A stretch of DNA of 64,000 nt. Source: an uncultured Elusimicrobia bacterium (GTDB lineage: Bacteria > Elusimicrobiota > Elusimicrobia > 2-01-FULL-59-12). Below are positions 1 to 64,000 of this stretch, one piece after another. The position numbers and the translations under genes were made by a program. Every line of letters begins with the position of its first letter. Position 1 is the stretch's first letter. The DNA lies in NCBI GenBank assembly GCA_963702895.1, contig OY969767.1:2418398-2482397 (forward strand). The letters are read 5' to 3'. Below the pieces are notes generated by a model. That model searched no databases, had not been told where the DNA came from, and saw only the letters and a list, made by a program, of their open reading frames with translations.

Positions 1-3000
1 TTGACCTCGATCACCCGGACATCGAAGACTACATCAACTGGAAGGTCAAAGAAGAGCAAAAGGTGGCGGCTTTGGTCGCTGGGTCCAAGCTCTGCAAAAA
101 GCATCTGAACGAAATCATCAAAGCCGTTCACGCCTGGCCGGAAACCTCCGAGAAGCTTGACCGTAAAAAGAACACGCGCCTGGCCGCCGCCATCCGGGCC
201 GCCAGCGTCTCCATGGTCCCTCTGAATTACGTGGAGCGCGTCCTGGAGCTGGCCGCCCAAGGCGTCATCGAGATTGATTTTGACGAGTACAACACAGACT
301 GGACCTCGGAAGCTTACATCACGGTCTCAGGCCAAAACTCGAACAACTCGGTTCGCATCCCGAACGCCTTTATGGAAGCTCTGCTCGCGGATGGCGATTG
401 GCCGCTCTTCTGGCGCACAGAAAAGGAAAAAGCGGCCAAGGAAAAGCGTGATCCGAAGCCCTACCGGTCCGTCAAGGCAAAAGAACTCTGGGATCAGATC
501 TGCTACGCCGCATGGGCGTGCGCGGACCCTGGCCTGCAATTTGACACGATCATCAACGACTGGCACACCTGCCCCTCGGACGGCCGTATCAACGCTTCCA
601 ACCCCTGCGTGACAGGAGACACCCTCGTTTCCACCACGCAAGGCTATCGCAAAATCATTGATCTTGTGGGTCAGGAAGTTGAAATTGTGGCAGGCGATGG
701 ATCCTCGAAATGGATCAGCCAGGTTTTTCCCACCGGCCATCAGCCTATCTATGAATTAAAAACCGTCTCGGGCTATACCCTCCGTCTCACGGCGGACCAT
801 CGTGTTCTGACTGCCAACCGAGGGGATGTGCGAGCCTGTGAGCTGAGCCAAGACGATTGCGTGGTGTTAGGTCATGTGGGTTTTGGACCCGAATCGCTCC
901 CCAGCGCCGTGGCGGAGGTCATTGGTCTGGCCATCGGCGACGGATGCATTAATTCCGATGGCTATCTCATGATCAACATGGACCGCCTTCAGGAACAGAG
1001 GGTTCTGGAGGCCGCCTCGCGCACCATCAACGCTCTCAAACCAAACAAATTTGGAACGGTTCACTCTGGCGGCACGACCGCGCGGGTCGCGACCTGCGCC
1101 CCTGAGATTGTGCAAGTGGCGGACCACTACGCGGTGTTGGACCAGGGATCTGCCAAGAAGCAATTTTCGGACGCCGTTTGGTCTCTCAATAAAACCAGCC
1201 AGGCCGCTCTTCTCCGAGGTTTGTTCACGTCCGACGGAACGGTGGCCCATTATGGGGAGAAGAGCCACTATGTTGCGCTGGACAGCACTTCTCTTCTCCT
1301 TCTCCAGCAAGTTCAACAGCTCCTGCTTGGCTTCGGCATCAAGGCAAAGATTTACGAAAATCGTCGTGTTGCCGGCAATACCGTTTCTCTGCTTCCGGAT
1401 GGCAAAGGAGGCATCAAGCCTTACGCGGTTCAACAGATCCATTCCCTAAGAATCTCACGATCCTCTCGCCTCCTCTTTCAAAAGGAGATTGGATTCTTGC
1501 CGGATTCCCCAAAAACGGAAAAGCTGGCCGAACTGAATCGATCGATCAGCGTGTACGCGGATGTGATGGTCGATGAAGTGGCATCGCTTGTCCCTTGCGG
1601 TTCCGCTGATGTCTTTGATCTGACAGAACCCCAAACGCATCACTTTGTTGCCAATGGACTGGTGGTTCACAACTGCTCGGAGTACATGTTTCTGGACGAC
1701 ACGGCCTGCAATCTGGCCTCCATCAACCTGATGAAGTTCTACGACACCACCACGGCGCGCCTGGACATTGAAGCCTATCGCCATGCCGTGCGCCTGTGGA
1801 CGATCACCCTGGAAATCTCGGTGACCATGGCCCAATTTCCTTCCTACCCCATCGCGGAAAAATCTTACCTCTATCGGACGCTCGGTCTGGGGTACGCCAA
1901 CCTGGGGGCGCTCCTCATGGTTCAAGGGATCCCTTATGACTCCGACCGAGGGCGCGCGATCGCTGCGGCGCTGAGCGCCATCATGCACATGGGCGCCTAT
2001 GCGACGTCGGCCGAAATGGCTTCCGCGATCGGACCGTTCCCGCGCTTCGAGGCCAACCGAGACGCGATGTTGCGCGTGGTTCGGAACCATCGGCGCGCGG
2101 CCTACCCGACGAAGCGCGAAGACTACGAAGCCTTGACGGTCACGCCGCAGCACATCCGTCCTGAACACTGTCCGGAAGATCTGCTCAAGGGTGCACGCGA
2201 GGATGCGGACCGGGCCCTGGTGATGGGCGAACAGTTTGGGTACCGCAACGCACAGGTCACCGTCATTGCTCCGACGGGAACGATCGGCCTTTCCATGGAT
2301 TGCGACACGACGGGCATCGAGCCGGATTTCGCCCTGGTGAAATTTAAGAAACTGGCTGGCGGCGGCTATCTCAAGATCATCAATCAGACGGTTCCTCCGG
2401 CCCTGAAGACGCTGGGCTACACCACCCTGCAGGTCGACGATATCGTGCGCTATTGCAAAGGAGCCGGCACCCTCAAGGGCTGTCCCCATATCAACCCGGA
2501 CGCACTCAAGACAAAGGGCTTTACCGATGAGGTGATCGCCAAAGTCGAATCCGCGCTGCCCCAAGCCTTTGAAATCGGCTTCGCGTTTAACCAGTGGACC
2601 CTGGGAGAACCCTTCTGCAAAGAAACACTGAAAATCACGGAGGAGCAACTCCATGACTGGAGGTTCTCGATCCTCAAGCACATGGGTTTTTCGCAAGACG
2701 AGATTGCCATCGCGAACGAATACGTCTGCGGCACGATGACCCTGGAAGGAGCTCCACACCTCAAAGCCGAGCACATGCCGGTCTTTGACTGCGCCAATCG
2801 ATGCGGCGCCAAAGGCAAACGCTATATCGCGCCGCTCGCCCACCTGAAGATGATGGCCGCCGCTCAACCCTTCATCTCGGGCGCCATCTCCAAGACCATC
2901 AACCTCCCGCACGAAGCGACGCTTCGGGACATCAACGAAGCCTATGTGGAGTCCTGGCAGTTGATGCTCAAGGCGGTCGCGCTCTACCGCGATGGGTCGA

Positions 3001-3905
3001 AACTCTCTCAACCGCTGAACACCACCTCGGATTCCAGCGGCGACTCCACGATCACGATGGCGGACCTCCAGGAAGGGCCGCTCAAGATATCGGAGAAGAT
3101 TATTCACCGCTATATCGCGCGGCGCCGCCGGCTTCCTTATCGACGCTCCGGCTACACCCAAAAAGCCAAGATTGGGGGCCATACCATTTACCTTCGCACG
3201 GGGGAATACGAAGACAATGCCCTCGGCGAAATCTTCATCGACATGCATAAGGAAGGCGCGGCCTTCCGGAGCCTCATGAACTGCTTTTCCATCGCGATCT
3301 CATTGGGGCTTCAGCACGGTGTGCCGCTCGAAGAATTCGTGGAAGCCTTTGTTTTTACGCGTTTTGAGCCCAACGGGATGGTCCAGGGCAACCCGCAGAT
3401 TAAGATGACAACCTCCATCATCGACTACATCTTCCGGGAGCTCGCCATTTCCTATCTCAACCGGCAAGATTTGGCCCAGGTGACCACGGAGGACCTGCGT
3501 GCTTCTTCCGTCGGCGATCCGGGCGTACAACAGCCGGACTTCTCCGAAGAAGAAGTGGTGAGCGAACGCGTGGTGGACCCCAAGGACATGGCCCAGGTCT
3601 CGCCGACGCATGTGCCCAAGTCGACCCACCTCTCGAACGTGCAGCCCACTCCTCCGGGGCAAGGCACACACGCCATACCCATCAAGAACCAGGCGTCGGC
3701 GGGGGCCTCTTCTGCCGCGTCTTCGGCCGTTTCCCCTGCCATTGGATTCCGACCCCAAATGTCCGCCTTGGCAGACAAGGCCCGCGAGGCCAAGCTCAAA
3801 GGGTATGAAGGGGATCCCTGCCGAGAATGCGGCCAATTCACAATGGTCCGCAATGGCACCTGCCTGAAATGCGATACGTGCGGCACAACATCAGGATGTT
3901 CTTAA
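1..3905 (+). CDS. nrdJ: Class II (adenosylcobalamin-dependent) ribonucleotide reductase, 5'-truncated at window edge, interrupted by an intein
   Basis: Reading frame is open to the window start (frame 3, no upstream stop). Extein shows an RNR-like NPC(S)E active-site motif that is split by the insertion, class II-like blocks ([25 protein letters not shown]; [27 protein letters not shown]) and a C-terminal Cys-rich ribbon ([25 protein letters not shown]). Confidence 0.85.
606..1673 (+). other. Intein (Hint domain with LAGLIDADG homing-endonuclease motifs) inside nrdJ, 356 aa
   Basis: Insertion starts with Cys directly after INASNP and ends GLVVHN followed by Cys+1 (CSEYMFLDD). Contains LAGLIDADG-type motifs [13 protein letters not shown] and [12 protein letters not shown]. 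Removing it restores a contiguous NPCSE motif. Confidence 0.8.
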
Positions 3906-3906
3906 G

Positions 3907-4230
3907 GTGTGCCGCACGCGGCACGACATGCGGTGTCCCAATGCCCCGCCGGAGCCCCTTTTTGTGAATCGATTTCTTAGGCCTCTTGGTGCTCACCGAA
4001 GAAGTTCCGTTGTTCTGGCCATCGCTGGCGTAACATTCTGTCTCGGGTGCCAGCGAAGGACCCCCGACTCTGTGGCACAGGCTCCCCAGGAACCACAGGT
4101 CCAGAACGCTTTCACCGATTACGTCGACCGTGGCGTCCATACGATGGAGAAAGCCGAGAAAGCAGCGGAGACTGCCAACGCTCGCAACGCCGAGTTGCAG
4201 CGTCAGAGTGAGTCTATCCAGGAGCCCTAA
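3907..4230 (+). CDS. Small hypothetical protein, probably secreted; true start may be the in-frame GTG near 3964
   Basis: From the internal GTG the product begins MNRFLRPLGAHRRSS-VVLAIAGVTFCLGC, i.e. a basic n-region followed by a hydrophobic stretch. Stop overlaps the ATG of the next gene (TAATG), suggesting translational coupling. Confidence 0.35.
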   Translation: MCRTRHDMRCPNAPPEPLFVNRFLRPLGAHRRSSVVLAIAGVTFCLGCQRRTPDSVAQAPQEPQVQNAFTDYVDRGVHTMEKAEKAAETANARNAELQRQSESIQEP

Positions 4231-4598
4231 TGGCACGGATCCTGATCATTGATGATGATGTCGACGTGATTGAAATCATCCGGTACACCATCGCCCAGGA
4301 AGGGCATGAACTTTTCGAGGCAAAAAATGGAAAAGAGGGCCTCGATATGTCCATACGAGAGCGCCCTGATATCATTGTGCTCGACATCATGATGCCCGTC
4401 ATGGACGGGTTGACCTTGAACTCTCACCTGAGCGCTTTGCCCGCCACCAAAGACATCCCTGTCATTGTGCTCACAGCGAAAGGACGCATGAAAGATACGT
4501 TTGACAAAGCTCCGAATGTCCGGTGCTATATGGAAAAGCCGTTCGAGCCTGTCGTGCTGCAGGAGAAGATCCGGGAGATTCTGTCCAAGAAACAATAG
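4230..4598 (+). CDS. Single-domain response regulator (CheY-like receiver)
   Basis: 122 aa with receiver hallmarks: ILIIDDD acidic pocket, phospho-acceptor region IIVLDIMMPVMDG, VIVLTAKG and a conserved Lys in EKPF. Confidence 0.85.
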   Translation: MARILIIDDDVDVIEIIRYTIAQEGHELFEAKNGKEGLDMSIRERPDIIVLDIMMPVMDGLTLNSHLSALPATKDIPVIVLTAKGRMKDTFDKAPNVRCYMEKPFEPVVLQEKIREILSKKQ

Positions 4599-4685
4599 CC
4601 AAGATTTCGGAGTCCTCTCACCCCCGGTCGTAGGGACCCGCCTCCGACGAAATAAGCCTTGCACATTCGTGAGGCCTGCTTAGAC

Positions 4686-4956
4686 TTACCCTAAGTACTG
4701 ACTTTCATAGGAGCGCAGCGGGTTTGCGGGAACGATTTTGATGGCGAGACAAGGAACGAGGAGCGAGCATACCTGGAAGGTATGTAAGCGACGAGAGACG
4801 CGGTCGCAGCCCAAAAGCGTCCCGCCCTGCGGGGACGCCGATCTCGGGCGGATGCGTTGTTGCTTCTCACTCACAGACCGCTTCGGGTATGCTCGTTCGT
4901 CGCGCCTAGCCTCCGCCACGAGCTCGGCGTCCAAACCCGCTGCGATCCTATGAAAG
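4686..4956. repeat. 271-bp element bounded by 33-bp imperfect terminal inverted repeats; MITE-like or structured RNA
   Basis: AGTACTGACTTTCATAGGAGCGCAGCGGGTTTG at the left end pairs with the reverse complement of CAAACCCGCTGCGATCCTATGAAAGGCAGTACT at the right end (2 mismatches). Interior holds further stems, e.g. CGAGCATACC ... GGTATGCTCG and GCGTCCC-N8-GGGACGC. Confidence 0.5.
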
Positions 4957-4969
4957 GCAGTACTAAGCT

Positions 4970-7180
4970 ATGATGAGCGCTTCTCACTCTCGGGCGGTCC
5001 GCCTTGCCTTTGGTGTGACCGTTGGAGTCCTTGCCTCCATGAGCGCGGCGGCTTCCTGGAGCGCCTACGCGCTCTTCGGGTCCTTCCGGCAAGTGACGCA
5101 AGCCCAACAGGCCCTCGCCAGATTCCATCATATCGAAGCCCTCATGGAATCAGCGTTTTCTGGCGTGAGCGGCTATGCCCTCTCCGGGGAAGTGGACCGG
5201 CTGAACGCGTTTCACTACGCGAAAATAATTATTCCGCGCGAACTCGATGAGATGGTACGGCTTTCCCCCGTCCGTCGGGAAGACCTGTGGATCTCACTCC
5301 AGAACCAGCTCAACACGCGCCTGGCGCTCATGGCGCGTGCGATCCGACTGAAAGACACGCGAGGGCAGGCGGCCAGCGCGCAGCTGTTAATCTCAGAATC
5401 CGGTTCCTCCCGGGATCAAAGGGAGCGCCTTCTCTCGGAATGCCAGCAGGCCTATCTGCAGCAGATCCAGACAAAGCACGAGGCTTTGAACAGAAGTGCC
5501 GCGCAGACCCAGGGATGGTTGGCGCTCGCGACACTCGTCAGTTTCGCTCTGGTCGGATGGACCTCCTTTCTTCTTCGTAAAGAGACTTGGCAAAGGGCAC
5601 AAGCGGAAACGATCAAAGACCAGACAGAAGCGATGCTGCAATCCGTCATTGAGCGAATTCCTTACATGATTTCCGTCAAAGAGGGCCAGCACCTTCGCGT
5701 GACCCTGGTCAATCGTGCCGCCACGGAATGGATGGGCATGCCCGCTCAAAACATCCTTGGATCTCTGGAGAGTGATCTCCGAGACCCGGAAGAAGCCGCG
5801 GCGTCCATGCAAGCGGATCGAACGGCCCTGGGGGAGGCAAGGACTCTGGAGCTCCATGAGCGCTTGTCGCGCCCAGGCCGAGAGGCGCTCCTGCTCTTCA
5901 CCCAAAAGATCCCGCTCGTCGATGCCAAGGGGCGGCCCACGCATGTTCTGAGCATTTCAGAAAATATCACCCAGCGCAAACAGGCGGAACAGATGCTGGA
6001 GCTCTCCCGGGACGCCGCCGTCGAGGCGGCGCGCCTCAGGTCCGAATTCATCCGGAACATGAGCCACGAATTTCGAACACCCTTAAGCATCGTGATGGGC
6101 ATGACTTCCCTGCTGATGGACACCTCTCTGACGGACGAGCAGCGCTCCTTTGCACAGAGGATCCGGCGCTCCGCAGAAGGGCTTTCGGGGCTCACGAAGA
6201 ACATCCTCGACTTCTCAAAAATCGAAAACGGCTCTTTCACCCTCGAGAACCGTGAGATGAATGTCCTTGAGATTGCTGAAGACGTCCGTGCCATGCTGGC
6301 GGAGCAAGCCAGGGTGAAGGGTCTAGCGCTCGTGACGCTGGCTTCCCCCGCTGTTCCTCCGATCGTCCGGGGCGATGCGACGAGACTTCGCCAAGTCCTG
6401 ACGCAGCTCGTGGCCAACGCCGTCAAGTTCACGGACCGAGGGCAGATCAGCATACGCTTGAGCGTCGAGAAACAAACCGATTCCCAGCTCTGGTTGCGCT
6501 ATCAGGTGACCGATACCGGCATCGGGATATCGGACGATGTACAAAAATATCTTTTTGAACCCTTCCGGCAAGGCGATGGGTCATGGACCAGACGCTATGG
6601 CGGCACGGGTCTGGGCCTGGCCATGGCTAAGCGGATGGTCCAGCTCATGGGGGGACAGATGGGCTTCGAAAGCGCACTCGGCATGGGGTCCACGTTCTGG
6701 TTCACACTGCCGGTCCACAAGCGGCACGTCCAAGGCCCGGTCGTCCAGATTTCATCCCTTCCCTGGACTCGCGCGCGCGTGATGATCGTCAGCGAAAATG
6801 AAGTGGTGCGTAAGATGATTCAGCAGCAGCTCCACGATTGTGCGGTCGCCTGCGAAATGGTTTCGAGCGGTCAAGCGGCGATGGAAATTCTTCGGCGCGA
6901 ACAGAAAGCCGGCAAGAGTTTCCCTATCGTCCTTCTGGGCATGCATTTAACAGACATGGATGCCGTTCATTTCGCCAAGCTGCTTAAACAGGACCATGAC
7001 TTAAAAGCGACCAAGCTGGCCTTGCTCATGCCTGAAACGGATGTGCTGGATAGCTTGACCGCCACGACGCTTGGGTTCGTCGGGGGGGTCCGTCTTCCGT
7101 GCCAGGCCCAGGAACTCTATGACCGCCTGGCCGGCTGGATCGACGCCGCCGAAATGAAGCATCCGCAAAGGGCCGCCTAA
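4970..7180 (+). CDS. Sensor histidine kinase with N-terminal membrane/sensor region, PAS-like domain and C-terminal degenerate receiver-like domain
   Basis: H-box SHEFRTPLSIVMGM and ATP-binding G-box GTGLGLAMAKRMVQLMGG. N-terminal hydrophobic segments. The C-terminal receiver-like region has Gly where the phospho-acceptor Asp is expected (VLLGMHL). Confidence 0.85.
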   Translation: MMSASHSRAVRLAFGVTVGVLASMSAAASWSAYALFGSFRQVTQAQQALARFHHIEALMESAFSGVSGYALSGEVDRLNAFHYAKIIIPRELDEMVRLSPVRREDLWISLQNQLNTRLALMARAIRLKDTRGQAASAQLLISESGSSRDQRERLLSECQQAYLQQIQTKHEALNRSAAQTQGWLALATLVSFALVGWTSFLLRKETWQRAQAETIKDQTEAMLQSVIERIPYMISVKEGQHLRVTLVNRAATEWMGMPAQNILGSLESDLRDPEEAAASMQADRTALGEARTLELHERLSRPGREALLLFTQKIPLVDAKGRPTHVLSISENITQRKQAEQMLELSRDAAVEAARLRSEFIRNMSHEFRTPLSIVMGMTSLLMDTSLTDEQRSFAQRIRRSAEGLSGLTKNILDFSKIENGSFTLENREMNVLEIAEDVRAMLAEQARVKGLALVTLASPAVPPIVRGDATRLRQVLTQLVANAVKFTDRGQISIRLSVEKQTDSQLWLRYQVTDTGIGISDDVQKYLFEPFRQGDGSWTRRYGGTGLGLAMAKRMVQLMGGQMGFESALGMGSTFWFTLPVHKRHVQGPVVQISSLPWTRARVMIVSENEVVRKMIQQQLHDCAVACEMVSSGQAAMEILRREQKAGKSFPIVLLGMHLTDMDAVHFAKLLKQDHDLKATKLALLMPETDVLDSLTATTLGFVGGVRLPCQAQELYDRLAGWIDAAEMKHPQRAA

Positions 7181-7204
7181 AAGCCGGCGAAGGGAGGTAG
7201 GACC

Positions 7205-7510
7205 ATGGAGCCAAGAGAAATGAGACGTTCACCAAGAGCCAAACACGATTCCGTGGTGGAGATTTTCGACGCGGAGGGACATCTCATTATCGGCATTGGA
7301 CGAATGATCAATTTTTCCAACGTCGGCATTTGCTTTTCGAGCACCCAAGTTCTTAAAAAGGGTCAGAGATTGCATGCTCGCATTCGTCTTTTAAGGGAGG
7401 GAGCGCTGGAGACATCGGCCCATATCGTTTGGGTGAAAAAGCGCCCTGCGTTTATGCTCTATGGAATCGCTTTTGATACCATACAAAAGATCCAGACCTC
7501 GGTGATTTGA
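7205..7510 (+). CDS. PilZ-domain protein (putative c-di-GMP receptor)
   Basis: 101 aa with RxxxR (RRSPR) and N/DxSxxG (NFSNVG) PilZ motifs. Good SD (GGGAGG) upstream. Immediately downstream of the two-component genes. Confidence 0.6.
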   Translation: MEPREMRRSPRAKHDSVVEIFDAEGHLIIGIGRMINFSNVGICFSSTQVLKKGQRLHARIRLLREGALETSAHIVWVKKRPAFMLYGIAFDTIQKIQTSVI

Positions 7511-7720
7511 CTGCTCCCTGGACACTTGAAGGGGTCTGGCATCGCAGCGCAAAGACGAATATAATCGGCCGCGATGAAAGCCATCCAAGCCGGTGTTATT
7601 GAACCTAATCGAGGATCCCATACCAAAAGCGACGAAGAATGGCTGCACAGCAGCTCCTCGTCTATCCATTCTTAGGCGAGCGATCATGCCTCCCTCGCCA
7701 GGGAACACCTGGAGAGTTTC

Positions 7721-8803
7721 GTGATCTTCAGCTCTCATGGCCTACGGAAGGCCTTCTTCGCCCTCCCTTTGATCGTCTTGAGCTCCCTCGATGCGTCCGA
7801 TTCCTCCGGCAAGCGTCTTTGTGAAAAAGATTTTTCCTCCTATAAGAATCAACTCGCGAAGAACCCCTCCGATGATCTGACGTGGACAGAATTCAGGGTC
7901 TGCGCATCGGAACTTAAGAAGTGGGATGAAGCCATTCAGGTCGCGCTCCAGGCCAGACAGAAAAACAAAAACCTGCCCCAGCCTTATCTCATCCTCGGAC
8001 TCGCCCAAATGCACCAGAAGAATTTTGAGAGAGCCATTGAGCATTTCGACCAAAGCATTGCCCTCAACTCCATGCAGCCCCTCGCCTACTTTCAAATGGG
8101 GATGGCCTACCTTTTTCTCAATGAGCCGACCAAGGCGGCCCAAGCAGCAGAGCGAGCCATTGAACTCGACCCCACGAACTCCGCCTACCACAGGCAGCTG
8201 GCTTACACACGGCTCTTGCTGGACGATCTGTCGGGAGCAGAATTGTCGGCCAAGCGAGCCATCCAGTTGGACAAGGAGGACCTCGCGGCCCACAAGATCT
8301 TGGCGAAGATTTATACCAAGGCCGGCAACACCACAGGCGCGGCCTCTGAGCTCGCTTGGATCAAGTCGGCGGAGAGCGCCGCGGGGATTTCCCCGTCGGC
8401 ACTTCCCACCCAAACAGAACCCTCTTCCATGAAAGCCAAGGATGACGGCGAGGACGAGGAGGAAAAGACAGGCAAACAAGAGGATTATCAGGTGATTGGG
8501 CAATGCATCGGGCAGTGGACCCGGATGAAGAGCGCCGTTCTCCGTGGAAATTTGAACGAGTCACTGACCTATTATTCTGATTATCTCGATACGCGGGACC
8601 AATACCGCTCCTCTTTTGAGGCCATGGGGATGGAACGACTCAAGTCCATTTTCGGAAATTTCGGGGATCTTTACGATTGCGAAGTGGTGTTTGCCTCAGC
8701 CCATTGCAAGGCGATGGTCCATGGTCCATCGGGCGCCGTCGTCGTCACAAAGATTCGATTTGAGAAAAATCCCGATAAAGTTTGGAGAATTCGATCTTTT
8801 TAA
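7721..8803 (+). CDS. Secreted tetratricopeptide-repeat (TPR) protein
   Basis: N-terminal signal-like hydrophobic segment followed by several TPR-like repeats (e.g. AYFQMGMAYLFLNEPTKAAQAAERAIELDP). Confidence 0.7.
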   Translation: MIFSSHGLRKAFFALPLIVLSSLDASDSSGKRLCEKDFSSYKNQLAKNPSDDLTWTEFRVCASELKKWDEAIQVALQARQKNKNLPQPYLILGLAQMHQKNFERAIEHFDQSIALNSMQPLAYFQMGMAYLFLNEPTKAAQAAERAIELDPTNSAYHRQLAYTRLLLDDLSGAELSAKRAIQLDKEDLAAHKILAKIYTKAGNTTGAASELAWIKSAESAAGISPSALPTQTEPSSMKAKDDGEDEEEKTGKQEDYQVIGQCIGQWTRMKSAVLRGNLNESLTYYSDYLDTRDQYRSSFEAMGMERLKSIFGNFGDLYDCEVVFASAHCKAMVHGPSGAVVVTKIRFEKNPDKVWRIRSF

Positions 8804-8871
8804 AGCCGCGTCGGTCGTGCCGATACCGCGCGGCTCACCCCGTATCTGATTAACCGGGAAACTGCAGTTGC

Positions 8872-8953
8872 CGTCACCCCGGCGGCCGCCAGCCGGGGTC
8901 TATCAGACGTACAAAACCTGATGGATCCCCTGCTTACTACCGCAGGGGATGAC
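8872..8953. repeat. Composite palindromic (REP-like) element cluster, two hairpin units
   Basis: GTCACCCCGGC-N8-GCCGGGGTCTATCAGACG followed by GATGGATCCCCTGC-N8-GCAGGGGATGACGG. The same flank motifs recur at several other sites in the window. Confidence 0.5.
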
Positions 8954-8994
8954 GGCACTAAAAAGTGCACTGGGTTCAGACGGAGAGAATTGGC

Positions 8995-10157
8995 CAACTG
9001 CAGCGTAATATGAAAGCGGGCCTCAAGAGAGTTATAAACAAGGCTGTCGGTAAAGACACCTTAATAACCCCAGGAGGCCCAAAATCATGATATCCATCGG
9101 CATTGATCATCACAAGAAGTATTGTCAGGTTGTGGCTATGAGGGAGTCTGGCGAGATTGTATGGGAAGGTCAAGTCCCCACACGGCGAGAAGGTCTTGCA
9201 CAAGTTAAAGAGGCGATTCCTCCAGGAGAACCGGTGCAAAGTGTATTGGAATCTGGACGGAGCTGGGGCATTGCCTATGACATTCTGGAAGATCTCGGGA
9301 TGAATCCGGTGTTGGCCAATCCTTATAGATCACGATTGATCGCCGACTCGTTTATCAAAACAGACAAAATCGATGCAACGGCACATGCCCTGCTGCTACG
9401 TTTGGGGGTGACCCCAACAATCCACGTGCCGAGTCGAGATCGGCGGGAACAGAAAGCGCTATTGCGGCACCGACTATGGCTAGTGAAGGGACAAACGGTG
9501 ATCAAGAATCGAGTTCATGATTTACTCGACCGACTTCATGTTGACGTTCCCGAACGAAGCGACTTGTTTGGAGCGCATGGCCGGGCGTGGCTGAAGGCTT
9601 TGGAGCTTCCGGAGATGCACCAGCATTTATTGAGATCCCACATGGCATTGCTCGATGAGATTCGCGTCCAAATTCGAGCGACAGAAGAATGGATTGATCG
9701 GGTTTTAAGGGATCACCCTTTGCGCGAGCTTGTCGATTCATTTCCTGGGGTCGGCAAGATCTTAAGTGCTCTGATGGCCTTGGAAATTGACACCATTGAA
9801 CGGTTTCCGACGGCTGCGCGGTTTGCATCGTACTGTGGCGTGGTGTGTAGTACCTACAGTTCAGGGGGTAAGACGTATCACGGAGGATTGATCCCGTCTT
9901 GTAACCGCTATTTACGCTACGCATTAATCGAGGCCTGTTGGACGGCTGTATCTGTATCACCGTACTTTAAAGCCTTTTATCAGCAACGAAGAATTCGAAA
10001 GCTGTCATCGGTCGCTATTGTGGCAGTGGCCAGAAAGATGGCAGAGATCATGTGGGTATGCCTGAAGAACAAGAGGAAGTATAAGGAAAAGATGTATCGA
10101 TTTGGTCGAGTCGCCTTGGCGAAATCTTAACGGAAGCCGCGTTTAACTGCAGCGTAA
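8995..10157 (+). mobile_element. IS110-family insertion sequence (approximate boundaries)
   Basis: Contains a DEDD-type IS110 transposase ORF. Region is flanked by a 13-bp direct repeat AACTGCAGCGTAA (about 8995-9007 and 10145-10157), lacks obvious terminal inverted repeats as is typical for IS110, and is lower in GC than its surroundings. Confidence 0.6.
9087..10130 (+). CDS. IS110-family transposase
   Basis: N-terminal ISIGIDHHKK (GIDxxK-type DEDD start) and C-terminal block FPGVGKILSALMALEIDTIERFPTAARFASYCGVV..SGGK typical of IS110/IS1111 transposases. Confidence 0.85.
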   Translation: MISIGIDHHKKYCQVVAMRESGEIVWEGQVPTRREGLAQVKEAIPPGEPVQSVLESGRSWGIAYDILEDLGMNPVLANPYRSRLIADSFIKTDKIDATAHALLLRLGVTPTIHVPSRDRREQKALLRHRLWLVKGQTVIKNRVHDLLDRLHVDVPERSDLFGAHGRAWLKALELPEMHQHLLRSHMALLDEIRVQIRATEEWIDRVLRDHPLRELVDSFPGVGKILSALMALEIDTIERFPTAARFASYCGVVCSTYSSGGKTYHGGLIPSCNRYLRYALIEACWTAVSVSPYFKAFYQQRRIRKLSSVAIVAVARKMAEIMWVCLKNKRKYKEKMYRFGRVALAKS

Positions 10158-10391
10158 GGGACCCGGCCTCGAACCATTACAGTGTCCAGACGTCGTGGAC
10201 GAAGAAAAGTGTGAGTACAGCTTAAGCATCAAGACGAGGCGACGGTAAGAAAAACGCTCAAATAGCTAGTCGCACCACGGCCTACTTCAAAGGCAAGGAG
10301 AGACCTTTTGTCATTAAAGAATTTACTTGCGCCCGCTTTCAGAAAAGTTTTCGGGTTAACAGACCGCAAGGGTGCTTTTTTCAGGAGACGT

Positions 10392-11597
10392 CTAGCTGGA
10401 ACCCCTCGGCCGAATGGCCAGAACGAGCGCGTTGGCCACGGGCCTGCCACCTTCGAAGTAACGCTCATCCGCGGGGGCTTCTCCTTGCTGCGCGAAGATC
10501 GCACGCGACCTCCCCCCATCGAGCGCGATCGCCTCTTGAACGTTCATCTTGGAGAGCACGTAAGCCAATTGTTCATAGGACAAATTGCCGTTTGAATTTT
10601 TATGGGCCCAAAGCAAGACGATATCACCGTTCGCTTTCTCTGCCAGGGCAACACGGTCGCGACTTTTGAGCGTATGCAAACGCTCTTGTTGCGCCGTCAC
10701 TTGAATCTGGCCACGTTCGATCAGGCGCGGCCCAGCCAGAAGACCATGCACGATCTCTTGGGATGACCAGGCGGCTGGCAGCGACCAGGTGGCACGAACG
10801 AGAGCGCCACTCCTCAGGAGACTGGCACTGGCCCGCGCATCGCCGTGCAAAGCGACCACCAGGCCGTCCGGTGGGATCCGAAGGGGCCCCTGCCGAAAGT
10901 GGTCCTGGATTCGGTAGATCCCAGGCCGTGCGGGCTCGCTCTGTGCCGTGAGATAAATTGCATCACGAGGAATTCTGAGAAGTTTCCCATAGAGGGGCGT
11001 GAAAAGCGTCAGCGCGTTTTTTCCCCCAGGAATGTTGATATGGTGGACGGCGATTTTGGCCGCGCGGAAAGGCTTCCCCTTCCCTACGGCGAAGGTCTCC
11101 ATCCAGACCTTCGGCATCTGACGAGGCGAGGCGATGTGGAGGCGGGCCCGCGTAAGTCCGCCCTTCGAATCGCTAAATCCGACCATGCTTCGGGTAAAGC
11201 CCTGGGGCATGTTAAAGAATTCCATTTTCCGATCACGCATGAGAAACCCGATCGGGAGCCCTGTGGCCGTATCAAAAAATCCCCCGTTAATAGCCGCAAT
11301 CACGGTCCACCGGGTCTGCGCGCTAAAACGCCGGGCGATTTCACGGATGGACTCCGTCCCCGGGCCCTGGTCCCGGTAGAAGGGCACAGGGATAAGTTCC
11401 AGGCTCTCGGATCGCGCGCTGGCTGTGACATACTTGAGCGTGAGGTCCCCTTGCCTCTTGATAATAAAGCGTCCCGTACCGTTTGAGACGAGCCCATTCT
11501 GCCAGAACGTCGGAACGGAACGCTCCGGCTGGTCGACCAAGAGGGCCGAGACCAGAGCACAACAACCCAGGAGAAGGCGTTCCTTAGAGATGTTCAT
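10392..11597 (-). CDS. Phosphodiester glycosidase family protein (NAGPA-like), secreted
   Basis: Signal peptide; AINGGFFDTATGLPIGFLMRD motif characteristic of the phosphodiester glycosidase family. Confidence 0.6.
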   Translation of the reverse strand: MNISKERLLLGCCALVSALLVDQPERSVPTFWQNGLVSNGTGRFIIKRQGDLTLKYVTASARSESLELIPVPFYRDQGPGTESIREIARRFSAQTRWTVIAAINGGFFDTATGLPIGFLMRDRKMEFFNMPQGFTRSMVGFSDSKGGLTRARLHIASPRQMPKVWMETFAVGKGKPFRAAKIAVHHINIPGGKNALTLFTPLYGKLLRIPRDAIYLTAQSEPARPGIYRIQDHFRQGPLRIPPDGLVVALHGDARASASLLRSGALVRATWSLPAAWSSQEIVHGLLAGPRLIERGQIQVTAQQERLHTLKSRDRVALAEKANGDIVLLWAHKNSNGNLSYEQLAYVLSKMNVQEAIALDGGRSRAIFAQQGEAPADERYFEGGRPVANALVLAIRPRGSS

Positions 11598-11649
11598 TCA
11601 GCCAAGCGTATCCGCAGAAAGCGATAAATTCAACCGATGGTTTTAGGCC

Positions 11650-13536
11650 CTAATGGAGCAATCTGATTTGTTTCTGAATATCACCCAAACGCTGGCTCAG
11701 CTCTTTGACCCGTGCAGGGTTTTCGTGGGTCTCAAGACGCGCCATTTCACTCAGCAAGAGTGACTCTGTGTCCTGGAGCTGCCGCAGCACCTCCTGCTTC
11801 CGTTTTTGTTCCTCTTCCAGCCGATATTTCGCCTGGCGCTGTTCCGCTTCAAGCCGCTTTTGATCTTTGGTTTTTCGTTGGGAGCCTTGCGCCTGGCGGG
11901 GCTGAGCGGGTCCCCGGGCTGGGTGAGCGTGGGGAACCAGAAACGGCTGGCGGTGGTGGGCCTGCTCAATGCGCTCTTCAGAACGGAAAAGCTCCGCTTC
12001 TTCCCCTTCTTCCTGGGCTTTTTTATGAAGAAAATAGTCATAGTCGCCGGGGTACCAGGTGACTTTGCCTTTTTGGACATGGATGACGTGATCCGCGAGC
12101 TGCCGGATGAAATAGACGTCATGGCTGATAAAGCAGAGGGTCCCTTCGAAGCTCTTCAAGGCTTCGAGGAGAACATCGACGCTCGCCATGTCTAAATGGG
12201 TGGTGGGTTCATCCAGAAGCATCAGATTGGGAGGGTCCAATAAGAGTTTCGCAAGCCCCAGCCGGCTTTTTTCACCACCGCTGAGCACCTCAATCTTTTT
12301 GAAGACGGCGTCCCCCCGAAAAAGAAAGGACCCGAGCAAGGTGCGAATGGTTTGTTCCGTGTGATGGCGCTTGGTGTGGAGCGCTTCTTCGAGGACCGTT
12401 TTGTCCGGGCGGAACATCTCTGCCCGATGCTGTGAGTAATAGCCCACCTCCACGTTATGCCCCAGTTTTGTTTCACCTCCTTGATAAGGGACGACCCCTG
12501 CCAGAAGCTTGATTAAGGTGGATTTGCCGGCACCGTTCGGCCCGACCAGCGCGATTTTTTGGCCGCGCTCCAGCGTCAAGTCGAGGCCCTCATAGACCCA
12601 TGTTTTCCCGTCGTAAGACTGCCGGATGTTTTTGAGCGCCATCACATTCTGGCCGCTTCGGGCAGGTTGCGGAAAGGAAAATCCAACCGTTTTGAGCTCC
12701 TCGGGCAGTTCGATGCGCTCCATCTTTTCGAGATACTTGATTTTGGCCTGGGCCCGCGAGGCCGTGGACGCCTTCGCGCGGAATTTGTTGATGAAATCTT
12801 CCAGTTCCTTAATCTCTTTCTGCTGCCGCGTGTACGCCGCGATGAGATTTTTTTCTTCCTGCTTCTTCTGTGCCAGGTAGTCCTCAAAAGTGCCGGTGTA
12901 GATGTTGAGCTTCTGTCCGCGGACTTCGACAATCCGATCGACCACGCTGTTGATAAATTCCCGATCATGGGAGATGAGAAAAATCGCGCCCCTGTAGTTC
13001 TGCAGGTAGTCCTGAAACCAAAGCAGAGATTCCAAATCCAAGTGGTTGGTGGGTTCGTCCAACATCAAAAGATCCGGCTCATCCAGAAGGAGCCGGGCGA
13101 TTGCCACGCGCATCTGCCACCCGCCCGAGAGCTCCGAGATCGGGCGGTCGAATTCGCTCTGCCGAAATCCCAACCCCGCTAAAATCCTCTTCGCCCTCGG
13201 GACCCGGGTCGAGTCGGCCGACTCCTGCCCCACCAACTCGTCGAGCACCCGATGGTGCGAAAACTCCGCGGTCTCTTGAGGCAGGTAGCCAAAGCTCACG
13301 CCGGTTCTGTGTTGGATGGAGCCTTCATCGGTCTCCAGGCGCCCCATGATGAGCTTGAAGAGGGTCGATTTGCCCGCACCGTTGGGCCCCACCAGAGCAA
13401 AACGGTCCCTTTCATTGATCTGGAGGGAGGCGGACTCGAAGAGCGTCTGATCTCCGAAAGCTTTCGATATGTTTTTCAGTGTAATCATGCTCGAGATTGC
13501 TTCGCCCATAATGGTTCCAGCGAAGTCCAAGGACAC
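11650..13536 (-). CDS. ABC-F family ATPase (tandem ABC domains, no transmembrane domain) with C-terminal coiled-coil tail
   Basis: Two Walker A motifs (GPNGAGKSTLFKL and GPNGAGKSTLIKL), two ABC signatures (LSGGWQMRVAIARLL and LSGGEKSRLGLAKLL), inter-domain linker, charged Q/R/K/E-rich C-terminus. Confidence 0.85.
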   Translation of the reverse strand: MSLDFAGTIMGEAISSMITLKNISKAFGDQTLFESASLQINERDRFALVGPNGAGKSTLFKLIMGRLETDEGSIQHRTGVSFGYLPQETAEFSHHRVLDELVGQESADSTRVPRAKRILAGLGFRQSEFDRPISELSGGWQMRVAIARLLLDEPDLLMLDEPTNHLDLESLLWFQDYLQNYRGAIFLISHDREFINSVVDRIVEVRGQKLNIYTGTFEDYLAQKKQEEKNLIAAYTRQQKEIKELEDFINKFRAKASTASRAQAKIKYLEKMERIELPEELKTVGFSFPQPARSGQNVMALKNIRQSYDGKTWVYEGLDLTLERGQKIALVGPNGAGKSTLIKLLAGVVPYQGGETKLGHNVEVGYYSQHRAEMFRPDKTVLEEALHTKRHHTEQTIRTLLGSFLFRGDAVFKKIEVLSGGEKSRLGLAKLLLDPPNLMLLDEPTTHLDMASVDVLLEALKSFEGTLCFISHDVYFIRQLADHVIHVQKGKVTWYPGDYDYFLHKKAQEEGEEAELFRSEERIEQAHHRQPFLVPHAHPARGPAQPRQAQGSQRKTKDQKRLEAEQRQAKYRLEEEQKRKQEVLRQLQDTESLLLSEMARLETHENPARVKELSQRLGDIQKQIRLLH

Positions 13537-13589
13537 AAGCGCGGATTATACCTGACCCGTGTCAGGCAGATATACTATCCTTATAAATT

Positions 13590-15023
13590 ATGGGACGCGG
13601 TAAAAGATGGCCCATCGTGCTACTGTTGCTGCTGCTTCTTTTGGGATTTCTGTGGTGGCGCTTCTCTCGTCTTCAAAAGCCGGAGACTCTCCCGCCACCC
13701 CCCGTCATGCCATCGAGCGTGACCACCGTGACGCCGCTTCCGGAGCCGCCCAAACCAACACCGGCCGTCCGCCCGAAACCGGCCCCGACCACGAGCACCG
13801 GGGCCCCTGTGGCTCCAAAAGTCAAGCTCCACAAGGAACTGATCCCTAAGAATATCGAAATTGTGCGCTGCTATTATGCCGCTGAGGTGATCCCTCCGGG
13901 AGCCACGCTTGGCTTTGATATCAATGGATCGGGCTTCACCAGTGAATTTGAGAAAATGATCCGGGTGGATGCGGGACATGAACATGTCTCCGTCAAGAAT
14001 CTGTTGCTGGTCACCGCCAATCAGATTCATGGAGAGATCGTCGCAGGCGAGCGCGCGAAAACAGGTTTTGTCTTTCCTCGCGTCCTTATTAAAGGGCTAC
14101 CCGTGTTTAGCGCTCCTGAGCCTTTCGCCATTGTGCGAAAAGGCGAGGTCCTGACTGTGTTTTTCACCAGCATGCAAGAGAATGGGCGCGGTGGGAAATT
14201 TCGCGTGATTACCCATCTTGATGAGAAGATGGCCAAGACCTTTCGCATTGAACCCAGCACGCCCGGCATCGTTGTTTCCGAGATTGAGCCAGAACTTCCT
14301 TATTTAGTGCATGGTTCCATGCAGATCACGCCCGGTGTCCCTCCGGGCGATCATGGTCTGACCATGTCGATTCATGGGAAGGAGGTCTTCAAACGTATGG
14401 GGATGATCCGCATTGTGCGACCCAACGTTGGGCAGCTGGGCTTTATTCAGAATTTGTCGGCGGAGGAACGGTATCATCGCCCTGGTGACATGATTCAAAT
14501 CTACGTTCAGGGAACTGGCCTCTCCGCGGAAGATGCGCCCAAACTCAGGGCCAAAGTCGAAGAATTTAATCTGGGCCAGGGCTCCTTCACTTATCTTTCC
14601 CCTTTTCAGATCAGGCTTGCTCTCCAAAGCCTGACCACGATGCCCCTGAAGTCCTACAGCGTGAAAATTCAGAATGAGTCCGGGACGGAGCTCTTTGAGA
14701 AAAAGAACCTGTTTGAACTTGTCCCTCCAAACTGGGTCAAGGGAGTGCAGGTATCCCCGCCTCTGAAAGCAGGAGGGAAAAGTCTCCTCAGAGTTATAGG
14801 GCGCGATTTGACCGAAGACTTTGCGACCGCGTTTCGCATCGAAGTCGATGAGTCTGGGATTACGCTGGGGCCCATCCAGCGCGAGAGCGCCACCACCCTT
14901 TCCGCCGACATTATGGCATCGGACGGGGTGGCGCCGGGCGACTATTGGCTGCATCTTTCAGCGCACCATGCCAAGATCAGTCCACCTTTTGGCAGTATCA
15001 TTAAAGTCGAAGCGTCCCACTAA
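13590..15023 (+). CDS. Hypothetical membrane-anchored protein with Pro-rich linker
   Basis: N-terminal hydrophobic anchor (PIVLLLLLLLLGFLWW), Pro/Thr-rich linker, then about 380 aa with no motif I recognise. Confidence 0.5.
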   Translation: MGRGKRWPIVLLLLLLLLGFLWWRFSRLQKPETLPPPPVMPSSVTTVTPLPEPPKPTPAVRPKPAPTTSTGAPVAPKVKLHKELIPKNIEIVRCYYAAEVIPPGATLGFDINGSGFTSEFEKMIRVDAGHEHVSVKNLLLVTANQIHGEIVAGERAKTGFVFPRVLIKGLPVFSAPEPFAIVRKGEVLTVFFTSMQENGRGGKFRVITHLDEKMAKTFRIEPSTPGIVVSEIEPELPYLVHGSMQITPGVPPGDHGLTMSIHGKEVFKRMGMIRIVRPNVGQLGFIQNLSAEERYHRPGDMIQIYVQGTGLSAEDAPKLRAKVEEFNLGQGSFTYLSPFQIRLALQSLTTMPLKSYSVKIQNESGTELFEKKNLFELVPPNWVKGVQVSPPLKAGGKSLLRVIGRDLTEDFATAFRIEVDESGITLGPIQRESATTLSADIMASDGVAPGDYWLHLSAHHAKISPPFGSIIKVEASH

Positions 15024-15041
15024 CATTCCAGGGAGGTCTTT

Positions 15042-15638
15042 ATGTCACATCTTCGTATCGGGTTGGTTGCATCGCTGCTGTCGCTCTTCCTCATCCCTCA
15101 AGCCCCCGGTTGGTCAGCAGAATTCGAGATTGATCCAACCCACTCGAGTGTCGGATTCGTGGTCAAACATATCGTCTCCAAGGTCAAGGGGCAATTTAAC
15201 GAATTTACCGGGTCCTTCCGTTATGACCCCAAGGCCCCCGAGAAGTCTTCCGTCGAAGCCGTCCTCCAGGCCCACAGTATCAACACGAATATGGCCAAGC
15301 GTGATGATCATCTGCGCTCACCGGACTTCTTTGACACCGCCAAGTATCCCACAGCGACCTTTAAGAGCACTTCCGCAAAGAGCGCAGGCGACCATCGGTT
15401 GGAAGTGCCCGGCGTTTTGACGCTGCATGGGGTCTCGAAGCCTGTTGTCCTGAGCGTCCAAGGAGGCGAGATGGCCAAGGATCCCTGGGGAGGGACCCGC
15501 ACCGGCTTTACGGCAACGACCACCATCAACCGCAAAGACTTTGGCATCTCGTGGAATAAGACGCTCGATAACGGCGGGCTGCTGATTGGGGACGAAGTTC
15601 GGATTGAGATTGAAATTGAGGGCGTACAGAAGAAGTAG
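15042..15638 (+). CDS. yceI: YceI-family periplasmic protein
   Basis: Signal peptide, EFEIDPTHSSVGFVVKHIVSKVKGQF block and typical length (198 aa). Strong SD (GGGAGG) upstream. Confidence 0.75.
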   Translation: MSHLRIGLVASLLSLFLIPQAPGWSAEFEIDPTHSSVGFVVKHIVSKVKGQFNEFTGSFRYDPKAPEKSSVEAVLQAHSINTNMAKRDDHLRSPDFFDTAKYPTATFKSTSAKSAGDHRLEVPGVLTLHGVSKPVVLSVQGGEMAKDPWGGTRTGFTATTTINRKDFGISWNKTLDNGGLLIGDEVRIEIEIEGVQKK

Positions 15639-15713
15639 AACCGGATAGGCGCCCTGGCCCGGCACTCGTTCAAAGAGAGAGGGGGGCTTGTTCAGGCCGC
15701 AGGGCCTGTCTCC

Positions 15714-16121
15714 TCACCAATCCTCAGCGGAGATCTTTCGTAAGCCCTTCTTTTCGGCCTGGTGGTGCTTGGCGGCGAGCATCTTTTCTTTGGAGCGCCT
15801 GGACCGTCGCCTTTTCTGGCGGCGGATCTTTTCGATTCGCCGCTGTTCCTCTGACTTTTTCCCGAGCCTCATCGCCTCGTAGCGTTCCAGCAGGCGCCGT
15901 CGAGCCAGGAACCGATTGACCGCCTGGGAACGGTCTTCTTGACATTTCACCAGGATCCCCGTTGGCCGATGGAAGATCTGCACGCAGGTGGAGGTTTTGT
16001 TGACGTGTTGACCACCGGCGCCGCTGGAGCGGACAAAACTCTCTTCGATATCCTTCTCCTGAAGGCCAAGAGCGCGCATTTTGTCCCGAAGCGATTGCTC
16101 TTTTTGCGGGCTGATGCTCAC
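15714..16121 (-). CDS. arfB: Alternative ribosome-rescue factor ArfB (peptidyl-tRNA hydrolase with GGQ motif)
   Basis: 135 aa; [17 protein letters not shown] motif and a basic C-terminal tail ([16 protein letters not shown]). Confidence 0.8.
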
Positions 16122-16164
16122 GAGGGGCGAAGGGCGAGGGGCGAGGGGCGAAGAGGCATCGTGA

Positions 16165-18660
16165 TCACTCTTCTCTCTTCGTTTTCCGCCCTGGGGTCGC
16201 GGCGGGAAATTCTTGTTCCATTCCTTTGCGGATCTTCCGGACCGTCTCTTCCGCGGCGCGCTTCATGCGCCCGTCATAATCACCCGTCGTGTATTTCATA
16301 AGAGCGTCGGTTGCGCGCTCATCGGCAAACGTCCCCAGCGCCCGGACCGCGGTCAGTTGAACAAGGAGGTGCTTGTCTTCCAGCAGCCCTACCAAATGGT
16401 TCTGGACGTCCTCGCGCCCGCCTCGCCCCAACGAGGCAAGCCTTCGGATCGCCGTCATGCGCACATGGGGATGGTACCCCGAGCGGCTGTATTGCTTAAG
16501 AATCGCGCGAGATTCCGCTAACTGGAGTGAGCCGATGGCATCGAGGGCTGCGCACCGGAAAGTGTCATTCCAAGATTCTTTCTTCAAGTACTCCTTGAAG
16601 AGGCTGAGGAGGGAGGGATCTTTCATGCGGCCCAGAGAGCGGAGCGCTTCGCTTTGCGCAAAGTAGCTTTTTTCATGGGGCAGCCCAGAACGGATTTCTG
16701 CCTCCACTTTGGGAGTGGGGTAGGACCCGAGCGCTTCATAAATGGCCCGTCGCACTTTGGGATGCTGGATCTGGCGCAAAGCCTCGAGCAGCGCCTCCGC
16801 GGCCCCCGCCATGCCCGCATGGCCTAAAGCGCGGGCGATGTTCACCTGAACACCCCAAAATTGTTCCTTGAGAAGCGCCTGGCGAAGCGCCTGGACCGCG
16901 GAGGGGCTCGCAAGACGCCCCAGGGCGGCGGCCGCGTCCACCCTTCCCAGAAGATGAGGGTCCTCGGTGAGCTGGACAGCCCACATCTCTTCGGACTTGG
17001 CGAAATCAACTCGCTTGAGCAAACCATGATCGGGATCAAAGAGGATGAGCCGAGGCGGCGCGGACAACGTGTAGCAAAAGAGCTGGTCCTTCTTGTCGAG
17101 GGTTCCCTTAAATCGTCGAGAGACCCCCCCCACATCGACAGCCCATTCCACGGGGAGCGTGTAAAGCGGCGTTTCATCATTGACCGTCTGGGTTTGCAGG
17201 ACCCTCAAGTTCAGCTTTCTTGATTTCGCGTCCCACCAGGACCGGATCTTGATCTCGGGATGGCCTCCCTTGTAGACCCATTGGTCAAAGAACGACCGCA
17301 TGTTCCTGCCGGTGGCTTCCTGAATGGACTCAATGAGGTCGATCGTTTCCACGCCTTGAGCTTTGTGGCGCGCGAGGTAGGTATGAATAGAGCGCCACCA
17401 GTCCCGGTCCCCTAACAGGCGCCGGATCATGTGCAAAATGCATGCCCCCTTCTCGTAAAGGTGACGGTCAAAGAGATCGTTCGTGTTTTTATACAGTTTG
17501 GTCGAAAGCGGCCGACGGTAGCGGTCTTTGTCCTCGTCAAAATAGGTCTCGGCATTCGTGCGCATCTCGTACATAAACTCATCATGGCCGAGATCATGCT
17601 CACGGAAAAGGGCCTCAAAATAGGTGGCAAAGCTTTCATTGAGCCAAGCATGCGACCAGTCCTTGCAAGTGACCAGATCGCCAAACCACTGATGGGCAAG
17701 CTCATGCGCCACCAGAGGGTCGCTTGTGAAATCGAGATGGGCCCGCTCATCATGCAGGGTCAGCGCCGTTTGGGTGGTGCAGGAGGTGTTCTCCATTCCT
17801 CCATAGATAAAATCGATTGCCGCGACCTGCGCGTATTTCGCGTAAGGGTAAGGAACTCCCAGTTTTTTGGAAAAGAAATCGATCATTCTGGGGGTGTTGC
17901 CAAAAGCGCGCTTGGCGTCTTCTTCCCGGCCCGCAGGACAGTAATAGAGCACAGGGACCCTGCCCCAACGGTCTTTGATTTCGCTGAACTCTCCCACGGC
18001 CAGCGAGACCAAATAAGGGGAATGGGGTACATTCTGTTTCCAGTGGAAGGTCCGGGTGGCACCCTTACGCTGGACGCCCAGCAAGGCCCCGTTGGAGATG
18101 GCCGTGAATCGGGAGGGCACGCTCACGATCATTTCTGTGGTCGTTTTCTCCTGCGGGGCATCATGGCAAGGAAACCAGTAACGGTTGTATTCGTCTTCGC
18201 CTTGGGTCCAGGCCTGAAGGGGCTTCTGGGGATAGTGCCGATCGGGACCGATGAAGTGGAGCCCGAGCTTAGGCCGAACGACCCGATAGTCAATCGTGAC
18301 TTCCAGGGAAGCTCCGCGGCGCACTGGCGTCGGCCACTTGATCTTGAGCTCGCGGCCGGAATAGGTGAATGGAAGTCTCTTGCCCTTGGCGCTGACGCGT
18401 ACCTCGATGAAGTTGACCGCGTCGAAGAGGATGTCGGTCGCACCATCCGCGATGGCCACCAAAGATGAGGTGCAGCGTCCACGCAGCGATTGCTTTGAGA
18501 AATCGAGCGCTAACTCGAGCCGAATATGGCGGGTGTCAAAAAGACGGTCCGGGGCGTAATGCGGCGTGGCCCCCGGATAGGCAAAGCGGCCATCCGCTGC
18601 CCAGGCACCTGTATAGGCACGACATCGCATTTCTTCATTCACCTTCGTGTTCCTTTTCAA
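16165..18660 (-). CDS. M1-family zinc aminopeptidase (aminopeptidase N-like) with C-terminal HEAT repeats
   Basis: GGMEN exopeptidase motif, HELAHQWFG HExxH zinc motif with downstream NESFATYFE, then HEAT-like repeats. Confidence 0.85.
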
Positions 18661-18771
18661 TCATGGTCGCAAGGCCATGGGCAAGGCGGTGCGCTATTCC
18701 ATAACACCGAGCCGATGGCAGGCGGTCATTTTATCAATTTCTCGCTTTTTCAAACCTCTTGCAAAAACAAT

Positions 18772-19551
18772 ATGAATCAGCTACATAAAACTATGCGTCC
18801 AGGGCCACGAAAGCATAAGAGCTGTGTCTTCATCTCCGTTCTGTGTCTCTTGCTTCAAACCACCCTGCTCCAATGTGCGGAAACGCCCTTCACGCGTGTC
18901 TACGCGTTAAAGAATATTGAGGCTCCTATTGTTATCCAACTTCTCAATTTTTCCGTAGTGGATGCTTCAAAAAAACGAATCCTCTCCGGCCAGGGAAAGA
19001 GATTGGTTGTGACAGACACTGAGGCAAATCAAAATGCCATCGCCGAACTCTTGCCGATCATTGACCAACCCACGACGGAATCAGAACCACGGAAAATACT
19101 CATGGAAGCAGGTGTGCGGCTGACCAATTATCTCAACAGTCGTGCGAAGGAAAGAGAAGGATATGCTCCATCAGGGGCCTCTGCGATGACTGCCTTATCA
19201 CCCTCAGGACCAGCTCAAACCTATGATGACAGGAAGAGAACAGTTGCCTACAAGAGCGTCTACTCCAATGAGGACGAAATACTAAATAAGAAGACTCGTG
19301 TGATCACCAACGATCCGCCCCTTCCTTCAGTCGCCAATCTTACTCTCCAAGGAATATTTTTCATCAATCCTCGAACACCGATCGCACTTCTTTCCTTTCA
19401 GGGCACAAATTTTACAGCTCGCAACGGCGGTCTTTATTACAACAACAAGTCTCCCTTGAAGGGCATTTCCACGAAGGTTCTGAAAGACCGCGTTATTGTC
19501 ACAGGTCCCGATAGAATTCCTAGAGAAATCACTTTCAAGACCAGCCTATGA
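18772..19551 (+). CDS. Secreted protein with secretin-N-like domain
   Basis: Start moved to the ATG at about 18772; the longer track ORF would overlap the 5' end of the convergent aminopeptidase gene. Signal peptide SCVFISVLCLLLQTTLLQCAE. Domain VYALKNIEAPIVIQLLNF...RLVVTDTEANQNAIAELLPIIDQ resembles secretin N-terminal domains. Lower local GC. Confidence 0.5.
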   Translation: MNQLHKTMRPGPRKHKSCVFISVLCLLLQTTLLQCAETPFTRVYALKNIEAPIVIQLLNFSVVDASKKRILSGQGKRLVVTDTEANQNAIAELLPIIDQPTTESEPRKILMEAGVRLTNYLNSRAKEREGYAPSGASAMTALSPSGPAQTYDDRKRTVAYKSVYSNEDEILNKKTRVITNDPPLPSVANLTLQGIFFINPRTPIALLSFQGTNFTARNGGLYYNNKSPLKGISTKVLKDRVIVTGPDRIPREITFKTSL

Positions 19552-20045
19552 GAGTCCGGCAAACCATGAGACAGGGTCGTGGTGGGTGGATGCTGACCGA
19601 GCTACTCATTCTCCTTGTTATCGTGAGCATCATCTATTGCATTTTTCTAGCTTCCTACGATGCTTTACAGGCCAGACTCCGCTTTAACGTGGTCAAAGCC
19701 AATATGGACGCGATAAGCAAAGCTGCCTTTGTGGATTTCACTTCCAGCAAGGACCACGTATGGGCTCCTATGGTGGCTCCAGGCTCAGCTCCGAGTTTCA
19801 CAGCATCGCACCTCTCCAAATGGCCGGAACCACCCTGCCCTGGGTGGATGTATGGTTGGGATAATTATTACGGGGTGGCGACGGTCAAGGCCGTGCGCGT
19901 CACTGTTTATCAACGTAACGGGCATGCCCTTTGGAGCATTTGTTTAGAAAACTATGGCGGCGATTGTGAGGGAGCCGATATGTTTGGCGACAGCCCGACA
20001 GAACTGTCCAAAGTGACCGATCGCTACGTCTATTGCAACGAGTAA
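19548..20045 (+). CDS. Type IV pilin-like protein (prepilin-type N-terminal cleavage/methylation domain)
   Basis: RQGRGG|WMLTELLILLVIVSII: Gly at the cleavage site, Glu at mature position +5 and a hydrophobic helix. C-terminal Cys residues. Start overlaps the stop of the upstream gene. Confidence 0.6.
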   Translation: MRVRQTMRQGRGGWMLTELLILLVIVSIIYCIFLASYDALQARLRFNVVKANMDAISKAAFVDFTSSKDHVWAPMVAPGSAPSFTASHLSKWPEPPCPGWMYGWDNYYGVATVKAVRVTVYQRNGHALWSICLENYGGDCEGADMFGDSPTELSKVTDRYVYCNE

Positions 20046-20076
20046 TAGCCTTCCTTTCCTTTTGTAGAATGCGGCG

Positions 20077-21156
20077 GTGTCCATACCGCCATTAAAAATC
20101 CCTTCCTTTCCCTCCAGCGCTTCCCAGGCTCTCGAACAATCTCCTTTCATGAGGGCCTGTCGCAAGGAAACCGTGCCGTATACGCCCATTTGGCTCATGC
20201 GCCAAGCGGGGCGCTACATGAAGGAATACCGCACGCTCCGGGAAAAACATGGATTTGTCGAGCTCTGCAAGAATTCGGATCTGGCCTGCGAAGTCACCGT
20301 GTACGCGGCAGAGCGTCTCAAGGTCGATGCGGCCATCATCTTTTCTGATCTGCTCCTGATTCTCGAGCCTATGGGGATTCAGCTGGAATATTCCAAGGGG
20401 GAGGGTCCTGTCATTGGAAATCCCATTCGCTCCTCCAGCGACATCGAACGGCTGCGCGCTTTTTCCGATCCTGCCTCGCTTTCTTTTGTTTTCGACGGCC
20501 TCCGTAAGACACGTCAAGCGCTTCCCTCTGAAATTCCTCTGATCGGGTTTGCAGGCGCACCGTTTACGCTGGCGTCCTACATGATCGAAGGCGGCGGCTC
20601 GGATCATTATCTCCACACGAAAACGCTCATGCGCGGCTCCCCCCGGGACTGGAACGCTCTGATGGTGAAACTGTCCCAGTCTCTGGTCGGCTATCTCAAT
20701 GGCCAAATCGCGGCGGGGACTCAATGCGTCCAGCTCTTTGACAGCTGGGTGGGGTGCCTGAGTCCCGCGGATTACAAAACCTACGTTCTCCCCCACGCCC
20801 AATACGTCATTCGCCACATCACTCCAGGGGTCCCCGTCATCCATTTCGGGACGGGTACAGCGGCGCTCTTAGAACTCATGAAAGAGGCAGGAGGAGACGT
20901 GATCGGCCTGGACTGGCGTGTGGAACTGGGGGAGGCTTGGAACCGGCTGGGATCCGTCGCCGTCCAGGGAAATATGGATCCTGTTTTTCTCTTAAATGAT
21001 GTGGCCGCGATCCGGCGAGAAGCCAAGCGCATCCTCGATCAGGCCGCCGGCCGTCCGGGCCACATCTTTAACCTTGGGCATGGCGTTGTGCCGCAAACGC
21101 CCGTCGATCACGCCAAGGCCCTCGTCGACGCGGTCCATGAAATGAGCCAGAGGTGA
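20077..21156 (+). CDS. hemE: Uroporphyrinogen decarboxylase
   Basis: TPIWLMRQAGRYMKEYR N-terminal signature. Track ORF begins at a GTG at 20077; the ATG at about 20149 is an alternative start. Confidence 0.85.
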   Translation: MSIPPLKIPSFPSSASQALEQSPFMRACRKETVPYTPIWLMRQAGRYMKEYRTLREKHGFVELCKNSDLACEVTVYAAERLKVDAAIIFSDLLLILEPMGIQLEYSKGEGPVIGNPIRSSSDIERLRAFSDPASLSFVFDGLRKTRQALPSEIPLIGFAGAPFTLASYMIEGGGSDHYLHTKTLMRGSPRDWNALMVKLSQSLVGYLNGQIAAGTQCVQLFDSWVGCLSPADYKTYVLPHAQYVIRHITPGVPVIHFGTGTAALLELMKEAGGDVIGLDWRVELGEAWNRLGSVAVQGNMDPVFLLNDVAAIRREAKRILDQAAGRPGHIFNLGHGVVPQTPVDHAKALVDAVHEMSQR

Positions 21157-21159
21157 TCC

Positions 21160-22299
21160 GTGCCGACGTATGACGCCGTTCTCTTTATCGGATTTGGCGG
21201 GCCCGAAAAACGGGAGGATATCCGCCCCTTTCTGGAGATCGTAACGAGAGGCCGCCCGATTCCTCCCGAGCGGATCGAGGAAGTCGCGCATCACTATGAG
21301 GCCATCGGCGGCTCCTCTCCCATCAACGCCATCACCATAAGCCAAGCTGAAGGCCTGCGTAAGCTTCTGAACAGTCCCGAGTCCCGAGTCTCGAGTCTTG
21401 CGTCGAAAAGAGGAACGCGGGACAACATTCCCGTCTATGTCGGAAACCGGAACTGGCACCCCTTTATCGAAGATGCCCTCCGCCAGATGCAGTCGGGCGG
21501 CGTGAAGCGCGCCATCGGGTTTTACACCGCGGCACACCGCTCCGAAGCCAGTCTTGAACGATACCTGAATGCCGTGGAAAGCGCGAGAACGCGCATCGGG
21601 CCGGAAGCGCCGGTCGTGGATCTGGTCGGCCCCTGGTTCGACCATCCCCTCTTCATCGAGGCCATTACGCTCAGAGCGCAAGAGGCCCTACAGGCTGTTC
21701 CAGGCGAAGAACGTTCCTCTATCCCTTTGATCTTTACAGCCCACAGTATTCCTTGTGCCATGGCGAAGGATTCGACCTATGTTCTGGAGCTGCAAAAAAC
21801 AGCGGAACTCATCGCTCACAAACTCGGGCGTAAAGAATGGAAGCTCGCCTACTCCAGCCGAAGCGGGAATCCCCGCGACCCGTGGCTCGAGCCGGACATT
21901 GGCGATGAGATCCGGACAAGAGCCCGACACGGCCAGAAGCAGCTTCTCATGATTCCGATCGGGTTCATCGCCGATCATGTGGAAATCCTTTTTGATCTGG
22001 ATGTGGAAGCCCAACAAGTTGCTCGGGAGGTGGGGGTTACGATTTACCGCGCCAAAACCGTAGGCGATCACCCCGTCTTTTGCCGCATGATCGCGGACGT
22101 TGTGCAAAAGCGTGCCGCCCAGGAGGCGCTGCCCGAGATGATGTCTTCCCAGACCACGCGCGACCAAAGCGGCCAAATCTTCACGGCCCCCGGGCGCTCG
22201 TCCAAAGTCTGCTACTGCCAGCCCGTCTCGGCGAGCCCCCCTTGCCTGCAGACGCTGCCCACGGCGGGGTCGCCTGCGATGCACGCGCGCCGAAGTTAA
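21160..22299 (+). CDS. hemH: Ferrochelatase (possibly coproporphyrin ferrochelatase) with C-terminal extension
   Basis: DAVLFIGFGGPEKREDIRPFLEIV and PIGFIADHVEILFDLD ferrochelatase blocks. 4 nt downstream of hemE. Confidence 0.85.
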   Translation: MPTYDAVLFIGFGGPEKREDIRPFLEIVTRGRPIPPERIEEVAHHYEAIGGSSPINAITISQAEGLRKLLNSPESRVSSLASKRGTRDNIPVYVGNRNWHPFIEDALRQMQSGGVKRAIGFYTAAHRSEASLERYLNAVESARTRIGPEAPVVDLVGPWFDHPLFIEAITLRAQEALQAVPGEERSSIPLIFTAHSIPCAMAKDSTYVLELQKTAELIAHKLGRKEWKLAYSSRSGNPRDPWLEPDIGDEIRTRARHGQKQLLMIPIGFIADHVEILFDLDVEAQQVAREVGVTIYRAKTVGDHPVFCRMIADVVQKRAAQEALPEMMSSQTTRDQSGQIFTAPGRSSKVCYCQPVSASPPCLQTLPTAGSPAMHARRS

Positions 22300-23808
22300 T
22301 TGAGGGTTGCCCAGATGAAATCGACAGGAAAGAAAGTCACGGTTATTGGCGGAGGGATCACGGGCCTTGCCGCGGCTCTCCGGTTGACCCGGCGCGCCAA
22401 AGAAGAGGGCCGGGATCTCGAGGTCGAGCTTCTGGAAAGCTCTTCCCGTCTTGGGGGAAGCCTGCACTCCACCCGGCGTGATGGGTTTCTGCTGGAAGGT
22501 GGTCCCGACTGCTTCATTTCGAACAAAGCGCGGGGTGTGAAGCTCTGCGAAGAGCTTGGGCTTTTCGATCAATTGATCAATACGCGGCCCGAGTTTCGCC
22601 GCAGCTTTATCGTGAAAAATGGAAAGCTTCACCCGGTGCCGGAGGGTTTTTATCTTCTGGCCCCGGCCAAACTCCACCCTTTTCTCATGAGCCCGCTTCT
22701 TTCCTGGCCGGGGAAACTGCGGACGCTGCTGGAGCCCCTTGTGCCGGCCAAGCCTCAGGACGAGGAATCGCTCGCTTCTTTTGTCCGGCGCAGGCTCGGC
22801 CGTGAAGTGTTGGACTGGCTTGCGCAGCCGCTGGTGGCGGGGATCTACGCGGCCGACCCGGAAACGTTAAGCCTTCGGTCCACTTTTCCGCTCTTTATTG
22901 AAATGGAAAAGAAATACGGAAGCATTTTGCTGGGACTCGCCAAGCGCGACAGCGCCGTTCAGAGCGCCAGCGGCGCGCGCTACAGCCTATTCGTCAGCTT
23001 CCGTAATGGAATGGAAACGTTCGTATCCAGGATTGCGGCGCTGCTCCCCCAAGAGTCGGTTCGACGGAACACGCCGGTCCAGCACATTCAGCGGAGCGAG
23101 CAAGGCTGGGACATTCATCTCAAAAATGGCGAGCGGTCCCACAGCGATGCGATTTGCTTGTGCACAGGCGCTCCTCAATCGGCGAGGCTCCTTGAGCTTC
23201 AGAACCGCGCGCTCTCGGCGGAGCTCTCGAGCATCCCGTACACGCACTCCATGACGGTCAACCTGGCCTTTGATGCCGGCCTCATACGGCATCCCATGGA
23301 CGGCGTCGGGTTTGTGACGCCGGAGCTCGAAGCGCATCGCCATTCCTTCGAAATGGAGGAAGAGACAGCCCCCCGTCGGGATGGCGGACGGCCGGCCATC
23401 GCCTGCACCTTTGTCCACCGGAAATTTGCCGGCCGCGCGCCGGAAGGGACCGCGCTTCTTCGCGCTTTTCTGGGCGGAGCGCATCAGGCCGATCTTCTTG
23501 CCAAGGACGACCAGGCACTCACGAACATTGTTCTTGATCAAGTGGGGCGGCTCTTGGGTATTTCCGGGCCTCCGAAGTTCACCTCGGTCGAGCGCTGGCC
23601 GGACGCCATGCCGCAATACACGCTGGGACATCTTCCAAGAATGCTCAAGATCGAAGAAGCGGCGTTCGGTCTCCCCGGGCTGGCGCTCGCGGGAAACTGG
23701 CAATACGGAGCGGGGGTACCGGACTGCATCGAAAGCGGCGAGCGCGCAGCGGATGCGCTCGTCGATCGTTTCTTAAGGCTTGAGCCGGCTGCCCACTCTC
23801 CGCGCTAG
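22300..23808 (+). CDS. hemY: FAD-dependent protoporphyrinogen/coproporphyrinogen oxidase (HemY-type)
   Basis: KVTVIGGGITGLAAA dinucleotide-binding motif and overall HemY-like layout. Likely start is the ATG at about 22315. Contiguous with hemE and hemH. Confidence 0.8.
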   Translation: MRVAQMKSTGKKVTVIGGGITGLAAALRLTRRAKEEGRDLEVELLESSSRLGGSLHSTRRDGFLLEGGPDCFISNKARGVKLCEELGLFDQLINTRPEFRRSFIVKNGKLHPVPEGFYLLAPAKLHPFLMSPLLSWPGKLRTLLEPLVPAKPQDEESLASFVRRRLGREVLDWLAQPLVAGIYAADPETLSLRSTFPLFIEMEKKYGSILLGLAKRDSAVQSASGARYSLFVSFRNGMETFVSRIAALLPQESVRRNTPVQHIQRSEQGWDIHLKNGERSHSDAICLCTGAPQSARLLELQNRALSAELSSIPYTHSMTVNLAFDAGLIRHPMDGVGFVTPELEAHRHSFEMEEETAPRRDGGRPAIACTFVHRKFAGRAPEGTALLRAFLGGAHQADLLAKDDQALTNIVLDQVGRLLGISGPPKFTSVERWPDAMPQYTLGHLPRMLKIEEAAFGLPGLALAGNWQYGAGVPDCIESGERAADALVDRFLRLEPAAHSPR

Positions 23809-24024
23809 GCCACTCCGTGCGGCGGGGAGGGAGGGTTGCTGACAAAAAAGATGTTTCTTCATCGCATCATGACTTGGTTTTTAAGGAGGAAGAATACCAC
23901 CTATGTTTTGGATGGGACTAAGCGGAAACCTCTGGGTCAAGGCTTCGCACTCGAGATAGCATGCCATTGGCTTCGACCCCATCGAGTTCCTCTGAAGCCT
24001 CCCAACAAGGCATAATATTGTCCG

Positions 24025-25365
24025 ATGCACCGCTATAAGACCCACCTGCATGAGACCGAGATGCCAACACGCTGGTACAACGTGGTGGCTGATCTTCCTT
24101 TCGCGCTGCCGCCGCCGCTCCATCCCGGGACCCGGCAGCCGCTCGACCCCAAAGAACTCGAAGCCATTTTCCCCAAGTCGTTGATCGAGCAGGAAGGCTC
24201 GCGCGAGCGCTGGATCGACATTCCCCAGGAAGTGCGCGATGTCCTGCGTCTGTGGCGGCCGACTCCCTTGCGGCGCGCCCATCGGCTCGAGCACGTTCTC
24301 AAGACTTCATCCCGCATCTATTACAAGGATGAAAGCGTCTCACCCACGGGCAGCCACAAGACCAACACGGCTGTCGCGCAAGCTTTTTACAACAAGCAGG
24401 CCGGGATCAAGCGTCTCACCACGGAGACCGGCGCGGGTCAGTGGGGCTGCGCCCTCTCCTTTTCCTGCAACGTGTTCGGCCTCGCGTGCCGGGTTTACAT
24501 GGTGAAAGTGACCTACAACCAGAAACCGATGCGCCAGTCGCTCATGCATCTCTGGGGCGGCGAGGTGATCGCTTCGCCTTCTGATCGGACGGAAGCCGGC
24601 CGAAAGATTCTGCAGGCCGATCCGCACTGTCCCGGCAGCCTCGGTATTGCCATCTCGGAGGCAGTGGAGGACGCCGCGGGCGACCCACAGGCCAACTACT
24701 CTTTAGGGAGCGTGCTCAATCATGTCCTTCTGCACCAGACTGTGATCGGCTTGGAGGCCAAGGAGCAATTGTCGCAGCTCGGTGAAACTCCGGATGCCGT
24801 GATCGCCTGCGTTGGCGGCGGCAGCAACTTCGGCGGCATCGCCTTTCCCTTTGTCCCTGACAAGCTCACAAAGCACAAGGCCATGCGCATCATCGCCGTG
24901 GAACCGACGTCCTGCCCGTCGCTCACACGCGGAAGCTACGCCTACGATTTCGGCGACACGGTGGGCCTTACGCCCCTTTTAAAAATGTTTACGCTCGGCC
25001 ATACCTTTATCCCCCCCAGCATTCATGCCGGCGGCTTGCGCTACCACGGGGCCTCGCCGATCGTGAGCGCCCTGGTCGATCAGAAGATTGTCGAGCCCAT
25101 GGCCTACGAGCAGACCACCGTCTTTGAAGCCGCGGTTGCTTTTGCGCGCGCCGAAGGGATCGTGCCCGCACCGGAAACTTCCCATGCGGTCAAAGCCGCC
25201 ATGGACCTGGCCACCCTGCCCGATCCGCCCAAGGTGATCCTTTTCAATCTAAGCGGTCACGGGTTCCTTGACCTGGCGTCTTATGACAAGTATTTGGCGG
25301 GTGAGCTCAAGGACTTCGCCGACCCCGCTCACGGGATCCAAAAAGCCCTCAAAGAACTGCCGTAA
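24025..25365 (+). CDS. TrpB-like PLP-dependent enzyme (tryptophan synthase beta, TrpB2 type)
   Basis: [18 protein letters not shown]-lysine block, [12 protein letters not shown] and [16 protein letters not shown] blocks; 446 aa with the N-terminal extension typical of TrpB2. Confidence 0.8.
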
Positions 25366-25377
25366 CTGAATTTTCTT

Positions 25378-25791
25378 TTGTTCATGAAACTCTCTCGTCA
25401 CTCCTGGACCTTCTTTTTTCTTCTCCTCTGCTGCATCGTGAATTTTGTATTCCTCTTGCCGAATGGTTGGAAGGCCGCGCAGGCTTTCCGTGACGCCTCT
25501 GGCCTTTCGAACCCCGAACGCCGAATTCTGCAAGGCGGGCATTGGCATCGCGTGGTCACGCAGGTCGCCAGCCAAATTCCTCTCGAAGCTTCGGTCCGAT
25601 TGGTCTCTGCTGCACCACCCTGGTATCTCTCTTATTATTTATATCCGCGGCTTCTGAAAAATGGTTCACGGGTCCTGAGTGAACGGGACGAAGTCCGAAA
25701 GAGGTACCCTTCCGCCTGGGTCTTGGTCTACGTGCTCCCCCCTCACGCGGAATTGACGGCTTATCCCCCGCTCGTTCCAATCCATGAGTGA
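25378..25791 (+). CDS. Hypothetical small membrane protein
   Basis: N-terminal transmembrane segment (WTFFFLLLCCIVNFVFLL). Stop overlaps the start of the downstream membrane-protein gene. No recognised motif. Confidence 0.3.
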   Translation: MFMKLSRHSWTFFFLLLCCIVNFVFLLPNGWKAAQAFRDASGLSNPERRILQGGHWHRVVTQVASQIPLEASVRLVSAAPPWYLSYYLYPRLLKNGSRVLSERDEVRKRYPSAWVLVYVLPPHAELTAYPPLVPIHE

Positions 25792-27163
25792 ACTTGTCGT
25801 GCTTCTGTATTTAGCGTATGTGACCCTCTTGGGTCTGGCCTGGATGCGCTTATTGAAGAAAACCATCGGGTGGGAAGACCTGGCTTGGGGTTTTGGTGTT
25901 GGAACGATCGTTTGGGCATACGCGCAGTTCTTGCTCAATGTTTTCCATATTCAGACGCGCGGTGCCCTGTTTTATGTATGGCAGGCGGGGTTGGTGGCGG
26001 TGCCCCTTCTCTTCTATCGGAGGCCCCAAGCCAGCATCTCTGATTTGAATGGCCGTCAGATTTCGGACTTCAGACTTTGGAAGCCACATTATTGGCTTTG
26101 CATTCCTGTCGCGATCGCTCTCCTCACCTCCCTGCTTCAGGCCCTCACCTTCCCCATGCATATGTGGGACAGCATCGTAATTTATGGGTATAAGGCTAAA
26201 ATACTGTTTTACAAAGAGACGTTTAGAACGGAAGCTTTTCTCGATCCTTCTGTTCTGCATATCAACGCCGATTATCCGTTGCTCATCCCCTATCTGGAAG
26301 CGGGCTTCTACCGATGGCTGGGACACCCGGATGACCGGGCGGTCCGGCTCTTGTTTGTTGGGCACTGGACCGCGTGGCTCGGGATGATCTATGCCGCACT
26401 CTCTCGGAGAATCCACAAAGAGTATGCTTTGGTCGTTTGCGGGGTTGTCGCGACGCTCCCTCTTTTTTCTAGTACGTTTATGGGGCAGGCTGCTTCTGGA
26501 TTTGCCGACATCCCCTTCGGATTTTATTGGACGGGTTTTTTGCTTTGTCTCGTCAAGACGTCTGGAGTCCGAGGCTCAAAGTCGGGGAGCTTGGGTGAGC
26601 CTGCTATGACCGCCTTGTTCGCTTTGGGGTGTGTCTTTACCAAAAATGAAGGTATTCCAGCCGTCATCATCGGACTCGTTTTATGTGCTTTTTCATTACG
26701 TCCTCGTTTCCAGGACTTTGGACTTCGGACGGTATTACCCACGGCGCTTCTGCTTGTTCCCTGGATATGGACAAGGTATTTCCTGCCGCATAACTCCGTC
26801 CATACAGTGCGGCTTCTGGCGCTTCCTTGGGACGAGGCATGGCAGCGAATGTATATCACAGCCTATGCTTTGGGTCGTGAGCTGTTCCATGTGCGGAACT
26901 GGGGCCTCTACTGGATTTTGGTGGCGGCGGGATTGCTGTGGCCAGCGACAAAGCGGCCCTTTCCAAGGGAATCCAAAATGCTCTTCGCGGCCGCGGGGCT
27001 GCAGATGTGTGCCTATGTCTACGCGTACTTAACGTACTCGCAGGATTTTGACTTTGTTTTGCCCATCACGCTCCTTCGGCTGATGGTTCACCTCATTGGC
27101 CCCCTCACGCTGGCGATCGGCTGGCGCCTTGCCGATGATGACCGAGCGGGTGGACCGCGGTAG
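25784..27163 (+). CDS. Polytopic membrane protein, possibly a GT-C-type glycosyltransferase
   Basis: About 12 predicted hydrophobic helices. Sits in a cluster with GT4, GT9 and a DUF1736/TPR protein. No catalytic motif confidently identified. Confidence 0.5.
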   Translation: MSELVVLLYLAYVTLLGLAWMRLLKKTIGWEDLAWGFGVGTIVWAYAQFLLNVFHIQTRGALFYVWQAGLVAVPLLFYRRPQASISDLNGRQISDFRLWKPHYWLCIPVAIALLTSLLQALTFPMHMWDSIVIYGYKAKILFYKETFRTEAFLDPSVLHINADYPLLIPYLEAGFYRWLGHPDDRAVRLLFVGHWTAWLGMIYAALSRRIHKEYALVVCGVVATLPLFSSTFMGQAASGFADIPFGFYWTGFLLCLVKTSGVRGSKSGSLGEPAMTALFALGCVFTKNEGIPAVIIGLVLCAFSLRPRFQDFGLRTVLPTALLLVPWIWTRYFLPHNSVHTVRLLALPWDEAWQRMYITAYALGRELFHVRNWGLYWILVAAGLLWPATKRPFPRESKMLFAAAGLQMCAYVYAYLTYSQDFDFVLPITLLRLMVHLIGPLTLAIGWRLADDDRAGGPR

Positions 27164-27226
27164 GGAAAAGCGAAGAGATCTCTTTGCGGTGGATTGTTGA
27201 TTCCGAGCCTCGAGAGGTGCAACCGC

Positions 27227-27418
27227 TCAGCGGCGAACCAACAACCATCCCAATAACGCTCCGTAGAGCGTGCTGATATAGGGATTCGCGGTGATCGGGC
27301 AAACACCGCTACGACATCCGACGATGCGATGATAAGCATAGCCGGCTAAAGCGCCGAGTCCAATTCCTAAAGTGATTCGCAGCACGGACGTTCTCCTTTC
27401 AGAAGATGCTTTTGACAA
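27227..27418 (-). CDS. Small membrane protein with CxxGxCP motif
   Basis: 63 aa: hydrophobic GIGLGALAGYAY stretch, then VGCRSGVCPITANPYISTLYGALLGWLL; resembles small conserved membrane proteins of unknown function. Confidence 0.4.
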   Translation of the reverse strand: MSKASSERRTSVLRITLGIGLGALAGYAYHRIVGCRSGVCPITANPYISTLYGALLGWLLVRR

Positions 27419-27755
27419 AGGTGCTTGGATTTTGGGGCCTCCCTCGATCGCTCAAACCTCCGCCGCTTGAGGTTCGAAGGGTCGCTTTGGGGGAGCGCGT
27501 GTAAGACGATTGGGCGATCGGTAGCTGAGCGGAATGAGATGGCCCTCTTCGTCCGCAGCTTGGTCGCGCGCAGAATCATTCGTGTATTCATGGAATTCGG
27601 ATTTCATTTGATCATAACAAGTCCAAAACCTGTAATTCCCAGAAAACAAAACGGCGGGTGCCGGGACCTCTGTCTTTCTCAAAGACCAGCAGGCTCCGAG
27701 GTCACGAGCCCGTCAGCGGTTCGGGTTGTGACACCCAGATGGCTATAATCGGTTT

Positions 27756-28940
27756 ATGGTTCTTGAAGCAGGTGCGTTGAACGACAGCCAGAACGCTCAA
27801 AGTCTGGCCCCGATCAAGATTCTCCTGGTCACGGAGAGCTCTGGTTGGAGCGGCGGCGCGGCACAGACCCTCTTGCTCGCCCGCGGCCTGGCAGCACGAA
27901 AGCATGGGGTCTGGATTGCCTGTCAGCGAGGAAGCGAGATTGCCCGTCGCGCGGAGTCTTTCGGCATACCGCTTTTGCTCACCAGGATCCGCGGTGATCT
28001 CGATGTATTGGCCATCTGGGCCCTCCTTCGCTTCGTCCGGAAAAAAGGGATCCAGATTCTTCATGCCCAGCATCCCAAAGCTCACGGCGTGGGGCTCTTC
28101 GCCACGGCGTTGGCTTCGCATTCCTGCTCGTTTCTCGTCACCCGCCGGGTTTCCTTCCCCGTTGGAGAACACCGCTTCAGTCGGTTGAAATACACCTCTT
28201 CTTATGTGGATCGTTATCTCGCCGTCTCCGATGGGGTTAAACAGGTGTTGATTCAAGGGGGTCTTGAGCCCTCCCGCGTCCAAGTGGTCTATAGCGGCGT
28301 GGAAACGGAGGACTTCCGTCCCTCGTCGCCCCAGCAGGTGGAGTCTTTGCGCCACGCCTTGCAGTTGCATCCGAAGGTTCCAACGTTTATCAAAGTGGCC
28401 AATTACTCCCAATGGAAAGGGCAAGAAGTGTTTCTCCGGGCGATCCAACGATACCTATCCTGGGGCCACCCCGGACAATTCATTTTTGCCGGCCGGGCAA
28501 CAGACGGACCTGAAATGACGGGCCTGGTCGATTCTTTGGGCATTCGATCCTCCGTGCGGCGGCTCGGGTTCCGAACGGATGTCGCGGATCTTCTGGCTGC
28601 CAGCGACGCGAGCGTCAATTCCGCCATTGCCGGCGAGGGTTTGTCGGGGGCACTGCGGGAATCTTTATTGCTCGGAATCCCCGTGGTGGCCAGCGACGTG
28701 GCCGGCAACCGGGAACTCGTGCAAGAAGGCGTCACGGGAAAACTCGTTCCCGTGGGGGACTCCGAATCTCTGGCGAAGGCGCTCGTCTGGATGATCCAGA
28801 ACCGAGACGAGGCCCGGCGCCTGGCCGAGCAGGGCCGCCAGCGCGTTCTGACCGAGTTTTCAGCGGACCAAATGGTGCATAAAACCGAGCAAGCCTACCG
28901 TGAACTCCTCACGCAAAAGGAGGGTTCCTCGAAGAGATGA
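27756..28940 (+). CDS. Glycosyltransferase family 4
   Basis: C-terminal GT4 signature EGLSGALRESLLLGIPVVASDVAGNRELV...GKLV; N-terminal Rossmann-like ILLVTESSGWSGGAAQ. Confidence 0.8.
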   Translation: MVLEAGALNDSQNAQSLAPIKILLVTESSGWSGGAAQTLLLARGLAARKHGVWIACQRGSEIARRAESFGIPLLLTRIRGDLDVLAIWALLRFVRKKGIQILHAQHPKAHGVGLFATALASHSCSFLVTRRVSFPVGEHRFSRLKYTSSYVDRYLAVSDGVKQVLIQGGLEPSRVQVVYSGVETEDFRPSSPQQVESLRHALQLHPKVPTFIKVANYSQWKGQEVFLRAIQRYLSWGHPGQFIFAGRATDGPEMTGLVDSLGIRSSVRRLGFRTDVADLLAASDASVNSAIAGEGLSGALRESLLLGIPVVASDVAGNRELVQEGVTGKLVPVGDSESLAKALVWMIQNRDEARRLAEQGRQRVLTEFSADQMVHKTEQAYRELLTQKEGSSKR

Positions 28941-30094
28941 TATCGGCTGAACGCCTCTCAAGAGTACGCAATGCGATTGCTCTGCTTCTCACACCTTCCG
29001 GACCCGCAAAGAAGCTAACACCAGCGGAAGTGCGCCGCCACATGGAGTCAGGGACGATTCGCAAAATCCTGTTTATCCGGCCACAACAGGGCATCGGCGA
29101 CATGCTCTTGACCACGCCTCTTTTTCGCTCACTGAAGGAGAGCTATTCTTCTTTGCGCCTTGATCTGTTGGCAAGCCGACACAACGCCACCGCCATCCGG
29201 GGGAACTCTCGGCTCACGAAGGTGTGGGTTTGGGATAAGAAGGCCATGTGGAACCCTCTCTGGATCTTTCGCTTTTTGAGTGGTTTGCGAAAAGAACAAT
29301 ACGATCTGGTGATCGCTGTCTATAGCCACTCTCCTTCTTTGACGAATCTCCTTCTGGCGAAATGTTTAGGCGTCAAGATCATCTGGTGTTTAGACAGCGC
29401 TGCTTTAACATTAGGACTGAATTGGAGCCAGCGCCTGGCTCAGGTGGAGGTCCAACCCGCACCTGCTTCCGAGCCCGAGTGGAACCGTTACGCGCAGTTG
29501 ATCCGTCCTCTCGTTGATCACGTAGCACCGGAACCCGAGTTTTTCCCAAGTGCCGAGGACCATGCTTGGGCGGAAAGATGGTGGAGCGAAATCCACTGGA
29601 ACTCTAAACTACCGAAGGTGGGACTATTTTTGGCAGGGAACCCGACACGTCCCGACCGATTATGGCCTGTCGTTTCGTGGGTGAAATTAGCAGAACGTTT
29701 CTTGCAGAATCAAAACGCAGAGCTGATCGCCATCAATCCTCCGCCAGGTCATCGGACGGGAACGGGCAAGGTGGAGACAGGCATGTATGCCCCGTTCTGC
29801 GCCGCGCTCGGCCGAGAGATCCCTCTGTACAAAGAACGAGGTCTCGGGACTGTCGCGGCACTCTTCCAACGCCTCCAGCTCTTCCTCTGCCCCGACGGCG
29901 GCATTTTTCATGTTGCGGTCGCTTGCCGCGTCCCCACACTGGGGCTTTTTTTCCAGACCGATCCCAAGCGGTGGTGTCCTTCCGTCCCCTGGGCCAACGC
30001 CATCAAAATACCCGCGGGCGAGGCAACAGAGGAGACCCTCATGACGGTTTATCAAAAGGTGGAACATCTGCTGCGCCATCAAGATCGTTGTTAA
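28937..30094 (+). CDS. Glycosyltransferase family 9 (heptosyltransferase-like)
   Basis: IRKILFIRPQQGIGDMLLTTPLFRSLKE GT9 N-terminal signature. Start overlaps the GT4 stop. Confidence 0.8.
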   Translation: MISAERLSRVRNAIALLLTPSGPAKKLTPAEVRRHMESGTIRKILFIRPQQGIGDMLLTTPLFRSLKESYSSLRLDLLASRHNATAIRGNSRLTKVWVWDKKAMWNPLWIFRFLSGLRKEQYDLVIAVYSHSPSLTNLLLAKCLGVKIIWCLDSAALTLGLNWSQRLAQVEVQPAPASEPEWNRYAQLIRPLVDHVAPEPEFFPSAEDHAWAERWWSEIHWNSKLPKVGLFLAGNPTRPDRLWPVVSWVKLAERFLQNQNAELIAINPPPGHRTGTGKVETGMYAPFCAALGREIPLYKERGLGTVAALFQRLQLFLCPDGGIFHVAVACRVPTLGLFFQTDPKRWCPSVPWANAIKIPAGEATEETLMTVYQKVEHLLRHQDRC

Positions 30095-30174
30095 GAGTCC
30101 TCCTCTGCGCTGGGGCAAGGCCACCCCGCATAGAAATTCAGATCTAAAAAAACTACATTCTGTCGCGTATAGCT

Positions 30175-32067
30175 ATGGATAAGCCTCTTTCACCGCCGCG
30201 TTTTCGAATCATTCTGCCTTTACTCGTTGCCGTGTTGACGTTCGTGGCCTTTTCCCCAGCGCTCAAGAATGGCTTCCTGGCCTGGGATGACCTGGACAAT
30301 TACGTCAAGAATCCCCACTTTAGAGGTTTTGGCCTGGAGCACCTCCGGTGGATGTTCACCACCTACCACATGGGGCCGTACCAGCCTTTGAGTTGGCTCA
30401 CGAGCGCCTTGGATTACAAAATATGGGCGTTGGACCCAAAGGGTTATCACCTCACGAACCTTCTGATTCAGAGTCTCAATGGTGTTGTGTTCTTTTATTT
30501 CGTACGGCGGGTCCTTCTGTTCGCTTGGGATCGACCGGATACACAGAGGAATATTCTAGGGGCATCGTTTCTTGCCGCTTTGTTTTTTTCCATCCATCCT
30601 CTCCGTGTGGAGTCGGTGGTCTGGGCGACGGAACGCCGCGACGTTCTTTCAGGGCTCTTCTTTCTGTTGGCAGGCTGGGCGTATCTGAAGCGCTGGCCAA
30701 CCCTGACCGGAGGGCCGGAAGAAACGCGGTGGTACCCATGGTCCCTGGTGCTCTTTCTTCTCGGTCTCTTATCCAAAGCAACCACGGTTGGGCTCCTCTG
30801 GGTCTTGATAGCGCTGGATGTTTTCCCTCTGCGCCGCCTGGCGACGGATCCCCGCCGGTGGTTCAGGCGGGAGAGCTGGCCGATTTGGCGCGAGAAGATT
30901 CCGTTCTTCGTCCTGGGAGCTGCCGCCGTGATCAACGGCGCCCTGGGCCTCACCCAAGCGATGAGTCCTTACAGTCTTACGGAGCGCCTGTCGTTCTTCT
31001 TCTATGGGACCATCTTCTACCTTCAAAAAACGATTTGGCCTGGCGAGTTGTCGCCTCTGTATGAAGTGCCGTACGTCTTTCAAAGCATGGCAGGCTCGTT
31101 TGCTGCCTGCGCCATTCTTTCGCTTGTGCTGACGGCCATCTTCCTTGGCCTCTATCGCCGTTCTCCGGCCTTCCTCCTCGCCTGGGGATGCTACCTCCTC
31201 ATCTTCGCGCCGGTCTCGGGGCTCGCCCAAAACGGCCCGCAGCTGGTCGCCGCGCGCTACAGCTATTTATCCTGCATTCCGTGGCCTTTTCTCCTGGCGG
31301 GATTTCTCCTCAAGCGCCGTTCCGCGTGGCTGCCGATGGCCGCGCTCTTGGGGGTGCTGGGATGGCAGACATGGGCGCAAACTCACCATTGGCGGGATGA
31401 TCTGTCCCTGTGGGGACATGCCCTGGAGATGGATCCCAAGAACAGCCGGGCCCATAACAATTACGGCGCGGCGCTGATGAAGAAGGGCCGCCTGGAAGAA
31501 GCCGCGGCCCACTATGAACAATCCCTGGAGCTGAACCCGACCCTGGCGGAAGCTTACCGGGACATGGGGCTTGTGCTCATGGAACAAAAGAAGCCGCAAG
31601 AGGCCCTCGCCTATTACAAGAATGCTGAAGCGCTTCGCGCTTCAGTTCCTGAGCTGGCCGTCAACATGGCAGCGGCTTACTACGCGCTTGGCAAGATCGA
31701 TGAAGCGATTACGTACTACCAAAAAGCGCTTGATCTGCACACGCCCCATGAGGCGGAAGTGTTCAGCAACCTGGCCCTGTCTTATATGCTCAAGGGCAAC
31801 ACCGAAATGGCGATCGCCTATTATGAGAAAGCAAGAAACCTCAGGCCCGATCTTCCGCAGGTCCGGCTGAACCTCGCGACGGCCTACGCGAAGCTCGGCC
31901 GACGGGAAGAAGCCATCAAGGAAGCGCAAGCGGCGCTGGATATAAAACCGGACTATGCCAAGGCCCACTATCTGTTGGGGAAGCTTTTGACTGAATCCGG
32001 GAGAGCTGAGGAAGGCGCGGAACATCTTCGTCAAGCCGAACGCTTGGGCCTTCCTACGAAGAAGTAA
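30175..32067 (+). CDS. DUF1736 membrane domain fused to TPR repeats (TMTC-like putative protein O-glycosyltransferase)
   Basis: N-terminal multi-helix membrane domain (FLAWDDLDNYVKNPHFRGF ... ) followed by at least six TPR repeats (AHNNYGAALMKKGRLEEAAAHYEQSLELNP etc.). Confidence 0.75.
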   Translation: MDKPLSPPRFRIILPLLVAVLTFVAFSPALKNGFLAWDDLDNYVKNPHFRGFGLEHLRWMFTTYHMGPYQPLSWLTSALDYKIWALDPKGYHLTNLLIQSLNGVVFFYFVRRVLLFAWDRPDTQRNILGASFLAALFFSIHPLRVESVVWATERRDVLSGLFFLLAGWAYLKRWPTLTGGPEETRWYPWSLVLFLLGLLSKATTVGLLWVLIALDVFPLRRLATDPRRWFRRESWPIWREKIPFFVLGAAAVINGALGLTQAMSPYSLTERLSFFFYGTIFYLQKTIWPGELSPLYEVPYVFQSMAGSFAACAILSLVLTAIFLGLYRRSPAFLLAWGCYLLIFAPVSGLAQNGPQLVAARYSYLSCIPWPFLLAGFLLKRRSAWLPMAALLGVLGWQTWAQTHHWRDDLSLWGHALEMDPKNSRAHNNYGAALMKKGRLEEAAAHYEQSLELNPTLAEAYRDMGLVLMEQKKPQEALAYYKNAEALRASVPELAVNMAAAYYALGKIDEAITYYQKALDLHTPHEAEVFSNLALSYMLKGNTEMAIAYYEKARNLRPDLPQVRLNLATAYAKLGRREEAIKEAQAALDIKPDYAKAHYLLGKLLTESGRAEEGAEHLRQAERLGLPTKK

Positions 32068-32079
32068 ACCCAAATGTTC

Positions 32080-32205
32080 GTCACCCCGGCGGATTGTTAG
32101 CCGGCCCTCCAGACGCCCGGCGGGCCGTCCGCCCTGCCGTGTGGCGGACGGAGTCTATCATCGACGAAAAAGACATGATGGATCCCGGCTTTCGCCGGGA
32201 TGACG
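32080..32205. repeat. Composite palindromic (REP-like) element cluster, three hairpins
   Basis: GTCACCCCGGCGG...; CCGTCCGCC-N9-GGCGGACGG; GATGGATCCCGGC-TTTC-GCCGGGATGACGG. Same flank motifs as the 8872-8953 cluster. Confidence 0.5.
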
Positions 32206-32300
32206 GCATAGTAGAGTTTGCTTATTACGGACGATAACACCGTTTCATTCGACAATTTTCGGGTTAATACGTCTATTAGGTTAGAGAGGCAAAGGAACGA

Positions 32301-33347
32301 TCAAGAGGTTTTCGCGGCGGGCTCGTAAGCGCAATAGGGTTCTTCCGACTGGACGTTCCCCGTCGCGTAATACCCTCGGGCACGACACCCGCCACAGACA
32401 TCCTTAAAGTCGCACACCCCGCAGCGACCTTCCAACAGGTCTGAGTTTCGCAGCGAACGAAAGAGCGTGGCGCTCTCCCAAATCTTCTGGAAGGGCTCTT
32501 GGCGAATGTTGCCAGCCGCCTGGGGCAAGTAGCCGCAAGGGAACACGTCACCCTTGTGCGAGATAAAGCACATGTGAATGCCGGCCAGGCACCCTTTGCG
32601 GTCGCTCGAGATGGGGTTGGCCTGTGGTGCTTCAAGACTTTCATGCTCTATACGGTAGATGTGCGGCGCGCAAATGGCTTTGAGCGGAAGGGACCCTGGC
32701 TTGTCGTGCTCGCAAACCCACTTGAGCCATTCTTCCACTTCGGAGCTGCTCAGCATCTGGGAGTCGGCGATCTGGACCCCGCAACCCACGGGCACAAGGA
32801 GAAAGAGGTAGAGCGCCGCTGCCTTGGACTCTTTGGCGAGCGCATAGACCTGCTCGATCTGGTCCTTGTTTTGACGCGTGACGGTGAAATTGATCTGGAC
32901 CTTCAAGCCAGCCTCACGCAGAAGACTCATGCCCTGGAGTGTTTTTTCAAAAGTGCCGGGGCCTCTAAATTTGTCATGGGTCTCCGCTGTTGCACCATCC
33001 AGGGAAACCGAGGCGTAATAAATCCCGACTTGCCGAATCTTTTCAGCCATGGGCTTGTCGACAAGGGTTCCGTTCGTCGAAAGCGCTATGGGCAGGCCGC
33101 AATTCTTGGCGTAGGCCGCGAGCTCAAATAAGTCCTTACGGTATAAGGGTTCTCCGCCAGAAAAGATGAGCACAGGCCTTCCCATGGACTGCAGGTCCTT
33201 GATGAGTGCCATGCCCTCTTCCGTCGTGAGTTCGTCCTTGGCGGGCTGATCCAAAATATCCAAGCGACGGCAATGGATGCAACGCAAGTTGCAGCCTGCG
33301 GTCGTTTCCCAATACACCCTTCGTAAGTGAGGATTCCAAACGGTCAT
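32301..33347 (-). CDS. Radical SAM enzyme with C-terminal SPASM domain (AhbD/NirJ-like)
   Basis: CNLRCIHC CxxxCxxC radical-SAM cluster motif near the N-terminus and a Cys-rich SPASM-type C-terminus (CGVCDFKDVCGGCRARGY...EPYC). Confidence 0.8.
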   Translation of the reverse strand: MTVWNPHLRRVYWETTAGCNLRCIHCRRLDILDQPAKDELTTEEGMALIKDLQSMGRPVLIFSGGEPLYRKDLFELAAYAKNCGLPIALSTNGTLVDKPMAEKIRQVGIYYASVSLDGATAETHDKFRGPGTFEKTLQGMSLLREAGLKVQINFTVTRQNKDQIEQVYALAKESKAAALYLFLLVPVGCGVQIADSQMLSSSEVEEWLKWVCEHDKPGSLPLKAICAPHIYRIEHESLEAPQANPISSDRKGCLAGIHMCFISHKGDVFPCGYLPQAAGNIRQEPFQKIWESATLFRSLRNSDLLEGRCGVCDFKDVCGGCRARGYYATGNVQSEEPYCAYEPAAKTS

Positions 33348-33401
33348 TCGATTTACGCCTGCATTATACCAAGGCGGCTTCCAAGCCCTTAAGATTTCCG
33401 A

Positions 33402-35069
33402 TCAGAGCGCCCGAAGCGCCTCCAGAACCTGAGAGACGGTGAGAAACTCTGAAAGGAGGATGGGTTCTCCGCCGGGGCGGTACAAGGCGTAAAAAGGGAT
33501 GCCGGCGCGGCCGTACTTCATCAGATAGCGGCCGATGGCAGGATCACGGTTAGTCCAGTCCGCTTTCATGAGGACCACGCGACGTTTCGCAAACTCTGAC
33601 ATGACCCGCGCATCCGCCAGAACAAAGCGCTCGTTGTATTTGCAGGTCACACACCAGTCCGCTGTGACATCAACCAAGACAGGTCTTCCTTCGTTCAAAT
33701 AGCGTGGAATGGCCGGTTCATCAAAGGCACCCCAAGTGGAACTGGCTTGGGCTTGCGCCGGGCGCTCCTTCTGCTGTTGATAGAGGACCCAGCCCAGCCA
33801 GGCCGCTGTGGCAAAAAGCAAGATGGCGAACCCTTTCTTGAGCGTGACCATCCAGGCCCCTGGCTTAGGGAGCCAACGGATGCTCTGGGGAAAGGCGGCA
33901 AGCGCGAGATACGGAAGTGCCATTCCCACCCCGACCGCCGTGAAGGTCATCAAGATGACGGAAGACGGCTGGGAAAGCGCGAAGCCCATAGCCGTTCCCA
34001 GGTAGGGAGCTGAGCAGGGTGTGGCGAGGAGCGTTGCCAAGAGTCCCGAAACAAAATGAGCGGGAAGCGTCTCGTGATAGCCATAGGACGTCGCGAAATG
34101 ACCGAGGAAACGTGGCATTTGAATTTCAAAGACCCCCCACAGGTTCAACGCAAAAAAGAGAACGACCGCCATGAGAAAGGCGACAAAGACGGGGTTCTGG
34201 AACTGGATTCCCCACCCAATCGCGTGTCCCGCCCGGCGGGCGAGGATCGCGACAAGGGCCAGGACCTCAAAGGAAACCAGGATCCCGGCAAAAGACGCCA
34301 GGGAACTTTTCACCACATCAGAGGAAGATTGCCCGGAGTGTTGGAGAAGTCCCGCGAGCTTGATGGAGAGCACGGGCAGCACGCAAGGCATCACATTGAG
34401 AAGCACGCCCCCCAAAAAAGCGAGGAGCAAGATGACGAGGAGCGATCCTTTCCTGTCCGTCCCTGGCTCCATGCCGACCCCTGGAAACTTCTCGAGGGTT
34501 GGCGCCCGCTTCATGATTTCCTCATCCGTCATGCTGCCGGCGGGGACTTTCCTGAGCGCTTCCTGGATCAGACGATCTGCTTCGGCGTCCGGGTGGGCGA
34601 CGGGTCCCGCGGGCAAATCAAGGGTGAAGGTGTAGTCGTAGGCCACGCAAGAGGTATAACAGGTGAGATAGGACAGGTCCACGACGATGCGGACGCTGCC
34701 GCCAGTCAGTTTGGCCTTGATGGGATAGACCGTCTCGCCGTCGTAGCCAAATTCTTCGATGGGGCCTGGGAGGAGGATGCGCGTCGGGGCGGGCCAAAGA
34801 AGCCGGGCGTCGCGAAAGCCTCGGGACTCTTTCCACCGGAGGCGGGGAGGGTAACCGCTTTCTCCCGGCACCTTCCAGTAGAGATACCAGTCCGGGGCCG
34901 GCTTGAAATGCAGCCCCAGGAGGATCTCCCCAGAAGCCGGCACGGTATTCCAAGCGGAGACGAGCCTGACCGCTCCATGAGGATTGGATTGCCACTTTGT
35001 GGAAACAGCCTCGACGGTCCGAATGGCGGAGAGGGAGCACAGAAGAGCGAAGACGTAGCGTTTCGTCAC
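33402..35069 (-). CDS. dsbD: DsbD-family thiol:disulfide interchange protein (CcdA-like membrane core with C-terminal thioredoxin domain)
   Basis: Membrane core with paired Cys (NVMPCVLPVL ... LLATPCSAPYLG) and C-terminal thioredoxin-like domain with WCVTCK CxxC. Confidence 0.75.
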   Translation of the reverse strand: MTKRYVFALLCSLSAIRTVEAVSTKWQSNPHGAVRLVSAWNTVPASGEILLGLHFKPAPDWYLYWKVPGESGYPPRLRWKESRGFRDARLLWPAPTRILLPGPIEEFGYDGETVYPIKAKLTGGSVRIVVDLSYLTCYTSCVAYDYTFTLDLPAGPVAHPDAEADRLIQEALRKVPAGSMTDEEIMKRAPTLEKFPGVGMEPGTDRKGSLLVILLLAFLGGVLLNVMPCVLPVLSIKLAGLLQHSGQSSSDVVKSSLASFAGILVSFEVLALVAILARRAGHAIGWGIQFQNPVFVAFLMAVVLFFALNLWGVFEIQMPRFLGHFATSYGYHETLPAHFVSGLLATLLATPCSAPYLGTAMGFALSQPSSVILMTFTAVGVGMALPYLALAAFPQSIRWLPKPGAWMVTLKKGFAILLFATAAWLGWVLYQQQKERPAQAQASSTWGAFDEPAIPRYLNEGRPVLVDVTADWCVTCKYNERFVLADARVMSEFAKRRVVLMKADWTNRDPAIGRYLMKYGRAGIPFYALYRPGGEPILLSEFLTVSQVLEALRAL

Positions 35070-35413
35070 TGAAACAGGTGGTCTAATTTCTCTGGGGGGC
35101 GGGCGATGACGGCCCGATCCCCCAACACCACGACGGGGCGCTCGATCAGGATTGGGTTTTCATGGAGAACTTTGATCCACTCGGCACGTGAAAGGTCTTT
35201 ATCCGCGAATTTCTCTTGGTAGAGCGGCTCTTTCTTCCTCAGAAGCATCTGAGGCTCAAGCTTGAGTTTCTTCAAGAGCGCGTCGAGTTCAGCAAGAGAA
35301 GGCGGCGTTTTGAGGTACTCAATGGCTGTGATGTCGGCGCCCTTCTTCTTGAGCGCCTTCATCACTTTCTGGCAGGTGCCGCATGTCGGCTTATGGTAGA
35401 GCGTGATTTTCAT
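35066..35413 (-). CDS. ArsC/Spx-family thioredoxin-fold protein
   Basis: MKITLYHKPTCGTCQK N-terminal CxxC motif; about 115 aa from this Met. The longer track ORF (to 35524) adds an implausible N-terminal extension. Stop overlaps the dsbD start. Confidence 0.65.
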   Translation of the reverse strand: MKITLYHKPTCGTCQKVMKALKKKGADITAIEYLKTPPSLAELDALLKKLKLEPQMLLRKKEPLYQEKFADKDLSRAEWIKVLHENPILIERPVVVLGDRAVIARPPEKLDHLFQ

Positions 35414-35631
35414 GGGTCTTATTGTGACAAATTTTATTGTAGGATCAACTCTGTGATTCATCGAATTCTGGCAACGACGGCGGTCTGGAGTATCGCCTCG
35501 GTTGTGACGATGCGGCTGCGCCACCCGATGGTGGGGCTCACGCTGGGAGCGCTGGCTGCTTATCTAACCTTCCTCATCTGGACCCCGCGGCATCCGAAAT
35601 TACCCTACGACTCCAATGGAGGATCAAACTA

Positions 35632-36549
35632 ATGTGGTTTACGCTGGCTGTCATTTTCGTTGTCATCATGATGGCGCTCGGATACAAGACTTGGTTTTCT
35701 CCACGAGAACAACTCTTTCACACGGATGTTTTCATTCGCAGCCTCGCCAAATACTTCGCCATCGGGCTTTCGGTGGCTCTCTTGGCGACCTTCATCACAG
35801 ATTCTGTTGTGATCGTCCCAGCCGGCAATCGAGGGGTGGTCTTTGACCGATTTAAAGGGGTGCGGCCCGTTTCGCTCAATGAAGGCCTCAATATGATCCT
35901 GCCTATTGTTCAAGATGCGACGCTTTTTGAGGTGCGTGTCCAAAAGGTGGAGTTTGACGCAACAGCCGCCTCCAAAGACCTCCAAAGCGTGCGCACCAAA
36001 ATCGCGCTCAACTTCCACCCGATCCCGGAGCAGGTCCCGGAAATCTATCGTGCCTACGGGCTTGGCTACACAGAAAAGATTGTGCATCCCGCTGTTCAGG
36101 AAGCCGTGAAATCCGTCACCGCCCGCTACACCGCCGAGGAACTGATCACGCGGCGCGAAGAGGTCAAGGGCCATATTCACGACCAGCTGGTCAGGCATGT
36201 GGGGGCGGCGAACTTAAAACTCGTGGAAACCTACATTACGGATTTTGAATTCTCATCGGAATTCGCGCACGCGATTGAGGCCAAGCAAGTGGCCGAGCAG
36301 CAGGCCTTCAAGGCCAGGCGCGACTTAGACAGAATTAAGATTGAGGCGGAGCAGCGTATCGCCCAAGCACGCGCTGAGGCGGAGGGTCTCAAGATGCAAC
36401 GGGAAGCGATCACCCCGCAGCTGATTGAACTTCGGAAAATCGACGCCCAGAAACTCGCCATTGAGAAGTGGGATGGCCGCATGCCCCAAGTCATCATGGG
36501 ACAGGGTTCTACCCCCTTCATCGACGTTAATCGTTTTATCCAAAAATAG
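35632..36549 (+). CDS. SPFH/band-7 (prohibitin-like) membrane protein
   Basis: N-terminal transmembrane helix, SPFH core (NRGVVFDRFKGVRPVSLNEGLNMILPIVQDATLFEVRVQKVEF), coiled-coil C-terminus. Confidence 0.8.
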   Translation: MWFTLAVIFVVIMMALGYKTWFSPREQLFHTDVFIRSLAKYFAIGLSVALLATFITDSVVIVPAGNRGVVFDRFKGVRPVSLNEGLNMILPIVQDATLFEVRVQKVEFDATAASKDLQSVRTKIALNFHPIPEQVPEIYRAYGLGYTEKIVHPAVQEAVKSVTARYTAEELITRREEVKGHIHDQLVRHVGAANLKLVETYITDFEFSSEFAHAIEAKQVAEQQAFKARRDLDRIKIEAEQRIAQARAEAEGLKMQREAITPQLIELRKIDAQKLAIEKWDGRMPQVIMGQGSTPFIDVNRFIQK

Positions 36550-36589
36550 CGAAAACTTCGTTCACGAAACGGCCGTGGAAGGCGCTGAG

Positions 36590-37075
36590 CTCCCGGACCT
36601 GGGCGCCGCACGACCGGCGCTCGCCCGACTATAGTGTGTCGGGTGAACCTAGACGAAGTGCAAAACTCCCGGACTAGGATTCGAGCGCCACACTTCGGGC
36701 GCTCGCCCGACTGTTGTGTGTCGGGTGAACCTAGACGAAGTGCAAAACTCCCGGACTAGGATTCGAGCGCCACACTTCGGGCGCTCGCCCGACTGTTGTG
36801 TGTCGGGTGAACCTAGACGAAGTGCAAAACTCCCGGACTAGGATTCGAGCGCCACACTTCGGGCGCTCGCCCGACTGTTGTGTGTCGGGCGAACCTAGAC
36901 GAAGTGCAAAACTCCCGGACTAGGATTCGAGCGCCACACTTCGGGCGCTCGCCCGACTGTTGTGTGTCGGGCGAACCTAGACGAAGTGCAAAACTCCCGG
37001 ACTAGGATTCGAGCGCCACACTTCGGGCGCTCGCCCGACTGTTGTGTGTCGGGCGAACCTAGACGAAGTGCAAAA
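36590..37075 (-). repeat. Tandem array of six head-to-tail ~82-bp units (five 82-bp plus one degenerate 76-bp distal copy), each a tRNA-Gln 3'-end copy with a two-hairpin insert
   Basis: The motif CAAAACTCCCGGACTAGG recurs at a strict 82-bp period (36661, 36743, 36825, 36907, 36989, 37071). Units contain two perfect 7-bp hairpins, GCCCGAC-N8-GTCGGGC and GAGCGCC-N8-GGCGCTC. No unique spacers. Confidence 0.85.
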
Positions 37076-37146
37076 CTCCCGGACTAGGATTCGAACCTAG
37101 ACTAAGGGATTCAGAGTCCCTCGTGCTACCGTTACACAATCCGGGA
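37076..37146 (-). tRNA. tRNA-Gln (anticodon CUG), 71 nt, CCA not encoded
   Basis: Manual cloverleaf: acceptor TCCCGGA/TCCGGGA with U1-A72 and G73 discriminator (both typical of bacterial tRNA-Gln); D-arm GTGT-AACGGTA-GCAC; anticodon arm AGGGA-CTCTGAA-TCCCT (CUG at about 37112-37114 on the minus strand); T-arm CTAGG-TTCGAAT-CCTAG. Confidence 0.8.
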
Positions 37147-37330
37147 GTTTTGCACTCCATATGCCAGAGTCCCTCGTGCTACCTAACCTTTATCCTTCGA
37201 CTCCGCACGCCCTGAGCGCAATCGAAGGACTCGTTCCGCTTAGGATGGTTCGGCTCGTATCACTGATGGTGAGCGAGGTCGCCAAACATCTGGCGACCGA
37301 GTCGAACCAGACCCTCCGAAAGCATGACTC

Positions 37331-37849
37331 TTATGGTTTGATGATTTCCGGTCCTTTGCTCACGCCGGGCGGGATGATTATATCAGGGCCTTTTTTCTCC
37401 GTCGCCTTTTCGGCGGACGCCTCGGACTTGCGGACTTCGTCAGCAAAGTTGAGCTCCAGGTCGGACACCAGGTTGTCGAGCATCTCCTGTTCTTTGACGC
37501 TCAAGTTTCCTTCCGTCTTTTCCTGAAGCATGCGCAAGAACTCAATCGAGATGCGGGCCTGATCGATGTCCTTTTCGATCTTCTGGGTCACCGGATGGGG
37601 CACTTTCCCCAGCTGCGCCCAGGCGGCAGACCCCAAGGACATCACCAGCGTCAAAAACCGGTAATCGTCCACAACGCTATCAGGCGGACGAGCGCCTGTT
37701 GTGTGGCGCTCGGCTTCTCCTGGCATTTCAATTTTTTCTTCTGACACAACCACCCTCCTTGCCGTCACCCCAGCGGATTGTGAGCCGGGGTCCATCGTTA
37801 TTGGCGTAGGCATGATGGATCCCCCACTTACAGCCGTGGGGGATGACAC
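37331..37849 (-). CDS. DUF1844-like protein; N-terminal region overlaps a palindromic repeat, so the true start may be internal
   Basis: C-terminal part (LTLVMSLGSAAWAQLGKVPHPVTQKIEKDIDQARISIEFLRMLQEKTEGNLSVKEQEMLDNLVSDLELNF) matches the small conserved family commonly encoded beside gltX. The N-terminal about 40 codons lie on palindromic-repeat sequence. Confidence 0.55.
   Translation of the reverse strand: MSSPTAVSGGSIMPTPITMDPGSQSAGVTARRVVVSEEKIEMPGEAERHTTGARPPDSVVDDYRFLTLVMSLGSAAWAQLGKVPHPVTQKIEKDIDQARISIEFLRMLQEKTEGNLSVKEQEMLDNLVSDLELNFADEVRKSEASAEKATEKKGPDIIIPPGVSKGPEIIKP
37762..37849. repeat. Palindromic element pair overlapping the 5' end of the DUF1844-like ORF
   Basis: CATGATGGATCCCCCA-CTTACAGCC-GTGGGGGATGACAC plus an adjacent GGACCCCGGCTCACAATCCGCTGGGGTGACGG unit. 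Near-identical to the element inside metH at about 47011-47127. Confidence 0.5.
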
Positions 37850-39334
37850 CTAGATTACTTTTGCCTGCAAAAGTTGTTGGGCCTTCTTAATACGCTCGAG
37901 CGTGCGTTTCTTTCCTAAAAATTCCACCATGTGCCAAAGGCTTGGCCCTTCCGTCCGCCCGGACACGCAAACGCGCAAGGGATGAAACACGGCACCGTTC
38001 TTGACCCCTTTATCTTTGGCCAAGGTCTTGCATAGGTTCTCAATGCCCGGCACGTCAAAGGGCTCAAGCGCCGCCAGGCGCTTGACAAGTTCTTCGATGA
38101 TCCCCGCAGCACCCTCGGCGCGAAGCACTTTGCCCACCGCCTCCTCTCGATACTCGTAATCATCCCAGAGAAGAAAATCCGTGAGCTTCGGAACATCCGA
38201 GAGCAGCTTGACTTTTTCGAGCTCGAGGGCGACCGCTGCCTCATAAGTGGACGCAGGCACAGCGGATATGTCTTTGCCCTTGTAGAAGGGTTCCGCCAGG
38301 GCAGCCAGTTCCCGAGCGGACGTTTTGCGGATGTATTCGCCGTTCATCCACAAAAGCTTCGTGGGATCAAAGGTCGCGGCGCTTTTGCCGCAGCGTTCAA
38401 TCTGAAATTTTTCCACCATCTCTTGCTGCGTGAACAGCTGCTGGCTGTCTTCGGTCCCCCAGCCAAGAAGAGCGAGATAATTCAGCAGCGCGTTCGGGAG
38501 ATACCCCGCGTCCCGGTACTCCGTGACAGAGGTCGCGCCATGCCGCTTGGAGAGCCGGGCGCCATCGGAACCCAGGATCATCGCCAGATGCGCAAATTGT
38601 GGCACCTGCCAGCCCAGCGCCTCGTAAACGAGCATCTGCCGCGGCGTGTTGGAGAGGTGGTCATCGCCGCGGATCACATGGCTGATCTTCATGAGATGGT
38701 CGTCCACCACGCAAGCGAAGTTGTAGGTCGGCACCCCCGTCGACTTGAGGACCACGAAATCTTCCATGAGAGCATTCTCAAAAACTTTGACGCCATGGAT
38801 GAGATCCGTAAAGCGCGTCTCGCCCACATGCGGGGTCTTAAAACGGATGGATTTCTTCCGCCCCTGGGCTTCCTTGGCTTTTCGCTCATCAGCGCTCAGG
38901 TTGCGGCACCTGCCGTCATACTTGGGAGGCCTTTTGGCAAGGAGCGCGAGCTCCCGCATTTTCTCCACTTCTTCTGGAGTGCAGTAACAGGGATAGGCAA
39001 ACCCCTTCTTCAGCAGCTCGTCGCACGCGGCCCAATAGCCTGCCAGGCGTTGCATCTGATAGTAGGGACCATAGTCGCCCTTCACTCCTCTGCCATCGGC
39101 GGTTGGCCCTTCGTCCCAATCGAGGCCCAGCCACTTCATGGACTCGAGGATCCCGTTGACAGACTCATCTGTGGAGCGCACTTCATCGGTATCTTCAATC
39201 CGAAGAATGAACGTCCCCTGATGGTGACGGGCAAAGAGCCAGTTAAACAGGGCTGTACGCGCCCCGCCGATATGGAGGAAACCCGTGGGCGAAGGCGCAA
39301 ACCGGACGCGGATAGACGGTTTATCCATAGACAT
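37850..39334 (-). CDS. gltX: Glutamyl-tRNA synthetase
   Basis: HIGH-region (RFAPSPTGFLHIGGARTALFN) and KMSKS-like RLSKRHG. 494 aa. Confidence 0.9.
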   Translation of the reverse strand: MSMDKPSIRVRFAPSPTGFLHIGGARTALFNWLFARHHQGTFILRIEDTDEVRSTDESVNGILESMKWLGLDWDEGPTADGRGVKGDYGPYYQMQRLAGYWAACDELLKKGFAYPCYCTPEEVEKMRELALLAKRPPKYDGRCRNLSADERKAKEAQGRKKSIRFKTPHVGETRFTDLIHGVKVFENALMEDFVVLKSTGVPTYNFACVVDDHLMKISHVIRGDDHLSNTPRQMLVYEALGWQVPQFAHLAMILGSDGARLSKRHGATSVTEYRDAGYLPNALLNYLALLGWGTEDSQQLFTQQEMVEKFQIERCGKSAATFDPTKLLWMNGEYIRKTSARELAALAEPFYKGKDISAVPASTYEAAVALELEKVKLLSDVPKLTDFLLWDDYEYREEAVGKVLRAEGAAGIIEELVKRLAALEPFDVPGIENLCKTLAKDKGVKNGAVFHPLRVCVSGRTEGPSLWHMVEFLGKKRTLERIKKAQQLLQAKVI

Positions 39335-39432
39335 AGGCGCTATTTTAACACACCCGCTAACTCGCCGGCGAAAGCGCGTTAGCTTGAACCTCTCTGACGC
39401 TTAACATACGATATCGCATCCTGAGGAGCATC

Positions 39433-41820
39433 ATGACCATCACACCGCATTTTCGCCACTACCTGAGCCTCTTTTTGATGGCGATGAGCATCATTGTCTG
39501 GGAAATTTTGCTCACGCGCATCTACAGTGTGGTACTGTTCTACCATTTTGCGTTTATGGCTGTTTCGATTGCGATGTTTGGGCTCTCTATGGGCGCCGCT
39601 TGCGTCGCCCTGCAAAAAGTGGATCGTTCTTCAGAGTCTCCCCTGTCCGACCGTATGCTGGCAGCGCTCGGCCTGCTCACAGGGGTTCTCATGGTGCTGG
39701 CGATCACGTTGCAGTTAAGCTTGCCCATCCCGCCCACACGCAATCCGTGGCAGCTCTTTGGGGTACTTTTCCGAACGTACGTGCTTTCATCGCTTCCGTT
39801 TTTCCCGGCAGGGGCTTTTATATGTCTATTGCTTACGCGCTCCAAGCAAGTGGGACGGCTCTATGCTGTGGATTTGATCGCCGCAGGGCTTGGATGCGCG
39901 CTGATCCCCGTTCTTCTTTCAGTCTTCGGAGGCCCTGGGGCCACCCTGGTGGCAGCAGCGCTGGCCGGCGGTTCTGCTCTTTGTTTTCTCCCAAGGAAAT
40001 CACGCGCGTCCAGGGTGGCATGGCTTTTGGTCGTAGGGCTCTTGCTGGGGGCCTTGATCAACCGATCAGCCCAAGTCCTGCGCGTGCGTTGGCGGCACAA
40101 CGGCCCGGTTCCTATCCCTTTATTTGAAAAATGGAACTCCTTTTCGCGCATTATGATCCAGCCGGGCGGGTCCAGCAATCTGAATTGGGGAGTTGAAGAG
40201 ACCTGGAGACGTCAACTGACGCCGGCTCCTCAACTTCAGCTTGAAATTGACTCCGGGGCCGGGACCGCCATCACGCATTTTGACGGGAGACTGGAACCTC
40301 TTCGTTTTTTACAGTACGACATCACGTCGTTTGCTCATTACTTGCGGCCCCAATCCAAAGTGCTCATCATCGGGCCGGGCGGCGGCCGCGATGTGTTGGC
40401 GGCCTTAAGCTTCAAACAGGTCTCCGTGCATGCCGTTGAAGTCAACCCCTCTATTCTATACGCCGTCAATGACGTCTTCGGTGATTTCACGGGCCGCTTG
40501 AACAAACGCCCCGACGTTCACTTCGTGGTTGATGAAGGCCGGAGCTACTTACATCACGAACAACAACCCTTTGACATCATCCAAGCCTCCCTTGTGGATA
40601 CGGTGGCGGCCACGGCCTCTGGCGCCTATTCCTTTGTCGAAAACGGCCTCTACACCGTTGAAGCATGGCGGCTTTTTCTCCATCGGCTCACGCCGCGGGG
40701 CCTTCTGTCCTTTTCACGTTGGTATTTTGGGTCCACGACTTGGCCCGTGGAAGTGTGCCGCACGGTAGCGCTCGCCGCTGAAGCCCTCCGCCAGGAAAGC
40801 AAAAGACCTCAAGACCACATTCTGGTCATCCGCAACAGCAATTTGCGGCCGCCGAAAGAAGGCATCGCGACGGTCCTGGTCTCACGTGAACCCTTTTCAT
40901 CTTCGGACTGGGCCAAAGCTTTTGAAACATGCCGGCGGCTCCATTGCGAAATCGCTCTGGCCAAGGGACAAGGGGAACCTCTGCTCGCGTCCATCGTCGG
41001 GACCACCAACCCGCGCGCGCTGTACGCCGAACTTCCCTTGGACATCTCACCGCCCTCGGACAACAAACCTTATTTCTTTTTCCATGCAAGACTGCGGGAT
41101 ATTCTTCGGTTTCGTCAGAGCCCGCAATTCGGGGCCTCAGGCTTCAACTTGCCCGCCGTCCGCATTCTGGTCGAGTTAAGTTTGATTACGCTTGCTCTGT
41201 CCGCCCTCATGGTGGTTTGGCCCTACCGCATCCTAAGTCGCAGAACGTCTTGGGCGCCCGTGCCTGCTCGACGGTCTGTTGGGATGCCTTTCTATTTTGG
41301 ACTGATCGGTCTTGCTTTTATGTTCCTTGAAATTGGGTGGATGCAGCGCTTCAGCCTTTTCCTTGGTCACCCAACCTATGGGTTCACTGTGATATTGCTG
41401 GGACTTCTCGTCATGAGCGGTCTCGGGAGTTGGTGGGTCACTTCTACGAAGCTTTTGAGCGACCAATCGCGTCGGTGGATTCCATTGCTCCTCATTCCAC
41501 TTCTGCTCATCTCCAATAGGGTGGTCCAGATATTTTTGCCACAGTGGATGGGATCTCCCCTGGAGGTCCGCATTCTAATTACGCTGCTTTCGATCAGTCC
41601 TCCGGCGATCGTGATGGGCATGTTTTTCCCCCTGGCCATGGCGCCTGCTCAGCGCTGGATGGCGGACCGGGTAGGATGGCTATGGGCCATCAACGGCGCC
41701 CTGTCGGTGACAGGCTCCGTGCTCGCGATGGTTTGTTCGTTGGCGTTCGGCATCAGCGGGACTCTAATGCTGGGAACGGGCGCTTATTTCTTGGCTGCGA
41801 TCCTGCTTTTACTCCTCTAA
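39433..41820 (+). CDS. Membrane protein with central spermidine-synthase-like (SAM-dependent) domain flanked by transmembrane regions
   Basis: Multiple N- and C-terminal hydrophobic helices. Central VLIIGPGGGRDVLAALSFKQVSVHAVEVNPSILYAVNDVF ... FDIIQASL resembles the spermidine/spermine synthase fold. Confidence 0.7.
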   Translation: MTITPHFRHYLSLFLMAMSIIVWEILLTRIYSVVLFYHFAFMAVSIAMFGLSMGAACVALQKVDRSSESPLSDRMLAALGLLTGVLMVLAITLQLSLPIPPTRNPWQLFGVLFRTYVLSSLPFFPAGAFICLLLTRSKQVGRLYAVDLIAAGLGCALIPVLLSVFGGPGATLVAAALAGGSALCFLPRKSRASRVAWLLVVGLLLGALINRSAQVLRVRWRHNGPVPIPLFEKWNSFSRIMIQPGGSSNLNWGVEETWRRQLTPAPQLQLEIDSGAGTAITHFDGRLEPLRFLQYDITSFAHYLRPQSKVLIIGPGGGRDVLAALSFKQVSVHAVEVNPSILYAVNDVFGDFTGRLNKRPDVHFVVDEGRSYLHHEQQPFDIIQASLVDTVAATASGAYSFVENGLYTVEAWRLFLHRLTPRGLLSFSRWYFGSTTWPVEVCRTVALAAEALRQESKRPQDHILVIRNSNLRPPKEGIATVLVSREPFSSSDWAKAFETCRRLHCEIALAKGQGEPLLASIVGTTNPRALYAELPLDISPPSDNKPYFFFHARLRDILRFRQSPQFGASGFNLPAVRILVELSLITLALSALMVVWPYRILSRRTSWAPVPARRSVGMPFYFGLIGLAFMFLEIGWMQRFSLFLGHPTYGFTVILLGLLVMSGLGSWWVTSTKLLSDQSRRWIPLLLIPLLLISNRVVQIFLPQWMGSPLEVRILITLLSISPPAIVMGMFFPLAMAPAQRWMADRVGWLWAINGALSVTGSVLAMVCSLAFGISGTLMLGTGAYFLAAILLLLL

Positions 41821-44147
41821 GCCAATAATCCCCACGTGTGAAGGAGGTCCCCTTCATGCCGCCACCGGAACCCGATGTCGGTGCGGTAGAACATGTTGGG
41901 GATGATGATGGTTTTGACGCGGGAGTAGGCCTCGCGGTGGGCTTCTTCCATGGTGGACCCGGAACCGGTGATCACGAGCGCATACCCGTCGCGTCCCGTG
42001 ATCTTCCAGTCGCCGTCTTCGAGTTTGACGTCGCCAAGATGGATCCCGTCCATCCCAGGCTTGGTGAATATCACGACCGCGTCCTCGGAAAACTTGCGGA
42101 ACGTATCCAAGTCGGCAAAGGGCCAAGGAGGAAGCGCGATGACCACCCCCACCTGAAATCCTTTTTGTGTTTTGAGGTTATAGGGCTTTTTGTTAGCAAG
42201 CGCGTAGAGAAATTCTCCCCACGGGCTCTGGATGCCCTCCATTTGGATGCTGACCGTCGGGTAGCCAAAACGTGGGGTGATCTCCAAGGGGTAGACGTTG
42301 CGGGCCGTGGCGATGCAATTGATATCAAAATAACCCACGTAGCCTGCTTCTTTGAGGCGCGGCACCATTTTCTCGATCGTTTCGCGGTAGAGCCGGCTGG
42401 GTCCCGTCCAAAACATCGAGGTATTTCCACACCACAAAGGCTTTCCATTTCTCCTAACATAGAGCGTGTGATAAGGAACTGTGACACAGTAGACACGCCC
42501 TTTGTAATCAACCACGGTCGTATCTCTGCGGTCAAGCCACGCGTTTGTCTTTTGGATCCTTTCGATCACTTCGTAGCAGGGATGGACCTTTTGAAAGACT
42601 CTCGTTCCGATCTTGCCTCCACGACGTAAGCGCCGTTTGACGATTCCGACACGACCCATCTTGAGAAGCAGTTCTTGGACGTCGTCCGCTAATCGAGGAG
42701 AAGAGGTGTAGTAAATTCGAAAACCGGTGCGCTGTTTATTCCCGTCCCCTAAACACATATGGTCGAAGAGAATCGCTAATTGGCGAGGGGATTGCTCCTT
42801 GTATTCCGAGGGAATATATTTCGTGAGCGCGTGACCGAAAGGCTTAAGATACGCCCACAAGCGCTTGTCGTAGCATTTCCAGCCTCCTTTCACCTTTCTA
42901 AAACGGAATGGCAACCTTTCAATCGTCTCTTGAACGGCACGCGCCTTCCGGGCATTCACTTGAGAGATGCCGACCTGATAAGATTTCTCGGAAGTCCAGC
43001 CTTCCGCGAGCCAGAGCCCAAGGAATGCCAGCCAATGGTCCATCGCCATGAGCAAGGGCTGGAACTTGTCCCTGCTTAGGCCATGCCCAGAACGTCCTCT
43101 TAATGCAGGCAACGAAAACACGGCTTCTTCCTTGCCTTTCCAACAACCCGAGCGCGGCACCACAAATTGGTGGGGAAGATTTTTCGCTTTCACAAAGGTC
43201 CACTGTTTTTTCTTGCGATATCGCGTGGCTTCCTGGCCGAACATCTGGTGGTCGAGCGTCACAAGCAGATCGGTTGCTCGATTGCGAATACGGACCATTT
43301 TCTTGTGATGATCGAACTGAACAACAGCGGATGGTCTATGATATTCGATCTCATCGGACTCGGGGTTCACACTGGCAAAGCGATCCTCCAGAGAAACATC
43401 CCGAAATCTTTTCCAACCGCCCTGCGTAAGCACTTCCGTCTCCTCGTCATAACAGCCCATCTCTCCTGTAGAGGGGCCGATTTCACCGGCAAAGAGTTTC
43501 TTGTGCTCGAAGTTGATGCAGACGGGCATGATGAACTCTTGTCCATTGAAGAAACCACCGACCGCAACTTCAATACCTGAGACAAACTTTTGGATTTGCA
43601 GACGGCGCACTTTGGATCCCCAGCCGACTTTGTACCGGTCTAAAATCGCGACGACGTCTTTCCCGTCTTCTTCATGACCCACGAAAGAAAGGACTTTGTC
43701 GTTTTGCGCTTTGCCGGAGGGTTTCACCACGTAGCGGGCAGGATTTTTTATAACAAACTTGGTCGCTTCATCGAAGGAATCGAATTCCCAGGAGTCCGGG
43801 ATCGTGAGGCCCACGGCCTTCATCTCCTGAGCTCCGAAGTCGCGGTCAAGCTCCAAGCGATCTGAATAAGAAGATCCTCCGACCACGGGCTTGCCTTCTT
43901 TGCGCAGACGGTCCGCGATCGTCCCGAACGCGGCATCATCGATGATGATGAGGTCCGCCCAGTCTTTATGCGATTCCCATTCGTCCACTTTATCGAGAAA
44001 TCCATCATAGAGCACACGGTCGGCTTTGGACTGCACGAACCATTTGACGTTGTAGCCTTCGAGTTTGAGACGGTAAGCGAGGTCGCCCGCACAGGCCTCA
44101 AAGGAGAGGAAGAGAATATTTTTCGGTTTTCCGTTGCCGTTTGCCAT
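41817..44147 (-). CDS. Divergent PurD-like ATP-grasp ligase interrupted by an intein
   Basis: Extein matches the PurD family core (FEHKKLFAGEIGPSTGEMG; PLEITPRFGYP; C-terminal FYRTDIG) but lacks the canonical PurD N-terminal GGREHA motif. A 344-aa insertion sits between GEMG and TSMFW. Coordinates are from the ORF track; my hand reading of the printed sequence around 43440 and 44100 did not reproduce this frame exactly. Confidence 0.7.
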   Translation of the reverse strand: MANGNGKPKNILFLSFEACAGDLAYRLKLEGYNVKWFVQSKADRVLYDGFLDKVDEWESHKDWADLIIIDDAAFGTIADRLRKEGKPVVGGSSYSDRLELDRDFGAQEMKAVGLTIPDSWEFDSFDEATKFVIKNPARYVVKPSGKAQNDKVLSFVGHEEDGKDVVAILDRYKVGWGSKVRRLQIQKFVSGIEVAVGGFFNGQEFIMPVCINFEHKKLFAGEIGPSTGEMGCYDEETEVLTQGGWKRFRDVSLEDRFASVNPESDEIEYHRPSAVVQFDHHKKMVRIRNRATDLLVTLDHQMFGQEATRYRKKKQWTFVKAKNLPHQFVVPRSGCWKGKEEAVFSLPALRGRSGHGLSRDKFQPLLMAMDHWLAFLGLWLAEGWTSEKSYQVGISQVNARKARAVQETIERLPFRFRKVKGGWKCYDKRLWAYLKPFGHALTKYIPSEYKEQSPRQLAILFDHMCLGDGNKQRTGFRIYYTSSPRLADDVQELLLKMGRVGIVKRRLRRGGKIGTRVFQKVHPCYEVIERIQKTNAWLDRRDTTVVDYKGRVYCVTVPYHTLYVRRNGKPLWCGNTSMFWTGPSRLYRETIEKMVPRLKEAGYVGYFDINCIATARNVYPLEITPRFGYPTVSIQMEGIQSPWGEFLYALANKKPYNLKTQKGFQVGVVIALPPWPFADLDTFRKFSEDAVVIFTKPGMDGIHLGDVKLEDGDWKITGRDGYALVITGSGSTMEEAHREAYSRVKTIIIPNMFYRTDIGFRWRHEGDLLHTWGLLA
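42423..43454 (-). other. Putative intein with LAGLIDADG-like motifs inside the PurD-like gene (about 344 aa; boundaries approximate)
   Basis: Insertion begins with Cys (CYDEETEVLTQGG) right after the conserved GEMG loop and ends ...KPLWCGN followed by Thr+1. Internal motifs LGLWLAEGW and LFDHMCLGDGNK. The penultimate residue is Gly rather than the usual His. Confidence 0.6.
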
Positions 44148-44384
44148 GTTCCTCTATATGTATGGAATAAAACTTAAGAAATTGCCACTTATTTTTCTGT
44201 CCGGAGTCCTTTTTCATAAGACACTCGAAGCGTGTCTCAAGGAACATGAGGCGCAGCGCGTCTTTCATCGGTGATGCATCGTGATCGATCTGACCGTTTT
44301 TTTAAGAATGATCCGTCGTGCTTGCTCGGCACCCAGACGAGACGTGGACATTATTCTATTCGATAGGATGCTAAAATACTGAAT

Positions 44385-45206
44385 ATGAGACGGCGAGCTT
44401 GGCTTTCCTTGCTTCTTTTGGGGTTCTGTGTGTTCAATTTGGCTCCGGGGTCAGAGGCCCGCGTGAAGATTTCGAAGCTTGCTGAGAAATTGGTTTACGG
44501 CGACCAGCCCACGAGGCTCGCCGGGATTGAAGAGTTCAACAAGCTGCCCGCGGAAGCCCAGCAAAAACTGGTACCTGATTTTATGGTCGCCATGAGCGAT
44601 GAAGATCCAGAGGCCCGCAAAATCGCCTCTCGCATCTTGAAAGCGATGGGTGTCCAAGCGGAAGCCCAGGTCCCAGACGCGAAAAAGGAGATCGCCTCAG
44701 AGAAGTCCAAGACCAAGCCCATCGACAAGTGGGAAGAAGAGAAACGCTTAAAACAGGAGGCGAGTCAGGATAAGTGGGCTGATTTAAGAAGCATGCGCTC
44801 GGAAGAGCAGGGGGGCTACGCCTCCATGAAGCAACAACTCGAAAGCGAAAAGAAGGGCCAGGTGTGGATCGATCCCTCCCAGCTCACCACCGAGGCCTTG
44901 GACAAGACCTCGCCTCTCGGTTCTGTGACCGAGGCTTTGCGTGACTCGGATCCGTGGGTGAGAGCACAGGCCGCGCGGCGCCTCGGCACGATCCGGCCCG
45001 CGCCCGTGGAAGCCATCCCCGACCTCATCGCGATGCTGGGTGAGAACATCCCGGAGTCGCGCCGCGCGGCGGCCGCTGCGCTCGGTTCCTTTGGGCCCCT
45101 GGCGGAAAAAGCGCTTCCTGCCCTCACAACGGCCCTCTCCGACCCTGACCCCGCCACGCGGCAGATCGCGCAAGAGGCGATTAAGCAGATTCAAATGCAC
45201 CCGTGA
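44385..45206 (+). CDS. Secreted HEAT-repeat protein
   Basis: Signal peptide; C-terminal HEAT-like repeats (DSDPWVRAQAARRLGTI; ESRRAAAAALGSFG; DPATRQIAQEAIKQI). Confidence 0.6.
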   Translation: MRRRAWLSLLLLGFCVFNLAPGSEARVKISKLAEKLVYGDQPTRLAGIEEFNKLPAEAQQKLVPDFMVAMSDEDPEARKIASRILKAMGVQAEAQVPDAKKEIASEKSKTKPIDKWEEEKRLKQEASQDKWADLRSMRSEEQGGYASMKQQLESEKKGQVWIDPSQLTTEALDKTSPLGSVTEALRDSDPWVRAQAARRLGTIRPAPVEAIPDLIAMLGENIPESRRAAAAALGSFGPLAEKALPALTTALSDPDPATRQIAQEAIKQIQMHP

Positions 45207-48200
45207 CCCGAGACGATTTCAACAAACTCCTTCGCGAACAGGTTCTCGTCTTCGACGGGGCTACAGGCACCAACCTTCAGCTCCACAATCCCACCCTGGA
45301 CGACTATGCCGGCATGGAAGGCTGCACCGAAATTCTTCTTGAAACACATCCGGAATGGATCGAGGAGCTTCACGCCTCCTTCTTTAAAGCGGGATGCCAG
45401 GTCGTGGAGACCAATTCTTTTGGGGCGAATCGTATCGTTTTCACCGAATACGGTCTTGAGGACCGGGTTCATGAGTTTAATGTCAAAGCGGCCCAGCTTG
45501 CTCGGAAAGTCGCCCATGCCTTCAGCGCCCAAGACAAACCCCGTTTTGTCGCGGGCTCCATGGGTCCTGGCACGAAGCTTCCTTCTCTTGGACACACCAC
45601 TTTCGACACACTGCGCCATAACTACCAGGAACAAGCTGAAGGTCTGATCGACGGGGGCGTGGACATCCTCCTGATCGAAACCTGCCAGGATATCCTACAG
45701 GCCAAAGCCGCCACGGTGGGCGTTCTGGACGCTCTTTCCCGCAAGAAGAAGGACCTCCCGATCATGGTGCAGGTCACCGTGGAGTCCACGGGGACTTTGC
45801 TCTTGGGGACCGAAATGGCGGCGGTCATCTCCGCTTTGGAGCCCTATCCCATCGCTTCCCTCGGCATGAACTGTGCGACGGGCCCCCAGGAGATGTCGGA
45901 ACACGTGCGGATCCTGTCCCAGCAGTGGGCCCGGCCTATTTCTGTTCTTCCCAACGCGGGTTTACCCGAAAACGTGGGCGGACGAGCAGTCTATCGGCTC
46001 ACTCCTCAGGAGCTGGCCGAGCATCTGAAAGATTTCGTCACCCGGTTCGGGATCAATATCGTAGGCGGCTGCTGTGGGACCACGCCCGCGCATCTGGCTG
46101 AAGTCGTGAAAGTCATGGAGAAGATCAAGCCTGTTCCGAGAAGCCTCTCAAGCACCCCGGCTTGTTCAAGCCTCTACCTTCAAGTGCCCTTCAAGCAGGA
46201 GCCGAGGCCTCTTATCATCGGTGAACGCACGAATGCCAACGGCTCCAAGAAATTTCGTGAGCTGCTCGCCAAGGATGACTTTGATGCGATCGCCGCCATG
46301 GGAAAAGAAGAGGTGAACGAGGGCGCTCACATGATCGACCTCTGCACAGCTTTTGTGGGCCGGGACGAGGTCCGTGACATGAAGGAATGTGTGAGCCGCA
46401 TGGCGCTCCAGGTGCGCCTGCCGCTCATGATTGACTCCACCGAGGCCCCCGTGATTGAAGAAGCTCTTAAACGTGCGGGCGGACGCTGTGTCATCAATTC
46501 CATCAACCTGGAAGATGGCGAAGAAAGAATGAAGGCGGTCTGCCCTCTGGCCAAGACTTATGGCGCAGCCCTGGTGGCGCTCACAATCGACGAGCAAGGC
46601 ATGGCCAAAACCCGGCAAAAGAAGCTCGCCATCGCCAAGCGCATTCACGATCTGGCCATCAAGCGCTTCGGTCTGCGACCGGAAGATTTGCTGTTCGACG
46701 CTTTGACGTTTACGCTCGGTTCGGGTGACGAGGATTTTCGCAAGGCAGGTCTCGAGACCATCGAGGCCATCCGCCTGATCAAAAAGGAGCTCCCCGGAGT
46801 CTTCACCGTACTGGGCGTTTCCAATATCTCGTTTGGTCTGGCACCCCAGATCCGCCAGGTGTTGAACTCGGTGTTTCTCCATTACGCCATTGAAGCCGGT
46901 CTCGACGCTGCCATTGTCCACGCACGCAAGATCCTGCCCCTCTACAAAATCGATGAGAAAGGACGGGAGCTCGCTCGTAAATTGATTTTTGATGATCGCA
47001 CACCCCTCTCGTCATCCCCCGCGGGTGTCAGCGGGGGATCCATCATGATGGACCCCGGGTCTCCAAACAACAGGCGACCCGGCCCGCCGGACGTGTGGAG
47101 GGCCGGCTTACAATCCGCCGGGGTGACGGCTTCTTTTGATCCTCTGACCGCGCTCATGGCGCACTATGCCGAAACCTCAGAGATCTCTGCGAAAGCGAAT
47201 AAGGAAGAACCCAAGACCATCGAAGAGCATCTCAAGGTCCGTATCATCGACGGGAATAAACAGGGCCTGGAGGGACTGCTCGATGAGGCGATGAAGAAGT
47301 GGGGTCCGCTCGAGATCATCAACACCATACTGCTTGACGGGATGCGGGTGGTGGGCGATTTGTTTGGTTCGGGCCAGATGCAGCTCCCCTTCGTTCTTCA
47401 GTCCGCGGAAACCATGAAAGTGGCGGTGCGTCATCTGGAGCCCTTCATGCCTAAGGCGGACGCTGGTGTTCATAAAGGGAAGCTCGTCCTTGCGACCGTC
47501 AAAGGGGACGTTCACGACATCGGGAAGAACCTCGTCGATATCATCCTCACGAACAACGGCTACAAGGTTTTCAATTTGGGCATCAAGATGTCGATCGATG
47601 AGATCCTCAAGGCTGCCGCGGAAAAGAAGGCCGATGCGATCGGGATGTCAGGCTTGCTCGTCAAATCGACGGCGGTCATGAAGGAAAACTTAGAGGAGAT
47701 GAATAAACGAGGCGTGCAAACGCCGGTCCTTTTGGGTGGGGCGGCTCTCACGCGCCGATTTGTGGAAGAAGATCTCCGGCAGCTCTACAAGGGCTATGTC
47801 TATTATGGGGTGGACGCTTTTGCGGGGCTTCGCATCATGGACGAGCTGACCAACCCTTCCAGAGAAAAGAAGTTGACCCTCTATGAGACGCGTGGCGGTT
47901 CGGGCCAAACCTTGAAAGCGGGAGACTTGCCCTCACCCCACCCCTCTCCCGCCTTCGGCGGGAGAGGGCGGTCGCCAGACGCCTGGCGACCGGGTGAGGG
48001 CACGCTCTATATCCCTCTATCCCCCTCTCCTTCTATTCCTCATCCGCCGTTCTGGGGCAGCCGGGTCGCGCGAGGAATCGCTTTAAAGGATGTCTTCCCC
48101 TATATCAACGAAACGGCCCTCCTCAAAGTGCGCTGGGGCTTTTCCAGGGGGCAAACAAGCGCCGAAGATTACGCGCAACTCCTTAAGGAAACCGTTGGGC

Positions 48201-48904
48201 CGCTCTTTCAGAAGTGGAAAAACTACTGCCTTAAGGAGCAGATACTGGTCCCGCAAGTGGTTTACGGTTATTTCCCTTGCCTGTCTGAAGGAGATGATGT
48301 GGTGGTGTATAGGCCGGAAGATTTGAAAAAGGAATGGGTGCGCTTTAAATTCCCGCGACAAAACACGACTCCGATGCGATGTATCAGTGACTTCTTTCTC
48401 CAAAAGCCGTCATCCCGGCATGCTGTAAGCCGGGATCCATCAGACGTGATGGATCCCCCGCTAAAGTCCGCGGGGGATGACAGAAAGAATTTTGACGTAT
48501 TAGGTTGCTTTGTCGTGACGGTCGGAACCCAGGCAAGCAACAAAGCGCATGCCCTCTTCAAGGAGAACTCCTACAGCGATTATCTCTACCTGCACGGGCT
48601 AAGCGTGGAAACGGCCGAAGCCTTAGCCGAGCACTGGCACCGCCGCATGCGTGAGGAGCTGAACATCCACCAGGAAGATCACCCGGAGGTGCGTGAATGG
48701 TTTCACCAGAAGTACCATGGCGGTCGCTACTCTTTTGGGTATCCCGCCTGCCCCAACCTGGAAGATCAAGCAAAGCTTTTTGAACTGCTGGATCCCCAAC
48801 GCATTGGCGTAGCGCTCTCCGAAGCGTTTCAGTTAGACCCTGAGCAAAGCACCTCCGCCATCGTCCTGCACCACCCCGAAGCCAAATACTTTAACGTCCA
48901 GTAA
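45203..48904 (+). CDS. metH: Cobalamin-dependent methionine synthase (Hcy-binding, pterin-binding, B12-binding and AdoMet-activation domains) carrying three in-frame palindromic insertions
   Basis: Single 1233-aa ORF with Hcy-domain start (VLVFDGATGTNLQ), GCCGTTPAHL, B12-binding region and C-terminal activation domain. Start overlaps the upstream stop. Confidence 0.9.
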   Translation: MTRDDFNKLLREQVLVFDGATGTNLQLHNPTLDDYAGMEGCTEILLETHPEWIEELHASFFKAGCQVVETNSFGANRIVFTEYGLEDRVHEFNVKAAQLARKVAHAFSAQDKPRFVAGSMGPGTKLPSLGHTTFDTLRHNYQEQAEGLIDGGVDILLIETCQDILQAKAATVGVLDALSRKKKDLPIMVQVTVESTGTLLLGTEMAAVISALEPYPIASLGMNCATGPQEMSEHVRILSQQWARPISVLPNAGLPENVGGRAVYRLTPQELAEHLKDFVTRFGINIVGGCCGTTPAHLAEVVKVMEKIKPVPRSLSSTPACSSLYLQVPFKQEPRPLIIGERTNANGSKKFRELLAKDDFDAIAAMGKEEVNEGAHMIDLCTAFVGRDEVRDMKECVSRMALQVRLPLMIDSTEAPVIEEALKRAGGRCVINSINLEDGEERMKAVCPLAKTYGAALVALTIDEQGMAKTRQKKLAIAKRIHDLAIKRFGLRPEDLLFDALTFTLGSGDEDFRKAGLETIEAIRLIKKELPGVFTVLGVSNISFGLAPQIRQVLNSVFLHYAIEAGLDAAIVHARKILPLYKIDEKGRELARKLIFDDRTPLSSSPAGVSGGSIMMDPGSPNNRRPGPPDVWRAGLQSAGVTASFDPLTALMAHYAETSEISAKANKEEPKTIEEHLKVRIIDGNKQGLEGLLDEAMKKWGPLEIINTILLDGMRVVGDLFGSGQMQLPFVLQSAETMKVAVRHLEPFMPKADAGVHKGKLVLATVKGDVHDIGKNLVDIILTNNGYKVFNLGIKMSIDEILKAAAEKKADAIGMSGLLVKSTAVMKENLEEMNKRGVQTPVLLGGAALTRRFVEEDLRQLYKGYVYYGVDAFAGLRIMDELTNPSREKKLTLYETRGGSGQTLKAGDLPSPHPSPAFGGRGRSPDAWRPGEGTLYIPLSPSPSIPHPPFWGSRVARGIALKDVFPYINETALLKVRWGFSRGQTSAEDYAQLLKETVGPLFQKWKNYCLKEQILVPQVVYGYFPCLSEGDDVVVYRPEDLKKEWVRFKFPRQNTTPMRCISDFFLQKPSSRHAVSRDPSDVMDPPLKSAGDDRKNFDVLGCFVVTVGTQASNKAHALFKENSYSDYLYLHGLSVETAEALAEHWHRRMREELNIHQEDHPEVREWFHQKYHGGRYSFGYPACPNLEDQAKLFELLDPQRIGVALSEAFQLDPEQSTSAIVLHHPEAKYFNVQ
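47011..47127. repeat. Palindromic element pair lying in frame inside metH
   Basis: GTCATCCCCCGCGGG-TGTCA-GCGGGGGATCCATCATGATGGACCCCGGG ... GGCTTACAATCCGCCGGGGTGACGG. Encodes SSSPAGVSGGSIMMDPGSPNNRRPGPPDVWRAGLQSAGVTA. Confidence 0.6.
47930..48000. repeat. Nested palindrome (CCCTCACC ... GGGTGAGGG family) lying in frame inside metH
   Basis: CCCTCACCCCACCCCTCTCCCGCC-TTCG-GGCGGGAGAGGGCGGTCGCCAG-ACGC-CTGGCGACCGGGTGAGGG: an outer stem enclosing two hairpins, followed by a CT-rich tract. Encodes PSPHPSPAFGGRGRSPDAWRPGEG. Confidence 0.6.
48409..48482. repeat. Two opposed palindromic units lying in frame inside metH
   Basis: GTCATCCCGGC-ATGCTGTAA-GCCGGGATCCATCAGACGTGATGGATCCCCCGC-TAAAGTCC-GCGGGGGATGACAG. 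Confidence 0.6.
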
Positions 48905-48908
48905 CGTC

Positions 48909-48940
48909 GTCATCCCGGCTTACGTCCTGCCGGGGTGACG
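48909..48940. repeat. Palindromic hairpin immediately after the metH stop, between convergent genes
   Basis: GTCATCCCGGC-TTACGTCCT-GCCGGGGTGACG followed by TTAAAAAATC. May act as a bidirectional terminator or mRNA 3'-end stabiliser. Confidence 0.45.
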
Positions 48941-48949
48941 TTAAAAAAT

Positions 48950-50464
48950 CTATTTCTGGGTGGAGGCCCTGAGGAACTGGAGTCGAGCGGCCGCCGGGAG
49001 TTTGGACGCAGGGATCGCCCGCAGCGACCATTCTTTCCAGCCTCCCTGTAAGCGGCCAAAGGCGGGCTGTGACTGATATTTCGTAGGGATGAGTGCTTTG
49101 AGGGGTGCGTCCTTTTCTCGAAAATCGATGCGCGTATAGACGTCGATGCCTTTGCGCTCAAGATCCACCCGGCCAAAACCGCTGGCCCGGACGCTCGACA
49201 TGACCAGAAGCCCCTCTTGCGCCGTGACGATGCCGTTTTTCGCCTGCCAACGGACGCTGAGCTTGCTAAAAGGGATACCCGTCGACGAGTCGAGATATTT
49301 TTTCTTCAAGTAGGGCATCGATTTGGCTTTGGCCAGTCGTTTAAGGGAACTCGCCGGGAACTCGTAGCGCCCTTCTTGAAGTTCCAGAGAACCCCGCCCT
49401 TCGATCGTGCTCGAGGTGCGACTGGAGAAGACCATTCCGAAGTCTTGGGTGATGCCGGTGAGCTTCCCGGACAATGAGAGATTTTCCCCCGTCACCAGAA
49501 GCAACGCTTCGACCGGCACGGCGCTCACAGCGCCCTCCAAACGCAGTCGCGGCCCCGCGGTCTCAGGCGTGAGAGTCCCCTTGAGCTCACTCTGTCCTCC
49601 AGAGATTTGGGCCGAATGCTCAAAGGCCATCCCAGATCCACTCTCTTTGATGGACAACTGCCATAGGTCCAAGCTCAGCGCTGTGTCGAGGGATGGACTG
49701 ATCGGGAGCCGCGCCAGAAATTGAAGGACAGTGCTCGCCCGGCTCAGGCGCCACGTCGAGGCCTGAGATTTGAGCTCAAAGCCTTGAGGGGTCCTCGTGA
49801 GGCGTGCGGTGAGCGCGTGGGCCTGGTCGGCCACCTCGAGGTCTCCCGTCCACTGGGGATTTGCGAAAAACTGTCCATTGGCGGCAAACGCAAGGCTCAC
49901 CCCCGAAAGAGGCCCCGTGAAGGCGCCACGAACTTCCAGCGTCTCAGGTCTTGGGTTCCAGCTCCCTTCGACAAGGGACAGAACAAGCTCCTGTGGCGCA
50001 CTCGCGTAGGAGTCCACCCAGTGGATCTCCCCTTGCTTCCAATTCACGCGCCGGAGGGTTGACATCTTAGCGCCAGGAAGGCTTGCATCACGCGGCCACC
50101 AGTCGCGGTCGTCCCATTGGCCATTGGGCTTTCGATTGATGACCGCGGACCATCCTTTGATCTCAGCCTCTTCCGGCAAGATTTTTAAGCGAAGGAGGCC
50201 TGAGAAGCTCAAGGGCGCGGAAAGGGTCTCGATTTGGAGAAAAGGCTCCTTTTGGTCGTTCAGGACGGCGATCTGTCCGAGACGAAGGGTTGGCGGCCAG
50301 TATCCGAAGGAGCATTGACCGATCACGACGGGCCGATGGAGGAGGGTGGCGAGGACTTCTTCTATTTTGGCCCGCTGCTGTTCCGGGCGAATCAGGAGTG
50401 GAAGGGTCGCGACCGCCGCCACCAGGACAACGATCAAGAGAACAAAAAACGCTAATCGTTTCAC
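48950..50464 (-). CDS. AsmA-family outer-membrane biogenesis protein
   Basis: N-terminal membrane anchor (FFVLLIVVLVAAVATLPLLI) followed by a long beta-rich periplasmic region, typical AsmA-like layout. Confidence 0.6.
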   Translation of the reverse strand: MKRLAFFVLLIVVLVAAVATLPLLIRPEQQRAKIEEVLATLLHRPVVIGQCSFGYWPPTLRLGQIAVLNDQKEPFLQIETLSAPLSFSGLLRLKILPEEAEIKGWSAVINRKPNGQWDDRDWWPRDASLPGAKMSTLRRVNWKQGEIHWVDSYASAPQELVLSLVEGSWNPRPETLEVRGAFTGPLSGVSLAFAANGQFFANPQWTGDLEVADQAHALTARLTRTPQGFELKSQASTWRLSRASTVLQFLARLPISPSLDTALSLDLWQLSIKESGSGMAFEHSAQISGGQSELKGTLTPETAGPRLRLEGAVSAVPVEALLLVTGENLSLSGKLTGITQDFGMVFSSRTSSTIEGRGSLELQEGRYEFPASSLKRLAKAKSMPYLKKKYLDSSTGIPFSKLSVRWQAKNGIVTAQEGLLVMSSVRASGFGRVDLERKGIDVYTRIDFREKDAPLKALIPTKYQSQPAFGRLQGGWKEWSLRAIPASKLPAAARLQFLRASTQK

Positions 50465-50494
50465 TTTTCCCTCCCCTGGGTCCCGGCGCGGGCC

Positions 50495-51376
50495 TTACGG
50501 TATGACTTTATTGAGCGGGTACTCGATGATCCCCTCAGCACCCGCGCGCTTGAGCTGAGGGAGCAGCTTCTTGACCGTTTTTTCTTCGATGATCACTTCC
50601 AGTGCCGACCAGCCGGGTTCACTCAAGCTGGCGATGGTAGGACGTTTGAGCGCTGGCAAAAGTTTCATCACTTCCTTCAAATCCTTCTGAGCGACATTCA
50701 TCTTGAGACCCACAAGACCTTCAGCGGCAAGAGCGCCTTGGAGCAGCATCGCGAGATTTTCCATTTTCTCGCGTTTCCACGAGTCTTTCCAGGCCTGCGG
50801 ATTCGCGATAAAACGCGTACTGGAGGTCAGAATCTCCTCCACCACACGCAGTTTATTGGCGCGCAGCGAGCTTCCGGTCTCAGTGAGCTCCACAATGGCA
50901 TCGACCAAGACCCCGGCTTTGGCTTCCGTGGCGCCCCAAGAGAACTCGACTTCGGCATTCACCTTGTGCTTCGCCAAGTATTTCTTGACCACCCCGACCA
51001 GCTCCGTCGCAATCCTTTTGCCTTCCAAATCTTTGACAGACTTAATCGCTGAATCCTGAGGAACCGCCAGCACCCAGCGGACCGGGCGGAAACCGGACTT
51101 TGCATAAAGAAGTTCACAGACTTCATGGACCTTGGCCCCCGACTCCATCACCCAGTCATGACCGGTGAGGCCGGCATCAAAGACACCCTCCGCCACGTAA
51201 CGGGCCATTTCCTGGGAACGGACGAGCATGATTTCAAGCTCATCGTCATCCGTGCCGGGAAAATAGGAGCGCTCCGAAGCGTGCACGCGGATACCGGCAC
51301 GCTTAAAGATTTCAATCGTTGATTCCTGGAGACTCCCCTTGGGAAGCCCGAGTTTGAGTTTTTTGTCTTCAGCCAT
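50495..51376 (-). CDS. hisG: ATP phosphoribosyltransferase, long form with C-terminal regulatory domain
   Basis: [24 protein letters not shown]-terminus, catalytic core, C-terminal regulatory domain; 293 aa. Confidence 0.85.
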
Positions 51377-51452
51377 AAAGAGTCCTTTTATTGAGAAATG
51401 GTAGTGAATTATAGCAAGCAGAGCCAGTGTGGTGATTCCAACGTCGCTTTAT

Positions 51453-52385
51453 TTATGCGGAAGCGATTTTGGCCAGCGTCAAGGTGCGACGAGAGGGCCA
51501 TGGTGAAGCTTTGTAAGCGTGGTGCACATAATCCTGAAAAAGCTGTTGCAAGCGCCGGGTTATGGGCTTGGACAAACCTCGGCCAAGAGGATGCGCCCGG
51601 GAAGATCCCGCGCTCTTGAGCAGGACGACCGGAACAACTTCGAGCGTTGTGCTGGTGAGGAAGACCTCCTCCGCTTTCAGCAGATCAAGCGGCCTGTAGC
51701 GGCCTTCATGAGCTGGAATCTCATGAAGCTTGGCAAGTTTCAAGACCACGCCGCGCGTAATGCCCGGGAGGAGTCCGCAGGCCAGAGACGGCGTGTAGAG
51801 CTGGCCTTGCTTGACGAAAAAGATATTGGAAGTCGTTCCTTCCGTGAGCTCACCCTTCAGGTTCAAGAGGATGGCCTCAAAAACGCCCATCGCGTTGGCT
51901 TCCATCTTCGCCTGAATGGTATTAAGCGAGCTGATGGATTTGATCTGGGGATCGAGCGCCTCGGGCGGGTTACGGCGGACTTGGGTGATCCCAATGGACA
52001 CGCCCTCGCGCTGATAGCGCTCCACGTCTCGATGGGGGTGCAGCATCATCACCAGGGTAGGCGTCTTGCAAACCGATGGATCAAGCCCCAAAGGGCCCGG
52101 GCCGCGCGCCAGGGTGATGCGAACGCTCGCGTTGGGCTGCCGATTGGCTTTGAGCAGTTTCACCACGGCTCTTTCGAGCGCCCGGCCCGCCCATGGGCAT
52201 CTCAAAGCGATGCGGCTGGCAGAATTCAGAAACCTGCGGTAATGGTCAGGCCAATGAAAGATCTGGTAGCCATAGGCATGGACGGTCTCATAAACCCCGT
52301 CGCCGTAGAGAAAGCCATGGTCGAAGGCGGAGACCCTGGCCGAACGCGCGTCGACGAGGCGGTCATTGATCCAGATCATCGCCAA
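51453..52385 (-). CDS. Class IV PLP aminotransferase (aminodeoxychorismate lyase / branched-chain aminotransferase family)
   Basis: SAFDHGFLYGDGVYETV class IV fold motif; 310 aa. Two genes downstream of a chorismate-utilising enzyme, which favours PabC-like. Confidence 0.7.
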   Translation of the reverse strand: MAMIWINDRLVDARSARVSAFDHGFLYGDGVYETVHAYGYQIFHWPDHYRRFLNSASRIALRCPWAGRALERAVVKLLKANRQPNASVRITLARGPGPLGLDPSVCKTPTLVMMLHPHRDVERYQREGVSIGITQVRRNPPEALDPQIKSISSLNTIQAKMEANAMGVFEAILLNLKGELTEGTTSNIFFVKQGQLYTPSLACGLLPGITRGVVLKLAKLHEIPAHEGRYRPLDLLKAEEVFLTSTTLEVVPVVLLKSAGSSRAHPLGRGLSKPITRRLQQLFQDYVHHAYKASPWPSRRTLTLAKIASA

Positions 52386-52390
52386 GAGCG

Positions 52391-53680
52391 TTATCGATCC
52401 TTCGGGGCGAAGTACCCTCGACGCTTATCGAAGGTGAGACTCTCGGCGTTTTCTTTCCACCAGGCTTTGGCTTCTTTGAAGGCTTTCTTCTTGTCTTTGG
52501 AGGTATAGGCGGAGGAGAAATCAAAATTCCTGTGGCAGAGGAGCTCAAAAGCCTGTTCTGCCGGAATCACACCTACGGTCCGAAGGACGCTGAGTTGGTT
52601 GCGCGTCTCATCATCCATAATTTTGTAACTGAGAGGCTGTGTTTGATGGCGTTCGATAAGGGTCATCAGATCCACCAGGGCCGTCCGGTCCCCCAGTGAG
52701 CCGCGCGCCACAAGGCGCCCTCCTGTAGGCCAAGAGCGGGATGCCACCTGGAGGATTGGCAAAGAAGCCCGGCTGTTCCGCCAAGCGAGCAGTACGCTCG
52801 CGTAATCGCCGTAGCCCACGTCATTGACCAGTTTTTCAAGGTACGCGCCCACGCGCGGGTCTGGCTGATGGGCCACCCGGTCCAGGATGTCCTTGGCTTC
52901 GGACCAGTCGGCAACGTGTTGCCTGGCTCCGGCGGCAGGGCCATTGCTCCAAGCGATGATTTTCTCCTGCTCCTGCTCCGGCCTTTTTTCAAAGGCGACT
53001 TGGGCGTCCTTGATCCCTTCTGGCACGTACCAGAACTGCTCTTGCGCAAAGGGATGGACGCGTATCTGCTGGAGCCTGGATCTTGTGTCCTTTAAAAGGT
53101 GCCCCACGAGGTCCGCCTTACCCCCCTGGCTTTTCCACCATTTCTGCCAGACCTTGACGGATGGATCGAGACGCTTGCCGGTCACCTCCTGAAGAATCTC
53201 ATAAGCGAGCACATTCGGTCCGGGGACCTTGAGGAGATTGATCAGCTCAGGAACATGCGCGGGTTGGATGAAGAGCACGAGTTTTTTTCGTGCCTTGTTT
53301 CGCAAATCCGGGTTCTTGCTACGAAGTCCCGCCAAATAGAGATTGCCTGAGAGGGAGAAGCTGTCCCATCTTTGGGACACGATGCCCGCCAGAACACATC
53401 GCGCGGAGGGGTTGAGCTTTGAGCGGACCTCCGCTTTGCCCAGCAAGGTTCGCACGTTGAGAAAATCGGGGCCATCCTGATCGTAGATTGAGCGCAGGAT
53501 GGAGAATCCAGGGTCGGTCATGTCGCTGAGCTGCTCTTCGGGGATCTGGTTGAGCCGCTGGATAAGCTGAAGGACCGAAGTCTCCTCCGCAGCAGGGGCG
53601 GATCCCGACAACATCGCAAGCGCTAAGATCAAAGAGACAAGAGATGAGAGACGGATGGTGGGGTGTCGTGACGGGTTCAT
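52391..53680 (-). CDS. Hypothetical secreted protein
   Basis: Signal peptide (LSSLVSLILALAMLSGSAPAAEE). No recognised motif. Start overlaps the upstream stop. Confidence 0.45.
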   Translation of the reverse strand: MNPSRHPTIRLSSLVSLILALAMLSGSAPAAEETSVLQLIQRLNQIPEEQLSDMTDPGFSILRSIYDQDGPDFLNVRTLLGKAEVRSKLNPSARCVLAGIVSQRWDSFSLSGNLYLAGLRSKNPDLRNKARKKLVLFIQPAHVPELINLLKVPGPNVLAYEILQEVTGKRLDPSVKVWQKWWKSQGGKADLVGHLLKDTRSRLQQIRVHPFAQEQFWYVPEGIKDAQVAFEKRPEQEQEKIIAWSNGPAAGARQHVADWSEAKDILDRVAHQPDPRVGAYLEKLVNDVGYGDYASVLLAWRNSRASLPILQVASRSWPTGGRLVARGSLGDRTALVDLMTLIERHQTQPLSYKIMDDETRNQLSVLRTVGVIPAEQAFELLCHRNFDFSSAYTSKDKKKAFKEAKAWWKENAESLTFDKRRGYFAPKDR

Positions 53681-55227
53681 GGAAGCCTCCTGTCTTTCGT
53701 GGGTGCCGGGACGCTCGCCCCCAATGCCTCGAGCATCGCCGCAGCTTTATAGAGTGTTTCCTGATATTCCCGAAGAGGAACGGAATCCGCGACAATGCCG
53801 GCGCCCACGGGAAAGGACAACTGGTTCTGATCGAGAAAGAGGGTCCTGATCAGGATATTCAGGGTGGCATCTCCCGTAAACCCGATCCATCCGAGAGACC
53901 CGGTATAGGGCCCGCGCTTGTGCGGCTCGAGTTTATGAATGATTTCCATCGACCGGATCTTCGGACAGCCTGTGATGGTACCTCCGGGAAAGGCGGCGCG
54001 CAGAAGATCCAGCCAGGAACATTCAGGTTTGAGCGTTCCGCGCACGTCGGAGACCAGGTGAATCACATGCGAATAAATCTCCCGGACCAGAGCTTCGGCC
54101 ACACGAACGGTCTTCGGCAAGCACACGCGCCCTAAATCATTGCGCTCAAGGTCCACGAGCATGATATGTTCCGCGCGCTCCTTCGCATCTTGCGCGAGGG
54201 CCTTCGCGAGCCAGACGTCATTGGAGAGCGGCACTCTTCTCGGATAAGTGCCCGCGATCGGTCGCGTCTCCACGCGCCCAGCTTCCAGACGCAGGAGAAG
54301 TTCCGGGGATTGACTGACCATCCAGCGTGTGCCGGATTTATAAAGCGCCGCGTAGGGAGAGGGATTAATCCGGGTCAGCTCCCGGTAGAGTGCCCAGGGA
54401 TGACCGCTCCATCGCGAGGTAAAGGCCTGGCTCAGATTACATTGGTAGATCTCTCCTGCCGCAATGAGGCCCTTGGCGCGCCGTACCATCAGTTGATAAG
54501 CGGCCTCCGAACGGTTGGACCGCACGTCCGTCGCATGGAACTCTCCCCAAGACCTATGACGATGAATGGCCTTCTGGAGAACCACCGCTGATCGACGCAA
54601 ACGGTCCTGCCCCTGGCGGTAAAGGCGTTCCAGTTGAATCGGGGAGAGCGCACGGCCTTCAGGAATGAAAACAGAATGCACAAGCCACAAACGCTTCCTG
54701 GCGTGATCGATCGCGGCCACCGCGTCATAGATGCCAAACTCGAAATCCGGAAATCTTTCTACGGAGAGCATCGCGGGTTTAGGCCGTTTGCTTTGGAACA
54801 GAGACTGAAGGCGCGGCTCGAGCGATGCCGCGCTTTCATAGCCAAAATACCCTACCGCCCCACCCCAAAAGGGAGGAAGCCCGTCCACGCGGGGTCCTGT
54901 CATAGGACTAAACCAACCATGGAAGCGTTCAAAGGTGTTCCCGATTTTGATGGCTTCTTGCTTGGTCCCGGAGGAGGTGCGATGACGGAGCGTTAACGTG
55001 TCCTGGGCGGCCTCGACATGATACCGAGGAGCGTCGAGCGATAAATAAGAATATCGGGCCTGGGAGCCACCCGCAGCGCTGTGGAGAAAAAACGAATCCT
55101 TGTCCTGGGACTGGAGGTTATACACCCACTCCAGCAAATCGCTGGAAGGGAGGTGCGGCTCGATCCAAAGAGGGACCACCCGGTACTGGGTGGCCCAGCG
55201 GGCGAACTGATTAAAGGTCGGAAACAT
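53677..55227 (-). CDS. Chorismate-utilising enzyme, anthranilate/aminodeoxychorismate synthase component I family
   Basis: Chorismate-binding C-terminal domain (RPIAGTYPRR; GGTITGCPKIRSMEII; GAGIVADSVPLREYQE). Lies next to a class IV aminotransferase, suggesting PabB/PabC. Confidence 0.8.
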   Translation of the reverse strand: MFPTFNQFARWATQYRVVPLWIEPHLPSSDLLEWVYNLQSQDKDSFFLHSAAGGSQARYSYLSLDAPRYHVEAAQDTLTLRHRTSSGTKQEAIKIGNTFERFHGWFSPMTGPRVDGLPPFWGGAVGYFGYESAASLEPRLQSLFQSKRPKPAMLSVERFPDFEFGIYDAVAAIDHARKRLWLVHSVFIPEGRALSPIQLERLYRQGQDRLRRSAVVLQKAIHRHRSWGEFHATDVRSNRSEAAYQLMVRRAKGLIAAGEIYQCNLSQAFTSRWSGHPWALYRELTRINPSPYAALYKSGTRWMVSQSPELLLRLEAGRVETRPIAGTYPRRVPLSNDVWLAKALAQDAKERAEHIMLVDLERNDLGRVCLPKTVRVAEALVREIYSHVIHLVSDVRGTLKPECSWLDLLRAAFPGGTITGCPKIRSMEIIHKLEPHKRGPYTGSLGWIGFTGDATLNILIRTLFLDQNQLSFPVGAGIVADSVPLREYQETLYKAAAMLEALGASVPAPTKDRRLP

Positions 55228-56446
55228 CGCCGTCTAAGGTCCGCATGACAAGGCCCGTGGTGACCTTGGGATAGAAATAAGTCGATTTTTGGGGCAGGGG
55301 CCTGCCCGCTTTACAAATGCGGGCAAACACCTCTTTGTCAGGGGGCGGCAGCAGGAACACCGCATCGTATTCCCCGCGCATGAGGTGTTCCGCCATCTCG
55401 CGCGGATTTTGCCCATAGGAGATCTGCTCCAGCGGAATATCTTTGAGGACGCCCTCATGCAGCGCGACCACAGGCATGGGAGAGACTTTGTCCTTGGGCG
55501 AGAGCCAGTAGGCCGGACCACTTTTTAAAAGAAGCCCCATGCCGGAATGCTCATTCTTTCGTCTCAAGCGGCTCATGACAACGCTCAAGCCCGGGACCTT
55601 TCGAAGGATGAAATAGGGCGTGATGCGATTTTCCCATTCCGCTTGTGAGGCTTGATAGCGCACGGCTCGATGCGTCGGTTGAATGACAAGCCCCGGGTCC
55701 GTCAGGGAGCACAAAAAGGTCATCACGTAATGGTAAGCCTTTGTCTTTTTGGACGAGTGCTGGCTTGCTTGAGAGCGCTCCTGTGCATAATCCCAAGACG
55801 TTTCATACCGGTGATGGCCGTCTGCGATCAAAATATCCCCTGAAGAAACGATTTTTCTTAAGGCCTTGATCGTTGGAGGATCTGACCATTTCCATAAGCG
55901 GTGTGTGACGCCTTTGTCGTCCCGGCAAACGAGAAGCGGTTTTGCCTGCATGCGCTCGCCGATGATCTTACAGGCCTGGCTTTGGGGGTCGAAATAGATG
56001 CCAAAGATAGGGCTGATGTTGGCGCGCGTCGCGCGCATGAGCATCAGACGGTCCGCCTTATGCTTGGGGAAGGTCCGCTCATGAGGACGGATGCGGCCTC
56101 TCCCCGGTTTTTCCACACGCAGCGCCGCGAAGAACCCCTGACGCACAAAAGGCGCGCCGCTCACATTAAATCGTTGTTCATACCCGTAGAAGCATGGTTC
56201 TTTTTCTCGGATGAGCGTCTTGTTGTTCTGCCACTTCTTCCAGAAAAGCGCGGCGACCTCATATTTGTCTTTGCTGCCCTGGGTCATCGGAAGCTCCACG
56301 CGGACCATGTTCCAGGGACTCCTGCCCATCAAGCGGTGATAGTCCGTGATGCTGATCACGTCATAGGGAGGGCAAATGATCTGGGAAAGGCTGGGGTGGC
56401 GCTTGAGGTTATAGCGAAGTGCCTTGAAAGGCGCGATCTCGACCAT
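55211..56446 (-). CDS. Conserved hypothetical protein (DUF1015-like)
   Basis: 411 aa, soluble, no catalytic motif recognised. Overlaps the downstream gene start. Confidence 0.45.
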   Translation of the reverse strand: MVEIAPFKALRYNLKRHPSLSQIICPPYDVISITDYHRLMGRSPWNMVRVELPMTQGSKDKYEVAALFWKKWQNNKTLIREKEPCFYGYEQRFNVSGAPFVRQGFFAALRVEKPGRGRIRPHERTFPKHKADRLMLMRATRANISPIFGIYFDPQSQACKIIGERMQAKPLLVCRDDKGVTHRLWKWSDPPTIKALRKIVSSGDILIADGHHRYETSWDYAQERSQASQHSSKKTKAYHYVMTFLCSLTDPGLVIQPTHRAVRYQASQAEWENRITPYFILRKVPGLSVVMSRLRRKNEHSGMGLLLKSGPAYWLSPKDKVSPMPVVALHEGVLKDIPLEQISYGQNPREMAEHLMRGEYDAVFLLPPPDKEVFARICKAGRPLPQKSTYFYPKVTTGLVMRTLDGDVSDL

Positions 56447-56483
56447 GCTGCTATTTTAGCTTAGAAGGGCTTTCGAAACGAGT

Positions 56484-57803
56484 CTAGCTGACAGGAAGCT
56501 TGGAAAAAGTTTTTTCGATGGCGGCAAGGGCCTTCTTCAGCACAGCCTTGGAGTGGGTGGTCGTGATAAAAGCGGCCTCAAAGGCGGAAGGAGGAAGGTA
56601 GACGCCGCGTTCCAGAAGCTCATGGAAGAACGTCGCGTAGAGCGCTGTGTTGGACCTTTGAACACTGACAAGGTCGACCACAGGAGCGTTGTTGAAGAAG
56701 AGTGTCCACATGGAACCGATGCGATTGATACGGACAGGCAGGCCCGCTTCCCTTGCGATCTCTTCAATTTCACCGGTGAACCAGGTTGTTACTTTTTCAA
56801 GGGCTTTATAAGGTGATCGTGCTTTCAGGATGGTGAGCGTGGCAATGCCGGCAGCGACCGCCACGGGGTTGCCCGCCAGGGTGCCAGCCTGGTAAACAGG
56901 GCCTAGGGGAGCGACCCATTCCATGATGTCGCGCCGACCGCCATAGGCGGCCAGGGGCATTCCCCCCCCTACGATCTTGCCAAGACAGGTGAGATCTGGC
57001 GTGACTTTATAAACGGTTTGAGCGCCGCCGTAGTTGACGCGGAAACCGCTGATCACTTCGTCAAAAATAAGAAGAGCATTATGCGCCGACGTAAGGGTTC
57101 GGAGTTCTTCCAAAAAACCCTCGCGCGGAGGGACCACGCCCATATTGGCGGCGATAGGCTCCACAATGACAGCGGCGATCGACTCGCCTTCCCTCCGAAA
57201 GAGGTCCCGAGCGGCTTCAAGATCGTTGTAGGGCAAAACGCGGGTTTTCTGGGCCAAGGAAGCCGGAATCCCGGCAGAATCGGGCGAGGAGAGCGTCAGC
57301 GCCCCGGAACCGGCCTTGACGAGGAGCGAATCGACATGCCCATGGTAACATCCGGAAAATTTCACAATCACTTCGCGCTGGGTGGCCGCTCTTGCGACAC
57401 GCAAGGCGGACATCACAGCTTCCGTGCCTGAGCTGACCAAGCGCATGCGCGCCATGGACGGAACAGCCTTTTGAATAAGCTGTCCCAACTCCAGTTCCAG
57501 CTCCGTAGGAGCCCCAAAGGAGAGACCCCGCTTGGCTGTGCGGGCAATCGTTGCCGCAAGCACATTCGGTATATGCCCCAAGACAGAGGCGCCCCAAGAG
57601 CCACAGAAGTCGATCAGCCGGTGGCCATCGGCGTCCCACACATAGGGGCCCTGGCCGCGCGTGATAAAGCGCGGCGTCCCTCCCACGCCCTTAAACGAGC
57701 GGACCGGGGAATTCACACCACCTACAAAAACGTCCTGGGACTTCCTAAATAAGAGATCGGATTTCTTCGTTTTCATGGGTTCATTCGGGCAAAATACTAC
57801 CAT
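56484..57803 (-). CDS. hemL: Glutamate-1-semialdehyde 2,1-aminomutase
   Basis: GGVNSPVRSF N-terminal block, class III aminotransferase fold. An alternative start at the Met about 9 codons downstream (near 57776) is possible. Confidence 0.85.
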   Translation of the reverse strand: MVVFCPNEPMKTKKSDLLFRKSQDVFVGGVNSPVRSFKGVGGTPRFITRGQGPYVWDADGHRLIDFCGSWGASVLGHIPNVLAATIARTAKRGLSFGAPTELELELGQLIQKAVPSMARMRLVSSGTEAVMSALRVARAATQREVIVKFSGCYHGHVDSLLVKAGSGALTLSSPDSAGIPASLAQKTRVLPYNDLEAARDLFRREGESIAAVIVEPIAANMGVVPPREGFLEELRTLTSAHNALLIFDEVISGFRVNYGGAQTVYKVTPDLTCLGKIVGGGMPLAAYGGRRDIMEWVAPLGPVYQAGTLAGNPVAVAAGIATLTILKARSPYKALEKVTTWFTGEIEEIAREAGLPVRINRIGSMWTLFFNNAPVVDLVSVQRSNTALYATFFHELLERGVYLPPSAFEAAFITTTHSKAVLKKALAAIEKTFSKLPVS

Positions 57804-57901
57804 TTGAACCCGTCGTTGACAATATCGACGGAAAATTTTACAATCCGCATCGGACCCACAGCAACGACACCGTAAATATCAATCCATATCTAAAAATAAA
57901 C

Positions 57902-58606
57902 ATGATTTCGGCATTATTATTTGATTTTGGGGGCACCCTGGACTCCGATGGCGAGCATTGGCTTAACCGGTTCTATGCCATTTATCCCGATATAGGCTTA
58001 CCCGAAGTGCCTAAACCAAAGATTAAAGAGGCCTTTTACTGGGCTGATGAGCAGGCGAGTATCGACCCTGCCATGCGTCAGGCCGGTCTCAGACAAATGA
58101 CCGAGCTTCACGTCCGCTGGCAATTTCATAAACTGGGGCTCCATGACCGTCAGCTTGAAGTCGAAGCCGCGGCGGCCTTCTACAAACCGGCCAACCGAAT
58201 TCTTCGTCGTAATCGACACGTTCTAGAGAAATTAAAACACGCTGGTTTGAAACTCGGGATCCTCTCGAATTTTTATGGCAACATCGACACACTCTGCAGG
58301 GAATATTCCTTCTCCCCCCATTTGGACATCATCTTGGACTCGGCCGTGATCGGAATAAAAAAGCCTGACCCGAGGCTCTTTGCGCTTGCCTGCGAGCGGC
58401 TGAAGCTACCGGCCCATGAAATCGCTTTTGTCGGCGACTCCTTTGAGCGTGATATCGTCCCAGCGAAAATCCTTGGAATGAAGACGTTTTGGCTTGTTGG
58501 AGATCGCAAGCTCACACCCCCTGAGCCCGCCAAAGTGGACTGCATCCTTCGAAGCCTGGCGGACCTCCCCCATGATCTTGTCCCTCACCACAAAGATCCC
58601 AAATGA
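57902..58606 (+). CDS. HAD-superfamily hydrolase (phosphatase-like)
   Basis: N-terminal LLFDFGGTLD (DxD/G-type motif I) and distal FVGDSFERDI motif. Confidence 0.7.
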   Translation: MISALLFDFGGTLDSDGEHWLNRFYAIYPDIGLPEVPKPKIKEAFYWADEQASIDPAMRQAGLRQMTELHVRWQFHKLGLHDRQLEVEAAAAFYKPANRILRRNRHVLEKLKHAGLKLGILSNFYGNIDTLCREYSFSPHLDIILDSAVIGIKKPDPRLFALACERLKLPAHEIAFVGDSFERDIVPAKILGMKTFWLVGDRKLTPPEPAKVDCILRSLADLPHDLVPHHKDPK

Positions 58607-59472
58607 AGGCAGGCATCATCGCGGCGGGATGGGGCCAGAGACTAGCTCAGAACATCCCCAAAGCCCTGACGCCCATAGGACGGAGAGCTCTGATCGATTA
58701 CGCCCTCGACGGCTTGCAAGCCGCGGGGGCGAGCGAAGTGACCTGTATTGTCAACGAAGCCGCAAGGTCGGTCCCCGACTATGTGGCAAAAGCCAGTCGA
58801 AGAATCAAAATGGACTGGGTGATTCAAACGACACCTTCGTCGATGCACAGTTTTTTAATCGTGCTGGAGCATCTCGCGAATCAGCCCTCACCCCCAACCC
58901 TCTCCCGCGTGCACGCGGGAGAGGGCGAGGTCCGCAGGGCCGCGGGTGAGGGGAGCGAAGCCTTTTTGATTACCACGGTGGACTCGGTTGGTCCGCTTTC
59001 GATCTACAAGGATTTTGTCGAATCTTGCCAGCACTTCCCGGACGCGGATCTCTGCCTGGGGCTGACCCCCCATACCGACGACGAAAAACCCCTACGCGTG
59101 GCGATGCGCGGCAAGGAAGGAACAGGCCTGCTCCCGGAGCGCGTGGCGCAAGATCCCCCGGCCTTTGAGATCACGGCGATGAGCAGCAACGGATTCGAAA
59201 GCGAGTTCGTGACCGCCGGCCTCTACTGGGCTCATCCGCGCATTCTCCAAGAGAAGGAGAAGGTTCTCTCCGGCGGGCTCTCAGCGCTGCGGCAGTACTT
59301 CGGCTACCTGTTAAAATATGGTTATCGTTTCTACGGTGTGCCCCTGCCGCCAGTTCTGGACGTGGACCGGCCTCAGGACATCGCAAAGGCTGCAGAATGG
59401 GAACGCTCCGGGCTCGTGGCGCAAGCCACGGGCAGCGCCCAAGCGCCTCCAGCCGAAAGACGAGAGGGATGA
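58603..59472 (+). CDS. Nucleotidyltransferase (sugar/polyol-phosphate nucleotidyltransferase-like) carrying an in-frame palindromic insertion
   Basis: N-terminal GIIAAGWGQRLAQNIPKALTPIG nucleotide-binding signature. Start overlaps the upstream stop. Confidence 0.6.
   Translation: MKAGIIAAGWGQRLAQNIPKALTPIGRRALIDYALDGLQAAGASEVTCIVNEAARSVPDYVAKASRRIKMDWVIQTTPSSMHSFLIVLEHLANQPSPPTLSRVHAGEGEVRRAAGEGSEAFLITTVDSVGPLSIYKDFVESCQHFPDADLCLGLTPHTDDEKPLRVAMRGKEGTGLLPERVAQDPPAFEITAMSSNGFESEFVTAGLYWAHPRILQEKEKVLSGGLSALRQYFGYLLKYGYRFYGVPLPPVLDVDRPQDIAKAAEWERSGLVAQATGSAQAPPAERREG
58885..58950. repeat. Nested palindrome (CCCTCACC ... GGGTGAGGG family) lying in frame inside the nucleotidyltransferase gene
   Basis: CCCTCACCCCCAACCCTCTCCCGCG-TGCA-CGCGGGAGAGGGCG ... 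GCGGGTGAGGGG. Same family as the metH insert at 47930-48000. Confidence 0.55.
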
Positions 59473-60320
59473 TGCGTTTCTTGGGTATTTATCGTGAGCC
59501 AGAGTTTTCTCCTGGCCGACACCTGTCCAATGACGCCAAAATCCTGCGCTTGGTCGCACAGGCCTTAGCGTGCCAGGACATCTCGGTGCGCCTGGCCACG
59601 CTGGAAGAGGCTCGAGGCGAGTGGCAGGACGCGGACCTCATTTTCTCCATGTGTCAGGGGCCACAAGCTCTCCACGAGCTCACGCGGTGGAAGAGGCAGG
59701 GCGCTTGGATCCTCAATGACCCCGAAGCCTCTCGCCGGACCTATCGCGACAGCCTCTGTTCAGCCCTGCGCGAAGAGGATCTGAGATTTCCGCACAGCGA
59801 ATTTATTTCCACGAGCGCCCACCTCCGGGACCTGGAAAGTTTTCAGCCCTGGTTCTTGAACGAAGGCGCCTGGCTTAAACGCGCGGATGTCCACGCGACC
59901 ACCCCGTCCGACGTGGTGAAACTCGAACGGTGGTCAGACTTGAACTCGGTACTCGGAAGATTTCGCGCGCGCGGCCTCGAGAAAGCGGTTTTGCAGCATC
60001 ATTGCCCGGGCGATGAAGTGAAGTTCTATGCCGTCAAAGGGGATCGCCTGTTTTGGCCTTACTACCCTAAAGAATCCGAAGGGCACCCTTTTGATGAAAA
60101 AGCGCTCAAAGCCCTCGCGGAGCATGCGGCCAAAACGTTGGATCTCGCCATTTATGGCGGAGACGCGATTATTTCCCCGGAAGGCAGGATCACTCTGATC
60201 GATTTAAACGACTGGCCATCTTTCGCCCCCTGCCGGGGTGCCGCGGCCAGCGCCATCGCCAAATTCTTAAAGGATGCCTATCGTGCCCGCCAAAACAAAA
60301 GAGAAACAGCCAAAGTCTAA
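59469..60320 (+). CDS. ATP-grasp-like protein
   Basis: Start set at the MMRFLGIY Met overlapping the upstream stop. ATP-grasp-like blocks (EVKFYAVKGDRLFW; GGDAIISPEGRITLIDLNDWPSF). Confidence 0.5.
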   Translation: MMRFLGIYREPEFSPGRHLSNDAKILRLVAQALACQDISVRLATLEEARGEWQDADLIFSMCQGPQALHELTRWKRQGAWILNDPEASRRTYRDSLCSALREEDLRFPHSEFISTSAHLRDLESFQPWFLNEGAWLKRADVHATTPSDVVKLERWSDLNSVLGRFRARGLEKAVLQHHCPGDEVKFYAVKGDRLFWPYYPKESEGHPFDEKALKALAEHAAKTLDLAIYGGDAIISPEGRITLIDLNDWPSFAPCRGAAASAIAKFLKDAYRARQNKRETAKV

Positions 60321-61755
60321 GTTCGTCCGACGTACGACGTCCGACGCCCGCACATCTCACCCGAAACGGCCTCTGCGGGTCGCCCCTGGCCCCGAAGGAC
60401 TTCAGGACGTCGGACCTCGGACGTCGGACGCCCTCACAGGCTGGCCCGGCCCAAAATCCGTCGCCCTCTTCGAAGAGGAGCAAGCTTTCCTCTCCCCAGG
60501 CAATCAGTCGATCGCGCTCCTCTCGAAATTAACGATCGAGCGTGGCAGCGGCTGTCGCCTCACGGATGCTGACGGCAACTCCTATCTCGACTTGAATGGA
60601 GGTGTTTCGAGCGCAAGCCTTGGCCACTGCCATCCAAAGTTCGTTCAGGCGATGACGGACCAGCTCTCCAAAGTGACCCTGGGCAGTTATACCAGCCGTT
60701 CCCGTCTGGCTTTGGTCAAGTTGCTCGCGAAGATTGCCCCCAAAGGCCTGCGGCGGACTCAGTTTTTTTCCAGCGGCGCCGAAGCCGTCGAGGCCGCTTT
60801 TCGGCTCGCGAAGTCGATCACGAAGAAAAACCAGATCTTTGGGTTCTGGGGTGGCTATCATGGCAAAACACAAGGGACCCTGCCGCTTTCTCTGGTTGAT
60901 TGGAAGTTCGAGCTCGGCCCCTTGATGGCCGGCTACCAACAGACGCCTTATGCGGACTGCTACCGTTGCCCCTTCCGTGCGCGCTATCCGGAATGTGGTC
61001 TGGCCTGCGCTGAATATTTCCGTGATCAGATCCGTGCGACCGCCAGAGGCGACGTCGCCGCCGTTATCGCCGAGCCTGTTCAGGGCACGGCGGGCAATAT
61101 CGTTCCTCCCGATGGATTCATTCGAGCGGTATGCGAAATCGCCAAAGAGGAAGGTGCTGTCTTTATCTCGGACGAAATGATTACGGGCTTTGGCCGCACC
61201 GGTCACATGTTCGGCGTGGACCACGACAACGTCTTGCCGGACGTGATGAGCGTGGGCAAAGGCATGGGCAACGGTTTCCCCGTATCGGGCGTCATCACCA
61301 CGGACGCGCATGCCCAGGCCAGGCCCTGGTCGCTCCCCAGCGCATCCTCTTCGAGCTACGGGGGCAATCCTTTCGCGAGCGAAGCGGTGCGCGTCACGAC
61401 GCAAACGATCCTCGAAGAGGACCTCGTGAACAACAGCGCCCGCGTGGGACGCGTGCTCTTGGATGGCATTCGAAAGCTCCAAGGCCACTATCCTTTTATC
61501 GGGGACGTGCGCGGGCGTGGGCTGCTGATCGGCATGGACCTGGTCAAAGACCGCAAGACAAAGGAGTTCCTGCCTGCGGTCCTTTGCGAGAAGTTCTTTT
61601 TTGAATGTTTAAAGCGCGGTCTCCTCATGATGAGTTACACGCCGCGCGTCCGCATTCATCCGCCCTTGGTCCTGAGCGAATCCGAAGCCCAGGAAGCTCT
61701 CGCCAAAATGGATGAAGCGTTGGCGACCCTTGTCTCCGACTTCGAGAAGCTATGA
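60274..61755 (+). CDS. Class III PLP-dependent aminotransferase (omega-aminotransferase family)
   Basis: GGYHGKTQGTL, DEMITGFGRTGHMFGVDH and the PLP-lysine block SVGKGMGNGFP. About 50 N-terminal codons span the inverted-repeat element; no canonical in-frame start lies downstream of it. Confidence 0.75.
   Translation: MPIVPAKTKEKQPKSKFVRRTTSDARTSHPKRPLRVAPGPEGLQDVGPRTSDALTGWPGPKSVALFEEEQAFLSPGNQSIALLSKLTIERGSGCRLTDADGNSYLDLNGGVSSASLGHCHPKFVQAMTDQLSKVTLGSYTSRSRLALVKLLAKIAPKGLRRTQFFSSGAEAVEAAFRLAKSITKKNQIFGFWGGYHGKTQGTLPLSLVDWKFELGPLMAGYQQTPYADCYRCPFRARYPECGLACAEYFRDQIRATARGDVAAVIAEPVQGTAGNIVPPDGFIRAVCEIAKEEGAVFISDEMITGFGRTGHMFGVDHDNVLPDVMSVGKGMGNGFPVSGVITTDAHAQARPWSLPSASSSSYGGNPFASEAVRVTTQTILEEDLVNNSARVGRVLLDGIRKLQGHYPFIGDVRGRGLLIGMDLVKDRKTKEFLPAVLCEKFFFECLKRGLLMMSYTPRVRIHPPLVLSESEAQEALAKMDEALATLVSDFEKL
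60324..60429. repeat. Inverted-repeat element (duplicated 9-mer arms) at the 5' end of the aminotransferase ORF
   Basis: CGTCCGACGTACGACGTCCGACG ... about 60 bp ... CGTCGGACCTCGGACGTCGGACG. Just downstream of the ATP-grasp stop and in frame within the N-terminal extension of the next ORF. Confidence 0.5.
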
Positions 61756-62822
61756 CGAAACTGCAGGGGGCTTTCATCGGCTTTGGCAAGACCGCGGAAC
61801 TGGGGCACTGGCCTTCTTACACCCGCTCCTCGGACGCGGAAATTGTGGCCGTCATGGACCCCGCGCCGGCCCGCCAGCAGGCAGCACGCGTTCTTGATCC
61901 TCGCTTGCGTGTGTACGGCTCGGTGGAGGAGCTTTTCCGGACCGTGGAGCTCGATTTTGTCGATATCTGCGCGCCTCCTTCCTTTCACGCGCCCCTCGCA
62001 CTCGAGGCCCTGGAGCATCGGTGTCATGTCTTGTGCGAAAAACCCTTGACCTTGAAACCTTCGGAGTATGGGGCGCTCTCCCAGGCCATGAATCGTCATG
62101 GCCGGACGGTCTTTACCGTACACAACTGGAAGTTCGCGCCCATCTTTCAAAAGGCGCTCTCGCTCATCCAGGAAGGTCGGATTGGACCGGTGTGGCATGT
62201 GGAGATCTTCACCCTGCGCGACAACGCATGCAAAGGATCAGAATCGGCGGCGCAAAGAGCGGATTGGCGAAAAAGTATGGCGGTGGCGGGCGGCGGGATT
62301 TTGGTGGACCATGGATGGCATTCGTTCTACCTTCTCTTAAACCTGGTCAACGCCGAGCCGCAGAAAATCCTCGCCAAGATGCTCAAAGATCGGGAGGATC
62401 CGGAGAGCCTGGAGGAAGCAGTCCAAGCGCTGGTGCAATTCCCGGAAGCCCATGGCTACCTCCACCTGACTTGGTGTGCCCCCACGCGTCGGAACCATGT
62501 CCTGGTTCAGGGACAAAAGGGAATACTCCTGATCGACGATGACCGACTTCTCCTCACGACGCGTGACGGCCAGCGAGAGGAAGCCCACTTTGACGCCCCG
62601 CTCTCCGCCGGATCGCATCATGCGGATTGGTTTCAAGCGCTTTTACCGGAGTTTGTCGCTGAAATCAACATTCCCTCCAAACGCGGCACCAACTTCAAGG
62701 AGGCGGGCTGGTGCCTGGCACTGACGTCGGCCGCCTATCAATCGAACCTCCAAGGTTTTAAAGAGGTCTCGGTCGACTTTCCTGGCACCTTCAACGCGCC
62801 AGTCGCTCAAGAAAGCGGCTGA
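61752..62822 (+). CDS. Gfo/Idh/MocA-family NAD(P)-dependent oxidoreductase
   Basis: N-terminal Rossmann fold (FIGFGKTAELGHWPSY) and EKPL motif (HVLCEKPLTL). Start overlaps the upstream stop. Confidence 0.75.
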   Translation: MTKLQGAFIGFGKTAELGHWPSYTRSSDAEIVAVMDPAPARQQAARVLDPRLRVYGSVEELFRTVELDFVDICAPPSFHAPLALEALEHRCHVLCEKPLTLKPSEYGALSQAMNRHGRTVFTVHNWKFAPIFQKALSLIQEGRIGPVWHVEIFTLRDNACKGSESAAQRADWRKSMAVAGGGILVDHGWHSFYLLLNLVNAEPQKILAKMLKDREDPESLEEAVQALVQFPEAHGYLHLTWCAPTRRNHVLVQGQKGILLIDDDRLLLTTRDGQREEAHFDAPLSAGSHHADWFQALLPEFVAEINIPSKRGTNFKEAGWCLALTSAAYQSNLQGFKEVSVDFPGTFNAPVAQESG

Positions 62823-63905
62823 TCAGTTCGGAGGCGGGGAGGTGGGTTTGAATTTGGACAGACGCCAGAAGATCCAGAGGCCAGCGCAGTTCCAGAAGAT
62901 TTCACGAACACGTCGTATGAGAGCCACCGACACACCCAACGCAGGAGGAAGCCCCAGAGCGGCCGCCGCGAGATAGTGCCCTCCTTCATAAAGACCGATC
63001 CCCGCGGGGGCAAAAAGTCCGACGACGGCAGCCAGTTGTGCCATGGCCCCCACATACCAAGCTTCACGCCAATTGACCGCGTGACCGATTAGGCGGAAGA
63101 TGATCGCCACTTCGAGGGCCCCGGCCACCCAACCCGCACTGTGCCACAACGTGCTTCCCAAGAACCGGAGTTTGCCTTCTCGGTAGAAGGCCCCGATGGA
63201 ATCATCCAGAGCGTTGAGCTTTCCTTCCTGTTTCTTCAGCCAGGGGTGCCCGGTGAGATTGTGAAGCCACGCCCCTATCCGACTCAACGACCGGCTGGCC
63301 AAAAGAAAAGTAAAGATCATAATGCCCAGACACAAGGCCATGAGCGCGATGAGCGTTTTAGGGTGATGGGCGAGTCCCGGTTGTCCGCGTTGCGTGCCGA
63401 GCGTTAGTCCGACGCCTACAAAAAGCACCAGTCCTATGCTTTGCGCGGCTTTTGCGATCAGGACAGAAGACGCCGCTTCGCGCAAGGGGACCCACCGGGA
63501 TAAGAGCTGCGCTTTTAAGGGCTCGCCACCGACATAACCAGAGGGCAAAAGAGAATTAAAAGTTTCGCCGGAGAGGCGGATCTGCAATAACCGCAAGAGA
63601 GGCTGATTGGCATATTCCTGATGCAGCGCCATGCGCCACCCTTGAGTGTTGAGCAGATTCCAGCTCACAGCATAAACAATCACCAGGAGGTAGCCCCAGC
63701 CGATCATGCCAAGGGAATGTTGGATCTGCTGCCATCCCACTTCGTGGATGAGAAAAACGACGATCGCCACTCCGATCAGAACACCCAAAGCGCGGAGGAG
63801 GGTCATGAAGCGACTTTTCCGAGGATCAGGCTCGCCCAGAAGTTGATGGTAGATAGCCCTCAGCGACACTAAAAACGCGATACCTAGGGGCGCGTGAACA
63901 GGCAT
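62823..63905 (-). CDS. Polytopic membrane protein (lysylphosphatidylglycerol-synthase-like / flippase-like transmembrane domain)
   Basis: At least 8 hydrophobic helices over 360 aa; resembles the membrane domain family associated with MprF-like proteins. Confidence 0.5.
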   Translation of the reverse strand: MPVHAPLGIAFLVSLRAIYHQLLGEPDPRKSRFMTLLRALGVLIGVAIVVFLIHEVGWQQIQHSLGMIGWGYLLVIVYAVSWNLLNTQGWRMALHQEYANQPLLRLLQIRLSGETFNSLLPSGYVGGEPLKAQLLSRWVPLREAASSVLIAKAAQSIGLVLFVGVGLTLGTQRGQPGLAHHPKTLIALMALCLGIMIFTFLLASRSLSRIGAWLHNLTGHPWLKKQEGKLNALDDSIGAFYREGKLRFLGSTLWHSAGWVAGALEVAIIFRLIGHAVNWREAWYVGAMAQLAAVVGLFAPAGIGLYEGGHYLAAAALGLPPALGVSVALIRRVREIFWNCAGLWIFWRLSKFKPTSPPPN

Positions 63906-64000
63906 GGGGAGATTCTACGGCATCCGTCAAATTTAATAAACGGCAAACTTCGTAAATCGTGAATCGTAAATAGTTTGTGGGGACGGCCTCGTAAACCATT

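Follow-up and report, generated by a model that had tools for sequence, protein, structure and literature searches.

The stretch of DNA analysed here (hereafter the window) comprises 64,000 nucleotides from an uncultured Elusimicrobia bacterium. Five confirmed open reading frames (g1 to g5), all on the plus strand, lie between positions 57902 and 62822 and are followed by a convergent gene, g6, that abuts g5 (Table 1). The co-directional arrangement with overlapping stop and start codons described in the initial annotation is borne out when the junctions are read from the sequence: g1 and g2 overlap in an ATGA (58603-58606), as do g4 and g5 (61752-61755), and g2 and g3 meet in an ATGATG (59469-59474) across a TGA at 59470-59472, the g3 start codon being the ATG at either 59469 or 59472. 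At the g3/g4 junction the overlap is longer, 47 nt, with the g4 ATG at 60274 and the g3 stop codon at 60318-60320; this exceeds a mere stop/start overlap. The g4 start is backed by an MPIVPxKT-type N-terminus conserved among its relatives. A candidate promoter, the sole strong sigma-70-like match across 57600-63100, is found 58 nt 5' of g1 within the 98-bp divergent region that separates hemL from g1.

Table 1. Features of the operon and its immediate surroundings (positions in the window)
Feature	Position	Strand	Basis
Candidate sigma-70-like promoter, TTGACA-17-TACAAT	57816..57844	+	Consensus match only, 11/12 positions
g1, HAD-superfamily hydrolase, family IA-like	57902..58606	+	Pfam Hydrolase
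g2, sugar/alcohol-phosphate nucleotidylyltransferase, probable cytidylyltransferase	58603..59472	+	Pfam NTP_transf_3 and family profile
Nested palindromic insertion, in frame, in g2 variable loop	58885..58952	+	Repeat and RNA fold
g3, member of unnamed ATP-grasp family, signature gene of the cluster	59469..60320	+	
g4, class III (omega-type) PLP aminotransferase	60274..61755	+	Pfam Aminotran_3
Structured inverted repeat in lineage-variable N-terminal linker of g4, spanning g3 stop	60309..60445	+	
g5, Gfo/Idh/MocA NAD(P)-dependent dehydrogenase	61752..62822	+	Pfam GFO_IDH_MocA, N- and C-terminal domains
g6, LPG_synthase_TM/HpnL-like polytopic membrane protein, flippase-like	62823..63905	-	Pfam LPG_synthase_TM

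The encoded proteins and two inserted elements

The g1 protein matches the Pfam Hydrolase (61 bits) and HAD_2 (55 bits) models, with every NCBIfam match falling far below its cutoff. It retains the nucleophilic aspartate, the motif III lysine and a motif IV of the form G-D-S-x-x-x-D, but its motif I reads D-F-G-G-T and lacks the usual second aspartate, the general acid/base at position +2. Absence of this residue is atypical for a HAD phosphomonoesterase, yet D-x-G-G-T is the motif I of 70 of 74 HAD proteins encoded in clusters of this kind. Judged by these motifs, g1 is a member of the HAD fold for which 'phosphatase' is a putative and unproven label. The Pfam NTP_transf_3 match of g2 (32 bits) covers the N-terminal part of the protein only, the catalytic motif (G-x-G-x-R...K) being present. 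A profile of the g2 family (A3) matches RmlA (56 bits) and LicC and also covers the full-length inositol-1-phosphate cytidylyltransferases (IPCT) 4JD0, 2XME and 4MND (E-values of 1e-11 to 2e-8), although RmlA outscores IPCT in this profile and g2 itself reaches only 22 bits against the NCBIfam IPCT model NF041135 (cutoff 580).

The aminotransferase g4 scores 315 bits against Pfam Aminotran_3 and has the expected context around the PLP lysine. Its best relatives in NCBIfam and the PDB are generic (GABA/ornithine-type, dialkylglycine decarboxylase, racemases and ethanolamine-phosphate phospho-lyase) and all its NCBIfam matches are under their cutoffs. In g5, which matches GFO_IDH_MocA at 78.5 bits together with the C-terminal domains of that family, the EKP motif is present; the best NCBIfam match is inositol 2-dehydrogenase IolG (TIGR04380), whose cutoff of 355 bits lies far above the 72 bits scored, and the PDB relatives are glucose-fructose oxidoreductase and inositol dehydrogenases. 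These scores place g5 in the Gfo/Idh/MocA family and no more specifically than that.

The product of g3 is labelled 'hypothetical protein' by NCBI, and nothing was found with its sequence in Pfam, in NCBIfam (ATP-grasp models included) or by phmmer against the PDB. This sets it apart at the sequence level from the named members of the ATP-grasp superfamily, whether ligases (RimK/LysX/ArgX, Ddl) or kinases (ITPK1/PPIP5K), and there is no Pfam match to Ins134_P3_kin or an equivalent family. A profile search of the PDB returned PsnB as the top match (E = 0.009), with ITPK1 at E = 0.7 only, over the C-terminal Mg-site motif. AF2 gave a poor model (pLDDT 65) when supplied with 31 close homologues, a problem remedied with a 133-sequence alignment, and g3 has the three-domain ATP-grasp fold. 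Comparison of structures did not tell kinase and ligase chemistry apart. Across 133 diverse members K136, K184, D244 and N246 are invariant and D231 is conserved in at least 90%; by analogy, these residues would be the ATP-binding lysines and the Mg-binding acidic/Asn triad, the Mg-site motif being D-x-N. The family is large, with ~1,100 representative clusters at 50% identity, and a Bacteroidales member used as query retrieves more than 5,000 proteins at E ≤ 1e-20. The five enzyme classes initially proposed for the operon hold up, the HAD, NTP transferase, aminotransferase and dehydrogenase by Pfam and the ATP-grasp enzyme by its three-domain fold.

Two structured elements lie within these genes. 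The insertion in g2 contains a perfect 28-nt palindrome (58898-58925) with flanking arms of 17 nt, is predicted to fold as RNA (58880-58958) at -51.7 kcal/mol (z -5.1), is missing from the orthologue at locus L028 and has a second copy at 47930-48000. The repeat at the g3/g4 junction is built of inverted arms, 41 nt long at 76% complementarity and 19 nt long at 89%, with a predicted fold of -62.6 kcal/mol (z -2.8) for 60305-60450; the g4 N-terminal linker in which it lies differs in length between Elusimicrobiota orthologues.

A conserved core with an optional amination module

The same neighbours recur around g3 homologues in distant lineages. [quoted passage not shown] The g2 homologue lies directly 5' of g3 in nearly all loci. 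Several of the partners are also found fused: HAD-NTP-ATP-grasp in protein P0151, NTP-ATP-grasp (the g2-g3 type) in at least six representative proteins, ATP-grasp with the CDP-alcohol transferase in P0197 and NTP-ATP-grasp-CDP-alcohol transferase in P0203. Recurrence of the same neighbours across phyla, with fused proteins among them, puts the grouping far outside what chance would give: g1 to g5 form a genuine operon serving one pathway. The single shared pathway suggested in the initial annotation is supported by this co-occurrence, which also answers the concern raised there that such neighbours might not be conserved; synteny and fusions rule out five unrelated housekeeping genes.

The aminotransferase and dehydrogenase behave differently from the core. 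Directly 3' of g3 in 49 of 84 loci, g4 is accompanied by g5 in 28 of 29 loci, g5 never occurs without g4, and Bacteroidota loci have neither. The pair is an optional accessory module, present on an all-or-none basis. Residue 62 of g3 follows the module closely: all 50 loci that have g4 encode Gln at this position and all 33 that lack it encode Arg, with at least two transitions on the g3 tree. Because this residue tracks the presence of g4, g3 itself probably recognises the cyclitol.

By homology, the core of the operon is recognisably the B. vulgatus-type alternative inositol-lipid cluster, itself known but uncharacterised, which was predicted, without functional confirmation, by Heaver (2022, Nat Microbiol, PMC9246714) and remains unconfirmed (PMC9246714; PMC10191378). 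In B. vulgatus the cluster comprises an NTP transferase (BVU_RS13095), a CDP-alcohol phosphatidyltransferase (BVU_RS13105) and a HAD hydrolase (BVU_RS13115) and lies near MIPS and an LPG-synthase homologue (PMC9246714). The HAD of a Bacteroidales cluster aligns with g1 at 33% identity (tblastn, E = 1e-29, 57905-58534) and the two share the D-x-G-G-T motif I. In Bacteroidales, Muribaculum and Sphingobacterium, g2 homologues with common A3 motifs adjoin g3, and the g3 family member sits between the NTP and CDP-alcohol transferase genes; the LPG_synthase_TM partner is also shared. The window differs in its extra aminotransferase and dehydrogenase, in having neither a local CDP-alcohol transferase nor MIPS, and in that the transferase of sister Elusimicrobiota is of another, DIPPS-like subtype. 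The published model of the alternative cluster makes no mention of an ATP-grasp gene, and a literature search found no functional study of it. No g3 family member named Phocaeicola vulgatus was among the matches listed (mostly Muribaculaceae), the tie to the B. vulgatus cluster being gene order in other Bacteroidales and the locus-tag gap between RS13095 and RS13105. Bacteroidota with only this type of cluster make a plain inositol-phosphodihydroceramide of the same mass as that of B. thetaiotaomicron (PMC9246714), and B. vulgatus makes Cer-PI and no diacyl-PI (PMC10056535).

The partner CDP-alcohol transferases have their best matches in archaetidylinositol-phosphate synthase, PIP synthase and DIPPS, all far below cutoffs. 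In one reading, the pathway would end not in a lipid but in a soluble phosphodiester resembling di-myo-inositol-phosphate or glycerophosphoinositol, aminated in the present case; g2 would be the IPCT, the transferase would act as a DIPPS, and the HAD would carry out the last dephosphorylation. Di-myo-inositol-phosphate synthesis (IPCT/DIPPS; NF041135, 4MND, 2XME, 4JD0) does resemble the cluster in that the g2-family and partner-transferase profiles match and a phosphatase step comes at the end. The transferase of sister Elusimicrobiota has the DIPPS domain as its best match (82 bits), many homologues of the partner transferase carry the JGI name IPCT/DIPPS, Verrucomicrobial loci hold an extra pair that is IPCT-like (111 bits) and DIPPS-like, and DIPPS is a membrane protein despite its soluble product. 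Nevertheless, we consider this reading very unlikely. The scores are far under the family cutoffs, and the known pathway makes a soluble thermoprotectant, a solute of thermophiles, with neither an ATP-grasp enzyme nor amination, whereas the hosts here are mostly MAGs whose names point to soil, groundwater or gut, alongside cultured isolates from gut and soil. The flippase-like partner of 33 loci, the sphingolipid-type genes that adjoin the cluster in Verrucomicrobiota (Spt/KBL-like and KdsR-like SDR genes, together with GNAT) and the lipid data from Bacteroidota (PMC9246714) also argue against it.

A proposed route to an aminocyclitol lipid

We see about an even chance that the operon encodes the soluble steps for a membrane-lipid head group carrying a phospho-linked, amino-modified inositol (an inosamine-like aminocyclitol). 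In this Kennedy-type scheme, inositol phosphate made by MIPS, whose gene would lie elsewhere in the genome, if present at all, would be dephosphorylated by g1; g5 would oxidise the free cyclitol and g4 transaminate the oxidised form; g3, as a cyclitol kinase like ITPK1 and PPIP5K, would re-phosphorylate the resulting aminocyclitol; g2 would convert the phosphate ester to a CDP-cyclitol; the CDP-alcohol phosphatidyltransferase would move the phospho-cyclitol to diacylglycerol, ether lipid or ceramide; and g6 would flip the lipid. Here we infer which substrates are used, in what order the steps run, that g3 works as a kinase and not as a ligase, and which lipid is the acceptor. A membrane-lipid head group is the probable product because of the CDP-alcohol phosphatidyltransferase, the convergent LPG_synthase_TM gene g6 and the Spt- and KdsR-like genes of Verrucomicrobiota, and the cyclitol reading gains support from MIPS in 29 of the 54 loci and from transferases that best match families using inositol phosphate. 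An experimentally reported parallel is the CDP-inositol-dependent ether-lipid pathway of Rhodothermus marinus, with its MIPS-IPCT-BEPIS operon (Jorge, Borges & Santos 2015, as related in PMC4587543). Compared by description only, it is also of the Kennedy type, a cytidylyltransferase making the CDP-cyclitol and an enzyme of the CDP-alcohol-transferase family passing it to a lipid alcohol, but the account given in PMC4587543 includes no ATP-grasp enzyme, HAD, aminotransferase or dehydrogenase.

Several observations sit uneasily with the proposed route: g1-type HAD proteins lack the second motif I aspartate, g5 scores far below the IolG cutoff, g4 is of class III whereas known inosose aminotransferases belong to the DegT family, and MIPS and the CDP-alcohol transferase are absent from the window. 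No inosamine-headed lipid came up in a search of the literature. Another conceivable head group is aminopentanetetrol, which a class III transaminase might produce from a pentose aldehyde.

The chemistry of g3 admits a further reading, in which it is a true ligase that couples an amino acid or comparable carboxylate to the amine that g4 introduces, or else to a hydroxyl of the cyclitol, giving an acylated or aminoacylated head group. PsnB as top PDB match, the g3/g4 overlap seen in 49 loci and the role of LPG_synthase_TM domains as flippases of aminoacylated lipids in MprF all speak for it, while the Mg-site motif is D-x-N where E-x-N is usual for such ligases. Moreover, g3 is equally conserved, and fused to the NTP and CDP-alcohol transferases, in clusters that have neither g4 nor g5, and Bacteroidota with the core cluster only make plain PI-dihydroceramide (PMC9246714); we regard a ligase as improbable. 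As g3 is just as well conserved where the reported product is an unmodified inositol-phosphoceramide, we infer that it would act as a kinase. The same observations bear on the product envisaged in the initial annotation, an aminated, nucleotide-activated or amide-ligated sugar or cyclitol derivative: the cyclitol is strengthened by MIPS and the inositol-type transferases, and amide ligation becomes the weakest part, because the ATP-grasp protein is equally conserved without the aminotransferase and such Bacteroidota make plain inositol-phosphoceramide (PMC9246714).

The order of events could also be turned round, as in a CDP-DAG-like route. Here g3 would act as a kinase on the lipid anchor, converting for instance ceramide to ceramide-1-phosphate, g2 would make a CDP-lipid, the transferase would couple this to inositol-1-phosphate or an aminated inositol phosphate, and the HAD would remove the remaining phosphate; g5 and g4 would supply the aminated inositol phosphate, as NtdC and NtdA do on glucose-6-phosphate. 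Every gene would then do what is usual for its relatives. The families closest to the partner transferase (archaetidylinositol-phosphate synthase, PIP synthase and DIPPS) all take an inositol-1-phosphate acceptor and need a later phosphatase. The kanosamine pathway, in which NtdC, NtdA and NtdB are a Gfo-family dehydrogenase, an aminotransferase and a HAD phosphatase, provides precedent on a sugar phosphate. Compared by enzyme class only, the three likewise replace a hydroxyl group with an amine on a phosphorylated hexose, which is then dephosphorylated, but NtdA is DegT-type rather than class III and the pathway involves no nucleotide activation, ATP-grasp enzyme or lipid transfer. Against the CDP-DAG-like route, g2 is a soluble nucleotidylyltransferase of the sugar-phosphate type, whereas the CDP-lipid synthases known to us are of the CdsA/CarS or Tam41 types; a switch at residue 62 that tracks the amination module would be unexpected if g3 saw lipid only; and the HAD motif I lacks its general-acid aspartate. 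Such a route would account for Cer-PI without diacyl-PI in B. vulgatus (PMC10056535), and we nonetheless hold it to be unlikely.

In sister Elusimicrobiota, g6 is followed by a CDP-OH_P_transf gene that is absent at this locus. Relative to loci L005 and L086, ~700 bp, the size of that gene, is cleanly missing between g6 and the next conserved gene, and no remnant of it was found 3' of g6. Searches of the 64-kb window with tblastn and profile HMMs found no MIPS, CDP-alcohol transferase, Spt-like, GNAT or SDR partner, and no orthologue of the sister-genome transferase was found on the 2,724,539-bp contig of this genome among the best 120 matches. With the partner transferase absent from the locus, the end product is less certain here than in the sister genomes. 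The operon might even be a remnant or have been repurposed, the transferase having been deleted, so that it yields only a soluble CDP-aminocyclitol or nothing useful and is perhaps decaying; the palindromic elements in g2 and at the g3/g4 junction would fit such a history. Yet the five ORFs and g6 are intact, catalytic motifs are present in g2, g3, g4 and g5, the insertions preserve the reading frame and fall where relatives also vary, and the place of the missing transferase could be taken by a more divergent one elsewhere in the genome, so that decay or repurposing seems to us quite unlikely. The g6 protein scores 121 bits against Pfam LPG_synthase_TM. A link between g6 and hopanoids was considered and rejected, as its match to NCBIfam HpnL (TIGR03476) is 149 bits against a cutoff of 196 and no hopanoid genes were noted among the ORFs examined nearby.

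Implications for bacterial inositol lipids

The probable membrane-lipid product, the published core cluster and the optional aminotransferase/dehydrogenase addition all went unremarked in the initial annotation. Read together, and tentatively, they may describe an unrecognised class of lipid with a phospho-linked aminocyclitol head, made by a Kennedy-type CDP-aminocyclitol route, in which the unnamed ATP-grasp family is the bacterial inositol/inosamine kinase that has long been sought. That kinase would also supply the step lacking from the alternative inositol-sphingolipid route of gut Bacteroidota. Such a lipid class would extend to Elusimicrobiota, Verrucomicrobiota, Ignavibacteria, Acidobacteriota, Gemmatimonadota and Myxococcota.

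Both host interaction and envelope biology are affected by the inositol lipids and sphingolipids of bacteria, and the alternative pathway of many gut Bacteroidota is still a prediction only. The published gene set for that pathway is incomplete, the ATP-grasp gene being present in every full-flank locus sampled and sometimes fused to its partners. The two-gene amination module probably turns the shared core into a pathway for amino-inositol lipids in six or more other phyla, the majority known from metagenomes alone, and the Gln/Arg difference at residue 62 of g3 is a sequence marker that would predict which product a genome makes.

The operon and its gene calls

Of the features described for this operon in the initial annotation, five co-directional genes with overlapping junctions are borne out by ORF calling, which returns five plus-strand ORFs in 57902-62822 (g1 to g5), and by the sequence at the junctions. 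Three of these are stop/start overlaps of the ATGA type, whilst g3 and g4 overlap by 47 nt, the upstream ATG of g4 being backed by an N-terminus conserved among orthologues. Pfam likewise agrees with the HAD, nucleotidyltransferase (a weak match), class III aminotransferase and Gfo/Idh/MocA labels. None of the five genes reaches an NCBIfam equivalog cutoff, g5 scoring well under that for IolG. A promoter scan found no site in the operon interior comparable to the sigma-70-like match 5' of g1.

Features of the operon and its surroundings (window coordinates unless a locus is named)
Feature	Position	Strand	Assignment or remark
Block 5' of operon	48950-57803	-	seven genes, HisG and hemL among them
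Sigma-70-like site	57816-57844		5' of g1; TTGACA-17-TACAAT, one strong match
g1	57902-58606	+	HAD (Pfam)
g2	58603-59472	+	NTP_transf_3 (Pfam, weak, 32 bits)
g3	59469/59472-60320	+	ATP-grasp family
g3 residue 62	about 59655-59657		putative specificity position
g4	60274-61755	+	Aminotran_3 (Pfam, 315 bits)
g5	61752-62822	+	Gfo/Idh/MocA (Pfam)
g6	62823-63905	-	convergent; LPG_synthase_TM / HpnL-like membrane protein
Transferase gap	L001 (this genome) 4889-5143 vs L005 4617-5323, L086 14456-15175		3' of window 63905
Palindromic element, copy in g2	58885-58952		in frame
Palindromic element, second copy	47930-48000		in frame in ORF at 45203-48904
Inverted repeat	60309-60445		across g3 stop and variable N-terminal linker of g4

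Two kinds of repeat lie within the coding sequences. A nested palindromic element, with outer arms CCCTCACCCC...GGGTGAGGG and an inner hairpin CCCTCTCCCGC-loop-GCGGGAGAGGG, is present in at least two copies in the window, both within long ORFs (g2 and an ORF of 1233 aa), and looks like a REP/MITE-like repeat tolerated in coding loops (RNA fold of the g2 copy -51.7 kcal/mol, z -5.1). The different inverted repeat at the g3/g4 junction (arms of 41 nt at 76% and 19 nt at 89% complementarity, fold -62.6 kcal/mol, z -2.8) also contains a 31-nt direct repeat whose copies are 84 nt apart, and could affect g3/g4 translational coupling.

A conserved neighbourhood across phyla

The nearest named relatives of g3 are from Elusimicrobiota, and a search of 1.84 billion cluster representatives recovered 1107 family representatives at E<=1e-3. 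With a Bacteroidales member as query, more than 5,000 proteins were matched at E<=1e-20, under the NCBI name 'hypothetical protein'. A one-genome-per-species scan identified 593 g3 relatives, and 80 loci were kept for comparison, from Elusimicrobiota, Verrucomicrobiota (Chthoniobacterales), Polyangiales/Myxococcales, Gemmatimonadota, Acidobacteriota, Ignavibacteria/Melioribacter, Chlorobiota, Chloroflexota and Bacteroidota (Sphingobacterium, Olivibacter, Muribaculaceae and other Bacteroidales). ORFs were called in all loci, matched against the window proteins and then clustered.

Partners were counted in those 54 loci whose flanks reach at least 5 kb upstream and 6 kb downstream of g3. [quoted passage not shown] These, LPG_synthase_TM apart, form with the ATP-grasp gene a core set. 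The class III aminotransferase (29/54) and Gfo/Idh/MocA dehydrogenase (28/54) go together in 28 of 29 loci, the sole exception being an assembly whose sister contigs carry the dehydrogenase; the dehydrogenase in no case occurs by itself. The best matches of the partner transferases are archaetidylinositol-phosphate synthase, PIP synthase and the DIPPS domain of di-myo-inositol-phosphate synthesis, all under cutoff.

Gene order (AT, aminotransferase; GFO, Gfo/Idh/MocA; CDPOH_PT, CDP-alcohol transferase) is NTP-g3-AT-CDPOH_PT-GFO-LPG_TM-HAD-MIPS in Ignavibacteria and Acidobacteriota, NTP-g3-CDPOH_PT-(LPG_TM)-HAD-MIPS in Bacteroidota and Chloroflexota, and HAD-NTP-g3-AT-GFO followed by convergent LPG_TM-CDPOH_PT in Elusimicrobiota. 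Fusions among the family representatives (HAD-NTP-ATPgrasp, ATPgrasp-CDPOH_PT, NTP-ATPgrasp-CDPOH_PT and, in six, NTP-ATPgrasp) tie the predicted pathway steps together.

In Verrucomicrobiota (L010-L018, L020-L023) the same five genes have further genes around them within about 7 kb of g3 on each side, namely an Spt/KBL-like alpha-oxoamine synthase, a KdsR-like SDR, a large GNAT, a second NTP transferase (IPCT-like) and a second DIPPS-like transferase; the Chthoniobacterales locus looks like a combined sphingolipid and inositol head-group island. Directly 5' of the NTP transferase, Muribaculum and other Bacteroidales carry a gene for a PdxA-family dehydrogenase (L085 5108-6214; cluster cl25, 10 Bacteroidales loci); this may be coincidence (housekeeping pdxA) or a further pathway member. 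The block 5' of our operon (YhdP/AsmA-like, HisG, class IV aminotransferase, hypothetical, chorismate-binding PabB-like, DUF1015, hemL) is collinear in Elusimicrobiota L003, L007, L028 and L086; it is lineage synteny, and lies outside the lipid cluster in other lineages.

A similar gene set was reported by Heaver et al. 2022 (PMC9246714) under the name 'B. vulgatus-like putative alternative inositol lipid cluster'. There, genes for an NTP transferase, a HAD hydrolase and a CDP-alcohol phosphatidyltransferase lie close to MIPS and to a homologue of LPG synthase, and the cluster is found in inositol-phosphodihydroceramide producers without the B. thetaiotaomicron genes. A CDP-inositol (Kennedy-type) route was proposed, which the authors call unconfirmed, and a 2023 review gives the same account (PMC10191378). 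B. vulgatus makes inositol-phosphoceramide and no diacyl-PI (PMC10056535). Rhodothermus marinus is reported to have a lipid pathway that depends on CDP-inositol (MIPS-IPCT-BEPIS), as described in PMC4587543. The ATP-grasp gene is mentioned neither in PMC9246714 and its supplements nor in the other papers from our literature search.

The ATP-grasp family and a proposed pathway

We infer all chemical steps of the most economical scheme, which runs from MIPS to g6. The MIPS product would be dephosphorylated by g1, optionally oxidised by g5 and then transaminated by g4, re-phosphorylated by g3 and CDP-activated by g2; the CDP-alcohol transferase would transfer it onto lipid, to be flipped by g6. 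Caveats to this scheme are the score of g5, far below the IolG cutoff, and the fact that the inosose aminotransferases known so far are of the DegT type, not class III. In nearly all cluster HADs (g1 and its 74 homologues from the related loci) motif I is D-x-G-G-T, not D-x-D, and thus lacks the general acid/base Asp at +2. This makes 'phosphatase' a putative label, and the same holds for the 'PI-DHC synthase' role suggested in the literature.

Family-invariant residues of g3 are R8, R92, K136, K184, D244 and N246, and in the alignment its Mg-site motif D-x-N ('IDLNDWPSF') is the same as that of ITPK1. Structure comparison gives ligases as the closest folds, a caveat to the kinase reading. The reported Bacteroidota product is unmodified inositol-phosphoceramide (PMC9246714), in which an amide or ester ligase would be traceless whereas a kinase would leave a trace, which argues for g3 as a kinase. 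Tannerella forsythia makes inositol ceramides from exogenous inositol, yet no inositol kinase is known there (PMC4587543).

All 50 aminotransferase-bearing loci have Gln at residue 62 of g3, and all 33 loci lacking that gene have Arg. The aminotransferase-positive loci are not monophyletic in a neighbour-joining tree. The split suggests that the site which g5 and g4 would aminate is also where g3 binds the cyclitol. Among 133 representatives in the family alignment, Gln occurs in 72, Arg in 42 and Glu in 16, the last hinting at a third cluster variant.

A missing transferase and the place of the operon

In sister Elusimicrobiota (L005, L006, L007, L002/L004, L086), the gene that comes directly after g6 encodes a DIPPS-like CDP-alcohol transferase. 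The gene is kept after LPG_synthase_TM in every other Elusimicrobiota locus compared; here it is cleanly gone (about 700 bp), with collinear flanking genes and intact operon ORFs. Neither MIPS nor any CDP-alcohol transferase was found within the 64-kb window. Orthologues of the L086 transferase occur on many contigs that seem to carry g3 orthologues too, and none of its best 120 matches, all at least 60% identical, lies on the source contig (2,724,539 bp). This genome is an exception among Elusimicrobiota carriers.

The conserved neighbours, the fusions and the link to the inositol-lipid cluster support and sharpen the earlier proposal that one pathway makes a cyclitol or sugar derivative that is aminated and nucleotide-activated. 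We place the operon in a widespread, putative inositol-lipid head-group cluster, as a variant with an amination module. The cluster type itself is already known, though unconfirmed; what is newest here is the ATP-grasp family, overlooked until now, together with the aminocyclitol lipid that we predict.

Follow-up and report, generated by a model that had tools for sequence, protein, structure and literature searches.

Closed BoxC/PIT/TM-type palindromes as in-frame insertions in metH and an NTP-transferase gene of an uncultured Elusimicrobia bacterium

The described systems closest to the elements reported here include: (i) the Rickettsia palindromic elements (RPE), which Ogata and co-workers are said to have found in 2000 in frame in many unrelated protein-coding genes, (ii) the BoxC/PIT/TM repeats, (iii) the REP/REPIN repeats and their RAYT transposases, and (iv) the DDE-derived miniature elements (MITEs) of the Correia/NEMIS, Nezha and ERIC-like types. 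In the literature (via PMC2267715), RPE are presented as in-frame palindromic inserts of Rickettsia genes; the elements of this study resemble them, as portrayed there, as short palindromic repeats that lie in frame, leave the host proteins intact and place an extra peptide at the surface. The two are set apart by composition and length, as RPE are AT-rich, about 100-150 bp long and confined to Rickettsiales, whereas the BoxC-type core is GC-rich, about 33-71 nt long and pan-bacterial; these differences make homology to the families RPE-1 to RPE-8 improbable. The TM motif is identical with BoxC (1990s, Bachellier et al.) and with PIT (2000, Hoyne and Maher) (Holder et al. 2015, PMC4666352). 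It is reported from more than 260 bacterial genomes, with 23 copies in Escherichia coli K-12 that are 'always located intergenically', and forms a triplex that is detected in vitro and undetected in vivo; neither promoter or terminator activity nor a tie to mobile elements was found (PMC4666352). Genomic instability around TM motifs is reported in the same work (Holder 2015, PMC4666352), and a later study (Kaplan et al. 2016, PMC5100583) presents the intergenic motif as a switch between G-quadruplex and hairpin.

Similarly to the REP/REPIN-RAYT system, the elements described below have hairpin units of about 35 nt, occur in inverted pairs and clusters, lack target-site duplications and show a strand or orientation bias. 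REPs, however, are species-specific, extragenic and associated with a Y1/HUH transposase gene, whereas here the gene that is flanked encodes a DUF559 nuclease of the PD-(D/E)XK type. Like the DDE-derived MITEs, which are occasionally intragenic and in frame, the elements are small, non-autonomous and bounded by terminal inverted repeats; unlike MITEs, no target-site duplication is apparent at the filled sites examined. No cognate IS element with these termini was found.

The window analyzed here, a stretch of 64,000 nucleotides from contig OY969767.1 of an uncultured Elusimicrobia bacterium, carries two such segments of about 70 bases each in two housekeeping genes (Table 1). Copies A and B share one architecture: an outer stem of CCCTCACCC and GGGTGAGGG, a hairpin whose stem (CCCTCTCCCGC) has 12 bp, and another small hairpin. 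The 9-nt arms constitute terminal inverted repeats of the kind that define MITEs. A preliminary description had noted both palindromes and placed them in one family; they are present where it put them, except that copy A ends at 58952, 2 nt beyond the end first given, and the common arms, 12-bp hairpin and second hairpin bear out the grouping. The CCCTCACCC sequence occurs four times in the window, always at an arm of copy A or B, against an expectation of 0.74, and none of 100 shuffles reaches four. No further copy, intact or degenerate, was found in the 64-kb window. A linker of 4 nt separates the 5′ arm of copy A from hairpin 1. With Watson-Crick pairing, the RNA of both copies is predicted to fold as a three-way junction (−51.7 kcal/mol, z = −4.9 for copy A; −67.4 kcal/mol, z = −8.7 for copy B). 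A role of copy A as a terminator by way of its 3′ T-run was considered and dropped, as the T-run encodes conserved F-(F/Y/L) residues, which orthologues that lack the element also have.

Table 1. Positions of the two palindromic elements, their parts and their host ORFs in the window.
Feature	Position	Strand	Details
Host ORF, MobA-like NTP transferase (PF12804), 289 aa	58603..59472	+	insert = residues ~93-120
Copy A, closed BoxC-type palindrome in the NTP-transferase ORF	58885..58952	+	encodes PSPPTLSRVHAGEGEVRRAAGEG
Copy A 5′ arm CCCTCACCC	58885..58893	+	read P-S-P
Copy A hairpin 1, 12-bp stem CCCTCTCCCGCG/CGCGGGAGAGGG, loop TGCA	58898..58925	+	
Copy A degraded hairpin 2, GGTCC-GCA-GGGCC	58929..58941	+	seen in the fold; L001 and copy B serve as comparison
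Copy A 3′ arm GGGTGAGGG	58944..58952	+	read G-E-G
Host ORF, cobalamin-dependent methionine synthase MetH, 1233 aa	45203..48904	+	insert = residues ~909-933
Copy B, intact closed BoxC-type palindrome in the metH linker between the Cob and activation domains	47930..48000	+	encodes PSPHPSPAFGGRGRSPDAWRPGEG
Copy B 5′ arm CCCTCACCC	47930..47938	+	read PSP
Copy B hairpin 1, CCCTCTCCCGCC-TTC-GGCGGGAGAGGG	47942..47968	+	
Copy B hairpin 2, GGTCGCCAG-ACGC-CTGGCGACC, perfect 9-bp stem	47970..47991	+	
Copy B 3′ arm GGGTGAGGG	47992..48000	+	read G-E-G

The minus strand of copy A reads CCCTCTCCC(GCG-TGCA-CGC)GGGAGAGGG-TTGG-GGGTGAGGG, and that of copy B ends in GGGAGAGGG-GTG-GGGTGAGGG. Both fit the TM_ECO/BoxC consensus in Table 1 of Holder et al. 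2015, taken here as CCCTCTCCC and GGGAGAGGG separated by a loop of 3-6 nt and followed, after a linker of 2-4 nt, by GGGTGAGGG on one strand, with the blocks in identical order. Frequent inverted pairs, a very broad taxonomic range and local presence/absence variation are further likenesses to this repeat. The window form differs in that a single unit is joined to an extra inverted arm and an unrelated second small hairpin, which together give the three-way junction, and in that the stem of hairpin 1 has 12 bp rather than the 9 bp of BoxC/PIT/TM. In contrast to the copies of E. coli, those of the window lie within ORFs and are read through; the two window copies and all copies of the related clade depart in this way from an intergenic location. 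A species-representative genome collection was searched for the arm and hairpin 1 with the pattern CCCTCACCC-N1-16-CCCTCTCCC-N3-12-GGGAGAGGG, which recovers at least 120 loci from more than 10 phyla, as expected of a dispersed multi-copy repeat. The matches listed include Pseudomonas, Xanthomonas, Bradyrhizobium, Anaerolineae, Dehalococcoidia, Planctomycetes, Verrucomicrobia, Nostoc and Acidobacteria; among these matches (120 loci), about a quarter of 157 units are closed by an inverted arm, and three 9-mers are near-invariant across phyla. Rfam contains no family for the elements, its matches being one sub-threshold chance match and a tRNA elsewhere. Judged by sequence, the window elements belong to the known BoxC/PIT/TM repeat, as a closed variant whose location is unusual and apparently translated. 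The 'second palindrome family' of the preliminary description is one family as stated; it is not private to this genome, as its core is pan-bacterial.

Comparison with relatives shows insertion at both sites. The NTP-transferase loop spans 32 aa in the window protein and 10 aa in 67 of the 84 orthologues in which it is measurable (from 120 homologues). The MetH linker is 69 aa long in the window versus 49-52 aa in the seven closest relatives, and LPSPHPSPAFGGRGRSPDAWRPGEGTLY of the window MetH faces gaps in two full-length Thermus MetH structures that otherwise align across the protein, the gap coinciding with the linker between the cobalamin and activation domains. A syntenic relative (L002) encodes a MetH that is free of the segment. 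Among the NTP transferases, a filled and an empty sequence (P0003 and P0005) encode proteins of 80% identity, and the difference at the loop amounts to exactly 54 nt. No such near-identical filled/empty pair was found for the window's own copies among the relatives compared, neither a target-site duplication nor exact boundaries are definable from the filled versus empty alleles, and direct repeats of the MITE type do not flank the arms at the metH, NTP-transferase, aminotransferase or MocA sites. As with RPE, an ORF is interrupted with no break of frame and has orthologues that lack the element. A metagenome scan for orthologous loci provided about 10 true orthologues among 80 loci, the remainder being paralogues at 25-40%. 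The view of the preliminary description that both ORFs are otherwise conserved genes with insertions agrees with the loop and linker lengths and the Thermus gaps, and the orthologue alignment it proposed for the nucleotidyltransferase confirms the insertion there by the 10-aa loop of the majority. It had also named a finding that would point to native sequence, namely orthologues that conserve the segment as protein in non-palindromic DNA. Several related inserts do occur in the same loop, all of them palindromic DNA of this family, and the insertion reading therefore stands. These comparisons show that both segments are insertions into otherwise conserved ORFs, and the intact ORFs suggest that the inserts are translated. 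An AlphaFold model of the NTP transferase from the orthologue alignment (mean pLDDT 88.4, pTM 0.86) places the insert between helix 80-92 and strand 121-125, with residues ~93-120 as coil of block pLDDT 52-59; the insert thus models as a disordered surface loop.

The 5′ arms of both copies start at codon position 1 (CCC-TCA-CCC, PSP), and the 3′ arms are read G-GGT-GAG-GG (GEG). Hairpin 1 follows its arm at an offset of 13 nt in copy A and 12 nt in copy B and, thus, is read in different frames, as LSRVHAGEG versus PSPAFGGRG. Since the frames of hairpin 1 differ in the two genes, what is conserved is DNA, not peptide. The 'same relative frame' that had been claimed for both genes accordingly applies to the arms and fails for the inner hairpin. 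The G-rich arm carries GGG-TGA-GGG, which closes one frame in either orientation; with one of three frames closed by TGA, agreement of two copies is expected about half the time and has no statistical weight. The validated intragenic cases that count as independent and have the G-rich arm on the sense strand number 11. This arm is read as GEG in 10 of them (MetG, L014, L096, L093, L112, L015 and four window-clade sites), as VR in one (Mfd) and in the TGA frame in none; tested against equal use of the two open frames, the binomial p is 0.006. For the C-rich arm of single units, all three frames are free of stops and their use is uniform (PSP 3, PHP 4, LT 3). Frame-constrained survival, which had been proposed from the two window copies, is thus upheld in part, by the G-rich arm, and finds no support in the C-rich arm, for which all three frames occur, or in the two window copies by themselves. 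The frame filter on intragenic units is real but partial, in that the G-rich arm is never read in the frame with the stop and is mostly read as GEG.

Intragenic copies were sought by following ORFs through the units of the 120 loci, with a coding-type codon-position GC pattern required and hosts checked against Pfam. Among the matches listed, the genuinely interrupted genes encode MetG (L005, L026), Mfd (L010), an ABC exporter (L014), LigA (L096), an AcrB-type pump (L091), NuoJ (L023), GlnE (L120), a GH31 glycosidase (L093), a U32 peptidase (L077) and an HODM-like protein (L015), such that at least 10 Pfam-checked genes outside the window contain in-frame units. Within these matches, units occur in either orientation in unrelated genes. 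Unit-spanning ORFs that proved to be antisense shadow frames (GC1 > GC3) were dropped, as were L082 (lpd), L095, L102, L066 and L015+1795, in which the element lies upstream of the true start. The loci related to the window (189 kb) contain 12 units, all intragenic and closed, at four sites: (i) the NTP-transferase loop (window, L001, L002, L127, L154), (ii) a downstream aminotransferase at about codon 17-20 (L002, L129, L130), (iii) a MocA-type oxidoreductase at about codon 171 (L002, L129, L131) and (iv) the metH linker (window). Intragenic BoxC-type copies are a general and under-described feature.

A tree of NTP-transferase homologues has 15 sequences with an insert, interspersed with empty sisters and all within one large clade, and Fitch parsimony requires at least 12 gain or loss changes from an empty root. 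The inserts of this loop were compared as DNA, with P0010 and P0104 left out, and form at least three element subfamilies: one with the spacer ACGAGCGCAGCRCA (L289 and, approximately, L290), one with the hairpin 2 GGTCGC...GCGACC (L001; degraded in copy A and intact in the metH copy of the window) and a third in L127, with a 154-nt variant in L002. Linkers range from 3 to 14 nt, spacers differ among the subfamilies, and the insertion point varies by 0-3 codons within the loop. On the sense strand, hairpin 1 is nearest the 5′ end in all seven independent insertion events of the clade, each in a + strand gene. This loop is, by sequence comparison, a hotspot of gain and loss. The ACGAGCGCAGCRCA subfamily is also present in the MocA-type oxidoreductase gene of L002 and L129; the occurrence of one discrete element in two genes argues for transposition and is direct evidence from sequence that the family is mobile. 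L002 and L129 have orthologous, intact copies at the MocA site, that of L131 is missing the 3′ arm, L128 retains only an internal remnant, and the window, L125 and L134 are empty. This series indicates that copies persist and decay.

A protein domain that recurs beside the repeat is DUF559, which is grouped with Vsr, DUF2726 and a group I intron homing endonuclease (PMC3424549). In the MetG of L005 and L026, two inverted units surround an in-frame DUF559 domain (PF04480, E = 3e-30) that lies between the anticodon-binding and tRNA-binding domains. Among the matches listed, 7 of the 120 loci selected by the motif have a DUF559 hit by tblastn, and in each of them a unit lies no more than about 170 nt away. 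The recurrent layout is [hairpin-arm] – ORF – [arm-hairpin], in which 24-40 nt separate the end of the ORF and the C-terminal unit, and ORFs so bracketed by inverted units are found in L005, L026, L064, L209, L215, L217 and L220. A reciprocal test started from 30 DUF559 loci chosen without reference to the motif. The hairpin or a unit is present at up to about 250 nt in 10 of these full-length loci, frequently on each side, compared to none of 50 controls; two thirds of the DUF559 genes in this sample are free of the repeat. In E. coli K-12, TM #9 of Holder lies 168 nt from the DUF559 gene ycjD, and the repeat block encodes the C-terminal SPSP and stop codon of YcjD. Four of the five 'palindromic TM pairs' of E. 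coli are oriented arms-inward with 16-27 nt between units (from the coordinates in Holder Table 1, PMC4666352), which is the layout expected of a derivative that has no ORF. About 38% of E. coli genomes diverge in the ycjD region some 45 nt before the unit, and O157:H7 has a TetR/RND segment in place of this region, with no clean excision.

The tblastn search detected no DUF559 in the window, nor in the related loci (189 kb). Arms face inward in the DUF559 cassettes and outward in the closed elements of the window, which carry no ORF and, thus, are at most ORF-less derivatives of such a cassette. The cassettes are similar to Vsr-like/EDxHD homing endonuclease genes in that DUF559 belongs to the nuclease clade 'VSR, DUF559, DUF2726' (PMC3424549) and in that DUF559 ORFs, including the in-frame metG copies, are bracketed by inverted units in the manner of a homing cassette. 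They differ from these genes in that an intron or intein context is lacking and in that the window elements have no ORF. No link between DUF559 and BoxC was found in the literature searched. DUF559 is, on this evidence, a candidate mobilizing enzyme of the repeat. A further reach of this idea is tentative, and we rate it below even odds: BoxC/PIT/TM repeats may serve a selfish, pan-bacterial DUF559 cassette as its terminal inverted repeats or as its homing sites, and ORF-less units, including the window pair, would be miniature derivatives of this cassette that insert in a site- and orientation-selective manner with no target-site duplication and become translated loops in essential genes, the whole cassette even residing in frame in metG.

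The reading we favor, at a probability of roughly three in four, is that the window segments are non-autonomous selfish closed BoxC/PIT/TM elements that are read through in frame and would be mobilized in trans, with DUF559 as the best candidate. In the closed composite form, an arm is followed by hairpin 1, a short hairpin 2 and the inverted arm; the two copies have inserted into DNA that encodes a surface loop, as in the NTP transferase, or an inter-domain linker, as in MetH, with in-frame read-through retained. Copies would likely survive because (i) only one of the three frames of the element has a stop, the TGA of the G-rich arm, (ii) the frame used encodes a structure-less peptide rich in Pro, Ser, Gly and Glu, and (iii) the site tolerates extra residues. 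Once inserted, copies would outlast speciation and decay by mutation and internal deletion. Orientation-biased insertion with no target-site duplication suggests a process that depends on hairpins or single strands, or is homing-like, and is catalyzed in trans. The DUF559 endonuclease (Vsr-like, PD-(D/E)XK) is the best candidate for this step; its genes often have inverted repeat units on their flanks.

Other explanations differ in how much of this evidence they accommodate. That both segments are native low-complexity linkers which evolved in place, with palindromy a by-product of Pro/Gly-rich coding, would suit their location in regions that vary among homologues; however, identical 9-mers, arranged in one order and combined with perfect 12-bp stems, recur in two genes that are unrelated and between genes in many phyla, the segments are absent from close orthologues and the inner hairpin is read in different frames. 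This recurrence and absence, together with the subfamily comparison, effectively refute the native-linker reading. The patchiness of the NTP-transferase loop could alternatively stem from one ancient insertion that was inherited vertically and lost precisely many times. Palindromes flanked by short repeats excise precisely through replication slippage, the inserts checked as DNA share one orientation, in which hairpin 1 is closest to the 5′ end, every sequence with an insert belongs to a single large clade, and the MocA site provides decay intermediates. This history is nonetheless unlikely: it needs at least 12 losses, each back to the exact 10-aa baseline loop, filled sequences stand beside empty sisters that are 80% identical, and the subfamilies differ in linkers (3 to 14 nt) and spacers, with one of them also present in another gene.

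The identity of the mobilizing enzyme is a separate matter. The absence of target-site duplications, hairpin structure and strand bias are hallmarks of REP/REPIN and IS200/IS605 biology. Since the elements of the clade share these traits (one-strand orientation in 7/7 events) and Pseudomonas has clustered alternating units (L013, L039), a single-strand transposase of the REP/RAYT type (HUH, IS200/IS605-like) may mobilize them, in which case DUF559 would be a mere frequent neighbor or have a repeat-like hairpin as its terminator. We consider this doubtful, as REP sequences are normally species-specific while the BoxC-type repeat is pan-bacterial, and as, in the loci examined, DUF559 is the sole protein that recurs between inverted units, an association seen whether loci were chosen by the motif or by DUF559. 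It is also conceivable, if improbable, that a host function retains the palindromes, either as mRNA structure (ribosome pausing between domains, transcript stability) or as triplex or G-quadruplex DNA that promotes local recombination. The very stable predicted folds, the position of the metH copy exactly within an inter-domain linker, the in vitro triplex and genomic instability around TM motifs (Holder 2015, PMC4666352) and the proposed G4-hairpin switch (Kaplan 2016, PMC5100583) are compatible with such a function, and a cellular role under selection, instead of selfish spread, could account for three 9-mers that hardly vary across phyla. By contrast, the elements are patchy among close relatives, some copies are decayed (hairpin 2 of copy A, L131, L128), either orientation occurs in unrelated genes, Rfam has no corresponding family and earlier work obtained neither promoter or terminator activity nor an in vivo triplex (PMC4666352).

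BoxC/PIT/TM is among the most broadly conserved short repeats of bacteria and has been known for about 30 years as an intergenic element. Translated copies in MetH, MetG, Mfd, LigA and other proteins would carry the phenomenon of RPE over to a family that is pan-bacterial. Programs for gene calling and homology search will encounter PSP...GEG 'linkers' that are mobile DNA, and differences in loop length between orthologues may be insertion polymorphisms. The reciprocal association with DUF559 provides a concrete candidate enzyme for the family and, if true, would provide a function for DUF559/YcjD.

Inverted BoxC/TM units, copies of the pan-bacterial palindromic repeat, flank ORFs of the DUF559 (Vsr-like endonuclease) family on both sides at the loci collected in the table, and in two Burkholderiales the complete unit-DUF559-unit cassette lies in frame within the MetG gene. 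The DUF559-BoxC/TM association holds whichever partner is used for ascertainment: among the matches listed, 7 of 120 motif-selected BoxC/TM loci include DUF559, and a BoxC/TM hairpin or unit occurs at 10 of 30 DUF559-selected loci vs none of 50 controls. In E. coli, the ycjD segment (fabI-ycjD-sapF region; L124 and L288) is found in 3,346 of 5,426 complete genomes. Where the segment is missing, divergence begins about 45 nt ahead of the BoxC unit; in O157:H7, it is replaced downstream of fabI by genes for a TetR regulator and RND efflux.

Features by location
Feature	Location	Context	kcal/mol
DUF559 ORF + inverted units	L005:1307-1794		
DUF559 ORF + inverted units	L026:2111-2649		
DUF559 ORF + inverted units	L064:5594-6026		
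DUF559 ORF + inverted units	L124, 1351204-1351760	E. coli K-12	
DUF559 ORFs + inverted units	L209, L215, L217, L220		
Clustered BoxC/TM units	L013:232-756	Pseudomonas	
Clustered BoxC/TM units	L039:2784-3070	Pseudomonas	
metH insert (palindromic), aa 600-644	window 47000-47134	Thermus MetH without insert	-71
metH insert (palindromic), aa 1070-1096	window 48410-48490	L002 relative without insert	-41
CGTCCGACG-rich palindrome, 137 nt	window 60309-60445	aminotransferase ORF 60274-61755, N-terminal region	-63

BoxC/TM units also occur as arms-inward pairs with no intervening ORF, in frame within genes (the Mfd gene of L010, and L112, L015 and L093). In L112, the pair connects two subunits, one of a molybdopterin oxidoreductase and the other a cytochrome c subunit, within an uninterrupted ORF, possibly a gene fusion brought about by the element. 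In Pseudomonas, clustered units are spaced about 110-190 nt apart, one of them in the opposite orientation to the rest, and have a common downstream GGCCGACCGAGG extension; these arrays of the BoxC/TM core motif are organized in a BIME-like manner.

In the window, a tRNA gene (37076-37146, minus strand) is enclosed by a perfect 17-nt inverted repeat, AGTGCAAAACTCCCGGA / TCCGGGAGTTTTGCACT (37067-37156), which reaches about 9-10 nt past the acceptor stem on either side.

Palindromes of more than one family are found within the coding sequences of the window. At the point of the aminotransferase occupied by the CGTCCGACG-rich palindrome, the related loci L002, L129 and L130 have a BoxC-type element; thus, one site takes different palindrome families. 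Besides its BoxC-type copy, metH has two lineage-specific inserts, both strongly palindromic, that share a GGGATCCATCA...TGATGGATCCC motif and belong to a family other than BoxC-type; metH alone, therefore, houses three in-frame palindromic insertions.
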